In this document: positions 1 to 64,000 of the stretch, in pieces
How the letters are laid out: each line of letters opens with the position of its first letter
How positions within the stretch are numbered: position 1 is the stretch's first letter
From: Vicinamibacterales bacterium
GTDB taxonomy: Bacteria > Acidobacteriota > Vicinamibacteria > Vicinamibacterales > UBA2999
NCBI GenBank assembly: GCA_036742665.1
Contig: DAINQP010000003.1
Span: 3,301-67,300, forward strand
DNA length: 64,000 bases
Reading direction: 5' to 3'
The notes under the pieces: model-generated
What the model saw: only the letters and a program-made list of their open reading frames with translations
Told to the model about the DNA's origin: nothing
The model's database searches: none
Position numbers and translations under genes: made by a program

Positions 1-2685
1 CGTTCGACGCTCCTCGAGCGGGGCGTCGTCGACGAAGGCGTACGGCCGTGCATTCAGAATGTCGTAGCAAAACGACGATGGCTCTGGCGTGTCACGTGAG
101 ATGCAGGTGAGTTCGCCCGCATGGATTCGCTCGAGCACACGCTGGAGCTGCGGCAGATCCATCGCCTCTTCGAGGCAGTCCCGCACGGTCTGGCTGACGA
201 GCGGATGATCGGGAATCTCCCGGTCGCCGGGAATGTTCTCGAGGCAGGCCGCGGCGTCTGGAAACACGCCGGCCATGAGATCGTCGGCCTGCATGCGCTG
301 CAGTTGTGGCGGCACCTTGCGTCCGCCGCGGTTGCGCGGCACCGCCAGGGCAATCGTCGTATTCCATCGCCAGCGGGTTTGAAAGACCGGCGCATCGAGA
401 AACGCCTGCACGAGAATGTCGCGCACCGTCGCCGGGTGCAGATACCGAAACACATCGGCGAGGGGAAATGAGTGTTGTGGGCCGAGTGACAGCAGCACGG
501 CGTCTTCGGTGGCGGCAGCCTGCAGCTCGAAGTTGAACTGGCGGCAGAATCGCTTCCGCAACGCCAGCGCCCACGCGCGATTCACACGGCTGCCGAACGG
601 CGCATGCAGTACGAGTTGCATGCCACCGGCTTCGTCGAAGAAGCGTTCGACGACGAGCGTCGATTGCGTGGGCATGACGCCCAGGACTCGGCGGCCTTCA
701 GCCAGGTAATCGATCGCCTGTTGCGCGGCCTCCCTGCTGACGCCGGTTTCGTCGATCAGCCAGTCAACAATTGTAGGGCTCGTCCTTTCGGACGTAGGGC
801 CCGTCCCTTCCGCCTTCGCCGGCGCTTCGGCGGACCGCCGTAGCTCGCCTTCGGCGAGCGGAGGCTGGTCGGACGGGTCATCGATCGAAAGTCGCGTTTC
901 CACGCCCGCGCGCAAATCGGAGACCGCGAGGGACAATTCATCGCTGCGCGCCGGCGCCTCTCCGAGCCAGAACGGGATCGTCGGCGGCGCTCCCTGCGCA
1001 TCCCGCACACGCACGGTACCGGAGAGCACCTGCGTGATCTGCCACGAGGCGTTGCCCAACTGGAAGATGTCACCGGCGAGACTTTCAATGGCGAAGTCTT
1101 CGTTCACCGTGCCGATAAACGTGTCCTCTGGCTCCAGGACCACGCGGTAGTCGGCGACTTCAGGAATGGCGCCGCCCGAGACCAGCGACAGCAGACGCGA
1201 TCCACGCCTGCCGCGCAGCATGTGGTTGACCTCATCTCTGTGCACCAGCGCTGATCGTCGGCCTCGCGGTGTCGCGAATCCATCCGACACCATCGCGACA
1301 ACGGCGTCGAAATCGGTCCGCGACAGGGCGCGATACGGCCAGGCTTTCTGCGTCAGCGCGAACAGATCATCCTCGCTGCATCCCGTACACGACGTCTCGG
1401 CGGTGATCTGCTGCGCCAGCACATCAAGCGGCGCATCGTGGGAGACAATCGCGTCGAGCTCGCCGCGGCGGGACGCGCGAAGCAGCGCCGCGCATTCGAC
1501 CAGATCATCCAGCGACTCCGGAAACAGCCGCCCTTTGGGTACGCCGGCGATCGAGTGACCCGAACGTCCCACACGCTGCAGCAGTGTCGCAATCCGGTGC
1601 GGCGAACCAATCTGACAGACGAGATCGACGTGTCCGATGTCGATCCCGAGCTCGAGCGATGCCGTCGCGACCAGCGCCTTCAGCGAGCCACCTTTCAACC
1701 GGTGCTCCGCATCGAGACGCCGTTCCTTCGACAGGCTGCCGTGGTGGGCGGTTACCGACTCGTCACCCAGCCGGTCGGCCAGATGTCGCGCCACGCGTTC
1801 CGCGAGGCGTCGGGTGTTCACGAACACGAGCGTCGTCTTGTGTTCGCCGATCAGCACGGCGAGGCGATCGTAGTACTCCTGCCAGACCTCGTGGGCCATC
1901 ACCGCGGTCAGCGGCGAGGGCGGCACCTCGATCGCGAGGTCCATCGCGCGCCGGTGCCCTTCGTCGATAACGAAGCACTCGCCGCGCGCATCGTCGTTGC
2001 CGACCAGGAATCGCGCCACCTCTTCGATCGGTTTCTGCGTGGCCGAGAGACCGATGCGTTGCAGGCCCGTCCCCGCACCTTGCGCTACGGTGGACGAGCC
2101 CGCCGATTCGGCGCAGACGGCCTCCAGCCGTTCGAGCGTCAGCGCCAAATGCGAGCCGCGACGTGTGCCGATGACCGCGTGGATCTCATCGACGATTACC
2201 GTGCGAACGCTGCGCAGCATTTGTCGGCTGCGTTCGGCGGTCAATAACAAGTACAGGGACTCGGGCGTCGTCACGAGGATGTGCGGCGGTGTCTTCAGCA
2301 TCGCTGCTCGCTCGGACGAGGTCGTGTCGCCGGTTCGCACGGCCGCGGTGAGGCGCGGCACCTCGATGCCGGCCTCCTCGCCGAGCCGGCGAATACCGCG
2401 GCGCGGCTCGGCCAGGTTCTTGTGGATGTCGGCGCTCAAGGCCTTGAGTGGCGAAACGTAGACCACGCGCACTTCGTCGGGAAGCGGCGACGCGCATCCG
2501 TCGCGGACCAGCTCGTCGATCGCGGTCAGAAACGCAGCGAGCGTCTTGCCGGATCCGGTTGGTGCGGCAATGAGTGTGTGGCGGCCAGATCGAATCGCGT
2601 CCCATCCGCGGCGCTGCGCCGAGGTGGGTTCACCAATCGATTGGAGGAACCATCGTGAGACGAGCGGGTGGAAACCGGACAGCAT
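1..2685 (-). CDS. lhr: Lhr-family ATP-dependent DEAD/DEAH-box helicase, first 895 codons; 3' end lies beyond the left window edge
   Basis: It is absent from the ORF track because its stop lies outside the window. Hand translation of the minus strand from ATG 2685 gives [48 protein letters not shown] (Lhr N-terminus plus Walker A). Near the left edge it gives [43 protein letters not shown]...RWRWN...[20 protein letters not shown] (Lhr DEAD-associated region). No other minus-strand track ORF in 1-2685 uses this frame. Confidence 0.85.
773..865. repeat. REP-like composite repeat (type C) lying in frame inside lhr
   Basis: It has two heads, GTAGGGCTCGTCCTTTC (773) and GTAGGGCCCGTCCCTTC (794). 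These are followed by the core CCGCCTTCGCCGGCGCTTCGGCGGACC (810-836) and a 7-bp hairpin GCTCGCC-TTC-GGCGAGC (843-859). Segment 794-836 matches 18378-18420 at 37 of 43 positions by hand alignment. I checked every lhr-frame triplet across 772-861 and found no stop. Confidence 0.6.
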
Positions 2686-2733
2686 GATGCACGGAACCGG
2701 GGGAGTGTCCCTGCATCATATCCGACGGAGAGC

Positions 2734-2777
2734 TTGACGCCGCAATGGATACATACTAAATATTTAGTACTAAATAT
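2734..2777 (+). promoter_or_regulatory. Candidate sigma70-type promoter (TTGACG-17 nt-TAAATA) overlapped by a perfect 16-bp AT-rich palindrome and a direct repeat
   Basis: TTGACG lies at 2734-2739 and TAAATA at 2757-2762, with a 17-nt spacer. The palindrome TACTAAATATTTAGTA lies at 2754-2769. TACTAAATAT is repeated at 2754-2763 and 2768-2777, and the second copy overlaps ATG 2776. This is an AT-rich island in the 90-bp lhr / TIGR03435 divergent spacer. Confidence 0.4.
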
Positions 2778-3512
2778 GGCCCGCCTCATCTCCATCGCCC
2801 ACCTCACGATGTGCCTGTCGCTCGTCGCGCTCGCACAGCAACCCGTCAAACCCATGGCGTTCGAGGTCGCGGCCCGGCGGACGGGTCTTCGCCCAGAACG
2901 TCCCACTGCGTGACCTGATTCGTGCCGCGTGTGCGCTCGAGGACTCGCAGCTCGAAGGCATCTCGTCGGCGATGCGATCGACGCGATTCGACCTCGAGGC
3001 ACGAATCGGCGGCGACGCCACGGTCGACATGGCCCGTGCGATGACTCGAACCCTGTTGGCCGAGCGATTCCGCCTGGCCGTACATCCAGAAGCCAGGCCG
3101 TTGGCCGTCTATGAGCTGGTGACGGCGCCCTCCTCCACCTCGCGGCGCCGGCATGCCGCTTGCGCCCGGTGCCTTTCCATGTCCGAGCGGTCTACTCCCG
3201 GGTCACCTCTCCCTGAGAGGCGTCGACATGACTGCATTCGCCTCCCTGCTCTGGCGGCGGCTCCTCCAACGCCCGGTGTTCAATCGCACCGGTTTCTCTG
3301 GACCATTCGATATCGACCTCACCTATCTGCCCGAGCTGGAGAACATCAATGGGCGGCCGGCCAGTGAGAATCCGTTGCTGCCCGCGCAGATTCTCGGAGC
3401 GCCGTCGATCTTTACCGCACTTCAGGAACAGCTCGGGTTGAAGCTCGAGTCGGCGCGTGGACCGGTGGACATCCTCGTCGTCGATCGGGCAGAGCCGCTC
3501 ATCGAAAACTGA
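2776..3512 (+). pseudogene. TIGR03435-type (Acidobacteria soil-associated) exported protein, disrupted by at least two frameshifts
   Basis: One protein is spread over three frames. Frame 1 (ATG 2776) reads MARLISIAHLTMCLSLVALAQQPVKPMAFEVA. Frame 2 reads RPGGRVFAQNVPLRDLIRAACALEDSQLEGISSAMRSTRFDLEARIGGDATVDMARAMTRTLLAERFRLAVHPEARPLAVYELVTA. Frame 3 reads GHLSLRGVDMTAFASLLWRRLLQRPVFNRTGFSGPFDIDLTYLPE...PSIFTALQEQLGLKLESARGPVDILVVDRAEPLIEN, with the stop at 3512. The shifts lie near 2870-2885 and 3125-3150. Confidence 0.6.
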
Positions 3513-3527
3513 GCGCACAATAGCGCG

Positions 3528-4223
3528 ATGCTACTGTTGTTCGCGGCCATCGGCGTGTTCGTCACAGCGCATGTCGCGCCCTTCCCTTTCCTGTTCGACA
3601 CCACCGACGACACGGTGTGGCGCATGCCACGGGCGGAAGTGCCGACGATATACCTCACGTTTGACGACGGCCCGAATCCGACGGCGACGCCGGAACTGCT
3701 CGACGTTCTCGCCCGGCATCGGGTTCGCGCGACGTTCTTCGTCATCGACAAGCACATCACGCGCGAGACACTGCCGATCGTGCGCCGTACCTTCGAAGAC
3801 GGCCACGCCGTGGGTATTCATTGGCACTCGCGCGAGCTGATGTTCAAGAGCCCGACATACGTGGCCACAACTATTCAGGAAGCCGCCGCGAAGCTGGAGC
3901 TGGGGACCGGCCATCGGGCGTGCCGCATCTTCCGTCCCCACGCTGGCCATCGCAGCATCCCGATGATCGTGGGCGCGTCGCGCGCCGGATTCCTGGTGGT
4001 CGGCTGGAGCTGGATGGCGTTCGATTTCAACTGGTTCAAACCGCGCAACGCCGACGACCTGGTGCCGCGGCTCACGCGCATCGCGTCCCCCGGCGACATC
4101 ATCGTGATTCACGATGGCCACCACAAGAATCCGCACGCCGATCGACGCTACGCGATCGAGACCGTCGATCGCTTGATCCCCGAGCTGCGAGCGCGAGGGT
4201 TCGAGTTCGGGACGATTTGCTAG
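3528..4223 (+). CDS. Polysaccharide deacetylase (NodB homology / CE4 family)
   Basis: 231-aa ORF with an N-terminal hydrophobic segment, the NodB motif IYLTFDDGPNP, and then ARHRVRATFFVI and HAVGIHWHS. Confidence 0.85.
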   Translation: MLLLFAAIGVFVTAHVAPFPFLFDTTDDTVWRMPRAEVPTIYLTFDDGPNPTATPELLDVLARHRVRATFFVIDKHITRETLPIVRRTFEDGHAVGIHWHSRELMFKSPTYVATTIQEAAAKLELGTGHRACRIFRPHAGHRSIPMIVGASRAGFLVVGWSWMAFDFNWFKPRNADDLVPRLTRIASPGDIIVIHDGHHKNPHADRRYAIETVDRLIPELRARGFEFGTIC

Positions 4224-7200
4224 AAGCCGACTCGGAATCCGAAATCAGTCTGCCATTCGGGTCGGGGACCGTCGAGAGAACGAATCGCCGCGATCTCGAA
4301 CGGAAGACCGCCGGCATTCAACCGGATGCCGCCACCGATGCTGGTGATGCCCGTGAACCCTTTGCCGTGAGCAGCGACACCCACGCCAGCGGGCTGTGTC
4401 CCCGACCACACCAACCCGCTATCAGCAAACAGGAAGCCATCGGCTGGAAGCCATCCGTATTCGAGCTGTCGCGACAACATCCCCCACAGCGGGAACCTGA
4501 TCTCCACGTTGCTGACCAGCAGGCGGCTGCCGAGCAATTCCTCACCGCAGACACGCGCCAGGTCAGGCGGGCAATCGCGCAGATCCAATCGATGCCCGCG
4601 CACCAACGAGGCCGACCCGAGGAAGCTGGACATCAGCCGTGTGTCGTCGCCATCGGGACCGTATCGTGCCGAATGCAGCACACGCACGGCGAGCGAGTAC
4701 GGCTTCACCGGCATCATGTAGCGGCGGTAGTCGGTGAGCACGCGCAGGTATGACAGATCACCGACAGCCGGCGTGATCTCGAGGCGATAGCGGGACCCCA
4801 CCAGCGGCCCGGTCAATCCGAATACCGTCGTGTCGTGCACCAGCGCGGCGCTCACTTCCGCAACGGTCGTCGGATCGCCCCCTGACGAGGTGATGCGATC
4901 CGTTGACAGCACCTTGCCCGTCGTCGCGGACGCGATCTGCGAGCGCAACTCTCGGTGATACATCGCGTGGCGCACTCCGGCGGTCAATTCAAGCCGAAGA
5001 CCGCGATTGAACGGATACGCCACCAAACCCGCCATGCGCATCTGCATGCGCTGCAGGTAGTCCGTTTGCTTGAGCAGCGCCGGTTGGCCGTCGTACTCGA
5101 CGTCGCCGAAGCGCCGATACCGGCGGAGTCCGGGCGCGAGCTCACCGATCGCACCCCAGTTCCAGCGCCGTTCCTGATTGAGAAATCTGAATTCGAACGC
5201 GGAATCACGCAGATGGTTGCCGATCTGCACCGCTGCGCCAAGCCGGCGTTCGCCGAGCATGTCGCCGAACATCAGCGCACCGCCGGCCCGCACAAAGGTG
5301 CCGAACGGTCCGCCGCCCGAGCTCATATACGGCTGCCCAATCGTCTCGAGCGACATCCGCGATGAATACTCGCGCTTGCCGAGCGTCGTGAGATCCGGCA
5401 GACCCGTCTGCTGATCGGCTCTGATGCGATCGACCAGACCGCGCGAGGGCACAACTTCCTCTGTCGGCTTCGCGGGCGTGGCTTGTGCTGGCATGGTGAC
5501 CGTGCGTGGCGTTGCGGTTGATGCGTCGAAGACGACGAGCTGCGGCCGGCCGCGCTCGTACACCGTGTACGCCACGACGGGAGCAGAAGCGGCTACAGAG
5601 AGCGCCGGACTCGACGGCGTCACACCGCTGACACCGGTATGCACGCTGGTCAGTCGTTCGATGGACGGTGTGCTCTGCCCCGTGGCGACGGCCACGCGAT
5701 ACACATTGGCGATGCCGTCGCCGTCGCCGATGAAATAGATCTCATCGTCAGCGAGCGACCACTGCGGGTTCAGTTGTGCACGGATGTCTCCGACATCCAC
5801 ACGACGAATCGTGTCGGTGTCGAGATCGAACACGGCCAGCTGCGGCCGCCCGAATGTCAGCGACTCGACATTGCTCCCATACCGTTCGCTGACGAACGCA
5901 ATCGTGTGTCCGTCGTGCGACCAGGAGGGTTGCAGGTCAGCAGGTGAATCGTCGGTGAGTTGGCGAAGGGTGTTCGTCGACAGATCGAACACATAAAGAT
6001 CGGTGAAGCCGCCGGATAACGCCGAGAAGGCGATCGACTTCCCGTCCGGAGACCACGTCGGCGTGAGGATCTGCCCGAGCTCGTCGAAGACCAGCTCGCG
6101 ATTCTCTCGACCTTCCCGCATCGCCACCAGTATCAGCGTGGCGTGCCCCTGACGGACGGCGGGGAACGCGAACCAATCCCCCTCAGGGCTCCACGCGCCT
6201 GTAGAACGCAGTGCCTGCAAACTATCGAATCGCGCACTCGCGGCGGTCGTCGCGAGCTTGCGAATCACGCGACCGCCGTTGACATCGACGAGGAACAGAT
6301 CGAGCGACAGTCGATCGCGCTCGGAGAAGAATACCGCGCGCTTGCCATCTGGACTCAGCGACGGTCCGAGCTGCATGCCATTGCGGCTCCATAACTCCGG
6401 GCGATCCGTGCCACGCGGGACGCCATAGACGCGAAACACACTGCGCCGCCACTCGACGTGCAATGTCTCCAGATCCACGCCGGTCGCGTAGTGGATGCGA
6501 TCCTGCAGACGCCGATTCTTCTTGTCCGGCTTCAATGCTTTCTCGACGACCGCGTCGCCGAACCGGTTCCCGAGATACGACCAGAATGCATGGCCGTATT
6601 GATACGGCGAGAGCTTTCGAGCCGCCTCGCCTTGCTTTCGAGGCAGTCGGTCGGTGCGCACGGCATCGCGCAGCCACAGCTCGGATTCGGCGTCGGCCGA
6701 CCCGCGGGCGAGATACTCGGCCATGCCCTCCACGAACCATAACGGCTGAGCGGTGCCGCCGCCATACCGGCGCGCGATGTCGAATTGGAAGGCGTGCACC
6801 AACTCGTGACCGAGCACGCGATCGGTTTCGGCCATCGTCGGCGCAAAGGGCATGACGATGCGACGCCGCAGCGATTCGGTGACGCCGCCTACTGAATCAG
6901 GCACCAACCCGGACACGACGTTCGTCTGCGCGAACTCGGCCTGACTGCCGTAAATCACCAGCGGCTGGCGACGTTCGAGCTGGTGGTTCAGAACGGTGGA
7001 GATACGTGCGTACCACCGCTCGGCGAGTTGCGCTGCGATCCGGGCCGCCCGCTCCTCTCGCTCGTAGTAATAGAGGTCGAAGTGCTCGGTGGTCAGGATC
7101 CGAAAGTCGAAGTTGCTGTATTCGACTTTATTGCGACCGAAGTACTGCGCGTACGCCGGCGAGACGATCGCCGGAAGCACCAGCACCGTGCACACGAGGG

Positions 7201-7243
7201 ACAAACGAAGCACACTGACACCGCGAACATGGTGCTTGCGCAT
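4220..7243 (-). CDS. Outer-membrane protein fusing a peptidase-MA-like HExxH domain, PD40/TolB-like beta-propeller repeats and a C-terminal Omp85 (bacterial surface antigen) beta-barrel
   Basis: 1007-aa ORF with a signal peptide (LVLPAIVSPAYAQ). It carries HELVHAFQ followed by WFVEGMAEYL (MA-clan pattern). Repeated SPDG/WSPDG/WSHDG propeller motifs follow. The Gly/aromatic-rich C-terminus ends in DFGFRVGF. Confidence 0.85.
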   Translation of the reverse strand: MRKHHVRGVSVLRLSLVCTVLVLPAIVSPAYAQYFGRNKVEYSNFDFRILTTEHFDLYYYEREERAARIAAQLAERWYARISTVLNHQLERRQPLVIYGSQAEFAQTNVVSGLVPDSVGGVTESLRRRIVMPFAPTMAETDRVLGHELVHAFQFDIARRYGGGTAQPLWFVEGMAEYLARGSADAESELWLRDAVRTDRLPRKQGEAARKLSPYQYGHAFWSYLGNRFGDAVVEKALKPDKKNRRLQDRIHYATGVDLETLHVEWRRSVFRVYGVPRGTDRPELWSRNGMQLGPSLSPDGKRAVFFSERDRLSLDLFLVDVNGGRVIRKLATTAASARFDSLQALRSTGAWSPEGDWFAFPAVRQGHATLILVAMREGRENRELVFDELGQILTPTWSPDGKSIAFSALSGGFTDLYVFDLSTNTLRQLTDDSPADLQPSWSHDGHTIAFVSERYGSNVESLTFGRPQLAVFDLDTDTIRRVDVGDIRAQLNPQWSLADDEIYFIGDGDGIANVYRVAVATGQSTPSIERLTSVHTGVSGVTPSSPALSVAASAPVVAYTVYERGRPQLVVFDASTATPRTVTMPAQATPAKPTEEVVPSRGLVDRIRADQQTGLPDLTTLGKREYSSRMSLETIGQPYMSSGGGPFGTFVRAGGALMFGDMLGERRLGAAVQIGNHLRDSAFEFRFLNQERRWNWGAIGELAPGLRRYRRFGDVEYDGQPALLKQTDYLQRMQMRMAGLVAYPFNRGLRLELTAGVRHAMYHRELRSQIASATTGKVLSTDRITSSGGDPTTVAEVSAALVHDTTVFGLTGPLVGSRYRLEITPAVGDLSYLRVLTDYRRYMMPVKPYSLAVRVLHSARYGPDGDDTRLMSSFLGSASLVRGHRLDLRDCPPDLARVCGEELLGSRLLVSNVEIRFPLWGMLSRQLEYGWLPADGFLFADSGLVWSGTQPAGVGVAAHGKGFTGITSIGGGIRLNAGGLPFEIAAIRSLDGPRPEWQTDFGFRVGF

Positions 7244-7375
7244 GGGGTACGGACCGACAAGAACGAGTTGTAGCGAGACGAAACGGCGGGAGACCGTCCG
7301 CTAGGAACGGTTTCTAACTTAGATGGAACAGCGAGTCAAGCAGAAGTGAAGGCAGGCGGCGCGCGGTGAAGACGC

Positions 7376-7407
7376 GTGAGGTGCGGAACTCTCGCTCCGC
7401 ACCTCAC
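7376..7407 (-). terminator. Stem-loop 13 nt downstream of the 7420-8028 gene (12-bp perfect stem, 8-nt loop)
   Basis: GTGAGGTGCGGA (7376-7387) pairs with TCCGCACCTCAC (7396-7407). No U-tract follows, so its termination efficiency is uncertain. Confidence 0.5.
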
Positions 7408-7419
7408 AGTCGGTGGCGA

Positions 7420-8028
7420 CTACCACCGGAAACTGACGCCTACTGAGCCGCGCCAGAAATCGAAATCGCTGAGACCGATGTCTACCGCGTTGTCCGAGTC
7501 ATTTTCGAACGATCGGAAGTAGCGGAGGTCGCCGCGAATGCCCACGTTGTCGGTGAACTGACCGTTGACGCCGCCACCGATGTTCATGCCGAGGTCGTTC
7601 CGCGTAACGTCGTCAAAGAAATCGGTTACTCCGCTCACTCGGCTGCGGATGAGGCCAAGACCGGCTGAACCGTAGGGACGGATGCCCCGTCCGGGAGGCG
7701 CACTGATGAGCACGTTCCCCATGAACGTCGTCAGGTTGCTGTCCCCGAACTCAAAGTTGGCAGGGCCGATGGTGTTTTCGAAGAAGTTCGGCGACCAACC
7801 AAAGTCGAACTCGAAACCAACGACGCTCGGATTCCAGCCAATGGTCGCGCCGAAGTCGACGCGTTTTTCAACGTTATCCTCAAAGTCGCCAGCCGCGTCA
7901 TTGAACGAGGCACTGCCACCGAAGTTGGCGCCCACGAATGGCGTAAAGAACCAGCCCTGCGCACGCGCGGTCGCAGGGACCAGCAACAGCGCCAGCGCGC
8001 TGATCATGAGTAGTTTGCGTACTTGCAT
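7420..8028 (-). CDS. Small outer-membrane beta-barrel protein (OmpA-like/OmpW-like porin family)
   Basis: 202-aa ORF with a signal peptide ending ATARAQG. It shows alternating Gly/aromatic beta-strand patterns and the C-terminus GSVGVSFRW. Confidence 0.8.
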   Translation of the reverse strand: MQVRKLLMISALALLLVPATARAQGWFFTPFVGANFGGSASFNDAAGDFEDNVEKRVDFGATIGWNPSVVGFEFDFGWSPNFFENTIGPANFEFGDSNLTTFMGNVLISAPPGRGIRPYGSAGLGLIRSRVSGVTDFFDDVTRNDLGMNIGGGVNGQFTDNVGIRGDLRYFRSFENDSDNAVDIGLSDFDFWRGSVGVSFRW

Positions 8029-8168
8029 CGTACCTCCTCCGTAAGCTCGAAAGACTCAAGACTCCGTAGGCGTTGTGGTGCAATCGCAATGCCCCACCCA
8101 CGAAATAGCGCGGCTGTTGTGTCGTCGTGAGCTCGGCTGTGTGGGATTGCGAAGACGAGCTGCGATGC

Positions 8169-10766
8169 CTACAGCTGACGTAGCGCTCGCATCGGATCGA
8201 GTCGCGAGCTGCGTCGCGCAGGGACATAGCTTGCGATGATCCCAACCAAGGTCAGCAGCAGCGCAGCACCTGCAAAGGCGACCGGATCGAACGGGCTGAC
8301 ACCTGCCAGGAAGGTTCTGAACAGCGGGGTAAGGCCGAGCGAGGCAAATGCTCCCAACGCCACACCTCCCGCCACGACCTTCAGCGCACGCAACAACATC
8401 TCCTGGCGTATGCGAGGACGCGAGGCGCCGAGCGCCATGCGGATGCCAACTTCCGCCGTGCGGGACGCCGCGACGTACGACATAACCCCATAGAGACCGA
8501 TCATGGCCAACAACACCCCGGTTCCGCCCATCGCGCCCATGAGCATCGTGCCGAGGCGGCGCATGTTCATCTCCAGGCTGGTAGCACTGCGAAGGGTCTG
8601 CGCATTGACCGGCACGGTGGCATCGACCTCGTCTATCGCGCGCTGCACTGATGTGACGAGCCCGTCTGGCGACGACGCGCGAGCGTGGATGATAAGGGTT
8701 CGCGGACGCTGCGCGAACGGGTAATAGACGACCGACTGCGGCGCCTCACCGATTGTCCCGATGCGGTGGTCGCGCACGACACCGACGACTTCCGCATCGA
8801 GCTCGTCCTCCGTCTGCACGTGCTGACCAATTACTTCTTGTCCGGGAAAGTACGTCTTGGCGAAGGTCTCGTTCACGATTGCGACCGCCGGACTGCCCAT
8901 CCGGTCACTTCGTCCGAACTCGCGACCTTTGAGCATGCGAATGCCCAGCGTGCGGAAGAAATCCGCCCCGACGCTGTAGTTGGATGGACGTGTGCCGGGT
9001 ATATCGGTACGGCCGGCCGGATGAAAACTCCTCAGCAGCGAGTCGCCGCCGAGCGGAACGAGGTTGGCCACACTGGCCAGTGAAATTCCCGGGACCTGTG
9101 CGATCCGTTCAACCAGCCGCTCGGCGAAACGTGCGCGCGCGTCGCCTCCATATTGCTGCTGGTCCAGGCCGAATCGGGCGACGATGCCGTGGTCGAGATC
9201 GAAGCCGAGATCGGTGTGCCCGATCCGGATCTGACTGCGCACGAAGAGCAGCGTGGCGACAACCAGAAACAGCGACATCGCCAACTGGCCAACCACGAGC
9301 GATTGCCGCATCCACGTGCGCGGCGTCGCGCGGTCGCCACTCTGTCGCACATCGTCTATCACACGTTCGCGTGTCGCCCTGAGCGCCGGAAGGACGCCGC
9401 AGATGAGCGTGATCAGAAACACGAGCGGCACGCCGTACGGCACGATGCGCGCGTTCGGTGCCATGAGGTTGCGAAGCGGGGCCATTTCCGACGGGAGCGG
9501 CGCCCAGTTCACCGCATACGCCATGGCCAGACCGATCACTGCACCCGTCAGCGCCAGCAACAGGCTCTCGATCAGCATCGCCTGCACGACACGGGCACGC
9601 CCCGCCCCGATCGCCACGCGCACGGCAAACTCTCGGCGGCGCTCCGTGGCACGGGCCATCAGCAATCCGGCAACATTGACGCACGCGATAAGGAGCACCA
9701 GGGCGCCGGTCACAATCGTCAACGTCCTGGCTGCGCTGTATCCGATTTCCGCACCGCGAAACTGTACGGCTCGAGCCGGAAAGACGCGCGCCGAACGGCC
9801 CTTCGATGACAGCCGTTCGGGATACATCCGCTCGAGCGATGCGGTCAACGTCGTGACCGCGGCCTGTGCCTGCGACATCGTGGCATTCGGCTGCAGGCGT
9901 GCCAGGACACTCAGAGTGGGCGTCGCGCGATCCTCGAACGCCGACAACGTCAGGCGGCTAATCGGGACGTAGATCTGCGGCCCAATCCAGCCGAAGACCG
10001 CACGATAATCGTCGGGAAGCACGCCGACAACGGTGAACGACTCGCCGCCGAGCACGATTGATTGTCCAATCGCCGCCGGATCACCGCGCAGCCGATTCCG
10101 CCAGAAGCCTGCAGTAACCACGACGACTCTCGGGTTGCGCTCCGGCGCGGCCTCGGTTGCGGAGAACATGCGGCCAAGCTGCGCGCGAACGCCGAGCGCC
10201 TCGAAATAGTTTGCCGTGACGACGAGGAATGTGACTGGCGTCAGGCGGCCAGCGGATCCCATGTTCAACGCGCCGGTTCTGAAGCCGACTGCGTCCGTAA
10301 AGATGCCGTTACCCTTCAGATCCTGGTAATCGGGATACGAGAACTGATTCGCGTATCCAGGTTCGACGGCTACCACCCGCTTCGGCTCCGTCATCGTGGG
10401 CTCGTGACCGTAGATCGTGCTGATGCCCATGAACAACATGGCGTTGAGCCCGATGCCAAGGCCCAGCGACAGCGCACTGACCGTCACCAGAGCCGGACTT
10501 CGGCGGAGACTGCGTCCACCGTGACGAACGTCCTGCCACAGGGCGTCGATCCACGGGGCCACCCACTGCGCGCGGGCGTCTTCGCGCGCGAGCGTGGTGT
10601 TCCCCATCGTGCGGCGAACCGCACGCTGGGCCTCGGATGCGGACGCGCCCTCGCGGCGCAGGTCGTGCTCGGCCATCTCACGATGAAACCGGAGCTCCTC
10701 GTCGAGCTCCTCCGCGGCACGGCGTCCACGCAGCCAGTATCCAAGGCGTCGCAGGAAAGTCGTCAC
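8169..10766 (-). CDS. ADOP-type permease (duplicated MacB-like periplasmic domain + FtsX domains)
   Basis: The track ORF (to 10904) overlaps the upstream PadR gene. GTG 10766 lies 5 nt after the PadR stop and gives VTTFLRRLGYWLRGRRAAEELDEELRFHREMAE...DVRHGGRSLRRSPAL, the usual N-terminus of this family. Two FtsX-like membrane blocks follow. Confidence 0.85.
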   Translation of the reverse strand: MTTFLRRLGYWLRGRRAAEELDEELRFHREMAEHDLRREGASASEAQRAVRRTMGNTTLAREDARAQWVAPWIDALWQDVRHGGRSLRRSPALVTVSALSLGLGIGLNAMLFMGISTIYGHEPTMTEPKRVVAVEPGYANQFSYPDYQDLKGNGIFTDAVGFRTGALNMGSAGRLTPVTFLVVTANYFEALGVRAQLGRMFSATEAAPERNPRVVVVTAGFWRNRLRGDPAAIGQSIVLGGESFTVVGVLPDDYRAVFGWIGPQIYVPISRLTLSAFEDRATPTLSVLARLQPNATMSQAQAAVTTLTASLERMYPERLSSKGRSARVFPARAVQFRGAEIGYSAARTLTIVTGALVLLIACVNVAGLLMARATERRREFAVRVAIGAGRARVVQAMLIESLLLALTGAVIGLAMAYAVNWAPLPSEMAPLRNLMAPNARIVPYGVPLVFLITLICGVLPALRATRERVIDDVRQSGDRATPRTWMRQSLVVGQLAMSLFLVVATLLFVRSQIRIGHTDLGFDLDHGIVARFGLDQQQYGGDARARFAERLVERIAQVPGISLASVANLVPLGGDSLLRSFHPAGRTDIPGTRPSNYSVGADFFRTLGIRMLKGREFGRSDRMGSPAVAIVNETFAKTYFPGQEVIGQHVQTEDELDAEVVGVVRDHRIGTIGEAPQSVVYYPFAQRPRTLIIHARASSPDGLVTSVQRAIDEVDATVPVNAQTLRSATSLEMNMRRLGTMLMGAMGGTGVLLAMIGLYGVMSYVAASRTAEVGIRMALGASRPRIRQEMLLRALKVVAGGVALGAFASLGLTPLFRTFLAGVSPFDPVAFAGAALLLTLVGIIASYVPARRSSRLDPMRALRQL

Positions 10767-10771
10767 GGTCG

Positions 10772-11107
10772 CTACGCCTCGAGCACGCGCTGAATCGCCA
10801 GGATCATCTGATCGAATCCCTTGCGTTCGACGGCAAGACGTTTGCGCCCCGCCGCTGTCAACGAGTAATAGCGGGCGCGGCGATTGTTGTCCGACAGCCC
10901 CCACTCGCCGGCAATCCAGCCATTGACGAGCAAGCGCTGCAATGCGGGATAGAGCGAGCTCTCGCCGACTTGCAGGACCTCGTCAGACGTGACGCGCAGA
11001 TGCCGGGCGATACCGTAGCCGTGCATCGATCCACGCTGTAGCGTCCTGAGGATCAGCAGGTCGAGCGTGCCGGGCAACAGTTCCGGTGGGTCGTTGGTTG
11101 CTCCCAT
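10772..11107 (-). CDS. PadR-family transcriptional regulator
   Basis: 111-aa ORF with LDLLILRTLQRGSMHGYGIARHL...SLYPALQRLLVNGWI...RRARYYSLTAAGRKRL. Confidence 0.9.
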   Translation of the reverse strand: MGATNDPPELLPGTLDLLILRTLQRGSMHGYGIARHLRVTSDEVLQVGESSLYPALQRLLVNGWIAGEWGLSDNNRRARYYSLTAAGRKRLAVERKGFDQMILAIQRVLEA

Positions 11108-11111
11108 CGTT

Positions 11112-11164
11112 TATCGATGGAGAGTATCGAACCATCACCGCCGCGCTGTCAACTCCTATCGATA
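11112..11164. promoter_or_regulatory. TATCGA(T) repeats in the PadR / histidine-kinase divergent spacer (candidate operator)
   Basis: TATCGAT lies at 11112-11118, TATCGA at 11125-11130, and the palindromic TATCGATA at 11157-11164, all within a 73-bp spacer. Confidence 0.3.
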
Positions 11165-11180
11165 CACGTAGGGAGTCAAT

Positions 11181-13106
11181 ATGACTGGCCTTGCACTGGA
11201 CAGGACTGTCGCGACGAACGACAGTAGAGGGCCCGTCATGAGCGACCCCGCGTCACCAATGGCCGCATCTGGTGTTGAGTCCGTCGAGGATATCCTGCAC
11301 CTGCTCAGGACGCGGGTGCTGCTGGTTGCATTGAACGTGCTGGCAGTCGCAATGCCGCTGGTCTGTGTGATTCTCGCCTGGCAGGCGTACGCCGCCGGCT
11401 CACTCACCACTGCAACCCTCGCCATCTGCTCGTGGGGTCTGGTATTTCCCGTTTTGCGCCTGTGCCGTTCGGGGATGGCCTTTCAAACGTCGGCACTCGT
11501 GCTGCTGACCGTGCTGCTTATGAGCGCGGCGATGGTGGCGATGCGCGGCGGCCTGACGATCGGAAACCTCGCGGTCAGTGTCCTGGTGATTCTGCTCGCG
11601 ACGCTGTTCTTCGGCCGACACGGCGCGATCGCGGCGCTGTTCGCGGTGGTTCTGGTGATCGTCACAAGCGGCGTCCTGGTCGTTCAGGGGCATCTTCCCC
11701 CGTTGTCGCGCGATTTGTGGGATCCGCTGGACCCCGCCGTATGGGTGCGACAGACAGTCATCATGACCCTCCTCGGCGTCGTGATGGCCGCCACCGAGCT
11801 CTACGTCGTTGAGCGTCTCGCCCATCAGGTCGACGTGCATCAGAAGCTTGCCATTCGCGAACGTGAGCAGCGGCTCGCGCTCGAGCGATCCGAGCGGGAA
11901 CGGGTCCGCGAGCGCGAGCAGCGCGAACACGCGCAGCATGCGCTGGAACAATCACGCCGCATCGAAGCGCTCGCCAGGATGGCTGGCGGTGTCGCGCACG
12001 ATTTCAACAATGCGCTCACCGTCATCGTCGGCGGTGCCGAGATGGCCAAGCTTCGCCGCGACTTTCCCGAACAAGTCGAGGAGTGCCTCGACGAGGTGTT
12101 ACGCGCGGCGAGCGGCGCTGCCGACCTGTCTCGCCGGCTACTCATGCTCGGCCGCCAGCACATCGCCAAGCCGACGCCGACGGCGATCGCGAGCCTGGTC
12201 GATCGGCTTCAGACACCGATGCGCCGGATACTCGCCGAGGATATTCACCTGGCCGTGAACCCGCCTGCCGAAGACGCGACCGCGATGGTCGATGACACAC
12301 AGCTCGAACATGCGCTGCTCAACCTCGTCATCAACGCCGGTGATGCGATGCCGCGTGGCGGTACCGTGACGATTAGCTGGCGCGTCGAGGATGTGGCCAG
12401 CGCACCGAACGTGGCTGACGGCAGGTATGTCTCCATTGGCATCTCGGACACTGGCCCGGGCATGGACCACGAGACCCTCGATCGGATCTTCGATCCATTC
12501 TTCACGACCAAACTCGACAAAGGCGGCACCGGACTCGGCCTGGCAACCGTTTATGCCTTCGCCAAGGAATCACACGGTGGCATTGACGCAACATCCGCGC
12601 CCGGCACCGGCACCACGATCACCATTTGGCTGCCCGAAGCGCGTGACGTCCATCCACCCCCGCCCACGCCGCTCGCCAAGGCCACCGCAGTCGCCGTGCC
12701 CGCCGGGGCTCGTGTGCTCGTCGTCGAGGATCGCGCCGATGTCCGGGCCAGCATGTCGCGAATCCTGTCGCACCATGGTTTCGTTGTCATTGAAACCAGC
12801 GACGGAGATGGTGCACTGCAACGACTGGCTGAGGACCGCGCATTCGCTTTGATGTGTATCGACGGCGTGATGCCCGGGCTCGAGACCGCGACGGTGATCG
12901 AGCGAGCCAATGCGCTGGCACCCTCGATGCCGGTCCTGGTGTGCTCGGGTCACGTGCAGGAAGAACTGCTGCGCCGTGGCATCGCCACGGGCCGCTACGC
13001 GTTCCTGTCGAAGCCGTTCTCGGCGCAGCAGCTGCTCACCAGCGTCGCGCAGGTGCTCGGCTCGCGCGGCGACTCCACGATCGCTGCCCCGCCCTCTCAG
13101 GGCTGA
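11181..13106 (+). CDS. Hybrid sensor histidine kinase / response regulator (membrane N-terminus, coiled coil, HisKA, HATPase_c, receiver)
   Basis: GGGAG lies 5 nt upstream of the ATG. The H-box is [14 protein letters not shown], the N-box [13 protein letters not shown]1 DTGPGM and G2 GGTGLGLA. The receiver reads [11 protein letters not shown]...CIDGVMPG...LSKPF. Confidence 0.85.
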
Positions 13107-13161
13107 CACGGCCGTGCTGTGACCCGCCACGAATGACTCCAATGCACGCTGTGCTCCAGTC

Positions 13162-14256
13162 GTGTTACGCTGCGCGCCCATGGGCTTTTTGATACTCCGA
13201 GGGGTTCGTAGCGCCCTTTGTATTTCAGCAATTTGCTTAGGGCTGGTCATGGCCGGGGCGGTTCCCGCCGCCGCTCAGGCCAGAGGATCGGCGGACGCGG
13301 CGGCTGCCATGCGAGTGAATCCGCATTGGAAGGCGCCGCGTACTGCCTGGGGCCACCCAGACCTTGAAGGCATCTGGACCAGTGACGACATGCGCGGTGT
13401 GGCGATGTCGCGTCAACCGCAATTCGGCACTCGCCTCTACCTGAGTGACGAGGAGTTCGCGGCTCGCGCCAAGCAGCGCCAGAGCGCGCGCGCCGTCGAC
13501 GACGCGAGGACGGGTACGTTCCGCAATGAGGAAGGCTCGCGCGACTTCAGCTACACCTCGATGGTGATCGATCCGCCGGACGGCCGCGTGCCGGCGTTGA
13601 CGCCCGCAGGACAGGCGCGACGCGCCTCTGGTGGTCAGGGATCGTTCGGCGTGGGACCCTGGAACAAGGTCCAGGATTTCTCTCTCTACGATCGCTGCAT
13701 CACCCGCGGCGCGATTGGGTCGTTCATGCCTGCGGTCTACGGCAATGGTGCCCGCATCGTCCAGACGCCGAACGCGGTCGTCATCAGCTACGAGATGGTG
13801 CACGACACGCGCGTGATCCCGCTGGACGACCGGCCGCCGCTCAGCGACAACATCCATCTGTTGATGGGCGATTCGCGCGGGCATTGGGAAGGCGACACCT
13901 TGGTCGTCGAGTCGCGCAACTTCACCGATCGAACGACGGTCGGCGGCGCCCGGCACAGCGAGAAGCTGCATATGACTGAGCGCTTCACGCGAATCGATCC
14001 CGAGATGATCGACTACGAGATCCATGTTGACGATCCCGACACGTTCGTCAAACCGTGGACGATGCGGATGACCATCACGACGCAGCTGGACTATCAGATC
14101 TACGAATACGGCTGCCACGAAGGCAACAACGCGATGCGGAACGCGTTGAGCGCGGAGCGCGCCTACGACAAGGCCGTGGAAGACGCGAAGGCAAAGGGAC
14201 TGCCGCCGCCCGAGCGCGTGTTCGAACGCGTCAACGGAGCCGACCGCGCGCGGTGA
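13162..14256 (+). CDS. Exported protein of unknown function ('DLxGxW ... WEGDTL' family, member 1)
   Basis: 364-aa ORF with a signal peptide (AVPAAAQA). Its motifs are HPDLEGIWTS, YEMVHDTRVIPLDDRP, GDSRGHWEGDTLVVESRNF, LHMTERF and YEYGCHEGNN. An alternative start is ATG 13180. It is related to the products at 49173 and 50361. Confidence 0.75.
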   Translation: MLRCAPMGFLILRGVRSALCISAICLGLVMAGAVPAAAQARGSADAAAAMRVNPHWKAPRTAWGHPDLEGIWTSDDMRGVAMSRQPQFGTRLYLSDEEFAARAKQRQSARAVDDARTGTFRNEEGSRDFSYTSMVIDPPDGRVPALTPAGQARRASGGQGSFGVGPWNKVQDFSLYDRCITRGAIGSFMPAVYGNGARIVQTPNAVVISYEMVHDTRVIPLDDRPPLSDNIHLLMGDSRGHWEGDTLVVESRNFTDRTTVGGARHSEKLHMTERFTRIDPEMIDYEIHVDDPDTFVKPWTMRMTITTQLDYQIYEYGCHEGNNAMRNALSAERAYDKAVEDAKAKGLPPPERVFERVNGADRAR

Positions 14257-14264
14257 TTGGTTAC

Positions 14265-14287
14265 GTAGAGGCTACCTTCAGGCGGCC
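14265..14287. repeat. Degenerate REP-like element (resembles type B in reverse orientation)
   Basis: GTAGAGGCTACCTTCAGGCGGCC compares with the reverse complement of the 39141-39169 element, GTAGAGGCGGGTCTTCAGACCCGGC. Confidence 0.3.
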
Positions 14288-14303
14288 TTTCATCGGAGGA
14301 CGA

Positions 14304-14912
14304 ATGAATCGAATCGTGTTCTCGCTCTTGTTGGTCGCTGGTGTCGCTGCTCCGGCCGCAGCGCAGGCGCCCGCTCCAACCGCACTGCCAGCAGCCGACG
14401 CGACAGTCGTCGCCAACCCGACCTACGTCTCTATTCCGATGGAGATCACGGTCAACAAGCCCGCTGCCGACGTGTGGAAGCGCATCGGCAAGTACTGCGA
14501 TATCGGCGAGTGGTTCCAGATTCCCTGCACGATTACACAGGGCAAGGATGGTGAGTTCGGCGCGGTACGGTCGGTGGCCAACGAAGTACTCGTCGGCAAG
14601 ACCGAGCTGTCGTACACCTACACGCAGCCGGTGCGCGCCGGCCGCCCCTACATCCTCTATCACGGCACGCTCGAAGCACGCCCGGTGACCGCGACGACCT
14701 CGAAGCTGGTCTACACGCTGGTCTATGACAATTCGACGCTGGGCGACGATGCCGCCAAGGAAAAGGATCGGCAGACGCGGACCGCGACGTTCACCCGCGC
14801 GCTGCAGAACATGAAGACGATCGCTGAAGGCGGCACACTGCCTCCTCCGCCGCCGCGCGGTGGCGGCGCAGGCGCGCCGGCTGGTGCACCGCCAGTCAGC
14901 GGACGCAACTGA
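14304..14912 (+). CDS. Exported SRPBCC/START-like (polyketide cyclase-dehydrase fold) protein with a Pro/Gly-rich tail
   Basis: GGAGGA lies 3 nt upstream of ATG 14304. The signal peptide is MNRIVFSLLLVAGVAAPAAAQA. PAADVWKRIGKYCDIGEWF...TYTQP...YHGTLEARP fits the SRPBCC pattern. The track ORF start at 14055 overlaps the previous gene. Confidence 0.65.
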   Translation: MNRIVFSLLLVAGVAAPAAAQAPAPTALPAADATVVANPTYVSIPMEITVNKPAADVWKRIGKYCDIGEWFQIPCTITQGKDGEFGAVRSVANEVLVGKTELSYTYTQPVRAGRPYILYHGTLEARPVTATTSKLVYTLVYDNSTLGDDAAKEKDRQTRTATFTRALQNMKTIAEGGTLPPPPPRGGGAGAPAGAPPVSGRN

Positions 14913-14935
14913 GGCCGACATGCGATGGTACGCAG

Positions 14936-14994
14936 GGGACACCTTCCGCCTTCGCGTCAAGCTACGGCGGACCACCATAGCCTTGGCGAAGGTG
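14936..14994. repeat. REP-like element (type C core) forming a long imperfect hairpin between the SRPBCC and DUF6152-like genes
   Basis: The core CCGCCTTCGCGTCAAGCTACGGCGGACC lies at 14946-14973. The arms CGCCTTCGC (14947-14955) and GCGAAGGTG (14986-14994) pair. Confidence 0.5.
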
Positions 14995-15390
14995 GTGAGG
15001 CGGCCCGTTGCATTCGCGGCCGGCGGCGTCGTGACACTCACGCTGTCGGTCGCGGCGCACCATTCGCATGGCCAGTACGACGAATCGTTCAGGGACATCT
15101 CCGGCGTCGTCAAAGAGATGCACCTGCTGACGCCGCATTCCTGGCTATACATCGAGGTGAAGGATTCCTCGGGCGCACCGCAGGTCTGGGCGCTCGAGGC
15201 GACGACGCGTGCGCAGCTCGAGCAGGCTGGTGTCACACGCGAGTACGTGAAGCCGGGCGATCCGATCAAAGCCCGCTGTCATCCCCTCAGGGACAAGACC
15301 AACGGATGTCTGCTCGGCTTTCTGAAAGCCGCCGACGGCTCGGTCAAGGACTGGGACGGCGGCAACGCTCCCCCACCGAAAGATTTTTAG
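14992..15390 (+). CDS. DUF6152-like small exported protein, copy 1
   Basis: The product reads VVRRPVAFAAGGVVTLTLSVAA|HHSHGQYD...TPHSWLYIEV...WALEAT...GDPIKARCHPLRDKTNGCLLGF. The track start (ATG 14920) would translate the REP element. GTG 14992 gives a signal peptide the same length as copy 2, but the start remains uncertain between 14920 and 14992. Confidence 0.7.
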   Translation: MVRRPVAFAAGGVVTLTLSVAAHHSHGQYDESFRDISGVVKEMHLLTPHSWLYIEVKDSSGAPQVWALEATTRAQLEQAGVTREYVKPGDPIKARCHPLRDKTNGCLLGFLKAADGSVKDWDGGNAPPPKDF

Positions 15391-15398
15391 GATAGGTC

Positions 15399-15423
15399 GT
15401 AGGGCCGGTCGTTCCGAACCGGC
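15399..15423. repeat. REP-like hairpin (type C head)
   Basis: The sequence is GTAGGGCCGGTCGTTCCGAACCGGC, with the stem GCCGGT/ACCGGC. It lies between stop 15390 and ATG 15437. Confidence 0.5.
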
Positions 15424-15436
15424 AGTTGGAGCACGC

Positions 15437-16111
15437 ATGCGCGTCACCGCTCTCGTGTTCGGATTCCTGCTGATCGCCGGCACCGCCCGCGCGCAGGAAT
15501 GGGACGAGTACACCAGCCGTCCAGACGGGTTCCGCATCAACTTCCCTGGCACACCGAAGATCAGCGAGAGTACGTGGACGTCACAACTGAACTACGTGCT
15601 GCCTGATCGGATCTACAGCGCCGAGCGCGGTCGCGAGCGCTATTCGGTCACCGTCGTCGATTACAGCGGTATCGAGCAACAAGGCATCGAGCGTGCGAAG
15701 TCGTGTCCGCCCGGCAATGCCAACTGTCGCGCGAACGCACCGGCGACGCTGGGACCAGGCTACTCACATCACGACGAACGCGGAGCGATCGTTTACGCGA
15801 CCTTCAAGCTGCTGCAGCGCGATGCCAAGCTGAATTATCTGACCTGGGAATGGCAGGACCTCGTCGAAGGCCACATCGTGCAGCTCACCAATGCCGATCA
15901 GTCACGCACGTTCGCGTGGATCGGCATGCACCAGCACAAGCTGTACATCATCGAAGGCACGGTGCCCGCGGGTTTTCCCGAGCCCGGCCTGTTCCAGCAG
16001 TCGATGCAGTGGATCGACAAGAGTGGTAGGCCGATTCGCTATCAGACGCTGTACTCGAATTCATTCCACGCCTTCGGTATCTATCCGGTTCCCGCGATCG
16101 TCGGACAGTAA
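15437..16111 (+). CDS. Exported protein of unknown function ('QEW' family, copy 1)
   Basis: GGAG lies upstream, and the signal peptide ends TARAQEW. It is clearly paralogous to 17184-17909, sharing DGF..NFPG.PK, TVVDY.GIE, TNAD.SRTFA, LYI.E.TV..G.PEP.LF.QS and IRY.TLY. Confidence 0.75.
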   Translation: MRVTALVFGFLLIAGTARAQEWDEYTSRPDGFRINFPGTPKISESTWTSQLNYVLPDRIYSAERGRERYSVTVVDYSGIEQQGIERAKSCPPGNANCRANAPATLGPGYSHHDERGAIVYATFKLLQRDAKLNYLTWEWQDLVEGHIVQLTNADQSRTFAWIGMHQHKLYIIEGTVPAGFPEPGLFQQSMQWIDKSGRPIRYQTLYSNSFHAFGIYPVPAIVGQ

Positions 16112-16129
16112 GTCGCGCGCGTGCCCGTG

Positions 16130-17089
16130 CTATTGGCATCGGCTCGCGCCGGCAGTGTTTCCTTCGCGCGCGCCATCGCGGTAGATTTTGTGACAGTTCG
16201 CGCACGCCTCGTTGAGTTGCTCCGCCACCTTGTTCATCGCATCCACGCTTCTGGACTGTGACGCGCGATACGCGGCGCGGCTGACCTCAACCAGCGACGA
16301 GGTGTACTGCTTCCAGTCGGCGCGATCGACGGGCACCGGCCGGCCATTCTCACACCGGCGGCCCGGCACCAGGAACAGCGGCGCGGTTTCGATCATCGCC
16401 AGCGCCGCCTGATCGACCGCCGACCATCCGTAGTAGACCGTCGAGCCCCAGAGCACATAATCGAACGGGATCGGCATCGCCGGTTTGTCCTTCGCCGGAT
16501 CCTTCACCTGCACGTTGAAGAGGATGTTGGCGTTCGGGAACGTCACCGCGCGCATCAACTGCGCGAGGTTGGCGCTGGGCGCGAATGATGCCGTGCCACC
16601 GGTCGCCGACGCAGGAGCGGTGCGCGTCGGAAACGTGATTTGTCCCAGTTCGGCGGTGCCGAGATCCGACGGTCCTGATGGAAACGTGCCGCTGCGCAAA
16701 ATGAATGCGGTCAGGTCGATGGCTTGCGGCCGCCCCAGACTATCAGGCTGTCCCGGAGGCATGGTCTGTTCGATCTTGTTCACGAGATCGTTCAGGGGAC
16801 GTGCGCTCCACACGGCGAGAAACGCGTCGCCGGCGAGCGGCGGACCAACCACGCCCGCGAGCGTCGCCCCGTGACAATTGGCGCACAGCGTCTGATAGAG
16901 CTGCTGTCCCCGCGTGGCCTGAGTATCTGAATAGACACGATCGGCGATCGATCGCGCTTGACCATGGCCGGCCACCGACAGCGCGGCAATGAGCGCTCCG
17001 GCAGACGTGATTCCGGCCACGTGACGAGAGACGGCCGCGGCACCCCCTCGACGTCGCTCGGGGTGCCCTGAGCGCGAATCGAAGGGCAT
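16130..17089 (-). CDS. Dihaem c-type cytochrome (class I-like N-domain plus a class II-like domain with a C-terminal haem site)
   Basis: It has two CxxCH motifs: LYQTLCANCHGATL (with downstream TMPPG) and NEACANCHKIYRD near the C-terminus. I set the start at ATG 17089 because the track start at 17203 overlaps the divergent gene. Confidence 0.8.
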   Translation of the reverse strand: MPFDSRSGHPERRRGGAAAVSRHVAGITSAGALIAALSVAGHGQARSIADRVYSDTQATRGQQLYQTLCANCHGATLAGVVGPPLAGDAFLAVWSARPLNDLVNKIEQTMPPGQPDSLGRPQAIDLTAFILRSGTFPSGPSDLGTAELGQITFPTRTAPASATGGTASFAPSANLAQLMRAVTFPNANILFNVQVKDPAKDKPAMPIPFDYVLWGSTVYYGWSAVDQAALAMIETAPLFLVPGRRCENGRPVPVDRADWKQYTSSLVEVSRAAYRASQSRSVDAMNKVAEQLNEACANCHKIYRDGAREGNTAGASRCQ

Positions 17090-17098
17090 CACGCGCGG

Positions 17099-17104
17099 AT
17101 TATA
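17099..17104 (-). promoter_or_regulatory. Perfect TATAAT hexamer 9 nt upstream of the cytochrome c ATG (possible leaderless or short-leader transcript)
   Basis: The minus strand reads GCGTATAATCCGCGCGTGATG. I found no convincing -35 element. Confidence 0.25.
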
Positions 17105-17183
17105 CGCTTGCGCGTAGCAGTCGTTTTCGGCAGTATCTCGACACCCTAGGACGTCGAGTTGCGGTTGAAGCCGAGGAGGACAC

Positions 17184-17909
17184 ATGCGCTTCAGACCCCT
17201 CATCCCCGTGGCGTTGATCGTCTGCGCCTCGCAGTCCGCTCTCGCGCAGGAGTGGACGCGCTTCGTCAGCCCTGAAGACGGATTCAGCGCGAACTATCCA
17301 GGCAAGCCGAAAATCGAGACCACCACCTACCTGAGTGAATACCGCCAGACGCTCCCCGCCAAGGTGTATAACGCGGCCGATGCGCTCGGGCGTTATACAA
17401 CGACCGTGGTGGACTATCGCGGCATCGAAAAGCTCCATGCCGACCGCGCCGCGAAATGCCAGGCTTCGAAAGGCGCCAATCAGCAGGACGGCGACACCTG
17501 CCAAAACGACTTCCGTGTAGACGTCGCCGGCGCGACCGATCACGCGGTCTGGAACTACTTGAAGCGTGACGGCGTGAAGATCACGCACTACATGTTTTAT
17601 TTCGTCGAGCTCGTGTCTGGTCGCGCGCTGCAGATGACCAACGCGGACAAGACGCGTTCGTTCGCGGCGATTCATCAGCACGCCGGGCGTCTCTACATCC
17701 ACGAGGCGACGGTATCCCCGGGCATGCCCGAGCCGATTCTGTTCATGCAGTCGCTGGCGTGGGCCGACGACAAGGGATTGGCGATCCGCTATCGCACGCT
17801 CTACACCGAAGGGTACGGCGAGTGGAAGTTTCCACACGAGCCTCCGCCTTTCACCGTTCGCGATCTCAACACGTCCATCGATGGGACCGTGGTGCGGCCA
17901 CCGCGGTGA
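17184..17909 (+). CDS. Exported protein of unknown function ('QEW' family, copy 2)
   Basis: GAGGAGGA lies upstream, and the signal peptide ends SALAQEW. It is a paralog of 15437-16111. Confidence 0.75.
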   Translation: MRFRPLIPVALIVCASQSALAQEWTRFVSPEDGFSANYPGKPKIETTTYLSEYRQTLPAKVYNAADALGRYTTTVVDYRGIEKLHADRAAKCQASKGANQQDGDTCQNDFRVDVAGATDHAVWNYLKRDGVKITHYMFYFVELVSGRALQMTNADKTRSFAAIHQHAGRLYIHEATVSPGMPEPILFMQSLAWADDKGLAIRYRTLYTEGYGEWKFPHEPPPFTVRDLNTSIDGTVVRPPR

Positions 17910-17922
17910 GAGGAGGCGTGAC

Positions 17923-18300
17923 GTGCAACTCAGAGCTTTCGGCGCAGCCGTCTTGTGTGCGGCGGCACTCAACGTCGTGGTGTCCGCTCATCACTCGCAC
18001 GGCAACTACGACGTCACTACCTGGACGGTCATGGAAGGCACCGTCAAACAGATCGTCTTCATCGTCCCCCACTCGATTGTCTATATCGACGTCAAGGGCG
18101 AGACATGGGCGCTCGAGGCGACCAACCCGCAGGGTATCTTTCTGCGCGGCGTCAAGAAGGAAGACGTGCAGGTCGGCGACACCATCAAGGTGCGGTGTCA
18201 TCTGCTTCGCGATGGCGGCAGAGGCTGCCTGCTCGGCTTCGTGACGCCGATGCACGGCGACAAGGCCCGCGGCCACGGCGTCGAGCTCGAGTGGGACTGA
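17923..18300 (+). CDS. DUF6152-like small exported protein, copy 2
   Basis: AGGAGG (17911-17916) precedes GTG 17923. The product reads VQLRAFGAAVLCAAALNVVVSA|HHSHGNYD...VPHSIVYIDV...WALEAT...GDTIKVRCHLLRDGGRGCLLGF. Confidence 0.75.
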   Translation: MQLRAFGAAVLCAAALNVVVSAHHSHGNYDVTTWTVMEGTVKQIVFIVPHSIVYIDVKGETWALEATNPQGIFLRGVKKEDVQVGDTIKVRCHLLRDGGRGCLLGFVTPMHGDKARGHGVELEWD

Positions 18301-18325
18301 CGTCCAAACGTTCACGATGGTGGAC

Positions 18326-19828
18326 TTAGTGACTTTCGCCGGAGTCGATCCGGCGACCCGTCAGCAGTAGCGGTGCTGTAGGGCCGGTCCTTTCCGCCTT
18401 CGCCAAGGCTACGGCGGACCCGCCTTCGTCCGCGCGCGGCTCCCTGGGTTCCGACGCGGTAACCTTGGAGAGCACGCCCTCGAGAAGCGGCGTCATCACC
18501 GCCAGCCGCTTCGCCCGAATCACCATGTCCCAGAGCGGCTCGAACTTCTTCCACCCCGCCGCATAGAAGAAATGTTTCGCCTGATGCTTCACTGACTCGT
18601 GCGAGCGCGCGCCGCGCGCGATCGACGACCATCGGTAGAAGTCTCGATAGGCGCGGTCGTAGCCTGCCTTGAGCGCCGCCGCCGTGAGACGGGCTGGCCG
18701 ATACACGACGTGACGCGTGTCGTACAAGTCCCAGTCGCGCGTCGTGATCCGGGCGTCTGTTTCCATCCGCGCGAAGAGTCTCGTACCGGGATACGGCGTC
18801 TGGATGTGGTACGTCGCTGTCGTCAGACCGTGCTCGATGCCCCATTCGACGGTCCGCTCGAAGACCGTCTCGTCATCGTCATCCATGCCGAAGACAAAGC
18901 TGCCGTTGATCATGACGCCGACGTCGTGCAGCCGCTTCGCAACCGCGGCATAGTCGCGATTGAGATTCTGGCGCTTGTTGCTCTCGACAAGATTGCTCGG
19001 CGCCAGCGTCTCGAAGCCGACGAACAGGCTGCGCAGCCCAGCGTCCGCCGCGCGCTCGACGATGTCGCCGCGAAGGATAGAGTCCACCGTTGCCGCACCT
19101 TGAAACAGCCGGCCCATGCCGCGCATGCCATCGAACAGCGCGGCCGCGAACCGGCGATCGCCGAAGAGATGGTCGTCGAGGAAATACAGATGACGGCCCG
19201 GCAGTCGCTCGATCTCGGCCAACGCGTCTTCGACGCGTTGGGTGTAGAACGAACGGCCTCCCGCGAAGAACGCGTCCTTGTAGCAGAAGTCGCAGTGCTG
19301 CGGACAGCCGCGGGTGACGACGATCGAGTTGGGAACCAGGTAGGCGTGGCGCCGAATCAGATCGCGACGGATCGGCGGCACGCGCTCGAGCGTGCGCCCT
19401 GACGTGGACACGTAGCGTGGCAGCGCCTGCCGGGTGCGAAAGTCGGCGAGAAACTGCGGGAACGTCTGCTCGCCAGGTCCGAGGACAATCACATCGGCAT
19501 GCGACGCGGCCTCGTCGGGCAGCGCCGTGACATGCAATCCACCAAGCGCCACGAAGACGCCTGTGCGCCGATACGCATCGGCCAGTGCGTAGGCTCGCCT
19601 GGCATTCGTGATGTAGACCTGGATGACGACGAGGTCTGGGCGATCGTCGGCGTCAACGCGCTCGACGTGCTCGTCAACGATGACGGCCTCGTCATCGTCA
19701 CGCAGGTAGGCGGCGAGGGTGGCGAGGCCGAGCGGCGGAAACAATGAGTACTTGATGGGACGCCAGAACGGACCGGTCGCCTCGGTCAGCGCCGGCAGGA
19801 TGAACTTCACGCGAAGGCGATCAGGCAT
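18326..19828 (-). CDS. B12-binding-domain radical SAM enzyme (class B)
   Basis: ATG 19828 gives MPDRLRVKFILPALTE...PPLGLATLAAYL (cobalamin-binding-like N-domain). The radical SAM cluster motif is GCPQHCDFCYK. The last ~20 codons are encoded by a REP-like element. Confidence 0.85.
   Translation of the reverse strand: MPDRLRVKFILPALTEATGPFWRPIKYSLFPPLGLATLAAYLRDDDEAVIVDEHVERVDADDRPDLVVIQVYITNARRAYALADAYRRTGVFVALGGLHVTALPDEAASHADVIVLGPGEQTFPQFLADFRTRQALPRYVSTSGRTLERVPPIRRDLIRRHAYLVPNSIVVTRGCPQHCDFCYKDAFFAGGRSFYTQRVEDALAEIERLPGRHLYFLDDHLFGDRRFAAALFDGMRGMGRLFQGAATVDSILRGDIVERAADAGLRSLFVGFETLAPSNLVESNKRQNLNRDYAAVAKRLHDVGVMINGSFVFGMDDDDETVFERTVEWGIEHGLTTATYHIQTPYPGTRLFARMETDARITTRDWDLYDTRHVVYRPARLTAAALKAGYDRAYRDFYRWSSIARGARSHESVKHQAKHFFYAAGWKKFEPLWDMVIRAKRLAVMTPLLEGVLSKVTASEPREPRADEGGSAVALAKAERTGPTAPLLLTGRRIDSGESH
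18378..18428. repeat. REP-like composite repeat (type C) overlapping the 3' end of the radical SAM gene
   Basis: The sequence is GTAGGGCCGGTCCTTTCCGCCTTCGCCAAGGCTACGGCGGACC followed by CGCCTTCG. It matches 794-836 at 37 of 43 positions. Confidence 0.6.
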
Positions 19829-19841
19829 TCGTAGGCAAGTT

Positions 19842-19856
19842 CTTTGTATCACAAAG
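19842..19856. promoter_or_regulatory. Inverted repeat CTTTGT-ATC-ACAAAG 14 nt upstream of the radical SAM start
   Basis: Seen by eye in the 148-bp spacer between the radical SAM gene and the divergent TonB-dependent receptor gene. Confidence 0.2.
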
Positions 19857-19976
19857 CTGGCGGCCTCCGAAGTCTCGGCGTGCTCGGCAATCGACGGTCG
19901 CACCCACACCCTTCTGGTATAGGCTTAGGCCCCGCGGGCACGATCTCAGCGACTAATTTTCACGGGGAGGACGGTA

Positions 19977-22900
19977 ATGCGGATATTCGTTGCGCGCCTG
20001 ATCGTGCTGGCAGGCGTGCTCCTTCTTCCGGCGTCTGCATTTGCGCAAGCATCGATCGCCGGTACCACCAAAGACGCGTCCGGCGCAGTGCTGCCCGGCG
20101 TCACTGTCGAGGCGTCGAGCCCGGTTCTCATTGAAAAGGTCCGCACGACGGTCAGCGATGACCGCGGCCTCTACCGCATCGTCAACCTGCCGCCCGGCAC
20201 CTACGTTGTGACGTTTACGCTGCAGGGCTTTAACATCGTGAAACGTAACGGGGTCGAGTTGACCGGATCCTTCACCGCAGTGATCGACGCCGACCTCGCG
20301 GTCGGTGGGCTCACCGAAACGATCACCGTGACCGGCGCCTCACCGATCGTCGACGTCACGAGCGTCAGACGTCAAACAACGATCAGCAGTGAGATGCTCA
20401 CATCGATTCCCACTGCGCGCTCGTGGGCGGCGACGGCGCTCTTGATTCCCGGCATCGTGACAATTGGTGGCAGTCCCCCGGACGTCCAGGTGACACCGCA
20501 GATGACGGTGTTCGGCGGCGCTGGCGGACGCAACAACGAAGGCCGCATGCAGGTGGACGGCTTGAACACCGGCGCAGGACTCGGCGGCAGCGGCGTCTCG
20601 ACCTACGTCGCGGATATCTCGAACGCGCAGGAAGTCGTGACGACGACGTCGGGCGGCCTTGGTGAGGCCGAAGTCGGCGGCCCCACGCTCAGCATCATTC
20701 CGAAGAGCGGCGGCAACACGCTCGCCGGCAACATCTATGCGTCTGGAACGGGCGGCGGGATGGTGGGCAGCAACTACAGTCCTGAGCTAGAAGCCGCAGG
20801 GTTGACGACTCCAGGCACGCTGCTCAAACAGTGGGACTTTACGTTCGGCGTGGGAGGCCCCATCCTGAAGGACCGCCTGTGGTATCGCGTTGCGGCCCGG
20901 GACGAAGGACAGCACCGCAAGATTCCCAACATCTACCCCAATCTCAATGCCGGCACGGCCGATAGATTCTATCTGCCCGATCGCACCAAGGAAGTGCGCG
21001 GTGCCGAAAGCTGGCGCTTGTACACGATGCGCCTGACGTTCCAGGCGACGTCGAAAGACAAGATCAACGTTCATTGGGACGAGCAGCACGCGTGCAACGG
21101 CGCGACGTTCAACACCAGTGAGGATGGCTGCCGGCAGCAACCAGACAGCGGCAACCGAATCGGTCCGCTCGGACTCGGCGGACTCAGCCCAACGACGTCA
21201 CCAGAGCTTGGCCAGTATCTCAACGCTCACCCGCGCGTCCGTCAGGTGACGTGGTCGGAAACGGCGACGAACAAGATGCTGTTCGAAGCAGGTTTCGGCG
21301 CGTATCAGGCGCCCTTCGGCCCCTATGAAAGTCCTGGTAATACCACGCGACCGTTTGCGCGCGTCACCGAGCAGTGCGCGGCGGGCTGCACAGCGAATGG
21401 CGGCATCCCCAACCTTACGTATCGCTCGCAGAACTGGTCCGATAGCTGGGACGCGCAGTACACGTGGCGCGCGTCGGTCTCCTACGTGACTGGTGCACAC
21501 AATCTGAAGGTGGGCTACGGCGGTGTCGCGCTGGTGTCGGACCTGCAGGGCTTCACCAACGACAACAACTTGAGCTACACGGTCAACAACGGCGTGCCGA
21601 TCTCGCTGACCCAGAGCCTGCTGCCGTTCACCACGAGCTACCGAACGCGCAACATGTCGATCTTCGTGCAGGATCAGTGGACGCGCGGGCGGATGACGCT
21701 GCAAGGCGCGCTGCGCTTCGATCGCAACTGGAGCAAGTTCCCGGAACAGCGCATCGGCCCGACCAACTTCCTCTCGACCCCGATCGTGTTCCCCGAGACC
21801 GACGGCGTCACTGGCTACAAGGACATCTCACCACGCGGCGGCGTCGCCTATGACCTGTTCGGCAACGGCAAGACCTCGTTGAAGGTGAACTTCGGCAAGT
21901 ATCTCGAGCCGACCAGCAACAACAACAACTACATCCTGTCGAACCCGATCGGCCGCATTGCCACGACCACTTCCCGCTCGTGGACCGACACCAACAACAA
22001 CTTCTTGCCGGACTGCGATTTGAGGAGCCCGGCTGCACAGAGCCCCGCAACGACCGGCTCAGTTGATACCTGCGGTGCGATGAACAGTTCGACGTTCGGC
22101 ACGACGGCGCTGACCACCGCTGCGATCGATCCGAAGATTCTCGAGGGCTGGGGCGTGCGTTCGAACGACTGGCAGATTGGCGTCTCGGTCCAGCAGCAGG
22201 TGCTGCCCCGCGTGTCAGTCGAGGTCGGCTACTTCCGCCGCTGGCTGAACAACTTCACGATCACCGACAACCTGGCGGTGGGTCCGAACGACTTCACCCA
22301 GTACAGCATCACCGCGCCGGCGTATGCGGATCTGCCGGGCGGCGGCAACTACCCCGTGAACGGACTCTACAACGTCGTGCAGGACAAGTTCGGCCAGACG
22401 AGCAACAACATCACGCTCGCTGACGATATCGGCGATCAGTACCAGACCTACAACGGCATGCTGCTCAATGTCAGTGCGAGGCTTGGCCAGGGCCTGCAGT
22501 TCCAGGGCGGCTTCGGCATGGGGAAGACCGTGCAAGACAACTGCGAGGTGCGCGCGCAGGTGCCGGAGTTGACCACGGGCGCGGGCGTCAGCCCCGCGGT
22601 GAACCCGGGCAACCCGTACTGTCACAGCGATCCCGGCCTCATCACGAGAGCCACGGCGCTCGGCAGCTACATCATCCCGAAGATCGACGTGTCGATCGCG
22701 GGAACGCTGCGCAGCGATCAGGGCGGCGTGCTGGCGGCCAACTGGAATGCACCGGTCGCGCTCGTCTCGGCGGCGCTGGGACGTCCGGCCGCGGTCGTCG
22801 GGACGACGGTGCCGATCAACCTCGTGGCGCCCGGCGAAGTCTGGGGCGATCGCGTCAACGCGTTCGATCTGCGATTCGGCAAGATTCTCAGGTTCGGCCG

Positions 22901-23072
22901 CACGCGCTACAACGTCGGGATCGACGTCATCAACGTCACGAACTCAGACGCGACGTTGACGTACAACCAGACGTTCAACACCAACCCGGCCACGCCGGCG
23001 CAGCGCTGGCTCGCGCCGACGTCGGTGCTCACGCCGCGCTTCGTGAAGATCGGCGCGCAGATCGATTTCTAA
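19977..23072 (+). CDS. TonB-dependent receptor-like outer-membrane protein with an N-terminal carboxypeptidase-regulatory-like domain (copy 1)
   Basis: GGGGAGGA lies upstream. The signal peptide ends SAFAQASIAGT. GAVLPGVTVEASSPVLIEKVRTTVSDDRGLYRIVNLPPGTYVVTFTLQGF is the CarboxypepD_reg signature. The 1031-aa product is a beta-barrel ending in KIGAQIDF. Confidence 0.85.
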   Translation: MRIFVARLIVLAGVLLLPASAFAQASIAGTTKDASGAVLPGVTVEASSPVLIEKVRTTVSDDRGLYRIVNLPPGTYVVTFTLQGFNIVKRNGVELTGSFTAVIDADLAVGGLTETITVTGASPIVDVTSVRRQTTISSEMLTSIPTARSWAATALLIPGIVTIGGSPPDVQVTPQMTVFGGAGGRNNEGRMQVDGLNTGAGLGGSGVSTYVADISNAQEVVTTTSGGLGEAEVGGPTLSIIPKSGGNTLAGNIYASGTGGGMVGSNYSPELEAAGLTTPGTLLKQWDFTFGVGGPILKDRLWYRVAARDEGQHRKIPNIYPNLNAGTADRFYLPDRTKEVRGAESWRLYTMRLTFQATSKDKINVHWDEQHACNGATFNTSEDGCRQQPDSGNRIGPLGLGGLSPTTSPELGQYLNAHPRVRQVTWSETATNKMLFEAGFGAYQAPFGPYESPGNTTRPFARVTEQCAAGCTANGGIPNLTYRSQNWSDSWDAQYTWRASVSYVTGAHNLKVGYGGVALVSDLQGFTNDNNLSYTVNNGVPISLTQSLLPFTTSYRTRNMSIFVQDQWTRGRMTLQGALRFDRNWSKFPEQRIGPTNFLSTPIVFPETDGVTGYKDISPRGGVAYDLFGNGKTSLKVNFGKYLEPTSNNNNYILSNPIGRIATTTSRSWTDTNNNFLPDCDLRSPAAQSPATTGSVDTCGAMNSSTFGTTALTTAAIDPKILEGWGVRSNDWQIGVSVQQQVLPRVSVEVGYFRRWLNNFTITDNLAVGPNDFTQYSITAPAYADLPGGGNYPVNGLYNVVQDKFGQTSNNITLADDIGDQYQTYNGMLLNVSARLGQGLQFQGGFGMGKTVQDNCEVRAQVPELTTGAGVSPAVNPGNPYCHSDPGLITRATALGSYIIPKIDVSIAGTLRSDQGGVLAANWNAPVALVSAALGRPAAVVGTTVPINLVAPGEVWGDRVNAFDLRFGKILRFGRTRYNVGIDVINVTNSDATLTYNQTFNTNPATPAQRWLAPTSVLTPRFVKIGAQIDF

Positions 23073-23078
23073 TCGTTC

Positions 23079-23106
23079 GGAGGGGCGAGGCATGCCTCGT
23101 CCCTCC
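23079..23106 (+). terminator. GC-rich hairpin 7 nt after the receptor stop
   Basis: The sequence is GGAGGGGCGAGGCATGCCTCGTCCCTCC, giving about 12 bp of stem with one G-U pair. No U-tract follows, so it could also be an intra-operon attenuator. Confidence 0.5.
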
Positions 23107-23143
23107 GCTGATGACCTCATACATTCGTTGCATGGAGACCTCA

Positions 23144-24187
23144 ATGAGACAGTTCGCGACGTGGACGACCGCTGCAGGCGCTCTTGTGATCGGGATCGTG
23201 GCTGGTGCATCGGCGCAACAACCGGCCGCGCCCCCTGGCCCACAGCCGTACTCGGTCGGCAATCGGCTGGGCATGCCGATCAACCCGGCACCCGACGGCA
23301 AGTTCGACCCGATGTCGAAGAACGTGAAGGTCTACGGCGCGATCTACTCGGCCGAGAGCTGCTCGTATGACCCGACTCGCAACGTGATCGTCGTGCCGAA
23401 CCGCGGCGTCGGCCAGAACGTGCAGACCAACAACGCGTGGATCTCGTTCATCAATCACGACGGGTCAGTGCACACGGCGCGCTGGGTCGGCATTCAAAAT
23501 CCTGGCGACCAGCGCTCCACGATGAAGCCGGCGCTGGTCCTGAACGAGCCGCTCGGCAGCGACATCGCCAATGACGTGCTCTATCTCGCGGATCGCGATG
23601 GCGGCACGAGCCCGACCGATCCCGCTATCTCGGTGATTCGCAAGTTCGACATGAAGACGGGCATGCCAGCCGGCGAGGTCAAGATCGAGAAATCAACCGG
23701 CTTCAACGACATTGAAGTCGCTGACGACGGCACCATCTACGCGACGCAGACTGGCGCCGGCGGACAGAACCCCGATGCGACGACGTGGCAGGTGTGGAAG
23801 ATCGCGCCGAGCGGCAGCGCATCGATCTTCATTCAGGGCGCACCACTGCGTCAGCCGAACGGCATCGCCTTCGACGAAAAGGGCAACATCGTCGTCGTCA
23901 ACATCGGCAACAACGAGGTGCTGACATTCGGTCAGGACGGCAAGCTGCTGAAGACGGAAATGGCCGTACAGGCCGGCAACGATGGCCTCGTGATCATGAA
24001 AGATGGCACGAAGTACGTGAGCAGCGTCGTGAATGGCGGCGTGTCGCGAATCAAGCCCGGCAAGCCGGCCGAGTTGATTGCGCAGAACATACCGAACCCG
24101 GCGTCGATGTGCTACGACGCGGGCGCGAATCAGTTGGTGATTCCTATGAACGCCAACAATGGGCTGGCGTTTATTTCATTGCGCTAG
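23144..24187 (+). CDS. Exported beta-propeller protein (SMP-30/gluconolactonase/NHL-like repeats)
   Basis: GGAGA lies 5 nt upstream of ATG 23144, and there is a signal peptide (AGASAQQ). Repeated motifs include DVLYLADRDG, DDGTIYATQTG, PNGIAFDEKGNIVVVN and NDGLVIMKDG. Confidence 0.65.
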   Translation: MRQFATWTTAAGALVIGIVAGASAQQPAAPPGPQPYSVGNRLGMPINPAPDGKFDPMSKNVKVYGAIYSAESCSYDPTRNVIVVPNRGVGQNVQTNNAWISFINHDGSVHTARWVGIQNPGDQRSTMKPALVLNEPLGSDIANDVLYLADRDGGTSPTDPAISVIRKFDMKTGMPAGEVKIEKSTGFNDIEVADDGTIYATQTGAGGQNPDATTWQVWKIAPSGSASIFIQGAPLRQPNGIAFDEKGNIVVVNIGNNEVLTFGQDGKLLKTEMAVQAGNDGLVIMKDGTKYVSSVVNGGVSRIKPGKPAELIAQNIPNPASMCYDAGANQLVIPMNANNGLAFISLR

Positions 24188-24200
24188 CCTAGCAACGAAG

Positions 24201-25337
24201 TTAGGCAGCTCGCGAAGAATCTCGGCTCTGGAGATATTTCAGGAGGGCCAGTAAGGCAATTTCGTCGCCGTGCAGACCGGCGATTCGCGCCGGCGCCTTC
24301 TTGCGGTTCGACACCACCGCCATCGCTCCGTCACGATAGGCATCCACAACTCCCGGATGCACGTACGACTTGCGGCAGACGGTGGGTGTGTTCCCGAGCA
24401 ATCCGGCGACGGCTTCGAGCGCCGCGTTCACGTGGCGCTCGGTGTCGCGCTTCGTGTCGGGCCGCGGCACGTCGCGCAGCGCGGTCGCCGCCAGCACCGT
24501 GCCCGACCAGGTGCGGAAGTCCTTCGCGGTGAAGTCCTGACCGGTGATCTCCTTCAAGTAGCCGTTGATATCACCTGAGTCCACGACCTGCGCCTCGCCG
24601 GCTTCATCGAGGTATTGAAAGAGCTCCTGCCCCGGCAAGTCACGGCACTGCTTGACGATGCGTGCAAGACGCCGGTCATTGACGCTCACCGAATGGCGCA
24701 CGCCGCTTTTGCCCCGAAACTGGAAGCGCAGCGTGCCACCGTTAACGCGTACGTGACGCGACCGTAGCGTGGTGAGGCCGAACGATTGATTGTGTCGCGC
24801 GTACTCTTCGTTGCCGACGCGAATCAAGCTCTTCTCGAGCAGCTGTACGATCGTCGCAAGCACTTTGTTACGCGGCAGGCCAGGCTGCTCGAGATCGGCG
24901 TTGGTGCGGCGGCGAATCGATGGCAGCACGTCGGCGAAGGTCTGCAAGCGATCGAACTTCGTCTCATCGCGATGCGCGCGCCACGCCGCGTGATACCGAT
25001 ACTGCTTGCGGCCCTTCGCATCGCGCCCGGTCGCTTGAATGTGTCCGCGCTGGTCTGGACAGATCCACACGGTTGTCCATGCGGGTGGCACCGCCAGCGC
25101 ACGAATGCGATCGAGCACAGACGGGTTGCGAATCGCCTTTCCGTCAGCGCCAACGTAGATGAACCCGTCTCCGCACCGCCGGCGCTCGATGCCAGGCTGC
25201 TCATCGCGCACATAGCGAAGTCCGGCCGTCGCCGCTGCGGTAAGCGGACAGGTATCCAGCGGCCGTTTCGTCCGGCTTGCCCTCGGCGAAGTCGAAGGGC
25301 GTCTACGCGACGGTCGGAAGGGGCGAACCCGGCGCAC
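24201..25337 (-). CDS. DNA topoisomerase IB (bacterial poxvirus-type), copy 1
   Basis: Its motifs are GLRYVRDEQPGI, LAVPPAWTTVWICPDQRGHIQATGRDAKGRKQYRYH, FQFRGKSG and the active-site region CRKSYVHPGV. The true start may lie downstream of 25337. Confidence 0.85.
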   Translation of the reverse strand: MRRVRPFRPSRRRPSTSPRASRTKRPLDTCPLTAAATAGLRYVRDEQPGIERRRCGDGFIYVGADGKAIRNPSVLDRIRALAVPPAWTTVWICPDQRGHIQATGRDAKGRKQYRYHAAWRAHRDETKFDRLQTFADVLPSIRRRTNADLEQPGLPRNKVLATIVQLLEKSLIRVGNEEYARHNQSFGLTTLRSRHVRVNGGTLRFQFRGKSGVRHSVSVNDRRLARIVKQCRDLPGQELFQYLDEAGEAQVVDSGDINGYLKEITGQDFTAKDFRTWSGTVLAATALRDVPRPDTKRDTERHVNAALEAVAGLLGNTPTVCRKSYVHPGVVDAYRDGAMAVVSNRKKAPARIAGLHGDEIALLALLKYLQSRDSSRAA

Positions 25338-25452
25338 GAAGCGTCGGACTGTGCAAAAAAGCCGCCGTCCAATATCCGCACAGGTTTTCGCAAGTCAGCG
25401 CTATCATCACCGTCGGAATTCTGACGGCAGACCGGACATTCTGGAGACTGTC

Positions 25453-26571
25453 ATGACCAAGACGTGGGTCGCAGGTGTGCTCGCCGTTGCCGTGGGGTGC
25501 ACAGCGGCGATCGTGGACGCACAAGGTGGACGCGGCGGTGCTCGCGGTGCAGGTGCCGGCACGCCGGCAACGACAACGCCCGGAACGATCGAAAAGATTA
25601 CCGTCCACGGCAACTCGCTCGAAGGGAACCTCGAAGGCGATTCGCCGGATCGGGATGTCACGGTGTACTTGCCACCGGCATATGCGAGCGATCAGAGCCG
25701 GCGCTTTCCTGTCGTGTATCTGCTGCACGGTTACGGCGGACGCGAGGACACGTTCACGTCGCGTCTCGCAAGTCTTCGGGAGAGCGGCGATCGGCTGGCG
25801 ATCGCACAAGGCTTCAGCAGCGCGATCGTCGTCACGCCGAGCGCGTACACGCTGCACAAGGGCAGCATGTATTCGAATTCACCGACGACCGGCGATTGGG
25901 AGCGCTTCATCGCCGAGGATCTCGTCGCCTACATGGACAAGACCTATCGCACGCTGCCGAGTCGCTTGAGCCGCGGGCTCGCCGGCCACTCGATGGGCGG
26001 TTACGGCGCACTGAAGATCGGCATGAAGCGATCGGATGTGTTCGGGGCGCTCTACATCATGAGCGCATGCTGCCTGTCGGCCAATCGCAATCCGCGACCC
26101 GAGTCGATGGCGGCGGTCGAAGCGATTAAGACGCGGGAGCAGGCCGAAGAAGCGGCGCGCGCGCCGGGCTTCGGCCCGTCAACGACGTTGGCGTCCGCAG
26201 CCGCGTGGTCTCCGAATCCGAAGAACCCGCCGCTCTTCCTCGACCTTCCCGTGAAGGATGGCAAGGTGCGCCCCGATATCGTCGCGAAATGGGTGGCCAA
26301 CTCGCCGATGGAAATGCTCGAGCAGCACGTGGCCGATCTCGGAAAGTACTACGCGGTTGCGATCGAGATCGGGACGAAGGACACGCTCCTCGCGTCGAAT
26401 CAGCAACTGCATGCGGCGATGACCAAGCTGCGCATCCCCCACTACTACGAGGAGTACGACGGCGATCACACCAACAAGGTCCGTGAGCGAATCGAGCAGA
26501 ACGTGCTGCCGTTCTTCGCGCGGAACCTGGTCGCTCCGGCCAATCCGACTAACCCACAGATTCAGCCGTAG
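25453..26571 (+). CDS. Exported esterase (esterase D / enterochelin-esterase-like 'putative esterase' family)
   Basis: GGAG lies upstream of ATG 25453, and there is a signal peptide. Motifs are VTVYLPPAY, RFPVVYLLHGYGG and GHSMGGYGAL. Confidence 0.8.
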   Translation: MTKTWVAGVLAVAVGCTAAIVDAQGGRGGARGAGAGTPATTTPGTIEKITVHGNSLEGNLEGDSPDRDVTVYLPPAYASDQSRRFPVVYLLHGYGGREDTFTSRLASLRESGDRLAIAQGFSSAIVVTPSAYTLHKGSMYSNSPTTGDWERFIAEDLVAYMDKTYRTLPSRLSRGLAGHSMGGYGALKIGMKRSDVFGALYIMSACCLSANRNPRPESMAAVEAIKTREQAEEAARAPGFGPSTTLASAAAWSPNPKNPPLFLDLPVKDGKVRPDIVAKWVANSPMEMLEQHVADLGKYYAVAIEIGTKDTLLASNQQLHAAMTKLRIPHYYEEYDGDHTNKVRERIEQNVLPFFARNLVAPANPTNPQIQP

Positions 26572-26818
26572 TGAAATGAGTGTCTCTCTCTTCGACAGCA
26601 GGCCCGAGAATCAAACGTCCTGACGTGCTGCGCTTCGTCGTCGATCGAACGCTGTCGTGGAGAAGCGAGGCTCTGCGTTCGGCACATCGCGATCGATCAG
26701 CCCGGCGACGCAGCCACTGCGCGGACCCTCGATCACTGCACACTTGAGGGCAAAACATGCTCAGCATTCTTGGCTAAACGCCGGGCTCGTTTACGGGAGA
26801 CGCAGACCTCGGCTCGAT

Positions 26819-27022
26819 TTAGTCGTCGAGGATGAACGTCACCATCATGTTCACTTGATATTCCGTCACGCGGCCGTTGTCACAGCGCACGTGCTGCTCC
26901 TTGATCCACGCACCGCGGACATTCCGCAGCGTCTTGGCAGATCTGGTCAGACCTTGCTGAATCGCATCCTCGAAACTTTTTGACGAGGTCGCGCTGATCT
27001 CGGTCACTTTGGCTACTGACAT
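26819..27022 (-). CDS. Dodecin-family flavin-binding protein
   Basis: GGAGGAGG lies upstream of ATG 27022. The product reads MSVAKVTEISATSSKSFEDAIQQGLTRSAKTLRNVRGAWIKEQHV...VTEYQVNMMVTFILDD. Confidence 0.85.
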   Translation of the reverse strand: MSVAKVTEISATSSKSFEDAIQQGLTRSAKTLRNVRGAWIKEQHVRCDNGRVTEYQVNMMVTFILDD

Positions 27023-27138
27023 GTACGTCCTCCTCCCGCCGGTTGTGGCGAAGTCTACGACACGATCGCACGTCCGCGACGGGTCGATCCCCGAACGCAG
27101 CGAGCGAGCCACGGCCCAATCGCCGTCTCATCGCGCCG

Positions 27139-28128
27139 CTATCGTTCGCTGTCCAGCACGCGCATCTGATGCGCGTCGTACCGTGTGCCGGCAACCGCGG
27201 CAGCTGGAAGCGCTGACTCGATGCGCGCCATGTCGGCGGATGCCAGGGCAATCTGCAAGGCCCGCAGCGATTCGGCGAGCTGCGTTCGCGTGCGTGCGCC
27301 AATCAGCGGCACGATAGTCGGGCCTTTGGCCAGCACCCAGGCGATCGCCAGTTGCGGCGCCGTGGCACCCTTCTCGGTGGCCAGCCGCTGAAGCGCCTCG
27401 ACGAGACGCTCGTTCTTTTCGAGGTTCTCGCCGGCAAAGCGAGGCAGATGGGAGCGAAGGTCGCGCGGCGACCTCGGCTTCGAGCCGCTCAGCAGCCCGC
27501 GGGACAGCACCCCGTAGGCGGTGACCCCGATGCCAAGTTCCGACAGCAGCGGGAAGATCCGCGTTTCGGGACCGCGGCTGATGATCGAGTACTCGATCTG
27601 CAGGTCGGAAATAGGATGGACGGCGTGTGCGCGCCGGATAGTGTCTGGACCAACCTCGGATAATCCAATCGCGCGAACATACCCGGCCTTGACGAGATCG
27701 GCGATCGCGCCGATCGTCTCTTCGATCGGCACGTTCGGATCGAGACGTCCGGGTCGATAGATATCGATGTGATCGACGCCGAGCCGCCGCAGACTGTAGG
27801 CCACGAAGTTCTTCACGGCGCTCGGCCGCGTGTCGATGCCGATCCAACTGCCGTCAGGACTTCGCAGCGCTCCGAACTTGACCGAGATCAGCGCGCTGTC
27901 GCGTCGATCGCGCAAAGCTCTGCCGATGAGTATCTCGTTATGGCCGGCCGCATAGTAGTCGCCGGTGTCGAGCAGCGTTACTCCGGCGTCGAGTGCGGCG
28001 TGAATCGTGGCGATGCTTTCGTGTTCGTCTGCGGGTCCGTACATGTCCGACATGCCCATGCAGCCCAGTCCAATAGGAAACACGAGTAAGCCGTTCGATC
28101 CCAGTTGCCGTGATTGATGGTTGGCCAT
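27139..28128 (-). CDS. Aldo/keto reductase
   Basis: ATG 28128 gives MANHQSRQLGSNGLLVFPIGLGCMGMSDMYG...IHAALDAGVTLLDTGDYYAAGHNEILIGRAL. Confidence 0.9.
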   Translation of the reverse strand: MANHQSRQLGSNGLLVFPIGLGCMGMSDMYGPADEHESIATIHAALDAGVTLLDTGDYYAAGHNEILIGRALRDRRDSALISVKFGALRSPDGSWIGIDTRPSAVKNFVAYSLRRLGVDHIDIYRPGRLDPNVPIEETIGAIADLVKAGYVRAIGLSEVGPDTIRRAHAVHPISDLQIEYSIISRGPETRIFPLLSELGIGVTAYGVLSRGLLSGSKPRSPRDLRSHLPRFAGENLEKNERLVEALQRLATEKGATAPQLAIAWVLAKGPTIVPLIGARTRTQLAESLRALQIALASADMARIESALPAAAVAGTRYDAHQMRVLDSER

Positions 28129-28579
28129 GACTTGAACGTAGATCGTGTGAGGTTCATCGGTAGCGATCAACACGAGACCGATGCAGCTCATGCGTCGAGT
28201 CAGTCACCGCTCAGCCATCCGCAGCTACCGCGACCACGAACGGCTACGTCGCTGACAATGTCGAATCGACGATCAATGTGGCCGAGTGTTCGCGCGGCAC
28301 TAAGTCTGCGACGCAACCCCGTCAGGCCCTGCGAAAACAATTTCTCCATGAGCTTCGATGTGTAAATAGTTCGCGCGACAGATCCGGCCAGTGAGCCAAA
28401 GTAAAAATATACATAGCACTTTCATCAAGCTCAGTAGCGAATCCAGACAGATTTCGCCCCCTCTTGTGTTACCGTTCTTGTGTCGATAGCTCGTTCGTAG
28501 ATTGACGTCCTGCCACCGCCGCTTTTCCGGGCTGTTTTTGATCACGTCGGAAGCGAGCAAGAAAGGCACGGGGAATCCT

Positions 28580-29116
28580 ATGCGCTCTGGGTGTGTCTTC
28601 GTGCGTGTCTCGCGCGCCCTGGCGCTATTGGTCGTTCCTCTCGTGTTGACCACCGCTCTCTCGTCGGCGGCGGAATGCGCGCCCGCCTCGGCAGCGCCTG
28701 AGGAGAAGCTGCAATCACTCGTATCGGACCTCAAGATACGACTATCGATTTCGGTCCCCGTCGTCGTCTCCATCATGCCGACGGATCCCTTGATCATGTC
28801 GGTGAAGCCGCCCGCTGGTCCCAAGGATCCATTCGTGTTGTCAGTCGATGCGGCGTTTCTCGAACAGCTGACCGATGATGAGCTCGAGGCGGCGATCGCA
28901 CATGAGCTCGGACATCTGTGGGTCTTTACGCATCATCCGTTTCTACAGACCGAAGAGCTCGCTAATCAAATCGCCATGCGCGTGGTGAGCCGCGAAACCC
29001 TCGCGCGCGTGTACGCCAAGGTCTGGGCGCGAGGCGGCACGAAAGGCGACCTGAACCGTTTTCTTGGTTCCACATCCACAGCCGCTGGTCTCGGACCAGC
29101 AACTGAGTCTCGATAG
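28580..29116 (+). CDS. Small exported HExxH protein (putative zinc metallopeptidase-like)
   Basis: ATG 28580 gives a signal peptide (LLVVPLVLTTALSSAAE). AAIAHELGHLWVF is the only recognisable motif. Confidence 0.5.
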   Translation: MRSGCVFVRVSRALALLVVPLVLTTALSSAAECAPASAAPEEKLQSLVSDLKIRLSISVPVVVSIMPTDPLIMSVKPPAGPKDPFVLSVDAAFLEQLTDDELEAAIAHELGHLWVFTHHPFLQTEELANQIAMRVVSRETLARVYAKVWARGGTKGDLNRFLGSTSTAAGLGPATESR

Positions 29117-29247
29117 GTCGTTCCCCCACAGCTGACCAGCCTTCGTCGTGAAGGAGGAGCGACTCAGGTCTTCCAGTACACGGATACCACCAGAGTGACC
29201 TGAGCGTTGATGCGCGGCGTCTGCCCCCATGCGCGAGTACCCGATTC

Positions 29248-30489
29248 TCACCAATGTAGAAACAGCGCCAGTTCCTCCAGGAACATCGACCACGCCGGCT
29301 CTTCCTCGAGCATCAAGTGATTCGCGCTGGGCAGCGAGACGTAGCGGGCACCGGGGATGCGCGCGGCCAACTCGCGACCTCGTTCAGTCGGCACTGCGGC
29401 ATCACGGTCGCAATGCAGAACGAGCGTCGGCACCTGTACGAGTGGCAACAGCTCCCGCACGTCGATGTCGGCGCCGCGCTCGAGCAGTCGCGCCGCGTTT
29501 TCGGGCGACGTGGACACACGCTGCATCTCGTCGAACCACTGCTGGTGCTCGGGAGTGGACTCGGGGACGAACCGTGAGGTGAACGTCTTGCAGAACGACG
29601 GATTGTTCAAACCCCACCCTAACCGCAGCAGGCTCGCGAGCGCGTGGTGCGCTTCGATCTCTTCGCGTGTGCCCACATGGTTGATCCCCGCCCCGAACGC
29701 GCCGTGGAGTACCAGGTGCGTGACGCGCTCAGGATGCTTGACCGCATAGGCGATGGCAATCGAACCGCCGCGAGAGATACCGAGCAGTGGAAAGCGCTCG
29801 AGCCGCGCGGCATCGACGACCGTTTCGAGATCGTGTACCCACAGATCGAAGCTGCCGTGATCCACGTCGCGCTGCGACATGCCATTGCCGCGCTCGTCGT
29901 AGCGGACCAACCGATGATGACGCGACAACTCGCCGTACCAGTGGCGCCAGATGGGACTACCCCATTCGAAGTCGAGATGCGTGAGCCAGTTCGACGCCTT
30001 CACGAGCGGTGGTCCGTCGCCGGTGCTGGCGTAGCCGAGCCGGACACCGTCGCCCGTCGTGCAGTACCGGATTTCCTGCCGCGCCTTCGACGCCGCAGAC
30101 CATGACGGCGTGGAGGGGCGTGCTTGCGCGGTGACGGAGCCGGCGAGCGTCTCGACCGGCGCGGCGAAACGATAGCCCACGCGCGGCACCGTCTCGATGT
30201 ACTGCTGTCCAGTGGCGCGCTCGCCGAGCGCCTTCCTCAGCACAGAGACGTTGTGATTGAGGTTGTTCTCCTCGACCGCCGTCTCGGGCCACACCGTGTC
30301 GAGCAACTCTTGCTTGGTGACGAGGCGCCCGGCGTTCTCGACGAGCACGAGCAGTGTGTCGAACACCTTCAGACGCAGCGGGATCACCTCGCCGCTGCGC
30401 GACAGGCGACGCTCGCGAACATTGAGTTGGAAAGGCCCGAACTGATACGTGCCGCGGACGGCGGTATCAACCACCAGTGTCTCTCGCAC
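29248..30489 (-). CDS. One-component regulator: OmpR/PhoB-type winged-helix DNA-binding domain fused to an alpha/beta-hydrolase domain
   Basis: The N-terminus reads YQFGPFQLNVRERRLSRSGEVIPLRLKVFDTLLVLVEN...ETVPRVGYRF (Trans_reg_C type). The C-terminal domain carries GISRGGS (GxSxG), HCDRDAAVP and SANHLMLEE (candidate Ser-Asp-His). Confidence 0.8.
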   Translation of the reverse strand: MRETLVVDTAVRGTYQFGPFQLNVRERRLSRSGEVIPLRLKVFDTLLVLVENAGRLVTKQELLDTVWPETAVEENNLNHNVSVLRKALGERATGQQYIETVPRVGYRFAAPVETLAGSVTAQARPSTPSWSAASKARQEIRYCTTGDGVRLGYASTGDGPPLVKASNWLTHLDFEWGSPIWRHWYGELSRHHRLVRYDERGNGMSQRDVDHGSFDLWVHDLETVVDAARLERFPLLGISRGGSIAIAYAVKHPERVTHLVLHGAFGAGINHVGTREEIEAHHALASLLRLGWGLNNPSFCKTFTSRFVPESTPEHQQWFDEMQRVSTSPENAARLLERGADIDVRELLPLVQVPTLVLHCDRDAAVPTERGRELAARIPGARYVSLPSANHLMLEEEPAWSMFLEELALFLHW

Positions 30490-30506
30490 AAATTGCAGTC
30501 TACCCG

Positions 30507-30541
30507 AACGCTCAGAAAACTTTCAGAAATACGCCAGCGTT
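30507..30541. promoter_or_regulatory. Direct repeat TCAGAAA-N4-TCAGAAA (11-bp phasing) bracketed by AACGCT...AGCGTT in the regulator / SBP56 divergent spacer
   Basis: TCAGAAA lies at 30512-30518 and 30523-30529. AACGCT lies at 30507-30512 and AGCGTT at 30536-30541. Confidence 0.35.
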
Positions 30542-30618
30542 CCTAAAGGACGCCTCCGGCCTTCCGGTCTTACCCTTTCGATAACGCGGATCGAACCGCG
30601 ACAGAAAGGGGCAAGACA

Positions 30619-32028
30619 ATGCCGAAGCTGCTTCCGGACCAGACTTTTTACCCGTCGCCGATGATGGCCATGCAGGCGCCGGCGGAGACGGTGGCGTATG
30701 TAGCGCTGCTCAACCCAAACCCGACCGCGAACGACGCGATGGCAGTGCTCGACGTCAATCCAGCATCGCCGGGGTACGGGGCTCAGCTCGCGCGCGTGGA
30801 CATGCCGCGCGCCGGCGACGAACTGCATCACTTTGGATGGAATGCGTGCAGCTCGTGCCTATGCCCGAACTCGCCGCATCCGCACATGCATCGTCGCTAC
30901 CTCGTGGTGCCCGGCATGCGATCGTCGCGGATCCACATCCTCGACACCGCACCCGATCCGCGGCAGCCGACCCTCGTGAAGGTGATCGAGGCCGAGGAGA
31001 TCATCCGGAAGACCGGTTACAGCCGTCCGCACACCGTGCACTGCGGGCCCGACGGCATCTACGTCAACGCGCTCGGCAACGCTGACGGCGACGGCCCCGG
31101 CGGCATCTTCGTGCTCGATCCAGAGACGTTCGAGATTCAAGGTCGCTGGGAGCGCGATCGCGGACCGCAGCACCTGTCGTATGACTTCTGGTGGCATCTC
31201 GGTCACGACACGATGATCACGAGCGAGTGGGGCACGCCGAAGATGGTCGAGGACGGCGTGGTTCCCGAGCTGCTTCTCGGCGGCAAGTACGGCAACTCGC
31301 TGCATGTCTGGGATCTCAACCGTCGCGTGCATCTACAGCGGCTCGAGCTCGGGCCCGAGTATCAGATGGCGCTCGAGCTGCGACCTGCGCACGATCCAAA
31401 CGAGACGTACGGCTTCGTCGGTGTGGTCACGAGTCTGAAGGATCTCTCTGCATCGATCTGGACGTGGTACCGCGAGGGCAATGGCAAGACGGCCTCGTGG
31501 CGCGTTCGCAAGGTGATCGAAATTCCCGCGGAGCCGGCCGCCGCTGACGATCTGCCTCCGCTCCTGAAGGGCTTCGGCGCCGTACCCCCTCTCGTGACCG
31601 ACATCAATCTGTCGTTGGACGATCGGTACCTCTACGTCTCGTGCTTTGGCACCGGCGAATTGAAGCAGTACGACGTCTCCGATCCATTCAACCCGGTGGA
31701 GACCGGCTCGGTGAAGATCGGCGGCATCGTTGGTCGTCAGTCGCATCCGGCGCGTCCGGGAAAGCGACTCAACGGCGCGCCGCAGATGGTCGAGATCAGC
31801 CGCGACGGCAAGCGCGTGTACGTGACCAACTCGCTCTATCGCGCGTGGGACGATCAGTTCTACCCAGAGGGGATCAAGGGTTGGCTGGCCAAACTCGACG
31901 TGCGCGCGAACGGCGGCATTGAGCTCGACCCTGCCGGCTTCGTGGAGTTCGAGACGATGCGTCCGCACCAGGTGCACCTCGAAGGCGGCGACGCAAGCTC
32001 GGACTCGTACTGCTTCTCGCAGACCTAA
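30619..32028 (+). CDS. Selenium-binding protein 56 (SBP56) family protein, putative methanethiol oxidase
   Basis: It shows strong end-to-end resemblance to SELENBP1. Shared motifs include DELHHFGWNACSSCLCP, RRYLVVPGMRSSRIHILD, HTVHCGPDG, YDFWWH, LTDINLSLDDRYLYVSCFGTGELKQYDVSDP, GGAPQMVEISRDGKRVYVTNSLY and GGDASSD. Confidence 0.9.
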   Translation: MPKLLPDQTFYPSPMMAMQAPAETVAYVALLNPNPTANDAMAVLDVNPASPGYGAQLARVDMPRAGDELHHFGWNACSSCLCPNSPHPHMHRRYLVVPGMRSSRIHILDTAPDPRQPTLVKVIEAEEIIRKTGYSRPHTVHCGPDGIYVNALGNADGDGPGGIFVLDPETFEIQGRWERDRGPQHLSYDFWWHLGHDTMITSEWGTPKMVEDGVVPELLLGGKYGNSLHVWDLNRRVHLQRLELGPEYQMALELRPAHDPNETYGFVGVVTSLKDLSASIWTWYREGNGKTASWRVRKVIEIPAEPAAADDLPPLLKGFGAVPPLVTDINLSLDDRYLYVSCFGTGELKQYDVSDPFNPVETGSVKIGGIVGRQSHPARPGKRLNGAPQMVEISRDGKRVYVTNSLYRAWDDQFYPEGIKGWLAKLDVRANGGIELDPAGFVEFETMRPHQVHLEGGDASSDSYCFSQT

Positions 32029-32067
32029 GGCCTCGGGACCGTTCGGCTTCCTGGAAGGAGCTGTGTC

Positions 32068-32712
32068 ATGCCTACAGAAATGCTCTCCGCGTCGGCTACG
32101 TTGATCGCATTGGGTGCATTCCATGGGATCAATCCCGGAATGGGATGGCTGTTCGCGGTGGCCCTCGGGATGCAGGAGCGCCGCCGCGGCGCGGTGCTGC
32201 GCGCGCTCGTGCCGCTCGGCGCCGGGCACGCGCTTGCCGTGGCAGGCGCTGTTGGCCTGGCGCTGGCGATTGGATACGTGATCCCGCTCGGCTGGCTGCG
32301 TTGGCCAATTGCTGGTGCGCTCGTCTCGCTTGGCGTGCTGCGGTTCTTCCGGCATCGCCATCCACGCTGGGCCGGCATGCGCGTGAGCATGGGTGGCCTC
32401 ACGGTGTGGTCATTCCTGATGGCGACTGCGCACGGTGCGGGGCTGATGGTGATGCCGGTGTTCATGGGCATGTCGATGTCGGGCGCGGGGGGGCACGCGC
32501 ACCATCACATGCATGCCGCAGGTGCGGGCGCGGGTGCTGCGTTCTTCGCTACGGGCCTGCATGCTGTTGGATATCTCGTAGTGACGGCGTTCGTCGCGCT
32601 GCTGGTGTTCGAACGGCTCGGCGTTGGCATTCTGCGCCGCGCGTGGTTCAATCTCGATCTGATCTGGTCGGCCGCGTTGGTCGCGACCGGAGCGGTGACA
32701 CTGATGCTGTAA
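32068..32712 (+). CDS. Polytopic membrane protein with a His-rich loop (putative metal transporter or chaperone)
   Basis: GGAAGGAG lies upstream. The product has about 6 hydrophobic segments. It carries GAFHGINPGMGW, which is faintly NicO/RcnA-like, and the loop SGAGGHAHHHMHAAG. Confidence 0.65.
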   Translation: MPTEMLSASATLIALGAFHGINPGMGWLFAVALGMQERRRGAVLRALVPLGAGHALAVAGAVGLALAIGYVIPLGWLRWPIAGALVSLGVLRFFRHRHPRWAGMRVSMGGLTVWSFLMATAHGAGLMVMPVFMGMSMSGAGGHAHHHMHAAGAGAGAAFFATGLHAVGYLVVTAFVALLVFERLGVGILRRAWFNLDLIWSAALVATGAVTLML

Positions 32713-32810
32713 ACGTCGTCAGAACGTGAGAGCGCGATGTCGGCGCGCGTGCTCGGTCGCCCACCAATACGGCTGACCGACGCGGTGGCGAAGCTGCTAC
32801 CATCCGCGTC

Positions 32811-33551
32811 ATGACGACGAATGCGTTCCTGGTTCGAGTGCTGTCGGCAGTTACCGTGCTCTCGCTCGCTGCCGTTGGAGCCCGGCCGGTGCGAGGCGAA
32901 GTACTCGAGAAGTCGGCGCGAGTGGGACGCGTGACCGTTCACTACAAGGTGGTCTTGCCCAATGGCTACGACGCCTTGAAAACGTACCCGGGCATCATCG
33001 CGCTCGGGGGCGGTCCGCAGACGATGAACACCGTCGACGGGGTTCTGAATCGCAACTTCCGCGCTGAAGCCGAGAAACGCGGCTACATCGTCATCGCCCC
33101 GGCGGCGCCGGACGGACAGTTGTTTTTCGAAGACGGCGCTCGCATCTTTCCCGAGTTCCTGAAGCTCGTTCTGGCCGACTACAAGATCGAGGGCGGCAAG
33201 TTCCACATCGGGGGACCATCGAACGGTGGCATCGCGGCATTCCATGTCGCGGCCGCCAACCCGCAGTACTTTCTGTCGGTCACCGCGTTTCCAGGGTACA
33301 TGTGGGAGCCGAACCCGGTGAAGCTTCAAGCGATTTCGAAGATGTGTGTGTTCATGTACGTCGGTGAAAACGATGAGTACAGATGGCATGAGGAGATGAA
33401 GCACGAGGCCGAGTTCCTCCGCTCGAAAGGAACCGTCGCGCGTTACTCGATCGAAAGAGGACAGCCGCATCGGCTGGAGACGCTGGCAGGTCCGAATGCC
33501 ACGCGGCTGTTCGACGGCTTCGAGGAAACGAAGCGAGGCTGTAGCCGTTAG
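32811..33551 (+). CDS. Exported alpha/beta hydrolase (esterase / dienelactone-hydrolase-like)
   Basis: It has a signal peptide. GGPSNGG is the nucleophile-elbow-like motif, and a VGENDEY ... H pattern follows. Confidence 0.65.
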   Translation: MTTNAFLVRVLSAVTVLSLAAVGARPVRGEVLEKSARVGRVTVHYKVVLPNGYDALKTYPGIIALGGGPQTMNTVDGVLNRNFRAEAEKRGYIVIAPAAPDGQLFFEDGARIFPEFLKLVLADYKIEGGKFHIGGPSNGGIAAFHVAAANPQYFLSVTAFPGYMWEPNPVKLQAISKMCVFMYVGENDEYRWHEEMKHEAEFLRSKGTVARYSIERGQPHRLETLAGPNATRLFDGFEETKRGCSR

Positions 33552-33573
33552 TTTGAGTTACAGTAATTCCGCT

Positions 33574-34368
33574 ATGACTACCACACGCCGCGACTTCGTC
33601 AGAATTGCCGGCACGGCAACAGCCGCTGCCCTGCTGTCCTCGCCCGTGTTCGGTGCGAACGAACCGGCGCTGGGCCTGATCTTCCCACCGAAGGACTATC
33701 CGATTCCCCCCGACGCGAAGCGGTTGTATCCGAGCGGCGTCGAGTTCCTCGGCGACGGCGTGGGTCTGCCGGGCGGCATGACGATCGAAGGCTACGAGGA
33801 AGCGATTCCTCGCGTGGTGCCCGTGGCTGAATCACTCGCCAAGCGCGGCGCCAAAGTCATCTCAGTCTTCGGGTCCTCCCTGACCTTCTACAAGGGTGCG
33901 AAATTCCACGAGGAGTTGATGCAGCGGGTGACGAAGGCGACCGGCATGAAGACCACGACGCAGAGTAACGGACTGCTCGACGGTCTGCGCACGGCCAACG
34001 CCAAGCGCGTCGCGCTCGCGACGGCGTACACCGACGTCGTGACCGAGCGTCTGAAGATCTTCCTCCAGGAGTACGGGTTCGAAGTCACCGCCGCGAAAGG
34101 ACTCGGGTTCACCTCGGTGCCCGACGGCTCGAACACACAGGCCATCCTGCACAAGCTCGGGATGGAGGCCTATGCGGCGTCGCGTAACGCCGATGCGCTG
34201 GTGATGTCGTGCGGCGCACTGCGCACGCTCGATGTCATCGTCCCGCTGGAGAAGGAGATCGCCGCGCCGGTGGTGTCGTCTACACCGCATGGATTGATGA
34301 ACGGCGTGCGGATGCTCGGCGTAAACCCGCGCGTGCAAGGCTTCGGGATGGTGTTCGCCAAAGCCTGA
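33574..34368 (+). CDS. Tat-signal Asp/Glu-racemase-superfamily protein (maleate isomerase / arylmalonate decarboxylase-like)
   Basis: ATG 33574 gives MTTTRRDFVRIAGTATAAALL (twin-arginine motif). VMSCGALRTLDVIVPLEKEIAAPVVSSTPHGL matches the C-terminal-half Cys motif. The N-terminal-half position reads GSSLTF, with no Cys. Confidence 0.7.
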   Translation: MTTTRRDFVRIAGTATAAALLSSPVFGANEPALGLIFPPKDYPIPPDAKRLYPSGVEFLGDGVGLPGGMTIEGYEEAIPRVVPVAESLAKRGAKVISVFGSSLTFYKGAKFHEELMQRVTKATGMKTTTQSNGLLDGLRTANAKRVALATAYTDVVTERLKIFLQEYGFEVTAAKGLGFTSVPDGSNTQAILHKLGMEAYAASRNADALVMSCGALRTLDVIVPLEKEIAAPVVSSTPHGLMNGVRMLGVNPRVQGFGMVFAKA

Positions 34369-34374
34369 TCTCCC

Positions 34375-34427
34375 GTCGTGTCCGGCTTTAGCCGGACATG
34401 CGATGTCGTGTCCGCCTTCGGGCGGCC
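34375..34427. repeat. Two tandem REP-like hairpin units (type A)
   Basis: GTCGTGTCCGGCTTTAGCCGGACA lies at 34375-34398 and is identical over 24 nt to 55582-55605. The degenerate second unit GTCGTGTCCGCCTTCGGGCGGCC lies at 34405-34427. Confidence 0.6.
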
Positions 34428-34436
34428 AGGTGTCTC

Positions 34437-36143
34437 ATGACTCGAATCGCCGTACTCATCGCTCTGCTCGTCGGATCTGCGTGCTCACGTCCAGCCGAAC
34501 AACCGGCGGCCGCCGCACCTGCTGCCAACACCACTGCACCTGTCGCCGTGGCGAAGATGCCATCGTTCGATGCCGGGCGCATGCTGGCGGATATCAAAAC
34601 GCTCTCCTCCGACCAGTTCGAAGGCCGCGCACCGGGATCGAAGGGCGAAGACCTCACCGTCAAGTTCCTCGAGGACCAGTTCAAGAAGATCGGACTGCAG
34701 CCCGGCAATACCGACGGGACGTTCGTGCAGTCGCTGCCGCTGGTCGGCATCACCGCGAGCAACACGCGACCGCTGACGGTCAGCGGAACGGGCAAGAAGG
34801 CGACATTCAAGTGGCGCGATGACCTCGTCGCGTGGACCAAGCGCGTGACCGACACCTCGTCGCTCGACAACTCCGAGCTGATCTTCGCCGGCTACGGCGT
34901 CACCGCGCCCGAGTTCAAGTGGGACGACTTCAAGGACGTTGACGTCAAAGGCAAGACCATCGTCGTGCTGGTCAACGATCCACAGATCCCCAGCGCCGCC
35001 GATCCCTCGCAGCTCGATCCGTCGATGTTCAACGGCAAGGCGATGACCTATTACGGCCGCTGGACGTACAAGTTCGAGGAAGGCGCTCGCCGCGGCGTCG
35101 CCGGCATCCTCATCGTTCACGAGACGGCTCCGGCCGGGTATCCCTTCGCTGTTGTCCAGGGCAACCTTGGTGAGCGGTTCGATCTCATCACACCCGACAA
35201 GAACATGGGCCGGGCGTCGATCGAGGGCTGGCTCTCCCTGGACGCTGCCAAGAAGCTGCTGTCGATGGCCGGGCAGGACTTCGACACACTGAAGAAGCAG
35301 GCGCTCACGCGCGAGTTCCGTCCGGTGCCGCTTGGACTGTCGGCGTCGGTCGCGATCAGCAACAAGCTGCGGACCATACGGTCGCGAAACATACTCGCCA
35401 AGCTCGAAGGCAGCGATCCGCAGCTCAAGGACGAGCACGTCGTCTATAGCGCGCACTGGGATCACCTGGGCATCGGTGCGCCGGTGAACGGCGACACGAT
35501 CTACAACGGCGCGCTCGACAACGCCTCCGGCGTTGCCCAGGTTCTCGAGATCGCTCGCGCGTTTGTCGCGGTCGAGCCGCGGCCGAAACGGTCGGTGCTG
35601 TTCCTGATGGTCGGTGCCGAGGAACAGGGTCTGCTCGGCTCGCAGCACTACGCCGAGCAGCCGGTCTATCCACTGGCGAAGACCCTGGCCGCTATCAACG
35701 TTGACGGCGTGAACCAGTGGGGCAAGACGAAGGACATCACGGTGATCGGCATGGGCGCGTCCGATCTCGACGACTATCTGCGTGACGCCGCCGCGACGCA
35801 GCAGCGCGTGCTGCGGCCGGATCCGGAATCAGAGAAAGGCTTCTACTACCGGTCCGATCACTTCAACTTCGCGAAGAAGGGCGTGCCCGCGCTCTACATG
35901 GACACCGGCATCGATTTCGTCGGCAAGCCCGCCGAATACAGCCAGCAGAAGCGCGACGAGTACACGAACAAGGACTATCACGCGCCATCCGACGAGGTGA
36001 AGCCGGATTGGGATCTCAGCGGAGCCGCCGAGGACGCACAGCTGCTGTTCCTGGTCGGGTACAACGTGTCGAACGCGTCCAAGTTCCCCGACTGGAAGCC
36101 GGGCAACGAGTTCAAGGCGACGCGGGACGCCATGCTGAAATAG
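34437..36143 (+). CDS. M28-family aminopeptidase with PA domain, lipoprotein
   Basis: ATG 34437 gives MTRIAVLIALLVGSAC (lipobox). Motifs are YSAHWDHLG, GALDNASGVAQVLEIARAF, GAEEQGLLGS and YHAPSD. Confidence 0.85.
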   Translation: MTRIAVLIALLVGSACSRPAEQPAAAAPAANTTAPVAVAKMPSFDAGRMLADIKTLSSDQFEGRAPGSKGEDLTVKFLEDQFKKIGLQPGNTDGTFVQSLPLVGITASNTRPLTVSGTGKKATFKWRDDLVAWTKRVTDTSSLDNSELIFAGYGVTAPEFKWDDFKDVDVKGKTIVVLVNDPQIPSAADPSQLDPSMFNGKAMTYYGRWTYKFEEGARRGVAGILIVHETAPAGYPFAVVQGNLGERFDLITPDKNMGRASIEGWLSLDAAKKLLSMAGQDFDTLKKQALTREFRPVPLGLSASVAISNKLRTIRSRNILAKLEGSDPQLKDEHVVYSAHWDHLGIGAPVNGDTIYNGALDNASGVAQVLEIARAFVAVEPRPKRSVLFLMVGAEEQGLLGSQHYAEQPVYPLAKTLAAINVDGVNQWGKTKDITVIGMGASDLDDYLRDAAATQQRVLRPDPESEKGFYYRSDHFNFAKKGVPALYMDTGIDFVGKPAEYSQQKRDEYTNKDYHAPSDEVKPDWDLSGAAEDAQLLFLVGYNVSNASKFPDWKPGNEFKATRDAMLK

Positions 36144-36146
36144 CGC

Positions 36147-36166
36147 GTCTGAAGACCGCCTCTACG
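36147..36166. repeat. REP-like element (type B) at a convergent gene junction
   Basis: GTCTGAAGACCGCCTCTACG compares with GTCTGAAGACCCGCCTCTACG at 39147-39167. Its CTA (36162-36164) is the TAG stop of the minus-strand gene. Confidence 0.55.
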
Positions 36167-37190
36167 ACCTGTCACTACCGGCTGTCACACTGTCAACGAG
36201 CTCGCGTAAGGCCGCCGTCACCAGCTCCGGCTCATCGAACTGGATCCAGTGACTGCTCCGCGCCGCAATCACGTGACGGCCGTCACGTGACGCGGCAGCC
36301 ATTAGTCGCTGCGCCTCGATGTGTTCCTGAGGCTGATTGCCGCTGGAGATGACGATCGTCGGAATCTCCGGAGGTGACGTGATCTGCGCGATGGCTGCAC
36401 CATCGCGTTCGAGCGTGGCCAGATGATCGGCCATCGCTCGATAGCACTTCGGCTCCGACCAGAATTCCTGCATCAACGGATACAGCGTGGGCGGCAGTTT
36501 GCGCACTTCGTTGACCAGCCTGCCAAGCGTCTGGGCGACCGTCTCCCCGAATAACCGTGAGAATCGCCGCGGGGCGGCAGGCGCTCCACCCATCAACATC
36601 GCAAGGCAGACGCGCGGGATGCCAAGGTGCGCGAGGCCCGCACCGATCCGAGCCAGATACCGGGCGCGGCGGAGACGATACGCGCGCTCCGCATCTGGCT
36701 TCAACCACTCGACCGCCGGATCCACGAGAACCAGTCCGGCCACGACCTCGGGATGACGCATCGCATAACCGCGGACGATGAAACTGCCGAACGAATGGCC
36801 GACGAGGATGCATCGCTCGCCGGTCGCGACACGCGCGACCACGCGATCGAGCTCGTCCACGATCCGATCGAACGTCCGCGCGCATGACGGCACATCGCTC
36901 CACGCCAACCCGGCGCGGTCGTAGGTGCACACGCGCGTGAACTGTGCGACGGCCGGCGCGACGGCTGCCCAACTCAGAGACGAAGCGGCGATGCCGGCTT
37001 CGAGGACAATCGCAGGTCGCCCGGTCCCGCTGCAGGTTACGTGCAGCCGGTGCCCGCCGACATCGATCAGCTCGCCTGGCGCAGGAAACAGGCGCGACGC
37101 CGCATGGCTCGCGACGCGCTGGTAGAGCATGCCGATCGCGACGAGCGCAGCGAGGACGCCGACGATAAGGCCTAGTTGCTGGATGTACAT
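36162..37190 (-). CDS. Membrane-anchored alpha/beta hydrolase
   Basis: It has an N-terminal TM segment. Motifs are GRPAIVLEAGIAASS and LVGHSFGSF (GxSxG). Confidence 0.8.
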   Translation of the reverse strand: MYIQQLGLIVGVLAALVAIGMLYQRVASHAASRLFPAPGELIDVGGHRLHVTCSGTGRPAIVLEAGIAASSLSWAAVAPAVAQFTRVCTYDRAGLAWSDVPSCARTFDRIVDELDRVVARVATGERCILVGHSFGSFIVRGYAMRHPEVVAGLVLVDPAVEWLKPDAERAYRLRRARYLARIGAGLAHLGIPRVCLAMLMGGAPAAPRRFSRLFGETVAQTLGRLVNEVRKLPPTLYPLMQEFWSEPKCYRAMADHLATLERDGAAIAQITSPPEIPTIVISSGNQPQEHIEAQRLMAAASRDGRHVIAARSSHWIQFDEPELVTAALRELVDSVTAGSDRS

Positions 37191-37233
37191 GCCTTTGCTT
37201 GACGAACCTCATTGTCCAGCGTGACCATGGCAG

Positions 37234-38202
37234 ATGGGAATAGCGAGCCGCTCGTTCGTCATCCCGCTGACCCTTGCGTTCATCGTCAGTGCGGCGAGTC
37301 TTATGACAGCCCAGGCCGACGTCTACGATCGCGTCACGCACGGCTACGCGGTGTCTGAAGGAGGCGTGAAGATTCATTACGCCTCGCTCGGCCCGACAGA
37401 CGCCGCCAGCGCCCCGCTGGTCGTCATGGTTCACGGCTTTCCCGACTTCTGGTACTCGTGGCGACATCAGATGGCGGCGCTGTCCGATCGCTTTCACGTC
37501 GTCGCCATCGATCAGCGTGGCTACAACCTGAGTGACAAACCGGCCGGCGTTGAAAGCTATGACATGCGTCTGCTTACCGCCGACGTCGCGGCGGTCATCC
37601 GTCATCTCGGGCGCGACAAGGCCACCATCGTGGGCCACGATTGGGGCGGCGCAGTGGCCTGGCAGTTCGCGCTGTCAATGCCGCAGATGACCGAAACCCT
37701 CGTCATCCTCAATCTGCCACATCCGAACGGCCTGCTGCGCGAGCTGCGTTCGAACAAGGAGCAGATCGCCAACAGTGAGTACGCGCGGAACTTTCAGACG
37801 AAGCCCCCCAGCGATCCGACGGTCTTCTTCGGACTGCCGATGACGGCCGATACGCTGTCGTCCTGGGTCCGGGATCCCGAGGCACGCAAGCGCTACGTGG
37901 AAGCCTTTCAGCGGTCGGACTTCACGGCGATGCTGAACTACTACAAACGCAATTACCCGAAGGCCGGTCCTGATGCGCCGACACCACCGGACATTCCCAA
38001 GGCGAAGATGCCGGTCCTGATGTTTCACGGACTCGGTGATACGGCGCTGCACAGCGACGGCCTGTCGGGCACGTGGAACTGGCTTGAAAAGGACCTCACG
38101 TTGGTCACAGTTCCAGGCGCCGGGCACTTCGTCCAGCAGGACGCCGCCGAACTCGTGTCGACAACCATCAAGTGGTGGCTGACAATGCGCACCGGTCGTT
38201 GA
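37234..38202 (+). CDS. Exported alpha/beta hydrolase, epoxide-hydrolase-like
   Basis: It has a signal peptide. Motifs are [17 protein letters not shown] and [11 protein letters not shown]. Confidence 0.8.
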
Positions 38203-38209
38203 CGCGGGT

Positions 38210-38569
38210 TCAGCCTTTGACGATGTAGCCGCGCTGTGCGAGGACGTCGCGCACGCGCGGCCGCAGGTCGCCCTGCAGCTCCACTCCACCTTCGACAACG
38301 GTTCCACCCGTCCCGCACGCCCGCTTCAGTTCCTGACTGAGCTCCTTCAAGAAGTCCGCGTTCTGCGGCAGGCCGTAGACGACCGTGATGGTCTTGCCGC
38401 CCCGGCCTTTCTTCTCCATGCGCACTTTCGCGACGATGCGAGAAGGGACTGGGGCGTCAGAAGCGTGGCGTGTACTGCACTGACAGTCGCGTTGCGGCCA
38501 GCCGCATACCGGACACTTGCCGGACGTTTCTGTGGAGTACACCAGGCGCGCGTTGTTCTTGAGACTCAC
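38210..38569 (-). CDS. yciH: SUI1/YciH-family translation initiation factor-like protein
   Basis: GTG 38569 gives (M)SLKNNARLVYSTETSGKCPVCGW, which aligns with the E. coli YciH N-terminus MSDSNSRLVYSTE. GRGGKTITVV...ELKRACGTGGTV...LQGD follows. The track start is 38617. Confidence 0.85.
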   Translation of the reverse strand: MSLKNNARLVYSTETSGKCPVCGWPQRDCQCSTRHASDAPVPSRIVAKVRMEKKGRGGKTITVVYGLPQNADFLKELSQELKRACGTGGTVVEGGVELQGDLRPRVRDVLAQRGYIVKG

Positions 38570-38597
38570 GGCCCCCAGTGTACGCTGATAGGCTGCC

Positions 38598-39140
38598 ATG
38601 GCCATCTCCGCAACCATTTACAACTTCGACGTCGAGCTCTCGGACACCGACCGTCACGTTTATGAGTCGCTCTCACTACGCGTCGCGCGCCATCCCTCCG
38701 AGTCCGAGGCGTATCTCGTCGCGCGAGTGATCGCCTATCTGCTGGAATTCACCGACGGGATCGAGTTCTCTCGCGGCGTATCAACCCCTGACGAGCCGAC
38801 GATCGCCGTGCGCGATCTGACCGGGGCCCTTACGGCGTGGATCGATATCGGCGCACCTGACGCCGGCCGGCTGCACAAGGCGTCGAAGCTCGCGGCACGT
38901 GTGGCCGTCTACACCCACAGGGACGCGACGCAGTTCCTGAAACAGCTCGCGGGCAAGACGATCTTCAAGGCGGACGCGCTGGAGCTGTACGCCATCGATC
39001 GCGACCTGGTCAGCGCGCTCGTCGCCCGTCTCGAGCGTCGAGTCGCCTTCAGTGTGTCGATCAGCGACCGTGAGCTCTACGTGTCGATCGGGTCCGAGCA
39101 GATCAGCGGCACGGTGGTTCGATTGAGTCGCTGGGGATGA
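38598..39140 (+). CDS. yaeQ: YaeQ-family protein
   Basis: The product reads MAISATIYNFDVELSDTDRHVYESLSLRVARHPSESEAYLVARVIAYLLEF. Confidence 0.85.
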   Translation: MAISATIYNFDVELSDTDRHVYESLSLRVARHPSESEAYLVARVIAYLLEFTDGIEFSRGVSTPDEPTIAVRDLTGALTAWIDIGAPDAGRLHKASKLAARVAVYTHRDATQFLKQLAGKTIFKADALELYAIDRDLVSALVARLERRVAFSVSISDRELYVSIGSEQISGTVVRLSRWG

Positions 39141-39169
39141 CGCCGGGTCTGAAGACCCGCCTCTACGCC
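39141..39169. repeat. REP-like element (type B) at a convergent gene junction
   Basis: The sequence is CGCCGGGTCTGAAGACCCGCCTCTACGCC, with a 5-bp hairpin GGGTC-TGAA-GACCC. Its CTA (39163-39165) is the TAG stop of topoisomerase IB copy 2. Confidence 0.55.
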
Positions 39170-40293
39170 GCTGCCGTTCTCTTTCGTGGCTCTTTGTGCT
39201 GCACATGCTTCAGAACGGCGAGCAGTGCGACTTCGTCGGGGCGCAGACCAGCCATCGCCTTGGCCGCGGCCTTCACGTCCCGCTCGAGGATCTTCGTCAG
39301 CGATCCGTCCACATAGCAATCGATCACGCCCGGGTGCACGTACGACTTCCGGCAGACCGCGCGCGTGTTGCCGAGCAGCCCGGCGACCGCTTCGATCGCC
39401 AGGAGTACGTTCTTCTCGCAGTGCGTCTTGTTTCTGCCTGGCTGCAGCTCCCGCAACGCTTTGACCGCGAGCACTGTCCCCCACCAGGTGCGGAAATCCT
39501 TGCTCGTGAACTCCTCGCCGGTGACGTCGCGCAAGTACGTATTGAGATCACCCGAACCAACCCGTTGCCGCTTACCGTCGGCATCCACGTACTGAAAGAG
39601 CTCGTGGCCTGGCAGGTCTCGGCATTGCTTCACCACATGCGCGAGCCGCCAGTCGTTGACGTCGATGGTGTGTCGCTTCCCGCTCTTCCCGCGGAACTGG
39701 AAATGGATGGTGCCACCGGTGACGCGCACGTGCTTGTCGCGCATCGTGGTCAACCCGAACGAGTCGTTCTGCCGGGCATACTCCTCGTTGCCAACGCGAA
39801 TGAGACTGCGCTCGAGCAACTGCACGAGCGTTGCCAGCACCTTCTCGCGCGGCAGCCCCGGCCGCGCCAGGTCCGCGCGCGTCCGCCGCCTGAGGATCGG
39901 CAGCGCACGCGCGAACGCCTGCATGCGATCGAACTTTGTCTCGTCACGTGTGGCGCGCCAGTCTATGTGATAGCGGTACTGCTTGCGCCCCTTCGCGTCA
40001 CGGCCGGTCGCTTGAACGTGGCCGCGTGGATCTGGACAAATCCACACATCGGTCCATGCCGGGGGAATCGCCAGCGCCTTGATGCGGGCGAGGATCTCTT
40101 TGCGCCGGATCGGCTGCCCGTTGGCGCCGATGTAGCGAAATGCTTTGCCCGACTTCACGCGCCGGATCCCTGGCCGTTGATCGGTGACATAGCGCAATCG
40201 GGCCAGTACGGCGGACTTGACCGGGTGAAGTCCTGGCTGAGGCACGAGACCAACTGGTGCAAGACTGCCGCCGGTTCGGCGACAATGGCTCAT
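39163..40293 (-). CDS. DNA topoisomerase IB, copy 2
   Basis: Its motifs are LRYVTDQRPGI, LAIPPAWTDVWICPDPRGHVQATGRDAKGRKQYRYH, FQFRGKSG and CRKSYVHPGV. It is about 73% identical to copy 1 over a ~190-aa hand alignment. The track ORF continues to 40902 as antisense read-through, so I use ATG 40293, and the start remains uncertain. Confidence 0.85.
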   Translation of the reverse strand: MSHCRRTGGSLAPVGLVPQPGLHPVKSAVLARLRYVTDQRPGIRRVKSGKAFRYIGANGQPIRRKEILARIKALAIPPAWTDVWICPDPRGHVQATGRDAKGRKQYRYHIDWRATRDETKFDRMQAFARALPILRRRTRADLARPGLPREKVLATLVQLLERSLIRVGNEEYARQNDSFGLTTMRDKHVRVTGGTIHFQFRGKSGKRHTIDVNDWRLAHVVKQCRDLPGHELFQYVDADGKRQRVGSGDLNTYLRDVTGEEFTSKDFRTWWGTVLAVKALRELQPGRNKTHCEKNVLLAIEAVAGLLGNTRAVCRKSYVHPGVIDCYVDGSLTKILERDVKAAAKAMAGLRPDEVALLAVLKHVQHKEPRKRTAAA

Positions 40294-40320
40294 ACCGCTC
40301 AGCTTGACGTGGAGGTCGGC

Positions 40321-42243
40321 GTGAAGCACGCAGTCCGAGTCGTTCTGGTAGCCGCGTTGGTCACGCTGCTGCCGGCAGTAGCCGCCGCGAAATGGACCAG
40401 GCTCAGCACGACGAATTTCGTGTTCGTCGGCGACGCATCCGCCGGCCAGATTCGCGAGGTCGCCGAGAAGCTCGAGCAGTTCCGCGAGGTCATGATCCGC
40501 GCCCTTCCCGGCGCTACTTCCAGCTCGCCGGTGCCGACAGTGGTTCTCGTCTTTGCCACAGATCGATCGTTGAATCTGGTGAAACCGCTGTTTCGCGGCA
40601 ATGCGACGGAGGTGGCCGGCTACCTGCAAACCGGAGAGGATTTGAACTACATCGCGATCAACGGTGAGCACATCGATATCGCCCTGAACACCATCTTGCA
40701 CGAGTACGCGCACCTGCTGATTGGCAACACTATCGGCGCCACTCCCGCCTGGCTCGGCGAAGGACTCGCTGGCTTCTACGAGATGACGCACGTCACCGAC
40801 GGCGGCAAGAAGGTGCTGATCGGCCGGGCCCCCGCCGACCATATCGCCCTCCTCAAGGGAAGCACGCTCATCCCGATCAAGGAGCTGCTCGCGATCGATC
40901 ACGGGTCGCAGGTGTACAACGAAGGGAGCCGACGCGGCGTGTTCTATGCCCAGTCATGGGCGTTGACGCACTATTTGACGCTTGGCAACAAGGAGCGGGC
41001 ACCTCAGTTTCGCCAATACTTGAACGCGTTGCGCAACGGCGTGGAACATCAGCGAGCCTTTTCCGACGCCTTCGGCACCGACATCGCCCTGCTCGATCGC
41101 GAGCTGTTCGAATACGTACGGAAGTTCCTGTTTCCCGCCTTGGGAATGGAGTTCGCTGAGAAAGTGGTTGGTGAAGCCCAGCGCGGTACCACCATCGACG
41201 ATGTCGAAGCCGACATTCACATCGCTGATCTCCAGGCCAGAGTTGGCCGCGCCGAAGAGGCACGTGCCAAATTGAAAGGCATCACCGATCGCAAACCCGA
41301 CGCGGCGCTGGCGTGGACAGCCCTCGGGTTGATCGACTTCCGCGAGCGACGCATCGATGAGGCGCTGCCGCTGCTCGAGCGAGCCGCCGAACGCGGGAAG
41401 GACAACGCGCAGGTACAATCGGCGCTGGGCCGCGCACTGGTGGCCATCTTGAACGAAAGGCGCAGCACGGATAACGGCTCTGAGCTGCTGCTGAAAGCGC
41501 GGGCACCGCTCGCCAGGGCCGTCGAGCTCGATGCGAATTCGTCCTACGCCGCTGGGATGCTCGGCTACGTCGAGCTGGCGATCGGCAGCGACGTGCCACG
41601 CGCGGTGTCCTTGTTGGAGCGCGCGGTAACACTTGCGCCGTCCAGGGAACAGTATCGATTGATGCTCGCACAGGCGCTGATCAGGCTGCGCGAGTTCAAG
41701 CGTGCCACCGACCAACTCGGACCGCTGGTCGCCAGTGGCAGAAGCGCAGAGATCCGTGACGATGCACGCAGGTTGCTGATGGCCGTCGGCGACGCACAAG
41801 TTCGAGCCCAGGCGCCTGGGACCCGCTCCAGCTCTCCATCGACGTCACCGGCGAGCGGCGATGGTTTTATTCCGCTCGGTTTGGTGAACGACTTCGCGCC
41901 GTCGGCGCCGCGAGCGACGGTGCGGCTCGATCTCCGTGTTGTCCAGGCTGGTGAATCACGTGCGCTCGGACAATTTCGTGCGATAGAATGCGCGGCCAAT
42001 CTCGTGGTGCTAAACGTCGAAGTTTACGGGCGAGTACTGAAGGTGGCGGCAAAGCAGCTCAGCGAAGTGGACTTCATCAGCTACCGTTCAGATACGCCAA
42101 GCGCGGTCAGCTGCGGTCCATTGAGGGCGCCGATGAGAGTGCTGGTCACCTACCGCGCGCGACCCGCAACCACGGCTGCGGGCATGATCGATGGAGACGC
42201 TGTCGCGATTGAGCTCGTGCCGGATGACTATACCCCTCGCTGA
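40321..42243 (+). CDS. Exported peptidase-MA-like (HExxH) protein with TPR repeats and a C-terminal beta-rich domain
   Basis: GGAGG (40311-40315) precedes GTG 40321. The signal peptide is VKHAVRVVLVAALVTLLPAVAAA. Motifs are ILHEYAHLL and WLGEGLAGFYE, followed by TPR-like helices. ATG 40285 is an alternative start. The first 363 codons of the track ORF are the antisense of topoisomerase IB. Confidence 0.7.
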   Translation: MKHAVRVVLVAALVTLLPAVAAAKWTRLSTTNFVFVGDASAGQIREVAEKLEQFREVMIRALPGATSSSPVPTVVLVFATDRSLNLVKPLFRGNATEVAGYLQTGEDLNYIAINGEHIDIALNTILHEYAHLLIGNTIGATPAWLGEGLAGFYEMTHVTDGGKKVLIGRAPADHIALLKGSTLIPIKELLAIDHGSQVYNEGSRRGVFYAQSWALTHYLTLGNKERAPQFRQYLNALRNGVEHQRAFSDAFGTDIALLDRELFEYVRKFLFPALGMEFAEKVVGEAQRGTTIDDVEADIHIADLQARVGRAEEARAKLKGITDRKPDAALAWTALGLIDFRERRIDEALPLLERAAERGKDNAQVQSALGRALVAILNERRSTDNGSELLLKARAPLARAVELDANSSYAAGMLGYVELAIGSDVPRAVSLLERAVTLAPSREQYRLMLAQALIRLREFKRATDQLGPLVASGRSAEIRDDARRLLMAVGDAQVRAQAPGTRSSSPSTSPASGDGFIPLGLVNDFAPSAPRATVRLDLRVVQAGESRALGQFRAIECAANLVVLNVEVYGRVLKVAAKQLSEVDFISYRSDTPSAVSCGPLRAPMRVLVTYRARPATTAAGMIDGDAVAIELVPDDYTPR

Positions 42244-42253
42244 CACACACTGA

Positions 42254-43624
42254 ATGGACCTTTCGCGCCGACACTTTCTTTTCCTGTCCGCTGCCGCTCT
42301 GCTTCAGCCCGGGAGTGCCGGAACGAAGCGCGACATGATCGTGCGGTCAGCTCGTCCTCTGGATCTCGAGATGCCGATTGAGGGCTTCTCGGACTACATC
42401 ACCCCTATCGACAGGTTCTTCGTTCGCTCGCACGTGTACACGCCGCGCGTGGACATCGGCCAGTGGCGGTTGACGGTTGATGGCGAGGTCGCCAACGCGC
42501 TGACGCTGACGATCGACGACCTGCGACGGATGCCGTCTGTGGAGTTGGTCAGCGTGCTCGAGTGCGCGGGAAACGGACGCGGCTTTTACGAGCCGTCGAT
42601 GCCTGGTCTGCAGTGGGGACACGGCGCAGTCGGCAACGGCCGATGGCGAGGCGTGCGGCTTGCCGATGTGTTGAAGCGTGCTGGATTGAAAACATCGCCG
42701 AAGGAAGTGCTCGTCAACGGCGCCGATACGCCGCTCGGAACCATGCCCGACTTCCAGCGCTCCATTCCAATGGCCAAGGCGTTGCATCCCTCGACACTGC
42801 TTGCCTACGAGATGAATGGCGAGACGCTTCCCGTCGAACATGGCTTCCCGCTTCGCCTCGTCGTTCCAGGCTGGGCCGGTGACTCGTGGATCAAGTGGGT
42901 CACGTCCATGTCGGTGCTGAACCGCGAGCACGATGGCTTTTGGATGGCGCGCGCGTATCGTCATCCAGGAAAGCCTGTGGAGCCGGGCGTTGCAGTTCCT
43001 CCAGACCAGATGCAGCCGGTCACCAGCCTGCGGGTGAAAAGCGTCATCGCCCGGCCCCGCAGCGATCGTGGGCCGTCGAGTGCCGCCGTCGGCGAGGTAC
43101 TCACCATCAGCGGCGCGGCGTGGAGCGGCGACGCGGGTCCGGTGACATCTGTTGACGTCAGCGTTGATGCGGGCCGCACGTGGAAAGCCGCCATACTGCG
43201 ACGTGAGCGTACCGAATTCGGCTGGCGGCTCTGGGAGTACGAGTGGCGACCGCAACGCGAGGCCTATTACACAGTCCTCGCGCGCGCGGGTGATGCGGCC
43301 GGCAATACACAGCCGTTGGAGCAGGAGTGGAATCCCTCGGGTTATGTGTGGAACGTCGTCCCACGCGTCGGGATCAATGTCGGCGCGACAACCCGCGTCC
43401 AGCCGAGTGCACGAGAACAAGCATTCAACGGTCCTCCCGAGGGTTTTAAGACCTCGTGCCTGGCGTGCCACGACCCGGATGTCATCGAACAGCAGCGTCT
43501 CACGCGGCCGCAGTGGGATGCCGAGATCAACAAGATGGTCGGCTGGGGTGCGAAGGTCTCCGATCAGGATCGCAGCGCGCTGCTCGACTACGTTGCCGCG
43601 CGCTACGGTCCGCGACGTCGCTAA
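42254..43624 (+). CDS. Tat-signal sulfite-oxidase-family molybdopterin oxidoreductase fused to a C-terminal c-type haem domain
   Basis: MDLSRRHFLFLSAAALL is the twin-arginine signal. VLECAGNGR carries the Mo-ligand Cys motif. The C-terminus reads CLACHDPDVIEQQRLTRPQWDAEINKMVGWGAKVSDQDRSALLDYVAARYG (CxxCH). Confidence 0.85.
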   Translation: MDLSRRHFLFLSAAALLQPGSAGTKRDMIVRSARPLDLEMPIEGFSDYITPIDRFFVRSHVYTPRVDIGQWRLTVDGEVANALTLTIDDLRRMPSVELVSVLECAGNGRGFYEPSMPGLQWGHGAVGNGRWRGVRLADVLKRAGLKTSPKEVLVNGADTPLGTMPDFQRSIPMAKALHPSTLLAYEMNGETLPVEHGFPLRLVVPGWAGDSWIKWVTSMSVLNREHDGFWMARAYRHPGKPVEPGVAVPPDQMQPVTSLRVKSVIARPRSDRGPSSAAVGEVLTISGAAWSGDAGPVTSVDVSVDAGRTWKAAILRRERTEFGWRLWEYEWRPQREAYYTVLARAGDAAGNTQPLEQEWNPSGYVWNVVPRVGINVGATTRVQPSAREQAFNGPPEGFKTSCLACHDPDVIEQQRLTRPQWDAEINKMVGWGAKVSDQDRSALLDYVAARYGPRRR

Positions 43625-44904
43625 TTCGTCCCGGCGATGCCGCTGCCAACGATCGACTGCATCACTGCCGTCTCGAAGTCGTCGCGAATTTCTCCGCGGG
43701 TCGCAAGGCCGACGACCTGCGTCATGAACACGCCGACGACATGCTCGGCGGGATCGATGAAGAAATGGGTATTGAAGGCGCCGCTCCACCCGAAGCTGCC
43801 CTTTGACAGATAGGTGTTGCGGGCGGCCGGGTTGTCTACTACCCGCACGCTCAACCCGAAGCCCTCGCCGGCAAGGCGGCCGGGCAGCGTATCGGGCGCG
43901 AAGACGCTGCTCATCACATCGACGCTCCGCGTGCTCAACAGACGCTTGCCATCGAGCTGTCCTCGATTGAGCAGCATCAGTGCGAACTGCAGGTAGTCCT
44001 CGGCGGTGCTGTAGAGGCCGCCGCCCCCGGACAGATACGCGCCGTTCATGAACGGCGGGTTCGCGGCCTTACGCAGCGAGCCGTTGGCCTGCTCGTAGAG
44101 CGTGGCGACGCGTGAGTTCCCTGCCATCGGATAGAACGCTGTGTCTTTCATGCCGAGCGGTTCGAAGACGCGTTGCCGAGCGAACTGATCGAACGGCATG
44201 CCGGACGCGACTTCCACGACCCGCAGCAGTACGTCGAAGCCAAACTGGCCGCTGTAAGCCCAGCGTGTGCCCGGCTGGAAATCGAGCGGCACTTTCTTGA
44301 GCCGCGGCATGATCTGCGCCACGGTCTCACCGGCCTTCGGCATCACGTCGCTGTTGCTGCTCGCGCTCATGCCACCGCTCATCAGACCGGAGGTGTGCGT
44401 CAGCAGATCGCGCACCGTGATCTCACGGTCGGCGGGCACGGTGCGGCTCGGCATCGCCGCCGTGACCGATCCTGACGGCGCTGGCGCGACGCGCCCCTCG
44501 GTATTCAGCACGACAGCGGAGAGTCCTTGCAAGTCAGGGATGAACTTCGAGACCGGATCGGCGAGTCTGACCTTACCCTCCTCCACCATCATCATCACGG
44601 CCACGCCGACCACGGGCTTGGTCATCGACATGATGCGGAAGATCGCGTCCTTCTGCATCGGCTTGTGCGCCTCGACATCCATCACCCCGTGCGTTTCGAA
44701 GTGGGCAATGCGGCCATTGCGCGCGACGAGTGTGACGGCGCCGGTGAAGGTTTTCGCAGCGATGTGCCGCTGCATCAATTCTCCGATGCGCTTGAGACGC
44801 TCGGTCGAGAGTCCGACGTCTTCAGGACGCGCGGTCGGAGCAGCCGCGGATACGGGCGTAAGGCACAAGGCGATGAGCGCGAGGAACGTCAGGTGTTTGC
44901 GCAT
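43621..44904 (-). CDS. Serine hydrolase, beta-lactamase/transpeptidase-like (class C family)
   Basis: It has a signal peptide and the SxxK motif FRIMSMTKPVVG. Its stop overlaps the stop of the convergent gene (CTAA at 43621-43624). Confidence 0.85.
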   Translation of the reverse strand: MRKHLTFLALIALCLTPVSAAAPTARPEDVGLSTERLKRIGELMQRHIAAKTFTGAVTLVARNGRIAHFETHGVMDVEAHKPMQKDAIFRIMSMTKPVVGVAVMMMVEEGKVRLADPVSKFIPDLQGLSAVVLNTEGRVAPAPSGSVTAAMPSRTVPADREITVRDLLTHTSGLMSGGMSASSNSDVMPKAGETVAQIMPRLKKVPLDFQPGTRWAYSGQFGFDVLLRVVEVASGMPFDQFARQRVFEPLGMKDTAFYPMAGNSRVATLYEQANGSLRKAANPPFMNGAYLSGGGGLYSTAEDYLQFALMLLNRGQLDGKRLLSTRSVDVMSSVFAPDTLPGRLAGEGFGLSVRVVDNPAARNTYLSKGSFGWSGAFNTHFFIDPAEHVVGVFMTQVVGLATRGEIRDDFETAVMQSIVGSGIAGTN

Positions 44905-44915
44905 GGCGGAATACT

Positions 44916-45923
44916 CTACGGCTTCAGTTTGACGAGATATGCCGGATTGTCTTTGAACATCAGCGTCAGGTCGGCTTCGGCGAGGCCCGCCGCACGCAGC
45001 GCCTTGGCCGCCAGCGCCAGCGTGTCGGTGTGATTGGCCCGTCCGGCGAGGCCCGCGTCACTGCCGACGACAAAGTGACTCGCGCCGATCGCCTTCACCG
45101 CCTCCAGCGCGCGGCGCTTCGGTTCTCCCTCAGCGCTGACCGCGCCGCCGGTCAGCTCGATGAACGCGCCGAGATCCGCCGCCTCTTTGAGCTGGCCGAG
45201 CGACATCCACGTGAACTGAGGATCGAGCAACGGATGCGTGACGATGATCCGTTTCACCCCGGCGGCCTTTGCCGCCTTCAGGACCTCCAGCGTTTCCTCC
45301 GGCGTGACGTGGCCCGTGGCCAACGTCAGATCGTGCTCCGCCATCAGACCGATCACCTCGTGCACTTCAGGCAGAAGCTTCCCTCCGTGCGACACACGCA
45401 CGAACGGCCGCTGCTCCTTGTTGTAGCGAACCTCGTGTTCGGAGTCGTGCGTCGGCAGCCAGACGATGCGACCGTAGCCGCCAGCTACATCGATCATGTA
45501 GCGCACGGCCTGCGGGTTGACGCCGCCGACGGCGGTATCGAGCGTCACCGCCCCGAACACCTCGTAGCCTGGCGTCGCGTACTTGCGAACCAGATACGCG
45601 AGGCCGGCGGTTTCAGTCCAATGATTCTTCAGCACGATCCCGCGCAGGCCGCGCTCCTTCGCGAGCTTCGCGATTTCGAAGGCGTCGGCCGACCTCGGAT
45701 AGCTGTCGGGATCGTGATGGGCGTGCAAGTCGATGGCGCCGGCAAGTGCCGGATCGGTCAGGTGCTGATCGGGTTGTGGAACCGTTGGCTTGTGCTTGTA
45801 GGGTTCCCAGTGGGTCTTCGCCCGCTGCGGCGCCTGTCGTGCCGCGAGCGAGAGCGTGGCGAGCGCCCCCGCGGCCAGGCACGCGCACAACAGCAGCAGC
45901 ACATTCACAATGCGTCGAGGCAT
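44916..45923 (-). CDS. Exported metal-dependent hydrolase-like TIM-barrel protein (amidohydrolase/DUF6282-like)
   Basis: ATG 45923 gives a signal peptide (LLLLCACLAAGALA). Motifs are AIDLHAHHDPD, WLPTHDSEHE, ATGH and IVTHP. The track ORF start at 46214 is an extension. Confidence 0.6.
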   Translation of the reverse strand: MPRRIVNVLLLLCACLAAGALATLSLAARQAPQRAKTHWEPYKHKPTVPQPDQHLTDPALAGAIDLHAHHDPDSYPRSADAFEIAKLAKERGLRGIVLKNHWTETAGLAYLVRKYATPGYEVFGAVTLDTAVGGVNPQAVRYMIDVAGGYGRIVWLPTHDSEHEVRYNKEQRPFVRVSHGGKLLPEVHEVIGLMAEHDLTLATGHVTPEETLEVLKAAKAAGVKRIIVTHPLLDPQFTWMSLGQLKEAADLGAFIELTGGAVSAEGEPKRRALEAVKAIGASHFVVGSDAGLAGRANHTDTLALAAKALRAAGLAEADLTLMFKDNPAYLVKLKP

Positions 45924-45953
45924 GCGGCGTATTATGGCCCGGTGGAGAGTGCG

Positions 45954-46418
45954 ATGAATAAGATGGCGATGAGTGCACTGGCGGCGGGCCTCACCGTGTT
46001 GGTGAGCGGTGTGGCCTTTGCCGAAGTCACGCTGAATTCCGTGCGCGTTGCGGCGACTGACACCGAGGCGCTGGCGAAATTCTACAAGGCGGCGTTCGGC
46101 ATGCAGGAGGTCAATCGCATACCGGTCCCCGGCGGACCGGAAATCTTCGTGAACTTTGGAACCACCGTGGACGCCGCCAAAGCGAACCGCACTCCGCCAG
46201 TCGTCATCATGCACCGTGACTCAGACGCGATGAAGGATCCGATCGCGCACGTGATCTTCAACGTCACCGACATGCATGCGACGGTCGCGGCCATCCAGGC
46301 CGCCGGCGGGACCATGACCGGCGAGCCGCGGCCTTACCAGAACACCGGCATCGTGATCGGCATCGCCGTCGATCCCGCGGGCAATCGCATCGAGTTGATC
46401 CAGCGGCCCACGAAATGA
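45954..46418 (+). CDS. Exported VOC-family (glyoxalase/bleomycin-resistance fold) protein
   Basis: GGTGGAGAG lies upstream of ATG 45954, and the signal peptide ends GVAFAEV. Motifs are FYKAAFGMQE, IAHVIFNV and AVDPAGNRIELIQ. The rest of the 462-aa track ORF is antisense. Confidence 0.7.
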   Translation: MNKMAMSALAAGLTVLVSGVAFAEVTLNSVRVAATDTEALAKFYKAAFGMQEVNRIPVPGGPEIFVNFGTTVDAAKANRTPPVVIMHRDSDAMKDPIAHVIFNVTDMHATVAAIQAAGGTMTGEPRPYQNTGIVIGIAVDPAGNRIELIQRPTK

Positions 46419-46437
46419 GCGCCTCGTCCCGATGCCG

Positions 46438-47262
46438 CTACCACGGCGGCAACGTCATGTAGAGGAACTCCTTCAGGTAGGCATCGGGATTGGCCAGCAG
46501 TGCCTCCTGTGTCCCAGCGAAATGAATGCGGCCTTCACGCAGCACGAGGAACTGCACTCGTTCGCCGCTGCCGAGCGCGGCGTCTTCGATTGTCAGCTTG
46601 CCGTCGTGCTGCACCGCCTTGTGAGTGGCGACGTACACCGCGTCACGAATCTGGTGCGTCACGACGATGGACGTCACGTCTTGCAGATCGCGCAGCTTCA
46701 CGATCTCATCATCCACACTGGCTGCAGTGATTGGATCAAGGCCGGTCGTGGGATCGTCCAGAAGCAGCACGCTCGGGTGCGAGGCCATCGCCCGCGCCAT
46801 CGCCACGCGACGACGCTGACCACCGGAAAGCTCGGTCGTGCCACGTTCGCCGTATTCGGCAAGACCGACGAATCCGAGCACCTCCTGCACACGGGAACGG
46901 ACCTCGTCCTCCGGCAGGCGCATCTCCTCGGACAAGCGGTATCCCACATTGTCCGCCACCGTCAGCGAGTCGAATAGCGCGGTCTCCTGGAAGAGCATGC
47001 CAACGTCCGCGCGAACGCGAAGCAGCTCCTGCTCGCTCATACGATCGATGCGGTGCCCGTTGACAAGAATCTGGCCGGCATCCGGCCGGAGCAGACCGAG
47101 AATCAGCTTGAGCGCCACCGACTTCCCGGAACCGCTCGCGCCGAGCACGATCGTCATGCGTCCCTTCGGGACGATGAAGCTGACGTGGTCCAGAACGACG
47201 TGATCGTCGAAGGCCAGCGACACCTCGTCAAACACCACCGCCGGAGCATTCTGTTCCGCCAT
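46438..47262 (-). CDS. ABC transporter ATP-binding protein (MlaF/Mkl-like) with a C-terminal extension
   Basis: Walker A is GASGSGKS, the signature is LSGGQRRRVAMARA, and Walker B is LLLDDPTTGLDP. There is no permease gene on either side. Confidence 0.85.
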   Translation of the reverse strand: MAEQNAPAVVFDEVSLAFDDHVVLDHVSFIVPKGRMTIVLGASGSGKSVALKLILGLLRPDAGQILVNGHRIDRMSEQELLRVRADVGMLFQETALFDSLTVADNVGYRLSEEMRLPEDEVRSRVQEVLGFVGLAEYGERGTTELSGGQRRRVAMARAMASHPSVLLLDDPTTGLDPITAASVDDEIVKLRDLQDVTSIVVTHQIRDAVYVATHKAVQHDGKLTIEDAALGSGERVQFLVLREGRIHFAGTQEALLANPDAYLKEFLYMTLPPW

Positions 47263-47291
47263 CACGACCAGAGTACTCCGTGAAGAGCCGC

Positions 47292-48944
47292 TTATCGCGT
47301 TCTGCCGTCCTTGATGCGCCGGACGTCGCCGGCGAGGATCGTCCATGCCATCCAGAAGCCGCCGGTGGCTGCGGCGAGGAACAGCAGCATCGCGAGGCCT
47401 GGATAGCCGAAGACGGTGAACGACGTCTGGACTCGCATCAGCATGGCGGCTCCGACTATCAATGCCGCCAGGACGAGGCCGAGGGCGATGCGATTGGCCA
47501 CTTTCTGAAAGCCGTCGAGGATCGACCCGTGATCGATGACCTCCACCTTCAGCCGAAGATCGTTAGCGGCCACCGCATCGAGAATCCGATTCGCACGCTC
47601 GGGTAACCGCTCGACGAAGCCGCGCACCTCCAGCGCCGACGCGAGCAGATGCGTGGGCGTGGAACTCTTGACCATCCGCCGGCGCATCAGGCTCGTGGCA
47701 TGCGTCCGCATCGAGCTATTGACGTCAAAGCCCGAGTCGAGCACGCGGCCGATTTCGTGCAGATTGAGGAGCGTCTTGCCGAGCAGCGGCAGCTCCGACG
47801 GCATGCGCAACCCGAATCGGCTGGCACCGCGCGCCATGTCGAGAATCGCGCGTCCGATGTTCAGTTCCTTGGCCGAGCGGTCCTGATAGCTCGCCACCAG
47901 CTCGCCCACCATGCGGCGCATCGGCGCCTCTTGGAAGCCCTCGCCTCGCTCGCCGAGTGAGATGACCACCGCAGCAGCTTCGTCGCCGCGACCGTCGGCA
48001 ATGGCCAGCATCAGCCGGAAGAGGTGCTCCTGCACACTCGCCGACAATCGTCCCACCATGCCGAGGTCGATGAGCCCCAGCCGGCGATCGGGCGTGAGCA
48101 GCACGTTGCCGGGATGCGGGTCCGCATGAAACAGCCCGTCTACCAGAATCTGCTGCAGATAGGCGCGAAAGAGGTCGCTGGCCAGACCACTGCCGTCGAT
48201 CTCGGTCCACTCCACCGGCCCCACTTTCATGATGTTCGTGCCGGCGATGTAGTCCATCGTCAGCACGCGCGACGATGTGTAGTCGTCAACAGGCAGAGGC
48301 ACGATGATGCGCTCGACATCGCGCAGCTGATGCGAGAGCGCCACCATGTTGCGGGCTTCCTGCTGGTAGTCGAGCTCGCGCAGCATGCTCCGTCTGAACT
48401 CGTCGAGAGCGCGCGGGACATCGACGCTGCGAGCCACGCGGCTGAACCGCTCCATGAGCACGGCCAGATCGTCGAGCGTGTCGAGATCCTGAAGGACCTG
48501 CTCGCGCACTTGCGGGCGCTGAATCTTCACAGCGACTTCTCGCCCGCTGCGCAACACCGCGCGATGCACCTGGCCGAGCGATGCGGCAGCAATCGGGGCT
48601 TCGTCAAACGCCACGAAGGCTTTTGACAGCCGGACGTGCAATTCGCGCTCGACGATTTCTACGACCTCGGCGTACGGGAAGGGCTCGACGTCATCCTGCA
48701 GGCGGGCGAGTGCCGCGGTGTACGCGGGTGGCAACAACTCGGCGCGGGTCGACAGCAATTGCCCAAGCTTGATGAATGTCGGACCGAGCGATTCGACGTC
48801 ACGCGCGAACTCATCCGCCTCCGTATCGTCGCGTGACCGCGATCGATGCGGTTCGTCGGGCGCGGTGACGAACTCCGCGCGGCCGTACTTCGCCAGGAAC
48901 GTCGCGAAATCCTTGTAGCGGCTGAGTCGCTCGGCAATTGCCAT
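47292..48944 (-). CDS. ABC1/UbiB-family atypical kinase with C-terminal TM segments
   Basis: Motifs are FIKLGQLLSTRAELLPPAYTAALARLQDDVEPF, AAASLGQVHRA, HADPHPGNVLL and IDLGMVG. Confidence 0.85.
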   Translation of the reverse strand: MAIAERLSRYKDFATFLAKYGRAEFVTAPDEPHRSRSRDDTEADEFARDVESLGPTFIKLGQLLSTRAELLPPAYTAALARLQDDVEPFPYAEVVEIVERELHVRLSKAFVAFDEAPIAAASLGQVHRAVLRSGREVAVKIQRPQVREQVLQDLDTLDDLAVLMERFSRVARSVDVPRALDEFRRSMLRELDYQQEARNMVALSHQLRDVERIIVPLPVDDYTSSRVLTMDYIAGTNIMKVGPVEWTEIDGSGLASDLFRAYLQQILVDGLFHADPHPGNVLLTPDRRLGLIDLGMVGRLSASVQEHLFRLMLAIADGRGDEAAAVVISLGERGEGFQEAPMRRMVGELVASYQDRSAKELNIGRAILDMARGASRFGLRMPSELPLLGKTLLNLHEIGRVLDSGFDVNSSMRTHATSLMRRRMVKSSTPTHLLASALEVRGFVERLPERANRILDAVAANDLRLKVEVIDHGSILDGFQKVANRIALGLVLAALIVGAAMLMRVQTSFTVFGYPGLAMLLFLAAATGGFWMAWTILAGDVRRIKDGRTR

Positions 48945-49172
48945 ACGGAGGAGATGAGCAACGCGTGTGCCCGAGGTAACCGGGCACAGCGACTAAATCG
49001 CGACCCGCGGCACGCATCAGATGTCCAGGGAGATACTCATGAATGGAACGAGAAATCCTTCGCTCGCCTGCATTCGCAGCTCGGCGGAGGAAGTGTGGCT
49101 GCCGCTCCTCTGGCCGCTGACTTCGAGTGGCCAGTTGGATGGCAGCGCGCTTTAGTAGGTTGGCTTTTACGG

Positions 49173-49904
49173 TTAGCGAGCCGAACACGGGGTGGGATTC
49201 CACCCCGTCGCATCGGCGAGCTTCTTGAAGTCCGAGCTCGTCGTATAAGAGCGCGCGAAATACTGCGGGTCCTCGACCTTGGTAATGACAGTCAGCCAGC
49301 GGTCGCCGTTCGGCAGCTCATTGAGGTCCCAATACTCGGTAACGGTCGCCTTCTCGCTGTACGGCGCGCCGTTCTTCCGCACGTAGCCCGGACGCAGATT
49401 CGTGGTGACCACCTTGAGATTGCGCGCGGGAATGTTCCACTGCGCGACCGAGTGTCCCTGCCAACTGGCTTCAGACGGAGGCGACGGGGTTCCGAAACGA
49501 AGCATGCGGGTCTGAGTACCGGTATCGGTTTCCACCTTCAGCGTCGTATCGTCCTGCCACGAGATGCGAAGACGGCCTGGCAGACGCATGATTCCGCCGG
49601 CTCCGTAGGCGCGGCATTGCTCCCCTGCCGCTTCATCCTTCGCCGGATCCCAGCTCTCGCCGAGCTTGCGGCCTTCGGCATTGAGCGGGACGGCATCGAA
49701 GACGCCTTTCGCGGGCGTCACCATTCGATACTTCCAGTCTTCGACAATCGGCGAGACCCAATAGCCGGCGAGATCGATCGGTGCCGCCTGGCGAGGCGTG
49801 AGGGCCGGACCACCGGCTCGGCCGCGACCGCCGGCGCGCTGTGCGTCGAGAGAAAGCGAGCATGCGAGGACGCCGCACGTCGTGAGCAACAGGATTCGAT
49901 TCAC
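49173..49904 (-). CDS. Exported protein of unknown function ('DLxGxW' family, short member)
   Basis: The GTG start at 49904 overlaps the upstream TAG by 1 nt (TAGTG). It has a signal peptide. Motifs are IDLAGYWVS, WQGHSVAQW...LKVVTTNLRPGY, ATVTEYW and VEDPQYF. Confidence 0.7.
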   Translation of the reverse strand: MNRILLLTTCGVLACSLSLDAQRAGGRGRAGGPALTPRQAAPIDLAGYWVSPIVEDWKYRMVTPAKGVFDAVPLNAEGRKLGESWDPAKDEAAGEQCRAYGAGGIMRLPGRLRISWQDDTTLKVETDTGTQTRMLRFGTPSPPSEASWQGHSVAQWNIPARNLKVVTTNLRPGYVRKNGAPYSEKATVTEYWDLNELPNGDRWLTVITKVEDPQYFARSYTTSSDFKKLADATGWNPTPCSAR

Positions 49905-50296
49905 TAATCAACGACCTCGTTTGTGCCGCGACCCCACGTGAAGCCATCCGATGGACGCGTGAGGTTGATCATCAACACGCGATACTCGCCCGGCACCCGC
50001 GAGGGCCGTCCACTGATCACCACCTTGTCGCCCACCTTTAGCGAATCGCGTTTGACACCGGCGGCGGCCAGCTGCGTGGTGCCACCCCACTCGATGGCCC
50101 AGCGCTGCGAGACGCCGCTCGCGTCAGGCGCGTCGATGTGGACGAATGAGTGCGGATTCCGATACACGAACTGGACGATGCTGCCTTCGAGCGTGATGGA
50201 CTTGCCGGTCTCGTAGGTCGCGGCAAACGAGTGGTGGGCGAATGACGTCGAGGCGGTCAGCACGGCGGCAATGGTTATCAGCAGGAGTGTGCGCAT
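49904..50296 (-). CDS. DUF6152-like small exported protein, copy 3
   Basis: ATG 50296 gives MRTLLLITIAAVLTASTSFA|HHSFAATYE...NPHSFVHIDA...WAIEWGG...GDKVVISG. The 30-codon track extension would translate a REP element (GPAEAGHY..EAGHY). Confidence 0.75.
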   Translation of the reverse strand: MRTLLLITIAAVLTASTSFAHHSFAATYETGKSITLEGSIVQFVYRNPHSFVHIDAPDASGVSQRWAIEWGGTTQLAAAGVKRDSLKVGDKVVISGRPSRVPGEYRVLMINLTRPSDGFTWGRGTNEVVD

Positions 50297-50308
50297 CGCT
50301 TTCCTCGC

Positions 50309-50359
50309 GTAGTGTCCGGCTTCAGTGGCCCTCTGGTAGTGTCCGGCTTCAGCCGGACC
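50309..50359. repeat. Two tandem REP-like units (type A variant) in an intercistronic spacer
   Basis: GTAGTGTCCGGCTTCAGTGGCC lies at 50309-50330. GTAGTGTCCGGCTTCAGCCGGACC lies at 50336-50359, with the hairpin GTCCGGC-TTCA-GCCGGAC. Confidence 0.6.
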
Positions 50360-50360
50360 T

Positions 50361-52358
50361 TCAGAGCGTCTTGTAGACCGCCTCAATAAACATGTTCGTC
50401 GTCCAGGGGCCGGTGGTGGCGCCGTAGCGTCCGTCGAAGTCCAGCGTCGGGCGCGCGGCCTTCACCTGCTCGAGCGTCTTACCCTGCTTCTTGAGGTCGC
50501 GGATTCGGTCGCGGATCATCACCAGCATGTTGCGATAGGAGGCGACGTCGGCCGTATCCGACAAACGTCCGCGACCCGGGACGATCCACGTGCCGCCCTG
50601 TGAGCGGTACTCTGCCACCGACAGATCGAGGATCTCATTGAGACCGTCGATGACGCCCTGAATCGTGCCGCCATTCGTCGTGTCGACGAGCGGATAACTG
50701 ATCGTCGAGAACAGGTTACCGGCTGCTATGACTTCCGAGTGACGGAAGAAGACGAAGCTGTCGCTATCCGTGTTGGCCGCCTTCGCGTGATAGAGGATCA
50801 CCGGCTCGCCGTTCACATACTCCGACAGCTTGTAAAAGGCATCGAAGAAGGTGTCAACGGGCCACGCCGCTTCGGGCGCCGCCGCGGCCCTATTCGCCGG
50901 CGTGCTCATCGCCGTCAAGACACCGTCATGGGCAACGATCGTCGCCGCAGTCCCAATCTCGCGCACAGCGCTGCCGAATCCACCAGCGCCGCCCGCGCGT
51001 CGGAAGTTCGCCGAAGCGGCCAGCTTCTCGTTGCCACCGACGTGCTCAGGTGCCGCGCTGGTGTTGATGATGTAGCGGATCGGCCGTGCGGGCCGAGGCG
51101 ACGCGACGACCGCATTGAAGTAGGGACTCGACCAGCTCGGCATCCCCGGACAGTTCGCGCCAAAGCACGTGTTCGTCGCGGGAGGACTCACGACTGATCT
51201 GGCCAGCTCGGTCAACGCCGCGAGAACCTTGTCGGTCATCTGCGCCGAACCGGTGTTGACGATGGCGATGCCGTCGCGGCCGACCGACGCGGTGATGTTC
51301 GTGCCGTCGGCAATCAGGATGTAGACGTTGCCCTGTACCGGCATGACATGGACTTGTCCGTCTCGCGGGCTCTGATCGGCAATGCGCCTGGCGACATCGT
51401 TCGCTGTCTTCGAAACCGGCACCGTCAGGGTGTTCACCGTCGCGCTCTTGGCGAGCACTGCCCGGTACTCCGGATAGATCGTCTTCACGCCACCACGGAT
51501 CGGTTCGAATGGAATCCACGACTGCGTCTTGAGGAACTCGCCGATGCCACTGTTCTGCCCCGGCAGGAAATGCGGCACCCAGTGGCGATCGCGTCCGCCG
51601 TTCTCGGCAAATGACGACCCGCTGCAGTTCTCAGTCGCCGGTCCCGCATTCGGATCGTAGGTGTAGGTGATCGACAGTACGTACGGCTCGTCGAGATAGA
51701 TCGGGTCGTCCACCACCTGCAGAATCGACAGGACGTCGTCGTGGCGGGTGATGTACTCCGTCATCGTCAGCATGTCGGACGTTTGCGGTCCGCCGCGGCG
51801 CAAGTAGCCGTCCTTCAAATGCGTCGTCGTGACCTTCAGCGTCTGACCGATCCATTCGCCGGTGGAGAACCCGCTCCAACTGTGCGGCGCCCACGCCGGT
51901 GGATGTGGACGACCATCGACGAAGATCGGGCGGTCCAGCGAGCGCATGAACTGCACGCGGTAGCCGACGATCTCCCGCGAGATCGGATCGAGATCTTTGA
52001 GAATTCGTGCACCGCCAACGCCGCGCCACTGGTGCGGTGCCGAGTGCGGGCGGCACTGATACTCTGGCGTGCCCCAGATCGATTCGGGTGTGGTGTCGGC
52101 GCGGAGACGTCCCGCCTCGTTGAGCGCGAGACCGAGATAGTCGGCGAGTGGCGGTTGTCCGGGGTCTTCGTTGCTGTCCAGCCGCCATTCTCCGGCGATG
52201 TCGGGTGGCCGCGCACCGCCGCCCTGGGCGGACACACGGAAACTGACCGCAGTGGCGATGGCGAGCGCAAGGAGCACGACCGCCGATCGACTCGCGGACC
52301 CTCGCTCAGGGCAGGCCCGTCGAATTGCAGGCGCTCGCTCATGACAGGCTGGACGCAT
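50361..52358 (-). CDS. Exported fusion protein: 'DLxGxW' family N-domain plus a degenerate metallo-beta-lactamase-fold C-domain
   Basis: ATG 52358 gives a signal peptide ending FRVSAQGG. The N-domain carries DIAGEWRLD, FVDGRPHP, FSTGEWIGQTLKVTTTHL, LTMTEYI and VDDPIYL. In the C-domain, IINTSAAPEHVGGN stands where MBLs have NTHxHxDHxGGN, and AANTDSDS stands where they have GHTxGD. Confidence 0.7.
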   Translation of the reverse strand: MRPACHERAPAIRRACPERGSASRSAVVLLALAIATAVSFRVSAQGGGARPPDIAGEWRLDSNEDPGQPPLADYLGLALNEAGRLRADTTPESIWGTPEYQCRPHSAPHQWRGVGGARILKDLDPISREIVGYRVQFMRSLDRPIFVDGRPHPPAWAPHSWSGFSTGEWIGQTLKVTTTHLKDGYLRRGGPQTSDMLTMTEYITRHDDVLSILQVVDDPIYLDEPYVLSITYTYDPNAGPATENCSGSSFAENGGRDRHWVPHFLPGQNSGIGEFLKTQSWIPFEPIRGGVKTIYPEYRAVLAKSATVNTLTVPVSKTANDVARRIADQSPRDGQVHVMPVQGNVYILIADGTNITASVGRDGIAIVNTGSAQMTDKVLAALTELARSVVSPPATNTCFGANCPGMPSWSSPYFNAVVASPRPARPIRYIINTSAAPEHVGGNEKLAASANFRRAGGAGGFGSAVREIGTAATIVAHDGVLTAMSTPANRAAAAPEAAWPVDTFFDAFYKLSEYVNGEPVILYHAKAANTDSDSFVFFRHSEVIAAGNLFSTISYPLVDTTNGGTIQGVIDGLNEILDLSVAEYRSQGGTWIVPGRGRLSDTADVASYRNMLVMIRDRIRDLKKQGKTLEQVKAARPTLDFDGRYGATTGPWTTNMFIEAVYKTL

Positions 52359-52465
52359 GGTGCGCCGATTATCACTCAAGAAGCGAGCAAATGTGCCTTT
52401 CACGCGTTTACGTGGCTTGACTTTGCGGTGAGGGCGGGATGGAATGCGCCCGTTTGGGAGCATCA

Positions 52466-55400
52466 ATGACCACATCACACATGTCCGCCTTCGTACGAAC
52501 GCTGCTGTGCTCGGCGCTCTGCCTCGGTCTTCCGTCTTTCGTCTTCGCGCAATCCATCGCCGGCACCGTGCGCGACACGTCCGGAGCCGTCCTGCCGGGT
52601 GTCTCCGTAGAAGCCGCGAGTCCAGCACTCATCGAAAAGACGCGGTCGGTCGTCACCGACGCGAACGGTCAGTTTCAGATCATCGACCTTCGTCCAGGCA
52701 CCTACACCGTCACGTTCACGCTGCAGGGATTCACGACCGTTGCGCGGCAGAACCTCGAACTGAGCGGCGGTGGCGTGACGACGGTGAACGGGGAAATGCG
52801 GGTGGGTGGCATTCAGGAAACACTCACGGTCACCGGCGACGCGCCGGTCGTTGACATCCAGACCAGCACCAGTCGTGAGCAGGTGTTGAGCAACGACTTC
52901 GTGCGCGCGCTGCCTGCCTCGCGCGGCTACGGCAACTATCTCGCCGGCGTGCCCGGGATTCAGGGCACGGGACTTGGCGCGAGCGCAACGCCCTCGAACA
53001 ACTTCTTCACGGCACGCGGCGGACGCAGCAGCGAAGGCAACATTCAGATCGATGGCATGAACGTCGGCTCGTCGGTCGGCGGCGGCGGTGTGTCGGGCTA
53101 TCAGTACGACATGTCGAACGCCTCCGAGGTGCAGGTCACCATCGCCGGCGGCCTTGCGGAAGTCGATCGCGGCGGTCCGGCATTCAACATGATTCCGAAG
53201 ACCGGCGGCAACACGTTCAGCGGGTTCTACTTTGCGAGCCTCGCCGGCAAGTGGTCGCAAGGCAGCAACATCGACGCCGAGCTGGAAAGCTATGGGTTCG
53301 TTGACCAGTCGGCGCTGATTCGCAACTGGGACACAAACTTCGCGTTCAGCGGACCAATCCTGCACGACAAAATCTGGTTCTTCGCCAACGCCCGGACCAT
53401 TGGCACGTATCAGGACGTGCCGAACCAGTACGGGAACCTGAATGCGGACAATCCGAATTCGTGGGCCTACGCGCGCGACACCAGCGTGCACGTGCGGAAC
53501 TCCAATTCCAAGAAAGTCATCGCCACACGCCTCACATATCAGGCCACGCCGCGCAACAAGCTCGGGTTCTACGTTGATTACACCAAGAACTGCTCCGGCG
53601 GGTCGTACGCGCCAGACAGCGGTCAATGCCGCTCGCCCGGAGACGGCTGGACGGCGTCGGGTCCTGGCATCGGCCCTGGCGTGCCCACTTCGTCGCCGGA
53701 GTCGGGAACGATCTGGGACCATCCCGCGAAGATCATGCAGGCCACCTACTCGGCGCCGTGGACGAACCGCATCCTCGTCGAAGCGGGCTTCTCCTCGTTC
53801 TGGACCGAGTGGGGCGACATTCGTCCGGAGGGTGCTGCGGTCGATCGGATCGCGGTCACCGAGCAGCTCTCGAACGACCTCACCCAGACGCCCAACTCGA
53901 ACTTCATCTATCACGGCTGGCCGGCCACCTCGGGCACCATTCAGCAGAACGCGCAGTATCGCGCGTCCCTCTCATATGTGACGGGCGCGCATAGCTTCAA
54001 GGCCGGCTATCAGGGCGCGTTGATGATCGCCAAGACGCCGAGCTTCCTCGGTCAGCAGATTAGCTACCGTTTCAACAATGGTGTGCCCAATCAGTTGACA
54101 CAGCGCGTCGGACCCACGCTGACAAGCAACCGAACGTTGCCCGACGCCTTCTTCGTCCAGGATCAGTGGACGAGGTCGCGACTGACGGTGCAAGGCGGCC
54201 TGCGCTACGAGCACGTGCACAGCTATTTCCCGGAGGGCGAGAACGGCGTCATCGAGGCGCATCGTTTCGGGCCCGCGTTCATCTTCCCGAAAACCACCGG
54301 TGTGCGCGGCTACAACGACATCACGCCCCGGATGGGCGCGTCCTACGACCTGTTCGGCAACGGCAAGACGGCGCTGAAAGTCAGCATGAGCAAGTACCTG
54401 CAGGCGGCATTCAATGGTGACGCGTACACGATCAACAACCCCGCGGTCACGCTCCAGCAGACGACCAGCCGTGGATGGACCGATTCCAATCAGAACTTCG
54501 TCGCCGAATGCGATTTCATGAATCCCGCCGCCAATGGTGAATGCCAGGCGTGGACCAACTTGAACTGGGGACAGCAGGGCCAGACGACGGCGGTCAATCC
54601 CGACGTGCAGGAAGGCTGGGGCAAACGCAACTGGGACTGGCAGTTCAGCGCCGGCATTCAGCACGAGCTGATTCCACGCGTGTCGCTCGATGTGAGCTAC
54701 AGCCGCCGGTCGTGGGGCAACTTCTTCGTCACCCACAATCGCGCGCTGACAGCGAACGACTATGACGAGGTCACGCTGACGGCGCCCAGCGATCCTCGTC
54801 TGCCGGGTGGCGGCGGCTATCCGGTGACTTTCCTCGCACGCAACAACAACTCCCTGCTGGGCGCGACCGATCCGTATTACACGTCGACGGCGGATTTCGG
54901 CGACCAGACGAACTACTGGCAAGGTGTGGACGTGTCCGTGAATGCGCGGATGAACAACGGCCTGACCTTCCAGGGAGGCACCAGCAGCGGACGAGGCTAC
55001 AGCGACACGTGCGACGTACTCGTCGGACGCTACGGCAGGCCGATGACGCCGAGTACCGCAACCGTCGCAGCAGCCGGCGTGATCGACGGGCAACCGGCGT
55101 GCAGCGCCGGCGAGCCGTGGCTCACCACCGTCCGCGGCCTCGCGTCGTACACCATCCCCAAGGTTGATGTGCTCGTCAGCGCGATCTTCCGCTCGCAGGC
55201 CAACGTCCAGCCGGGCGCCGACGTCGGGACCAACGGCGCCTCCCGATCGGCGAATTTCGTGATGACGGCAGCACAATTCCTGACTGCCACCGGGCGGCCA
55301 CTGCGCACCGGGGTCACCAGCGAAACCGTCAACATCCTGATGCCGGGAGAGATCTACGGTGATCGGGTGAACAACCTCGACATGCGCGTCGCGAAGGTCC

Positions 55401-55579
55401 TGCGTTTTGGCGGCACGCGCGCGAACGTCGGCGTCGACTTCTACAACCTCACGAACGGGAACACAGGCACAACGTTCGAAGCGGCCTACGATCCGGCCAC
55501 GATGGGCGGGCGGTGGTTGCGGCCGACGGCAGTGCTGCAGCCACGGTTTGTACGGTTCAACGTGCAATTCGATTTCTAG
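52466..55579 (+). CDS. TonB-dependent receptor-like outer-membrane protein with an N-terminal carboxypeptidase-regulatory-like domain (copy 2)
   Basis: GGGAG lies 5 nt upstream of ATG 52466. The signal peptide ends SFVFAQSIAGT. GAVLPGVSVEAASPALIEKTRSVVTDANGQFQIIDLRPGTYTVTFTLQGF matches copy 1. The product ends in RFNVQFDF. Confidence 0.85.
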   Translation: MTTSHMSAFVRTLLCSALCLGLPSFVFAQSIAGTVRDTSGAVLPGVSVEAASPALIEKTRSVVTDANGQFQIIDLRPGTYTVTFTLQGFTTVARQNLELSGGGVTTVNGEMRVGGIQETLTVTGDAPVVDIQTSTSREQVLSNDFVRALPASRGYGNYLAGVPGIQGTGLGASATPSNNFFTARGGRSSEGNIQIDGMNVGSSVGGGGVSGYQYDMSNASEVQVTIAGGLAEVDRGGPAFNMIPKTGGNTFSGFYFASLAGKWSQGSNIDAELESYGFVDQSALIRNWDTNFAFSGPILHDKIWFFANARTIGTYQDVPNQYGNLNADNPNSWAYARDTSVHVRNSNSKKVIATRLTYQATPRNKLGFYVDYTKNCSGGSYAPDSGQCRSPGDGWTASGPGIGPGVPTSSPESGTIWDHPAKIMQATYSAPWTNRILVEAGFSSFWTEWGDIRPEGAAVDRIAVTEQLSNDLTQTPNSNFIYHGWPATSGTIQQNAQYRASLSYVTGAHSFKAGYQGALMIAKTPSFLGQQISYRFNNGVPNQLTQRVGPTLTSNRTLPDAFFVQDQWTRSRLTVQGGLRYEHVHSYFPEGENGVIEAHRFGPAFIFPKTTGVRGYNDITPRMGASYDLFGNGKTALKVSMSKYLQAAFNGDAYTINNPAVTLQQTTSRGWTDSNQNFVAECDFMNPAANGECQAWTNLNWGQQGQTTAVNPDVQEGWGKRNWDWQFSAGIQHELIPRVSLDVSYSRRSWGNFFVTHNRALTANDYDEVTLTAPSDPRLPGGGGYPVTFLARNNNSLLGATDPYYTSTADFGDQTNYWQGVDVSVNARMNNGLTFQGGTSSGRGYSDTCDVLVGRYGRPMTPSTATVAAAGVIDGQPACSAGEPWLTTVRGLASYTIPKVDVLVSAIFRSQANVQPGADVGTNGASRSANFVMTAAQFLTATGRPLRTGVTSETVNILMPGEIYGDRVNNLDMRVAKVLRFGGTRANVGVDFYNLTNGNTGTTFEAAYDPATMGGRWLRPTAVLQPRFVRFNVQFDF

Positions 55580-55580
55580 A

Positions 55581-55610
55581 TGTCGTGTCCGGCTTTAGCC
55601 GGACACGACA
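55581..55610. repeat. REP-like hairpin (type A), 13-bp perfect stem, directly after the receptor stop
   Basis: TGTCGTGTCCGGC-TTTA-GCCGGACACGACA. It may double as a terminator. Confidence 0.6.
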
Positions 55611-55644
55611 CGAAACGCCACTCGAATCGCATCTCGTTCTTCAC

Positions 55645-55670
55645 GCCGATCCCAGGTATCTGGGATCGGC
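55645..55670 (+). terminator. Second hairpin (11-bp perfect stem, 4-nt loop) downstream of the receptor gene
   Basis: GCCGATCCCAG-GTAT-CTGGGATCGGC. Confidence 0.45.
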
Positions 55671-55802
55671 GATGCCGTAATCCGATATCCGCACTGGGAA
55701 GGACGCCTCGACCGGTACGGAGGTTGTCCGCCAATACGCAAATCAGACGAGCCCTCGAAATATTCGGGGAATAGTTGCGAGTGCGCGGCGATACAGGACT
55801 GT

Positions 55803-56453
55803 ATGCGTCCCTCATATCGTTCGCTGGCGTTCATCGGCTATGTCCTTACGTTTCATCTCGCGTGGGCATGTTGGCCGTACTTCGTCTACCCCAGGGTCGT
55901 GGCGATTGGCGAGACGACTCTGGCATATGCGCTCGTCAACATCGGGATCCGGCTTCTGGTCTGGGTGCTGCCCGTCTGGCTGTACGTGCGCCTCGTGGAC
56001 GGACTTGATCCGTTGATTTATTTGAAGTTGCGATACCGCGTACGACGAGGTGTTGTCATCGCGCTCGTGCTTGCCACGATGAATCTGGCCGGATCGATCC
56101 TGCGATTTGGCATGCCACATCCAGACATGCACAGGGTGACTTGGAACAGCCTGCTGGGGACGTCGTTCCTGGTTGGCTTCATCGAGGAGATTCCGTACCG
56201 CGGATTCATCTTGCAGAAGCTCGCCGAACGCATGAATTTCTGGGTGGCGAATCTGATCACATCGCTGCTGTTTCTCTCGATTCACGTGCCGGGCTGGCTG
56301 ACACTCCACTTGTTGCGCGCAGAGACGATGGCAACGGTCTTCGTCATCGGCTTCGTGATGGGAATCGCCTTCAGGTACGCCGACTCGCTATGGACGCCGA
56401 TCATCGTTCACAGCACGAACGATTTTTCGTCGTTCGTGCTGTTTCAGGTGTGA
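55803..56453 (+). CDS. CPBP-family intramembrane glutamic endopeptidase (CAAX protease-like)
   Basis: It is a polytopic protein. Motif 1 is FIEEIPYRGF, followed by LLFLSIH and then IIVHSTNDF. Confidence 0.8.
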   Translation: MRPSYRSLAFIGYVLTFHLAWACWPYFVYPRVVAIGETTLAYALVNIGIRLLVWVLPVWLYVRLVDGLDPLIYLKLRYRVRRGVVIALVLATMNLAGSILRFGMPHPDMHRVTWNSLLGTSFLVGFIEEIPYRGFILQKLAERMNFWVANLITSLLFLSIHVPGWLTLHLLRAETMATVFVIGFVMGIAFRYADSLWTPIIVHSTNDFSSFVLFQV

Positions 56454-56519
56454 GTCATCAACGGCGCGTGTCTTCAACAGACGATTTCGCACACTTCATG
56501 TGGGAGGTCCTACTGGATT

Positions 56520-57878
56520 TCAGCTCGGGAGAATGTTCACGTTCTGCCGGAAGAAATTATCGGGGTCGTACTTCGTTTTGAGTGCTCGTAATTGCGCCAG
56601 GTTCGTTCCATACACTACCGCCGCGGCGTTGAACACTTCGTCTTCGAGGTAGTTCAGGTAACGCGTCGGCGCCAGATACGGCGTGAGCGATGCGTACGTG
56701 TCGCGAGCCCACTTCATTCCCCGCTCTGTCGCGTTCGGATCCGTCCACTGCGAGGCGATGACGACGTTGAAGCCGCTGACCCTCAATGTGCACGCCGTGG
56801 CCGTCACCGGTACACGACTGACTGCGCCGTGGACGTGCTCGACAATGATGGCGCTCATCGGTGACGGACGTGCCTCAAATGCGTCGATCAGCGTGCGAAT
56901 GGCACCGTCGCCGAGGTCGGTCAGGAACTGCGCTTTCCAGTAATTGAGCGCACCCTTCGGGAATGCAGGATCGATCATGCCGTTGAGCGTCGTGTACGGG
57001 ATAGGTCCCATCACATCCATCACCGGTGGGCCAAAGGCCTTCAGGGGCCGGAAGGCGGCCTCACCGTGCTCGAGCGGGCCACAGTGGCTGCCAACAATGC
57101 CTGCCACCCTGGTCGCACCATCTGGCGCCGTCTGTAGCGCGGCTAACAGCGTGGCTTCGTCAGGCAGCGAAGCGCAGGTGTCACGGAAGAACCGGAGTAC
57201 GTCGCCCGCTCGTTGCACGGGATGAGCCACAACACCGCCGGTGATCGTCGGGCCGACCGGGTGGAGTGCGTACTCGAGCGACGCGGCGATGCCGAAGTTA
57301 CCGCCGCCGCCGCGAATGGCCCAGAAGAGATCGGGATTTTCATCAGCGCTCGCGCGCACCACGCGGCCGTCGGCCATCACCAGGTCGGCGGACCTGAGGT
57401 TGTCGAGGGCAAGGCCGTACTTCGACATCAGCCAACCAAGTCCTCCGCCGAGCGTGAGGCCCGCGATCCCTGTGCTGCCGACGACGCCGCCGGTCGTGGC
57501 CAGTCCGTGCAGCTGTGTCTCGCGGTTGAACTCTTTCCACAGTACACCGCCCTCAGCGCGCACGTGTCGAGCACGCGGGTCGACGTGAATGCCTTTCATC
57601 GGCGACAGATCGATCATCAAGCCGTCGTCGATGGTTGCCCGGCCCGCGACATTGTGACCTCCGCCTCGTACCGACACTTCGAGGCCGTTCGCACGGGCCA
57701 ATCGCACCGCGTCAACGATGTCGGCGACGCCGTGACAGCGGGCCACGAGCGCCGGATGCCTGTCGATCAGACCGTTATGCACTCGACGGACCTCGTCGTA
57801 GCCCGGATCGTCCGGCCGCAGCAGTTGCCCTGTGAACGATGGAGCAGCAAGCGTAAGGGCTTCAGCGATCGATGTCAT
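56520..57878 (-). CDS. FAD-binding oxidoreductase (FAD_binding_4 / BBE-like)
   Basis: GAGGGAG lies upstream of ATG 57878. Motifs are DIVDAVRLARANGLEVSVRGGGHNVAGRA and a C-terminal BBE-like YDPDNFFRQNVNI. It has no signal peptide. Confidence 0.85.
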   Translation of the reverse strand: MTSIAEALTLAAPSFTGQLLRPDDPGYDEVRRVHNGLIDRHPALVARCHGVADIVDAVRLARANGLEVSVRGGGHNVAGRATIDDGLMIDLSPMKGIHVDPRARHVRAEGGVLWKEFNRETQLHGLATTGGVVGSTGIAGLTLGGGLGWLMSKYGLALDNLRSADLVMADGRVVRASADENPDLFWAIRGGGGNFGIAASLEYALHPVGPTITGGVVAHPVQRAGDVLRFFRDTCASLPDEATLLAALQTAPDGATRVAGIVGSHCGPLEHGEAAFRPLKAFGPPVMDVMGPIPYTTLNGMIDPAFPKGALNYWKAQFLTDLGDGAIRTLIDAFEARPSPMSAIIVEHVHGAVSRVPVTATACTLRVSGFNVVIASQWTDPNATERGMKWARDTYASLTPYLAPTRYLNYLEDEVFNAAAVVYGTNLAQLRALKTKYDPDNFFRQNVNILPS

Positions 57879-57889
57879 GAGTAACTCCC

Positions 57890-58291
57890 TCAACGAACGA
57901 CCACGGTGCCGACCATTCCCGGGTGAATCGCGCAGTGATACTGAAACGTGCCGGCACTCTGGAACGCAAACGAGAATCGACCGCCGGGTGCGATGTTTCC
58001 CGAGTTCCACCCCGCCGCATCCGACGTCGAGGTGTGAGTCGTGGCATCCGCGTTGAGCCACGTCACGGTCGTGCCTGGGGCAATGTTCAACTCGGCCGGC
58101 ACATAGGCGCGATTCCCGAGAGATGACGCACCGACCGGAATCGTCACGGACGATGATGGCGGCGCAGGAGTTTGCGGCGGCGGAGCCGAAGGCGCTGGTG
58201 AGGGTGAATCAGGAGATGACGAGGAGTTGTCCCCGCAGGCAACCGCAAACACCAGAGTTGCAGAGATGAGAGCAAGACGCATTGACAACAT
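57890..58291 (-). CDS. Cupredoxin (plastocyanin/azurin-like type 1 copper) lipoprotein
   Basis: GGAGGA lies 7 nt upstream of ATG 58291. The lipobox is LVFAVACGD, followed by a Pro/Ser linker. The copper site reads THTS...YHCAIHPGM. Confidence 0.8.
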   Translation of the reverse strand: MLSMRLALISATLVFAVACGDNSSSSPDSPSPAPSAPPPQTPAPPSSSVTIPVGASSLGNRAYVPAELNIAPGTTVTWLNADATTHTSTSDAAGWNSGNIAPGGRFSFAFQSAGTFQYHCAIHPGMVGTVVVR

Positions 58292-58393
58292 CAGAGGATC
58301 CTCCAAGCCGGAATTGTGTAAAGCCGCGTTACACCATCCCTAAATCTCGCGGCGTGCCGGAATATTCCGGACGCTTCGCATGTTTGCGTCCTC

Positions 58394-58948
58394 GTGAACC
58401 ACGAGAACCCAATCCGCGTCCTGGCGATTTCCGGCAGCCTTCGACGAACATCCTCGAACAGTGCGCTTGTCAGAGCTGTCGCTCGGCTCGCGCCCAAATC
58501 AGTGAAAGTGTTCATTTACTCGGAATTGGCGTCTGTTCCGCCGTTCAATCCGGACCTCGACGGAGAGACGGCCCCCGACGCGGTGACCCGATTCCGGCTT
58601 GCGCTACAGGCGTGCGATGCAATCGTGATATCGAGCCCCGAGTACGCCCACGGAGTGCCCGGTGTTCTGAAGAATGCGCTGGACTGGGTGGTCGCCAGCG
58701 GTGAGCTGATCGAGATGCCGGTCGCTCTGATCAACACGTCCGAGCGTGCAGTTCATGCGTGGGAGTCGCTGGCCGAAACGCTGGGCGTGATGTCGGCGCA
58801 CGTGCTGCTCGATGCGTCGATCACCGTCCCGCTCGGCGGCAGAACGCTCGATGCGGACGGGATCGTTGCGGATGCAGCGATTGCCACAGCATTGAGGCGT
58901 GCGATCGACGTGCTCGCGGCCGAGGCACGTGAGGGACGGGCGGCCTAA
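58394..58948 (+). CDS. NAD(P)H-dependent FMN reductase
   Basis: It has a GTG start. Motifs are IRVLAISGSLRRTSSNSAL and VISSPEYAHGVPGVLKNALDW. Confidence 0.85.
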   Translation: MNHENPIRVLAISGSLRRTSSNSALVRAVARLAPKSVKVFIYSELASVPPFNPDLDGETAPDAVTRFRLALQACDAIVISSPEYAHGVPGVLKNALDWVVASGELIEMPVALINTSERAVHAWESLAETLGVMSAHVLLDASITVPLGGRTLDADGIVADAAIATALRRAIDVLAAEAREGRAA

Positions 58949-58966
58949 ACCGCGCGCTACGAGGCC

Positions 58967-61327
58967 TCAGAACGCCACGGGCGCGCGGCTGTTCGAAACA
59001 GTGTCGATGTCGTCCATCAACGAGTCGATAGAGGCACTGCGCCCGGCCGCATAGGCGAGCGCCCAGCGATCCGGTCCGAGGCGTGCCCGCGCCTCCCGCT
59101 CCGGTTGCTGCTGAAGGTCCTGCACGGATTTGTCGACGACCGTGACGCCGGTGCGCTCAGTCACGGCATCCCGGGCGCCCAGGAGGCGCGCCGCCCATGC
59201 CTCGTCACGCTTCAGTACCGCCGCGGCAGTGAGAGGGACGAGCGCGTATACGAACGCAAACTTGTCATGAAGCTCGCGGATTCGCGAGAGGCTCTCACGT
59301 ACCAACGCGATCGCCTCATCGGGATTTCCGCGCCGCACGGCCAGGACTGCGCGAGCATACAGGGCCCAGGTCAGGAACCACGGACCGGCCTGTCTGAGCA
59401 CGGATGTGGCCTCATCGAGCAGGCGTTCCGCTTGAGCGGTGTCGCCGGTCGCAAGAGCGAGCACCGCCATTCCACTCAACGCATTCCCGGTGCCCGACGG
59501 AATCGCAAGCGCCCGGAACCGTTCGATGCTTCGGGCAAATCGCTCGCGGGCGATGGTGACGTTCCCGAGCGCGTGCTCGACGTGCCCGGAAAGATGTTCT
59601 GCCTGCGCGGCCGTCTCCGTGTCGCCAGCGTCGTGTGCCAGCGCCAGGGCGCGGTCGACCCCAGTGCGCGCGCGCTCGAGTCCTCCCTGCGTCCACCACA
59701 TCCCGGCCGCTCCGAGGAGCGCTCTCGATTCGGCCGTCGCTGGAAGAGACGGCACGTTCAGAATCTGCTCATACCATCTGAGGCCTTCGGTCGCATGCCC
59801 ACGGATCAACCAGAAGTACTTCAGCCCCCAGGCGATGTCGGTCGCTTCGACGGAGCGGCCGCGCTCAATGAGCCACGCAAGCGCACCGCGGTAACTCTCG
59901 AGATCATCACGCACGCGATCGAGCCATTCACCCTGCGCCGGGCCTATCAGCCCCTTCGCCGCACCGGCCGCTTCCGCGAGGCAATATCGCGCGAGCCCTT
60001 CCAGGGCGTCGTCGCGTTCACCCGCTGCAGTGAGCTCGTTCGCGGCGAACGCCCGCACCGTTTCGAGCATTTCGTACAGCGGACGTGTAGCCACAGCGGT
60101 CTCGGCGCGCAGAAGAAGACTCCGGTCGATCAAGCTTGCTGCACCGCGAACCACGTCGTCGATCCTGGCCGACCCTTCCCTACCGGCGAGGACAGCGACG
60201 GCAGCTTCAATCGGAAAACGACCCGGGAGCGCGCCCAGACGCCGGAACACGCGCTGCTCGTTCGATGACAGCAGTTGATAGCTCCAGGCGACCGTCGCGT
60301 TCATCGTTTGCTGGCGTTCCGGAAGATCGCGAGGTCCCACGCTCGAGAGCAGGACAACGTCTGTCAATCGCCGGAGGAGATCCTCGATCGTCAACACTTT
60401 GATCCAGGGCGCTGCAAGCTCGAGCGCCAGCGGCAGGGCATCGAGCCGACGACAGATTGCCGTGACGATGGGGCCGTTGGCGCGCGTGAGGCGGAAATCA
60501 GGTTTCACGTCCCGAACACGTTCCACGAACAAGCGCACCGCTGGAGACCGCGCGAGGTCGCCAGGCGAAGTCACCGTGTCATCAACATCCAGCGCAAGCG
60601 GTCCTACGGGGTACTCACGCTCTCCTCGCACATGAAGCGACGCGCGGCTGGTCACCAGCACTCGGAGCGCACCAACCGACGCCAGGAGATCCGCAACCAG
60701 CGGAGCCGCATCCAGCACCTGCTCGAAATTGTCGAGCACGAGCAGAGTCGCGCGACCGTCGCACGAGGCCTGCAGGCGCGCCGGCAGATTGTGCGCAGTC
60801 ACGTCCGGCAGCCCGAACGCTTCGGCAACCGCCAACGCCACGAACGCAGGATTGCGAATGACGGCCAGCGGGACGAACACGACACGCGCGGCGTTCTCTG
60901 TCCCGATCACGCGTGCGATCTCCATCGCGAGACGAGTCTTACCAGCCCCTCCAGGACCGGTGAGCGTGATGAGGCGTACCGCGGAATCAGCGAGCCATTG
61001 ACGCAACGTCTGCACATCAGCGTCCCGGCCGAGAAGCGGGGTCAGAGGTAGCGGCAGCGCGACGCCGCTCAATTCATCGGTCGCATCATGGTGAGGTGGC
61101 CTCGCGCGTTCGAGGAGGGCATCGCGAGTCTCGGCGGTCAGGTCGAGCGCCGCGGACAGCGCACGAACAGTATCGAGGTGAGGTCTTCGCCGTTCGCCGC
61201 GCTCCAGCGCGCTCACGGCATGCACCGACAGACCGGAGATCGTCGCGAGCTCTTCCTGAGTAAAGCCTGCACCCTCGCGAAGCGCTTTGAGCTGCGCGCC
61301 AAATGACCGCTGAGTGCCAAGTTTCAC
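58967..61327 (-). CDS. XRE-type HTH + P-loop NTPase (NB-ARC/STAND-like) + TPR regulator
   Basis: It has a GTG start. The HTH reads LKALREGAGFTQEELATISGLSVHAVSALERGER. Walker A is LTGPGGAGKTRLA and Walker B is LLVLDNFEQV. The C-terminal half consists of TPR-like helices. Confidence 0.8.
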   Translation of the reverse strand: MKLGTQRSFGAQLKALREGAGFTQEELATISGLSVHAVSALERGERRRPHLDTVRALSAALDLTAETRDALLERARPPHHDATDELSGVALPLPLTPLLGRDADVQTLRQWLADSAVRLITLTGPGGAGKTRLAMEIARVIGTENAARVVFVPLAVIRNPAFVALAVAEAFGLPDVTAHNLPARLQASCDGRATLLVLDNFEQVLDAAPLVADLLASVGALRVLVTSRASLHVRGEREYPVGPLALDVDDTVTSPGDLARSPAVRLFVERVRDVKPDFRLTRANGPIVTAICRRLDALPLALELAAPWIKVLTIEDLLRRLTDVVLLSSVGPRDLPERQQTMNATVAWSYQLLSSNEQRVFRRLGALPGRFPIEAAVAVLAGREGSARIDDVVRGAASLIDRSLLLRAETAVATRPLYEMLETVRAFAANELTAAGERDDALEGLARYCLAEAAGAAKGLIGPAQGEWLDRVRDDLESYRGALAWLIERGRSVEATDIAWGLKYFWLIRGHATEGLRWYEQILNVPSLPATAESRALLGAAGMWWTQGGLERARTGVDRALALAHDAGDTETAAQAEHLSGHVEHALGNVTIARERFARSIERFRALAIPSGTGNALSGMAVLALATGDTAQAERLLDEATSVLRQAGPWFLTWALYARAVLAVRRGNPDEAIALVRESLSRIRELHDKFAFVYALVPLTAAAVLKRDEAWAARLLGARDAVTERTGVTVVDKSVQDLQQQPEREARARLGPDRWALAYAAGRSASIDSLMDDIDTVSNSRAPVAF

Positions 61328-61541
61328 GGCCCCTACATCTTACTGCCACCGTACGGGCGCTGTGCGGGTCCTGTGCGACTGCTGTGGGTGGTCGCCGGTC
61401 GGCCGTCATTCCACACTGGCCGCAAAGCTGACGACATCAGAAGCGACGTCGTGTTCTCGAACATCCGATTACGCGACACCGGTTTCCACTTCCGCCACCC
61501 GACGCTCGAGCACGGGCTCCAGCAAGTTTTCGGAGCATTCC

Positions 61542-62084
61542 ATGAGTACTGAATTGTGCGGCCTCGCGACGACGCCGACCGTCGAGCAAAATTTTGATGA
61601 AGTTGTCCTGCCCCACCTCGGTGCTGCACATCGGCTGGCGCGCTGGCTCATGCGGAACGAGCACGACGCCGAGGACGTTGTGCAGGACGCATCGCTGCGC
61701 GCGTTCCGGTACTTCCGGACATTCACGGGGGGAGATGGCCGTGCCTGGTTCCTCCGCATCGTGCGCAATACCTGCTCCGGCTGGCGCGGCCACCGGATCG
61801 ACGCGCTAACCGATGCGTTCGATGAAGAGCAGCACCACGCTGTGCGGCCAGAGTTCGATCCCGAAATGTTGCTGCTTCAGAGCGACGACGCAACGTTGAT
61901 CGCTCGCGCGATGCGCACGTTGCCGGAGCGGTTTCAACACCTGCTCGTGCTGCGTGAGATGCAAGGTCTGTCCTACCGAGAACTGGCGGAGGTGATGGAG
62001 ATCCCGATCGGAACTGTGATGTCGAGGCTCGCGCGCGCGCGAGAAGCGCTCCGTGACGCGCTGGACGGCGCGCTGAGACGTTAG
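61542..62084 (+). CDS. ECF-type sigma-70 family RNA polymerase sigma factor
   Basis: GGAG lies upstream of ATG 61542. Region 2 reads DAEDVVQDASLRAFRYF. Region 4 reads LSYRELAEVMEIPIGTVMSRLARAREAL. There is no anti-sigma gene downstream on the same strand. Confidence 0.85.
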   Translation: MSTELCGLATTPTVEQNFDEVVLPHLGAAHRLARWLMRNEHDAEDVVQDASLRAFRYFRTFTGGDGRAWFLRIVRNTCSGWRGHRIDALTDAFDEEQHHAVRPEFDPEMLLLQSDDATLIARAMRTLPERFQHLLVLREMQGLSYRELAEVMEIPIGTVMSRLARAREALRDALDGALRR

Positions 62085-62483
62085 CGCAGGGTCAGGGGCA
62101 ACGCCGGTCGCAGCGATGAATGCCGTACCCATTGCGCGCCGTGAGCGAGGCTCACCGGAATTCGCGGCGTCTCCGAGATTAGCAGGTGGACGCGGCTGCC
62201 TGTTTCGCAGCGCATTCTCTGAAGCGTGGCCGGCGCGGGCGAGCACTGCGCTGAGCAGCATGTACAAGAACCACGCGCCGACACAGGAGATCGCCATCGC
62301 GAGGGGCGCCGACAGCAGATCGCGTCCGAGCACCGCGAGCCAGAGGCGTGTCACCCATCGCCAGAACCAAACACCCCCTCGTTCACACTCCTCCACTAAA
62401 TGCCCGACGAAGGAACGAGCGCGCTCGACCGAGCCAACCAGCGACAACAGCGTTTCGGCGACATCCGCCTTACGCAGGCGCAC
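61806..62483 (-). CDS. Possible truncated PadR-associated membrane protein; the 3' ~280 nt read antisense through the sigma-factor gene
   Basis: The first ~100 aa look genuine (ADVAETLLSLVGSVERARSFVGHLVEECERGGVWFWRWVTRLWLAVLGRDLL followed by a second TM segment). The remainder is low-complexity and overlaps 61806-62084 of the convergent sigma gene. Confidence 0.3.
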   Translation of the reverse strand: MRLRKADVAETLLSLVGSVERARSFVGHLVEECERGGVWFWRWVTRLWLAVLGRDLLSAPLAMAISCVGAWFLYMLLSAVLARAGHASENALRNRQPRPPANLGDAANSGEPRSRRAMGTAFIAATGVAPDPALTSQRAVQRVTERFSRAREPRHHSSDRDLHHLRQFSVGQTLHLTQHEQVLKPLRQRAHRASDQRCVVALKQQHFGIELWPHSVVLLFIERIG

Positions 62484-62805
62484 CTCCGGGCAGAACGAGC
62501 CCCTTCATCAGGCGCTGATACGCACGCTGCGCGCGGGCGACCGCGTGCACACCACGGGAACTGACGGTGAAATAGCGTTTGGCGCGTCCGCCCCGTTCGG
62601 GCGTCGGGTCACCATATGTCGATGCCACGAGCCCTTTCTCCTCGAGCCGATCGAGCGTCGTGTACAGCGCCCCCGGCGCCGGTTCACGGTCAGTGCACTC
62701 GGCGATCTCACGCCGTATCGTGACGCCGTAGGCGTCGTCGCCACAGCGAAGGATCGCGAGCAGGACGACCTGCTCGAACTCACCGAGAATGGGCGTGGCA
62801 GCCAT
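62470..62805 (-). CDS. PadR-family transcriptional regulator (second copy)
   Basis: The product reads FEQVVLLAILRCGDDAYGVTIRREI...GALYTTLDRLEEKGLV...RAKRYFTVSSRG. Confidence 0.9.
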   Translation of the reverse strand: MAATPILGEFEQVVLLAILRCGDDAYGVTIRREIAECTDREPAPGALYTTLDRLEEKGLVASTYGDPTPERGGRAKRYFTVSSRGVHAVARAQRAYQRLMKGLVLPGGAPA

Positions 62806-62807
62806 TT

Positions 62808-62824
62808 AAACTACATTGTAGTTT
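62808..62824. promoter_or_regulatory. Perfect 8-bp inverted repeat AAACTACA-T-TGTAGTTT, 3 nt upstream of the PadR start (candidate PadR operator)
   Basis: It is AT-rich and lies in the 48-bp spacer between the receptor stop (62854) and the PadR ATG (62805). Confidence 0.4.
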
Positions 62825-62853
62825 CATGGCCTGCCACGCTGTCAATGGAATGC

Positions 62854-64000
62854 TTAGAACGACAAGGTCGCGTTGAACCGCGCCAGCCGCGGGTTCAGAA
62901 TGGCTGTTGGATTTAGCCACGTCGTCCCGTTGTTCGAGTACAAGAACGTCTGTTCGTAAGTCGTAATGGTGTTCGAGTTGAACAGGTTGTAGAGGTCGAA
63001 CCCGACGTCGAGCCGCCGGCCGCCGAATCGCATGATCTTGGCGAGCCGGATGTCCACTTCGGTGCGTCGTTCGAGTGGATACAGCTCGCTCGGCGCCAGT
63101 AGATTGACCGTCGTGGTCTGGGCAGCCGATGCGCCAGCCGGCAGGCGACCGAGCAACGTTTGCACGACCGTATTCGGAATCTGGTAGTTGCCATTGAGCG
63201 ACGTGCCGTTGCTGGCGTTCTCGCTCGCCGTGGTTCGCGTCGATCGAATCGTCGTACTGGCGAGGACGTCGATCTTCGGGATGGAGTACGACGCCAGTCC
63301 GCGGACGGCGGTGAGCCAGGGTTCGGTCACGTCGCAGCCATCGAGGCGCTGCGCAGTCGTACCAGAAATCGAGAACTGCGGACGCGCTTCCCACAGAGCG
63401 CAGGTGTTTCGCACGCCGCGACCGGTCGACGTACCCATCTGCACCGTCAACCTGTTGGCGAAACGGGCCGTCGCGTTCATGTCCACGCCGTGCCAGTATG
63501 CGGTGCGAGTCTCACCGGCAACGGTCTCTTCCTTCGTCTGGAAGTTTCGCGAGCCGCGCGCCGATGCCGCGGGCGTAATCGCCACGAACGAGGCCGTCGC
63601 ACCGGCATTCGCCAGTTCGGGATGGTTCGGCACGGGAACCGTCCAGACGTCGTAGTCGTTCGCACCGACGAGCTCGTTGTAGGTGACGTTGAAGTTGCCC
63701 CAATGGCGACGGTTGTAGCCGGCGTCTACCGAGATGCCGGGTCGCACCTCGTGCTGAATCGACGCGCCGTAGCGCCAGTTGTACGGCCGCACGCCCCAGC
63801 CGCTCAAAAGCGCCGGATCCACTCTGGTCGTATTCGGATCGGTATTGCCGAAGTTCAGGTTTGCGCCGGTGAGCGTACCGCAGACGTCGCCGCCAGTCGT
63901 GCTGGTGTCCTGCGCGGCTGGACTCAGCAGGTTGCAATCGACGGCGAAATTGCCGTTCGAGTCGGTCCACGCACGGTTGGTGACCGTCCGGACGAAGTTT
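62854..64000 (-). CDS. TonB-dependent receptor-like outer-membrane protein (copy 3), C-terminal ~380 codons; 5' end lies beyond the right window edge
   Basis: The track shows only 62854-63822. Hand translation of 63823-63999 in the same frame stays open and reads NFVRTVTNRAWTDSNGNFAVDCNLLSPAAQDTSTTGGDVCG. This aligns with copy 1 (SRSWTDTNNNFLPDCDLRSPAAQSPATTGSVDTCG). The product ends in RFNATLSF. Confidence 0.8.
   Translation of the reverse strand, partial: NFVRTVTNRAWTDSNGNFAVDCNLLSPAAQDTSTTGGDVCGTLTGANLNFGNTDPNTTRVDPALLSGWGVRPYNWRYGASIQHEVRPGISVDAGYNRRHWGNFNVTYNELVGANDYDVWTVPVPNHPELANAGATASFVAITPAASARGSRNFQTKEETVAGETRTAYWHGVDMNATARFANRLTVQMGTSTGRGVRNTCALWEARPQFSISGTTAQRLDGCDVTEPWLTAVRGLASYSIPKIDVLASTTIRSTRTTASENASNGTSLNGNYQIPNTVVQTLLGRLPAGASAAQTTTVNLLAPSELYPLERRTEVDIRLAKIMRFGGRRLDVGFDLYNLFNSNTITTYEQTFLYSNNGTTWLNPTAILNPRLARFNATLSF

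Follow-up and report, generated by a model that had tools for sequence, protein, structure and literature searches.

In the CopC/CopD and YcnI/YcnJ systems, a small exported beta-rich protein with a histidine at residue 1 is encoded beside a small polytopic membrane protein, and YcnI uses a (mono)histidine brace. CusF, a periplasmic Cu(I)/Ag(I) metallochaperone with its ligands on strands 2-3 and a conserved tryptophan, is a small OB-fold protein. Secreted proteins with a conserved N-terminal histidine found by "signal strapping", among them a Ni-binding DUF4198 protein, DUF6702 and the anglerases, have proved to be metalloproteins (PMC12537917); the DUF4198 genes neighbour TonB receptors, and the anglerases are appended to membrane permeases (PMC12537917). 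DUF6152, which is not mentioned in that paper, likewise has a conserved histidine directly after its predicted signal peptide, but it differs from the signal-strapping proteins in its fold, in its His-His pair, in its obligatory partners and in its link to a cytochrome. It resembles the small exported proteins of CopC/CopD and YcnI/YcnJ in general plan; unlike them, it has an OB-fold instead of a cupredoxin- or Ig-like sandwich, shares no sequence homology with them, and is accompanied by proteins (the QEW and DLW families and a c-type cytochrome) that have no counterpart in those systems. Its metal binding is, moreover, putative, and the membrane protein found beside it elsewhere, DUF6644, has no gene in the 64,000-nucleotide stretch of Vicinamibacterales DNA analysed here (hereafter, the window).

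The window comes from a soil acidobacterium. The seven open reading frames that the initial annotation had placed at 13.2-18.3 kb (G1 to G7, Table 1) are all present, and the signal-peptide-like N-termini claimed for them are supported by a simple heuristic, which finds a charged n-region, a hydrophobic core and an AxA-type cleavage site in 7 of 7 proteins; export is thus a prediction for the whole set. Only the cytochrome and an SRPBCC-like fold had been considered recognisable; Pfam leaves G1, G4 and G6 without a family, as does NCBIfam. The SRPBCC assignment of G2 is itself marginal (Polyketide_cyc2, 26.7 bits for a cut-off of 27.4, E 7.9e-6, model positions 4-142 of 142). The proposed paralogue pairs are real: G3 and G7 have 46% identity (E 2e-28) as well as the common motifs that had been quoted for them, and for G4 and G6 the identity is 39% (E 4e-49). 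As had been stated, the cluster is followed by a B12 radical-SAM gene, a CarboxypepD_reg receptor and an SGL propeller.

Table 1. Features of the two DUF6152 clusters and the TonB-dependent receptors in the window
Feature	Coordinates	Strand	Description
G1	13162..14256	+	exported 364-aa DLW family protein, with DLEGIW and WEGDTL
G2	14304..14912	+	exported SRPBCC-like protein, marginal Polyketide_cyc2 match
G3	14992..15390	+	DUF6152 paralogue 1, OB-fold, predicted mature N-terminus HHSHG
G4	15437..16111	+	QEW paralogue 1, exported, PsbP/Mog1-like fold, predicted mature N-terminus QEW
G5	16130..17089	-	dihaem cytochrome c, two CANCH motifs
G6	17184..17909	+	QEW paralogue 2
G7	17923..18300	+	DUF6152 paralogue 2, mature protein modelled as OB-fold
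Receptor paralogue	19977..23072	+	CarboxypepD_reg TonB-dependent receptor, 1.7 kb from G7
243-aa protein	49173..49904	-	exported DLW-superfamily protein, immediately downstream of third DUF6152 gene
Third DUF6152 gene	49904..50299	-	cysteine-free "D3" type, predicted mature N-terminus HHSFA
~629-aa protein	50361..52250	-	N-terminal domain belongs to DLW superfamily
Receptor	52439..55579	+	CarboxypepD_reg TonB-dependent receptor, divergent from second DUF6152 cluster

DUF6152 is the constant, unifying element of the module. The initial annotation recognised the family, but missed both this role and the invariant His-His at the predicted mature N-terminus. G3, G7 and the third copy score 72.6, 66.8 and 85.7 bits with the Pfam profile (PF19649), whose gathering cut-off is 27 bits; both paralogues of the first cluster bear cysteines, G3 in an RCH...GC pair. 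The heuristic places cleavage of the window's DUF6152 proteins at VAA/HH, VSA/HH and SFA/HH, which would make histidine residue 1 of the mature protein. An AxA/HHS site (small-x-A before the cut), the PH histidine and W-x-x-E are each found in 120 of 120 homologues, so far as sequence allows us to predict the mature N-terminus is invariably His-His at residues 1-2, and H1, H2, H28, W40, E43 and R74 are invariant in an alignment of three DUF6152 subfamilies. This conservation spans Acidobacteriota to Proteobacteria, since the Sphingomonadales and Caballeronia proteins keep H1, H2, the PH histidine, W, E and R; the family counts more than 7400 homologues.

The protein is exported by prediction, has about 100 residues and is an OB-fold in the AlphaFold2 model. 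For mature G7 (pLDDT 74.9, medium confidence), DSSP gives strands at 13-23, 29-35, 38-44, 65-73 and 79-87 and a helix at 47-52, that is, the five strands of an OB-fold with the helix between strands 3 and 4, and Foldseek aligns the model with the OB domains of LysRS, TiaS and Stn1 (TMq 0.55-0.64); residues 1-3 have a pLDDT below 50. CusF shares with DUF6152 the small periplasmic OB-fold, and the hhalign register is topologically consistent, but no homology to CusF (PF11604) was detected, with an hhalign probability of 0.8% and no Met ligands in the alignment (the CusF query was confirmed as CusF_Ec at 82.3 bits). Unlike CusF, DUF6152 has His and Glu as its conserved candidate ligands, and these point to a harder ion or to Cu(II).

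The QEW proteins form a family of about 1300 clusters at 50% identity. The fold of their AlphaFold2 model (pLDDT 91.7) is PsbP/Mog1-like, with Foldseek matches to PsbP (2vu4, E 2.8e-4, probability 1.0, TMt 0.56), CyanoP, SciW, DcrB, LpqN, Mog1, Tsi3 and the Eag chaperones, mostly extracytoplasmic binding or scaffold proteins. The structural matches have low TM scores (0.40-0.57) and identities (9-13%), the QEW family shows a cysteine pair and conserved motifs that are its own, and none of 42 members matched the PsbP (PF01789), DUF1795, Mog1 or LpqN profiles at E up to 5. By structure QEW falls in the PsbP/Mog1-like superfamily; by sequence profile it falls outside the PsbP family proper.

Both CxxCH motifs previously noticed in the cytochrome are confirmed. 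The N-terminal domain of G5, with CANCH at residues 68-72, is by its sequence a class I cytochrome c domain (Cytochrome_CBB3, 54.8 bits; Cytochrom_C, 39.3 bits). Its C-terminal domain has CANCH at 295-299, close to the C-terminus as in the class II cytochromes c (cytochrome c', c-556), but it shares its chain with a class I domain and matches Cytochrom_C_2 only weakly, over the last 50 model positions and below the cut-off (20.3 to 21.8 bits against 26.5). This dihaem cytochrome is specifically linked to QEW-DUF6152: a gene of the G5 type adjoins 12 of 30 QEW-DUF6152 loci, and in other Vicinamibacterales it heads a cytochrome-QEW-DUF6152 operon, with intergenic gaps of 11-12 bp in one of them (L022). 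A monohaem protein of Novosphingobium (N. humi) is related to the C-terminal domain of G5 (hhalign 87.6%, E 3.5e-6), and its gene adjoins DUF6644 and DUF6152.

G1 belongs to a large superfamily, here called DLW, with at least 7942 homologues, all without a name, and with W72, C179, R217, G236, E273, D291 and C318 invariant. The family had been said to recur twice at 49-52 kb; jackhmmer over related loci does join G1, the 243-aa protein and the N-terminal domain of the ~629-aa protein, but the kinship is distant. That N-terminal domain matches G1 at E 2e-8 and the 243-aa protein at E 7e-13, direct comparison of G1 with the 243-aa protein gives no significant similarity, and tblastn at E 1e-3 does not recover the relatives of G1 at 49-52 kb. 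What had been overlooked is the DUF6152 gene between these two, which makes this a canonical DLW-DUF6152-DLW set, next to a TonB receptor. The C-terminal domain of the ~629-aa protein weakly resembles SoxH-type metallo-beta-lactamase-fold proteins. The two receptors of the window are 41% identical to each other, and the tie of the first one to the seven-gene cluster is suggestive only. Acidobacteriota have many CarboxypepD_reg receptors, largely unassigned.

Comparison with relatives separates what is conserved from what is local. In 30 of 81 related loci, from several acidobacterial lineages, the immediate neighbour of DUF6152 is a QEW gene; the co-localisation is not unique to this genome. 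DUF6152 is almost never alone, and its neighbour is nearly always QEW or DLW (39 of 64 DUF6152 ORFs are beside QEW, 19 beside DLW and 8 beside neither); sometimes DUF6152 and DLW are fused in a single ORF, as at L049:2499-3533, with the DUF6152 part at 6.4e-23. The initial annotation had thus found the pairing with QEW and missed the alternative one with DLW. Its "dedicated module" holds in so far as the products of the seven genes are predicted to be exported, uncharacterised (our literature search found nothing on the module, and no function is described) and syntenic, but not as one fixed unit: it is only in the closest relatives (L001, L003, L004) that orthologues of G1 and G2, adjacent to each other, accompany the cluster, and the radical-SAM gene, absent from all 82 loci searched, is not a conserved neighbour. 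We regard the cluster as an elaborated form, specific to Vicinamibacterales, of a cell-envelope module that is widespread but undescribed.

Also missed was the presence of the DLW-DUF6152 pair in Proteobacteria, often together with DUF6644 and a TonB receptor. Searching with DUF6152 alone gave seven plasmid-borne loci, in Sphingomonadales, Azospirillum and Caballeronia; in all of them its neighbours include DUF6644 and/or DLW, and four have a TonB receptor within 5 kb, so that a receptor adjoins DUF6152 loci in both phyla. DUF6644, which also occurs in acidobacterial loci, is a 4-TM protein with an invariant histidine in TM1. In a set where 13 of 13 match DUF6644, DUF2214 is matched by four (best 2.9e-4) and CopD by two (best 2.7e-3), all below the Pfam cut-offs. 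The regulators beside these loci are TetR and MarR and not classic metal sensors, and the Sphingobium locus is embedded among sulfonate-utilisation genes (tauD, ssuD-like, sulfonate-binding).

We put at roughly 40% the probability that this is a periplasmic metal-handling module, with a putative N-terminal-histidine site and a redox partner; the earlier suggestion of redox or metal handling, or of TonB cargo, was in the right general area. The His-His tip of DUF6152 is probably a metal site. DUF6152 would bind a transition-metal ion, most likely copper, through its N-terminal amine and imidazole together with His28 and Glu43, in a site of the histidine-brace type. QEW or DLW would be its periplasmic docking or specificity partner, and the cytochrome would switch the bound metal between oxidation states, such as Cu(II) and Cu(I), which could permit its hand-over from outer-membrane import to a membrane or protein acceptor. 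This reading is supported by the motifs kept in all 120 homologues, by the modelled OB-fold, by the pairing with QEW or DLW, by the precedent of the secreted N-terminal-histidine metalloproteins, by the operonic cytochrome of L022, its like beside the other loci and the N. humi relative of its C-terminal domain, by the independent pairing of DUF6152 with DUF6644 or DLW in Proteobacteria, with a TonB receptor in four loci, and by the weak resemblance of DUF6644, with its TM1 histidine, to DUF2214/CopD. It is weakened by the lack of CusF homology and of Met ligands, by the sub-threshold scores of DUF6644 and its absence from the window, by the TetR/MarR regulators and the sulfonate context, by the absence of any metal riboswitch in the window, by a cytochrome beside only 12 of 30 loci, and by the poorly modelled residues 1-3. 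A bolder version, in which DUF6152 is an unrecognised OB-fold histidine-brace metalloprotein that forms, with QEW/DLW and the cytochrome or a haem/Cu membrane DUF6644, a new TonB-fed periplasmic redox enzyme or metal-reducing import pathway from Acidobacteriota to Proteobacteria, seems to us unlikely, if worth stating.

Some of the same observations can be turned towards a cargo that is not a metal. DUF6152, DLW, QEW and the SRPBCC protein might be periplasmic binders or chaperones of an organic nutrient, possibly hydrophobic or sulfur-containing, which is imported by the TonB receptor adjacent in both phyla and passed to DUF6644, the histidines binding this ligand. The Sphingobium genes and the TetR and MarR regulators fit here, as do an exported protein with a hydrophobic-ligand fold in the left operon and the PsbP-fold relatives LpqN and DcrB, which handle lipids or lipoproteins; but the SRPBCC gene is kept only in the closest relatives, and neither the invariant histidine at position 1 nor the linkage to a c-type cytochrome is explained, which makes us doubt this proposal without dismissing it. 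Those two features would instead suit a small LPMO-like copper oxidase or peroxygenase, with a histidine brace formed by the N-terminal and a second histidine, fed with electrons by the dedicated cytochrome operonic with DUF6152-QEW or, elsewhere, by a haem-b-type DUF6644, and acting on an envelope polymer or a TonB-imported substrate held by QEW/DLW. Oligosaccharides and oligonucleotides are the typical ligands of OB-folds, N. humi has a glycosidase-like gene upstream of DLW-DUF6152 (a weak match, E 0.035), and one DUF6644 member weakly matches UPF0093/HemJ (E 0.083), HemJ being a haem-b protein. Yet DUF6152 has no homology to any LPMO family, an OB-fold would presumably lack the flat LPMO binding face, no carbohydrate-active enzymes are conserved nearby and most loci have no cytochrome; we consider this catalytic role, wholly inferential as it is, rather improbable.

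We give still less credit to a function in envelope maintenance or stress, with DUF6152 as a BOF/YgiW-type periplasmic stress protein, the PsbP/DcrB-like proteins as envelope chaperones and the cytochrome as an unrelated respiratory neighbour. DUF6152 is indeed a small exported OB-fold protein, QEW resembles DcrB, LpqN, Tsi3 and the Eag chaperones, and many QEW genes are solitary or found only alongside QEW paralogues; but DUF6152 has no Pfam match to BOF (PF04076) at E up to 0.1, the tie to the cytochrome is found again under other gene orders and, through a domain relative, in a second phylum, and the TonB receptor and DUF6644 are left out of account. Finally, the genes that lie between the two halves of the cluster and around them differ from one relative to the next, as would be expected of hypothetical genes brought together by chance in one genome, but this is refuted by the synteny data, with adjacency kept over several acidobacterial lineages, pairing conserved across phyla, and fusion proteins.

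DUF6152, DLW, QEW and DUF6644, four abundant families of soil bacteria currently without function, are now joined in one envelope module. If DUF6152 does bind copper or another metal through His1, the histidine-brace proteins would gain a class built on an OB-fold, a PsbP-fold protein would have a function beyond photosynthesis, and Acidobacteriota would turn out to possess a TonB-dependent route for metal.

A last point concerns the mirrored gene order, which had been singled out as a special structure. In the window, each cysteine-bearing DUF6152 pairs with a QEW paralogue, one pair on either side of the cytochrome gene. This arrangement did not stand out once relatives were compared, since their orders vary, among them DUF6152-QEW-QEW-cytochrome(-)-QEW-DUF6152, cytochrome-QEW-DUF6152-QEW on a single strand in L032, and cytochrome-QEW-DUF6152 convergent with another QEW in L022. 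The two halves of the cluster share no repeat at the DNA level, and the paralogues are old, each having its own orthologues at about 80% identity while the paralogues share 39-46%. The mirrored order arose incidentally, through old duplication and rearrangement.

The seven genes at 13162-18300, which the initial annotation had proposed to form a periplasmic module, belong to a conserved exported set of several protein families whose centre is DUF6152 (PF19649). All seven open reading frames (G1 to G7) are present as it described them: G3 and G7 match Pfam DUF6152 with 72.6 and 66.8 bits (cut-off 27) and are 46% identical to each other; G4 and G6 are indeed paralogues (39% identity) of a family that it could not name, here called QEW, both without a match in Pfam and NCBIfam scans; and G5 encodes a dihaem cytochrome with two CANCH motifs, made up of a class I cytochrome c domain and a C-terminal domain weakly resembling cytochrome c'. 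G2 is marginal with respect to the SRPBCC profile (26.7 bits, cut-off 27.4), and G1, a member of the superfamily that we call DLW (DLEGIW...WEGDTL), has no family match in Pfam/NCBIfam. The signal-peptide-like N-termini reported earlier are borne out in seven of the seven proteins, each of which combines a basic n-region with a hydrophobic core and a predicted AxA-type cleavage site; attachment of c-type haem itself needs export. Judging from ORF coordinates, G1-G2-G3-G4 make up a left transcription unit (intergenic gaps of 46-79 bp), G5 is transcribed in the opposite direction, and G6-G7 form a separate unit (13-bp gap). The hybrid histidine kinase/response regulator encoded upstream of G1 is possibly a regulator of the left operon. 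Promoter and terminator scans of the window gave counts at shuffle level, and an Rfam search of it found no riboswitch. The window has a G+C content of about 63%, and its nearest relatives are MAGs of Vicinamibacterales (Acidobacteriota).

A scan of species-representative genomes yielded 509 QEW relatives, and 80 loci with 10-kb flanks, nearly all from Acidobacteriota, were analysed by tblastn and HMM searches. The synteny is conserved: DUF6152 and QEW genes are immediate neighbours in 30 of 81 loci. The partner of DUF6152 is nearly always QEW or DLW (among 64 DUF6152 ORFs, QEW is adjacent to 39, DLW to 19 and neither to 8), and in 12 of the 30 loci the QEW-DUF6152 pair has beside it a dihaem cytochrome of the G5 type, whose CxxCH motifs are separated by about 227 residues. 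QEW genes at 62% identity or below are mostly solitary or beside QEW paralogues, and single-linkage clustering of neighbouring ORFs gave too much noise to bring out further conserved families.

Two features remarked on in the initial annotation turn out not to be general. The exact mirrored order of the DUF6152 and QEW genes around the cytochrome occurs only in close relatives whose G4 is at least 75% identical (L001, L004, L006, L008, L011 and L013), and these usually include an extra QEW paralogue. The window has neither this third paralogue nor the ACT-domain gene also found at this position in L001. Gene order differs in L022, a complete Vicinamibacterales chromosome with a co-directional cytochrome c-QEW-DUF6152 operon (gaps of 11-12 bp), and in L032, where cytochrome-QEW-DUF6152-QEW lie on a single strand. 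Since the two halves of the cluster, compared at the DNA level, contain no repeat, and each paralogue has orthologues at about 80% identity, the mirror order is what an old duplication left behind after later rearrangement and loss, rather than a structural feature. The B12-binding radical-SAM gene, for its part, was found in none of the 82 related loci searched, and so is no conserved neighbour of the cluster; its best NCBIfam matches are HpnR and HpnJ (hopanoid), at 93 bits against a cut-off of 650.

The G1 family was also said to recur at 49-52 kb, and this is true as distant homology and nothing closer: G1 matches the N-terminal domain of a protein of about 629 residues with an E-value of 2e-8, as does a 243-residue protein with 7e-13. 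The genes for these two proteins flank a third DUF6152 gene, at 49904-50299 on the minus strand (85.7 bits), which the initial annotation did not contain. The trio is divergent from the gene for a CarboxypepD_reg TonB-dependent receptor, which is 41% identical to the receptor encoded 1.7 kb from G7. The C-terminal half of the 629-residue protein weakly matches an NCBIfam family defined as "quinoprotein relay system zinc metallohydrolase 2"; by eye, its HxHxDH motif seems degenerate (SAAPEH). In two relatives, just downstream of the orthologues of the 629- and 243-residue protein genes, DUF6152 (HHSAAAYD...) and DLW (IAGTW...WEGKMLVVDTTNF) are parts of a single ORF, that is, a Rosetta-stone fusion.

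The association extends to Proteobacteria. A tblastn search of 72,556 plasmids with the product of the third DUF6152 gene returned 12 records, and seven proteobacterial loci, selected via DUF6152 alone, were examined (see table); no QEW relatives were found on plasmids. DUF6644 (PF20349) adjoins DUF6152 in both phyla, in Proteobacteria at L085 and L087-L091, and in Acidobacteriota after DLW-DUF6152 pairs at L008 (17246-17734), L013, L016 (7100-8116) and L017; the window has no DUF6644 gene. This protein of about 160 residues, which we read as having four transmembrane segments, has an invariant histidine in the first of them; its invariants are H31, R48, K101 and GRW, and its secondary matches, all weak and below cut-offs, are to DUF2214 (4/13 members), CopD (2/13) and UPF0093 (1/13). 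Beside DUF6644 in Novosphingobium humi, a 168-residue protein with a C-terminal CxxCH shows a profile match to the G5-family C-terminal domain (hhalign 87.6%, E 3.5e-6, 113 columns), so that the cytochrome link extends to a second phylum. Linkage of DUF6152 with TonB receptors, with DUF6644 and with one particular cytochrome domain is thus recurrent. The regulators beside the proteobacterial loci are TetR and MarR. Around the Sphingobium set are genes for a taurine dioxygenase, an alkanesulfonate monooxygenase, a sulfonate-binding protein, monooxygenases and a peroxiredoxin, which hints at a sulfur-scavenging context.

Features of the window and of related loci (L numbers and species names denote loci from other genomes)
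Feature	Location	Strand	Remarks
Hybrid histidine kinase/response-regulator gene	window 11181-13106	+	3' end 55 bp upstream of G1
B12-binding radical-SAM gene	window 18326-19909	-	convergent with G7
Bacterial type IB topoisomerase gene	window 24201-25337	-	Topoisom_I + Top1B_N_bact
C-terminal half of ~629-aa DLW-domain protein	window 50361-51500	-	weak NCBIfam SoxH_rel_PQQ_2 match, 37.7 bits (cut-off 280)
Third QEW paralogue	L001:10678-11896 (also L006, L008, L011, L013)		about 55% identity to G4; between G4 and cytochrome
Second dihaem cytochrome type	L005:12380-13534, L011:8178-9479, L012:10652-11773, L023:14118-15170		CxxCH motifs 151-158 residues apart
DUF6152-DLW fusion ORF	L049:2499-3533	-	N-terminal DUF6152 (6.4e-23), then DLW domain
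DUF6152-DLW fusion ORF	L016:196-1236	-	N-terminal DUF6152, then DLW domain
Sphingobium sp. TomTYG65 plasmid set	L089, AP027331.1 293835-310056		DLW-DUF6152-DLW-DUF6152, convergent with opposite-strand DUF6644-DUF6644-TonB receptor
Novosphingobium KACC 22771			DLW-DUF6152-DLW-DUF6152, convergent with opposite-strand DUF6644-DUF6644; TonB receptor 3.2 kb beyond
Novosphingobium PP1Y			same families, order different
Novosphingobium humi			hyp431-DLW-DUF6152-TetR, divergent from cyt-like-DUF6644-DUF6644
Croceibacterium atlanticum			DUF6152-DUF6152-DLW-TonB receptor-MarR
Caballeronia grimmiae			DUF6152-DUF6644
Azospirillum brasilense Sp7			DUF6152-DUF6644

QEW and DLW are without a Pfam family and without solved relatives. 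No member of either alignment, each scanned against Pfam and NCBIfam at a lax E-value, gave a match, and searches of PDB chains with G1, G3, G4 and the DUF6152, QEW and DLW profiles returned nothing meaningful, the antibody VH matches being spurious. The AlphaFold2 model of G4, built from an alignment of 42 diverse members, is confident (pLDDT 91.7, pTM 0.87), and its Foldseek matches assign it to the PsbP/CyanoP/Mog1/DcrB/LpqN/Eag fold group, with PsbP 2vu4 at the top (E 2.8e-4, probability 1.0, TM 0.40-0.56). Because the model is PsbP-like, yet none of the 42 members matches PsbP/Mog1/DcrB/LpqN-type families in a Pfam scan, we regard QEW (about 1310 clusters at 50% identity) as a new sequence family with a predicted PsbP-like fold. 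A kinship between DLW and QEW was rejected, the alignment covering signal peptides alone. Long QEW relatives include QEW-QEW, Ig-like-QEW and QEW-NIPSNAP-like fusions (P0363, P0389, P0425), in which the QEW domains are HMM-confirmed and the Ig-like N-terminal and NIPSNAP-like C-terminal labels were given by eye; no QEW-DUF6152 fusion was found among them. Several further "long" matches resemble frameshifted gene calls.

Three DUF6152 subfamilies were aligned (55 sequences), and the residues invariant throughout, numbered as in mature G7, are H1, H2, S3, G17, P27-H28-S29, W40, A41, E43, G54, G63, R74, G90 and W102. A small-x-Ala cleavage site is followed directly by HHS in 120/120 homologues listed, and PH and WxxE are likewise found in all 120; the proteobacterial proteins keep A/HH (cleavage at the slash), PH, W..E and R, with serines 3 and 29 variable. 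Mature G7 is modelled by AlphaFold2 with medium confidence (pLDDT 74.9; below 50 for residues 1-3) as a classical OB-fold, with Foldseek TM of about 0.6 to OB domains. Homology to CusF was rejected by profile comparison. Secreted proteins in which histidine is invariably residue 1 bear the hallmark of histidine-brace-type metal sites. By looking for this very feature, a 2025 study uncovered new families of bacterial metalloproteins, one of which, DUF4198, neighbours TonB receptors (PMC12537917); DUF6152 is not mentioned there, and literature searches on DUF6152 and PF19649 found no paper.

We think that DUF6152 may bind a metal via its N-terminal histidine(s), that QEW or DLW would be its docking or specificity partner, and that the cytochrome would change the oxidation state of this metal or of a substrate located at it. 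Copper is weakly favoured because of histidine-brace chemistry and of the CopD-like hint in DUF6644. As points against this reading we count the TetR and MarR regulators, the position of the Sphingobium locus among sulfonate genes, and the fact that most loci are without the cytochrome and the window without DUF6644. Rival explanations are that the module handles organic cargo, that it has an envelope chaperone function, or that the role of DUF6152 is catalytic, in the manner of LPMOs. The module as we read it, with a putative metal-binding DUF6152, is alike by analogy to CopC/CopD and YcnI/YcnJ, and to DUF4198-type N-terminal-His proteins, but the fold differs in each case and extra components are present here; there is a realistic chance that it is more distinct than a variant of known systems.

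Some minor observations may be added. The 3' end of G4 (window 16039-16061) and the interior of G5 (16876-16898) match over 23 nt in inverted orientation (87%), probably by chance. L004 has an orthologue of the hybrid histidine kinase (71% identity) some 4 kb upstream of its G1 orthologue. In some relatives the second type of dihaem cytochrome is encoded no more than a few kb from QEW-DUF6152 pairs, and L001 carries, further on, two PQQ-type GSDH genes and a gene of the animal-haem-peroxidase family.

Follow-up and report, generated by a model that had tools for sequence, protein, structure and literature searches.

A 64,000-nt stretch of DNA from a Vicinamibacterales bacterium (hereafter the window) carries two loci in which genes of the DUF6152 and DLxGxW (DL) families occur together. 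Here we show that DUF6152 and the DL domain are physical partners at the core of this module, and that the three genes of the second locus (A, B and C) make up a conserved operon whose Sec-exported products act jointly. The encoded proteins, whose function is uncharacterised, are built of small-barrel, DL and MBL-fold parts. As the module recurs from Acidobacteria to Sphingomonads, often beside TonB-dependent receptors, it is probably a previously undescribed periplasmic system handling a metal or a substrate.

The operon lies on the minus strand and comprises gene A (50361-52358), a DL-MBL fusion of 665 aa starting at the ATG at 52358; gene B (49904-50296), encoding a DUF6152 protein of 130 aa; and gene C (49173-49904), encoding a short DL protein of 243 aa with a signal peptide. 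It diverges from a plus-strand TonB-dependent receptor gene (copy 2, 52466-55579; Pfam domains CarboxypepD_reg, Plug and OMP_b-brl_4). The preliminary description of this region holds for all four open reading frames, gene A being backed by its orthologues and gene C by hhalign; for the TAGTG overlap, in which gene B's TAG stop shares one base with the GTG that starts gene C (TA-G-TG, 49904); and for the spacer of about 107 bp, which, read from the sequence, is exactly that long (52359-52465). Public gene calls start gene A at a GTG at 52277, giving 638 aa instead of 665; the MRP- N-terminal start of gene A is common to loci L003 and L004. The A/B/C trio is retained in loci L001 and L002 and in the majority of 80 genome loci, gene A orthologues in Vicinamibacterales are 78-100% identical, and the divergent arrangement of gene A and the receptor is found, in orthologous form, in loci L003-L005.

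Facing the receptor, the spacer contains TTGACT (52417-52422) and, after 17 nt, TGGAAT (52440-52445), together with GGGAG; the minus strand has GATAAT (52373-52368) 9 nt upstream of the gene A ATG, and an imperfect palindrome, CACGCGTTTACGTG, occupies 52401-52414. A consensus promoter scan of the 107 bp found none. Judged by their sequence, the TTGACT/TGGAAT and GATAAT blocks are putative promoters, and the spacer blocks are kept in the orthologous spacers of loci L003, L004 and L005.

The two families had also been reported together at 13-18 kb. Both are indeed present there, on the plus strand, but they are not directly adjacent: between a 364-aa DL protein (13162-14256) and DUF6152 copy 1 (14920-15390; Pfam E 4.4e-20) lies a gene encoding an exported SRPBCC/Polyketide_cyc2-like protein (14304-14912; PF10604, E 7.7e-6, just below the cut-off). 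The 364-aa protein represents a distinct DL subfamily with the motifs WGxPDLxGxW, DRCITRG, YEMVHDTR, GDSRGHWEGxTLVV and CHEGN. Immediately 3' of DUF6152 copy 1 is a gene for an exported protein of 224 aa without a Pfam match (15437-16111), the first of what we call the E family, and a 241-aa paralogue (17184-17909; 39% identical) lies immediately 5' of DUF6152 copy 2 (17881-18300; Pfam E 2.6e-18), so that both DUF6152 genes of this locus adjoin an E-family gene, as does a DUF6152 gene in locus L039. The E family is unrelated to the DL family; neither it nor the SRPBCC-like gene figured in the earlier account. The receptor gene near this locus (copy 1, 19977-23072, plus strand) shares the architecture of copy 2, and the two products are 41% identical over their full length.

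Homology of the three DL proteins, previously proposed on the basis of their motif, was borne out by profile comparison, which was significant for both pairs compared: hhalign aligned the short type with the gene A fusion orthologues (98.9% probability, E 1.1e-17) and with the 364-aa type (95.4%, E 1.9e-8). In BLASTP, the 243-aa protein matched the N-terminus of the 665-aa protein at 8e-14, and the 364-aa protein matched the 665-aa and 243-aa proteins at 2e-8 and 0.058, respectively. The DL family, which is large, beta-rich and so far uncatalogued, conserves a single pair of Cys residues (Cys97/Cys240, invariant, in gene C). It comprises 11,183 clusters at 50% identity, has neither a Pfam model nor a relative in the PDB, and gave an AF2 model with a pLDDT of 40; the 364-aa type has at least 582 relatives in metagenome contigs. 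The A- and C-type domains contain no invariant catalytic residues.

The functional link between DUF6152 and the DL family that had been suggested from the window goes far beyond chance and is very strongly supported by adjacency statistics, by natural fusions and by gene sets of cultured Alphaproteobacteria. Firstly, a DL or MBL gene neighbours 37 of 43 locus-central DUF6152 genes as well as 27 of 42 further paralogues, and in DL-centred metagenome loci DUF6152 accounts for 8 of the 122 flanking genes but none of the 201 non-flanking ones (p 4e-4); the genomes behind these statistics are related to one another and do not give phylogenetically independent counts. In that independent, DL-centred set every DUF6152 gene flanks a DL gene. 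Secondly, DUF6152 and DL are fused as one exported protein in loci L038, L067/L071 and L160; the long DL domain and the MBL domain, one protein in the window, are separate genes with their own signal peptides in L043, L047, L049, L063, L068 and L076. Thirdly, the DUF6152 set extends from soil Acidobacteria to cultured Sphingomonads: in Croceibacterium a single strand carries DUF6152-DUF6152-DL-TonB receptor-MarR, in Novosphingobium humi a DL-DUF6152 pair overlaps by 4 nt and lies beside two DUF6644 genes, and in Sphingobium DL-DUF6152-DL-DUF6152 faces two small genes without annotation, together with a TonB receptor. DUF6152 also pairs with DUF6644 membrane proteins in Bryobacteraceae, Caballeronia, Azospirillum and Novosphingobium; the window module contains no DUF6644 gene.

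All three DUF6152 copies match Pfam DUF6152 (PF19649) above the 27-bit cut-off, as had been suspected, gene B with an E value of 1.4e-24. The signal peptide of gene B ends in ...TSFA and is followed by the mature N-terminus HHSF (HHSH in copies 1 and 2). H21, H22, H49 (in NPH), W66 and E69 are invariant; across 120 sequences the two N-terminal His residues are conserved in 118 and 120, the NPH His in 118, the Trp in 118 and the Glu in 112. The residue preceding His-His is Ala or Gly in 117 of 117 sequences, and 116 of these have a small or aliphatic residue at position -3, which places a signal-peptidase I site directly before it; the mature chain is thus predicted to open with an invariant His-His. 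DUF6152 has no sequence homology to any solved structure. The AF2 model of gene B (pLDDT 83.6) matches OB-fold structures, and we assign the family, on this model, to the OB-fold barrels. There is no mention of DUF6152 in PMC12537917 or elsewhere in the literature searched.

Gene A consists of a signal peptide, a DL domain (residues ~46-262; nt 51573-52223), a linker and an MBL-fold domain (~330-665). The relationship of the latter to MBL proteins, first noted as a mere likeness, stands, since a profile including the C-terminal half matches MBL structures in the PDB; however, it is a degenerate, pseudo-site version. PF00753 is matched by 10 of the 72 members of its family, and TIGR04559 matches the C-terminal half with an E value of 1.8e-9 and 37 bits, against a family cut-off of 280. 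SAAPEH replaces HxHxDH in motif 2, the His of motif 3 and the Asp of motif 4 are replaced by Asn, and the His of motif 5 by Arg. Five of the seven zinc ligands are thus replaced (S, A, N, N, R), and the gene A product is not a beta-lactamase, nor is it a canonical zinc hydrolase. More generally, MBL proteins adjoining DUF6152 lack the three Zn1 histidines, and the fused Vicinamibacterales form, including that of the window, has lost the three-His Zn1 site and, in addition, half of the Zn2 site. Of the eight complete canonical MBLs, seven do not adjoin DUF6152 (Fisher p 4e-5, without phylogenetic correction). A canonical zinc hydrolase role for the DUF6152-linked MBL is ruled out by this ligand loss.

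The expected enrichment of DUF6152 beside TonB-dependent receptors was also found, though it is weaker than that beside DL: 25 receptors were counted among 355 flanking genes and 21 among the 900 others, an odds ratio of 3.2 (p 1.7e-4), and immediate neighbours compared with genes of the same loci give odds ratios of 3.2-4.2. A receptor is adjacent in ~22% of loci, the adjacent receptors belong to more than one lineage, and receptor enrichment is not significant in the DL-centred set. The link between module and receptor is therefore real but optional.

Concerning function, we lean, with somewhat less than even confidence, towards a periplasmic module for metal capture or relay downstream of a TonB-dependent receptor. 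DUF6152 would bind a transition-metal ion or metal-bearing ligand through its N-terminal amine and imidazoles, His49 and Glu69; the DL domains would serve as docking and binding scaffolds, and the ligand-less MBL fold would be a partner that receives or holds, without acting as a zinc hydrolase. The DUF6152 protein of other lineages may instead pass its cargo to the small DUF6644 membrane proteins. This proposal draws on an analogy with secreted N-terminal-His proteins (CopC, YcnI, DUF4198 and the anglerases): an N-terminal His after the signal peptide, a TonB-receptor neighbourhood and hand-over to a small permease are experimentally shown marks of metal binders (PMC12537917; for YcnI-YcnJ, PMC12362106). 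Neither metal-sensing regulators (Fur, Zur, NikR, CsoR or ArsR type) nor a known metal transporter recur beside the module. The regulators near it are of the GntR, MarR, TetR and LysR types and response regulators, and the enzymes that most often recur beside it are PQQ-dependent dehydrogenases, esterases and further hydrolases, with which an organic substrate fits equally well.

It is possible, if rather unlikely, that the module processes or relays an organic substrate in the periplasm, which the receptor would import, DL would bind and the MBL would hydrolyse where its site is intact. DUF6152 would then be a carrier or redox accessory with a link to PQQ dehydrogenases and c-type cytochromes, and the module would be related to the "quinoprotein relay system", itself uncharacterised. 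The best MBL family match, to the SoxH-related quinoprotein relay metallohydrolases TIGR04559/TIGR04558 (E 1e-26 for the canonical L053 member), speaks for this, as do the small-molecule-sensing types of regulator, the SRPBCC, esterase and lactonase-like neighbours, a cytochrome c inside the 13-18 kb locus, the order cytochrome c-PQQ-DUF6152 in L078 and PQQ-DL in L111, L126 and L155. PQQ-type dehydrogenases (PF01011 and GSDH) account for 14 of the 355 flanking genes and for 14 of the 900 others, but this is a weak enrichment, given without correction (odds ratio 2.6, p 0.017), and there is no PQQ dehydrogenase gene among the scanned window genes. Moreover, the DUF6152-linked MBL cannot be a canonical zinc hydrolase, the TIGR04559 score of gene A is far below the cut-off, and the invariant His-His is left unexplained.

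An envelope structural or stress complex, engaged in neither transport nor catalysis and lying beside receptors as a by-product of how very dense receptor genes are in these genomes, seems improbable to us. Such a complex would suit the low frequency of receptor adjacency, the DL-centred null result, the pseudo-enzyme MBL and the lack of invariant catalytic residues in A- and C-type DL domains; yet receptor enrichment holds against genes of the same loci, the one-strand cluster with a receptor recurs in Alphaproteobacteria, and fully canonical MBL units occur in one-strand receptor clusters (L036, L074). Still harder to sustain, and in our view very unlikely, is the scavenging of PQQ or a similar cofactor, imported by the receptor and delivered by DL and DUF6152 to periplasmic apo-enzymes. 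PQQ enzymes are frequent neighbours, some with a DYD signature, which we take to mark lanthanide-type enzymes. TonB-dependent import of PQQ (PqqU) is known and widespread (PMC12124388). However, 134 of 160 module loci have no PQQ enzyme nearby, the module-adjacent receptors are not one lineage and show the acidobacterial CarboxypepD_reg architecture, and a His-rich site is unexpected for PQQ or lanthanides. Finally, chance adjacency of families abundant in the genome, with no functional link, which the size of the DL family and its frequent several copies per locus might suggest, is refuted by the adjacency statistics, the two kinds of natural fusion, the stop/start overlaps and the recurrence in two phyla.

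Compared with known systems, metal capture and relay by DUF6152 would come closest to DUF4198 (nickel), DUF6702 and the anglerases (PMC12537917), which are likewise small and exported, carry His right after the cleavage site plus further conserved ligand residues, lie near TonB receptors and small membrane permeases, and have a proposed role in metal capture and hand-over, not catalysis. On the other hand, those binders are beta-sandwiches of unrelated sequence, whereas DUF6152 is modelled as an OB-fold barrel with putative metal binding, and the DL domain, its obligatory partner, has no counterpart among them. In the copper acquisition pairs CopC-CopD and YcnI-YcnJ and in the histidine brace, the amine and imidazole of the N-terminal His of a periplasmic or extracytoplasmic protein act with a second His (PMC12362106, PMC8424229, PMC10952591). 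The DUF6152-DUF6644 pairs resemble the former two in placing the gene beside one for a membrane protein, which in those systems receives the metal; DUF6644 is a protein of ~160 aa with ~4 transmembrane helices predicted from the consensus. Apart from its fold, DUF6152 differs from CopC and YcnI in its two adjacent N-terminal His residues with the NPH His, Glu and Trp, and the window module lacks a membrane partner.

CusF is a small periplasmic OB-fold Cu(I)/Ag(I) metallochaperone with a metal site on the barrel face that includes a Trp, and its partner is an RND efflux pump, not an uptake system. DUF6152 is similarly a small periplasmic protein, of modelled OB-fold, with a conserved Trp; unlike CusF, it has no conserved Met ligands, and the two show no sequence homology (hhalign probability 1.8%, with an approximate CusF sequence). 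The TIGR04558/TIGR04559 quinoprotein relay metallohydrolases, uncharacterised and listed in the ped cluster (PMC12997753), are exported MBL-fold proteins whose genes lie close to those for PQQ dehydrogenases and c-type cytochromes, an arrangement also found at several of our related loci. A canonical relative scores 94 bits and gene A 37, both far below the cut-off of 280; gene A has lost the zinc ligands, and its DL fusion and DUF6152 partner are foreign to the relay as described. With the class B metallo-beta-lactamases and the MBL superfamily, fold and motif order can be aligned, and the related proteins of DL-MBL-DL units retain HxHxDH, H, D and H. Our analysis shows that the DUF6152 module was derived from a simpler unit of long DL, MBL and short DL proteins, whose MBL has all seven zinc ligands.

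ORF calling placed the three minus-strand genes exactly where the preliminary description had put them: gene A at 50361-52358 (665 aa, a domain of the 'DLxGxW' (DL) family followed by an MBL-fold domain), gene B at 49904-50296 (the third DUF6152 copy of the window) and gene C at 49173-49904 (a short DL protein of 243 aa). The same applies to the divergent TonB-dependent receptor gene, receptor copy 2, at 52466-55579 (+), and to two details of the arrangement: the TAG stop codon of gene B and the GTG start codon of gene C have one base in common, and the spacer between gene A and the receptor gene measures 107 bp. The gene calls used throughout were simple ORF and GC3 calls, and some of the nanopore-derived MAGs contain frameshifts. 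The window has a G+C content of 63%, and its closest public relatives are metagenome-assembled genomes of Vicinamibacterales (Acidobacteriota). In public gene calls gene A starts 27 codons further downstream, giving a protein of 638 aa; its upstream ATG, with an MRP- start, is common to the orthologous loci L003 and L004.

The divergent spacer (52359-52465) contains a block TTGACT-17 nt-TGGAAT directed toward the receptor gene, a GATAAT sequence 9 nt upstream of the gene A ATG, and, between these two promoter-like blocks, the imperfect palindrome CACGCGTTTACGTG. All three are kept in the orthologous spacers of L003, L004 and L005, and it is this conservation that makes the blocks candidate promoters, a sigma-70 consensus scan of the spacer region having returned no site by its own rule. 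GATAAT lies so near the gene A ATG that the mRNA would be near-leaderless. In the three orthologous spacers a TTGAYA-like -35 sequence is present at 17-18 nt from the -10, and the window has an 18-bp deletion at that place. Apart from this, a short intergenic element, CT[GA]AAGCCGGACAC[TG]AC, occurs in six copies with at most three mismatches versus 0.12 expected, at 34375-34421, 50309-50352 and 55582-55609. The spacer between genes A and B holds two perfect direct copies, 27 nt apart, and an inverted, overlapping pair lies directly 3' of the receptor gene stop (55582-55609). The element resembles either a REP-type repeat or a hairpin at the end of a transcript.

Homology of the three DLxGxW proteins of the window, which had been proposed beforehand, was borne out by profile-profile comparison. 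With single sequences, BLASTP matched gene C to the N-terminus of gene A (8e-14) and the 364-aa DL protein (13162-14256, +) to gene A (2e-8), with only 0.058 between the 364-aa protein and gene C. With orthologue profiles, hhalign aligned the C type to the A type (probability 98.9%, E 1.1e-17, 179 columns) and to the 364-aa type (95.4%, E 1.9e-8, 154 columns). All three proteins have a signal peptide and have in common an N-terminal D[LI]xGxW motif, a GxSxGxW...TLxVxT...TE...DP core and one conserved Cys pair (invariant pairs C97/C240, C102/C245 and C179/C318 in the family types), which is compatible with an oxidising extracytoplasmic location. The 364-aa type stands apart as a subfamily of its own: it has additional conserved motifs containing His, Glu and Cys (YEMVHDTR, CHEGN), none of which occurs in types A and C. 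A profile built from the three domains of the window matched, among clusters at 50% identity, 11,183 representatives at E up to 1e-3 and 4,046 at the stricter E up to 1e-10. No member matched a Pfam model for this domain, and ten DL proteins searched at E up to 10 gave nothing meaningful; sequence and profile searches of PDB chains with the gene A fusion protein and the DL family found no relative. Ten family clusters were checked for source names, and each was listed as 'hypothetical protein' or under a generic MBL hydrolase name, without any functional name. The DL domain thus represents a very large exported family outside Pfam and PDB.

The central question is whether the pairing of DUF6152 and DL genes reflects a functional link, as the preliminary description had argued, or chance adjacency. 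Several lines of evidence exclude the latter. Firstly, a scan with a DUF6152 alignment, one genome per species, yielded 80 loci, in which ORFs were then called and searched with purpose-built HMMs; they come from Vicinamibacterales, Terriglobia and Bryobacterales, plus one gammaproteobacterial and one 'Acidimicrobiia' MAG. Around DUF6152 genes of the copy-3 type the order DL-long, MBL, DUF6152, DL-short was near-universal. A DL or MBL neighbour was present for 37 of the 43 locus-centre DUF6152 genes with full flanks and for 27 of 42 additional paralogues outside the search selection, the sampling of loci by sequence patterns being biased toward close relatives. In an independent scan of metagenome contigs, with the 364-aa DL subfamily as the query, all eight DUF6152 genes adjoined a DL gene (8/122 flanking genes versus 0/201 others, p 4e-4). 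Secondly, the components occur in two kinds of fusion. DL-long and MBL form one polypeptide in the window and in most Vicinamibacterales-type loci, while in L043, L047, L049, L063, L068 and L076 they are encoded by two neighbouring genes, both of whose products have a signal peptide. DUF6152 and the DL C-terminal core form single exported proteins in L038 (10862-12292), L067 (6058-7359), L071 (6103-7359) and L160 (6722-7780), in which an N-terminal DUF6152 with signal peptide is joined by a Pro-rich linker to the DL core, the DLxGxW part being absent. Thirdly, the gene set is present in cultured Proteobacteria: a plasmid of Croceibacterium atlanticum 26DY36 carries DUF6152-DUF6152-DL-TonB-dependent receptor-MarR on one strand, a plasmid of Novosphingobium humi G5 has a DL-DUF6152 pair with a 4-nt overlap next to two DUF6644 genes, and in Sphingobium sp. 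TomTYG65 a DL-DUF6152-DL-DUF6152 array faces two small unannotated genes and a TonB receptor. DL, pseudo-MBL and DUF6152 thus constitute an exported, co-inherited and partly fused module, facultatively located beside TonB-dependent receptors.

The statement that the two families also sit together at 13-18 kb holds in that both are present, but an SRPBCC-like gene separates the 364-aa DL gene from DUF6152 copy 1. The same-strand run consists of the 364-aa DL gene, this exported SRPBCC/Polyketide_cyc2-like gene (14304-14912, +; PF10604, E 7.7e-6, slightly under the cut-off), which had not been listed previously, DUF6152 copy 1 (14920-15390, +) and a gene for an exported 224-aa protein (15437-16111, +). 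It is followed by a cytochrome c gene on the opposite strand (16130-17203, -; weak C-terminal cytochrome c'-like match), a 241-aa paralogue (17184-17909, +) and DUF6152 copy 2 (17881-18300, +), beyond which lie a B12-binding radical SAM gene (18326-19909, -; distant HpnR/BchE-type matches, all far under cut-offs), receptor copy 1 (19977-23072, +) and an SGL-type gene. The 224- and 241-aa paralogues, here called the E family, are 39% identical (E 4e-49), each adjoins a DUF6152 gene, and neither matched Pfam or NCBIfam; a further E-family member lies directly beside a DUF6152 gene in L039. A distant relationship to DL was rejected (hhalign 0.6%). The E family is a second uncharacterised partner family of DUF6152, and since its genes, unrelated to DL, adjoin DUF6152, the latter emerges as a common small partner of several exported families. 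Elsewhere in the window we observed a bacterial type IB DNA topoisomerase gene (24201-25337, -; Topoisom_I and Top1B_N_bact domains), an SBP56 family gene of the selenium-binding protein/methanethiol-oxidase type (30619-32028, +; E 2e-187), a sulfite-oxidase-type molybdopterin oxidoreductase gene (42254-43624, +) and an NADPH-dependent FMN reductase gene (58394-58948, +); no link of the last three to the module was found.

With respect to the receptors, the domain content of copy 2 (PF07715 (Plug), a PF25183 barrel and an N-terminal CarboxypepD_reg) is that of a TonB-dependent receptor, and it is 41% identical over the full length to copy 1, which has the same architecture. Among the genome loci, receptors made up 20 of 234 module-flanking genes versus 15 of 688 others (odds ratio 4.2, p 7e-5), and a receptor was directly adjacent to the module in 17 of 79 loci. 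After pooling with the DL-centred set the figures were 25/355 versus 21/900 (odds ratio 3.2, p 1.7e-4), these p-values being optimistic because related genomes are counted as independent. The proposed association of the DUF6152 module with receptors is therefore real but optional: receptors are enriched 3.2- to 4.2-fold, as odds ratios, among flanking genes, but the enrichment was not significant in the DL-centred set alone. Receptor orientation varies as well, being divergent in the window and L003-L005 and same-strand in clusters of L008, L036, L038, L073 and L074. A single dedicated receptor lineage was rejected, as the receptors next to a module, with 25-40% identity to each of the two window receptors, are no closer to them than non-adjacent ones. 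A third receptor gene of the same subtype (62854-64000, -; HMM E ~1e-143 versus the other two) runs off the window end; Pfam found nothing on its 322-aa ORF fragment.

All three DUF6152-like genes of the window are indeed DUF6152 (PF19649), with scores of 86.4, 72.0 and 66.3 bits against a gathering score of 27 bits, and this was the sole Pfam match of gene B. Each copy has A|HHS at the mature N-terminus, NPH, a Trp and a Glu. Among 120 distinct sequences, Ala or Gly directly precedes the His pair in all 120 (117/117 in the cleavage-site count for position -1), the first His is found in 118, the second in 120, the NPH-motif His and the Trp in 118 each, and the Glu in 112; position -3 carries a small or aliphatic residue in 116 of 117. 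Ala or Gly at -1 together with a small or aliphatic residue at -3 is the signal-peptidase I rule, and because the DUF6152 residues obey it, the mature protein most likely begins with His-His. The AF2 model (pLDDT 83.6) is a barrel of five to six strands with one helix. The invariant H22 and H49 are candidates for the second histidine of a metal site; in the N-terminal segment pLDDT is 54-75. The best PDB matches were OB folds (SSB, LysRS anticodon-binding domain), and since these are weak (E ~1e-3, TM ~0.47), DUF6152 shares the fold class only.

On this basis we tentatively favour a model, although we would hold it with somewhat less than even confidence, in which a transition-metal ion, or a ligand that bears a metal, would be captured by the N-terminal histidine pair of DUF6152 together with His49 and Glu69; the DL domains would dock DUF6152, and the ligand-less MBL fold would be the receiving partner. 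Among the module neighbours in the 160 loci, no metal-sensing regulator or known metal transporter was recurrent. DUF6644-like membrane proteins (~160 aa, about four transmembrane helices predicted from the consensus) occur near the module in 13 of these loci. Where DUF6152 has no DL neighbour (Bryobacteraceae, Caballeronia, Azospirillum brasilense Sp7), it is followed by DUF6644 proteins, at times together with DUF2231; DUF6152-DUF6644 pairs were found in L044, where one DUF6644 is fused to DUF2231, and in L051, L058, L065, L069, L163, L164, L167, L168 and L169. N. humi has such a pair alongside DL, and no DUF6644 gene was found in the window.

The main rival, which we regard as possible and the less likely of the two, is that the receptor imports an organic substrate which the module relays, in connection with quinoprotein dehydrogenases. 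On the one hand, PQQ-type dehydrogenases (PF01011 type, GSDH) lie within 10 kb in 26 of the 160 loci and are directly adjacent to module genes 14 times (odds ratio 2.6, p 0.017). Three genes of the alcohol-dehydrogenase type beside DL or DUF6152 genes (L067, 4249-6039; L071, 4154-5944; L078, 8125-9792, in the order cytochrome c-PQQ enzyme-DUF6152) have a D-Y-D motif (…WDYDG…, …VDYDS…), which we take to be the signature of lanthanide-dependent XoxF/ExaF-type enzymes. Further recurrent neighbours are c-type cytochromes, esterases, one more MBL, LysR-type regulators and response regulators. On the other hand, the quinoprotein relay zinc metallohydrolase 2 family (TIGR04559) is characterised by a PQQ-dehydrogenase neighbour, whereas none was present among the window genes scanned, and the corresponding association in related loci is only partial.

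The MBL-like domain of gene A was correctly recognised as such with regard to its fold relationship, which is evident from sequence and profiles, but the metal-ligand motifs HxHxDH, H, D(C) and H are absent. Pfam itself gave no MBL match for gene A, and PF00753 was matched by 10 of 72 relatives; TIGR04559 matched the C-terminal part (E 1.8e-9, 37.4 bits) without reaching its curated cut-off of 280 bits. A profile including the window domain matched 8d2z (4.5e-10), Chd and class B enzymes, the nearest structures being 8d2z and chlorothalonil dehalogenase. The canonical relatives come nearest to the class B core and to the SoxH-related 'quinoprotein relay' metallohydrolases TIGR04559/TIGR04558 (E 1e-26), with all family scores under the cut-offs (94.1 bits for L053 versus 280 for TIGR04559).

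With the ligand positions assigned by spacing to the class B scheme, three classes can be distinguished by motifs 2/3/4/5. Canonical HxHxDH/H/D/H motifs occur in DL-MBL-DL units without DUF6152 (L036, L053, L055, L056, L079, L045, L060 and L062). Terriglobia MBLs followed by DUF6152 read S-x-[LA]-x-D-H/[IS]/D/H, so that they lack the three-His Zn1 site and retain the whole Zn2 set, Asp-His-Asp-His. The fused Vicinamibacterales form, including the window, has lost Zn1 and half of Zn2: its motifs read SAAPEH/N/N/R, conserved among 53 orthologues, and one Glu and one His are left of seven ligands. DUF6152 follows the MBL gene in 1 of 12 cases with both motif-2 His and in 44 of 60 without them (Fisher p 4e-5, with few evolutionary events behind it and kinship ignored). 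The module thus seems to descend from an active hydrolase unit of the DL-MBL-DL type, in which DUF6152 appears to have been inserted between the MBL and DL-short genes and the zinc ligands to have decayed.

In the DUF6152-linked modules the MBL has lost exactly its three-His Zn1 site, and the OB partner, invariably encoded beside these MBLs, has three invariant His, two of them at its free N-terminus. This coincidence suggests a split metal centre, which we consider improbable, in which the three DUF6152 histidines would replace the lost site in trans. The arm at the DUF6152 N-terminus would reach into the cleft of the MBL and provide the ligands lost there, with the DL domains keeping both proteins together, and the outcome would be a two-protein metalloenzyme or a metal-transfer station. 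If true, this would be an assembly without a described counterpart in the MBL superfamily and a new way to build a metal centre. Organosulfur uptake as a general role was dropped. In Sphingobium sp. TomTYG65 (AP027331.1, 293835-310056) the array and TonB receptor are surrounded by genes for two NtaA/DmoA monooxygenases, two SsuA-type binding proteins, TauD, SsuD and a rhodanese, but this setting does not recur in the 160 other loci, whose 1,704 genes include no homologue of the NtaA/DmoA, SsuA, TauD or SsuD genes.

The metal relay that we favour would, if true, bring both a new fold and a new partner system into the periplasmic traffic of metals that follows uptake by TonB-dependent receptors. 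Under either reading, the MBL fold lost its zinc ligands stepwise as DUF6152 arrived, which makes the module a clear example of how pseudo-enzymes evolve. The module is abundant in soil Acidobacteria, which are among the commonest and least tractable soil bacteria, but since it is also present in culturable Sphingomonads, Azospirillum and Caballeronia, its role is open to direct genetics and biochemistry.

Known periplasmic metal binders offer two comparisons for the proposed metal capture by DUF6152. The CusF-type OB-fold metallochaperone belongs to the same fold class, but its ligands are Met/Met/His/Trp and DUF6152 has no conserved Met in the 120 sequences; homology was rejected (hhalign probability 1.8%), leaving a fold analogy alone. 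Experiments on DUF4198, DUF6702 and the anglerases showed that secreted metal binders can be recognised by a conserved N-terminal His behind the signal peptide, by neighbouring TonB receptors and by transfer of the metal to small permeases (PMC12537917), and the same logic applies to YcnI-YcnJ and CopC-CopD (PMC12362106, PMC8424229, PMC10952591); no mention of DUF6152 was found in the roughly 8 million papers searched, including these. Although DUF6152, an OB barrel, shares neither homology nor a common fold with the histidine-brace-type binders (CopC, YcnI, LPMO, DUF4198), it likewise has His as its predicted first mature residue.
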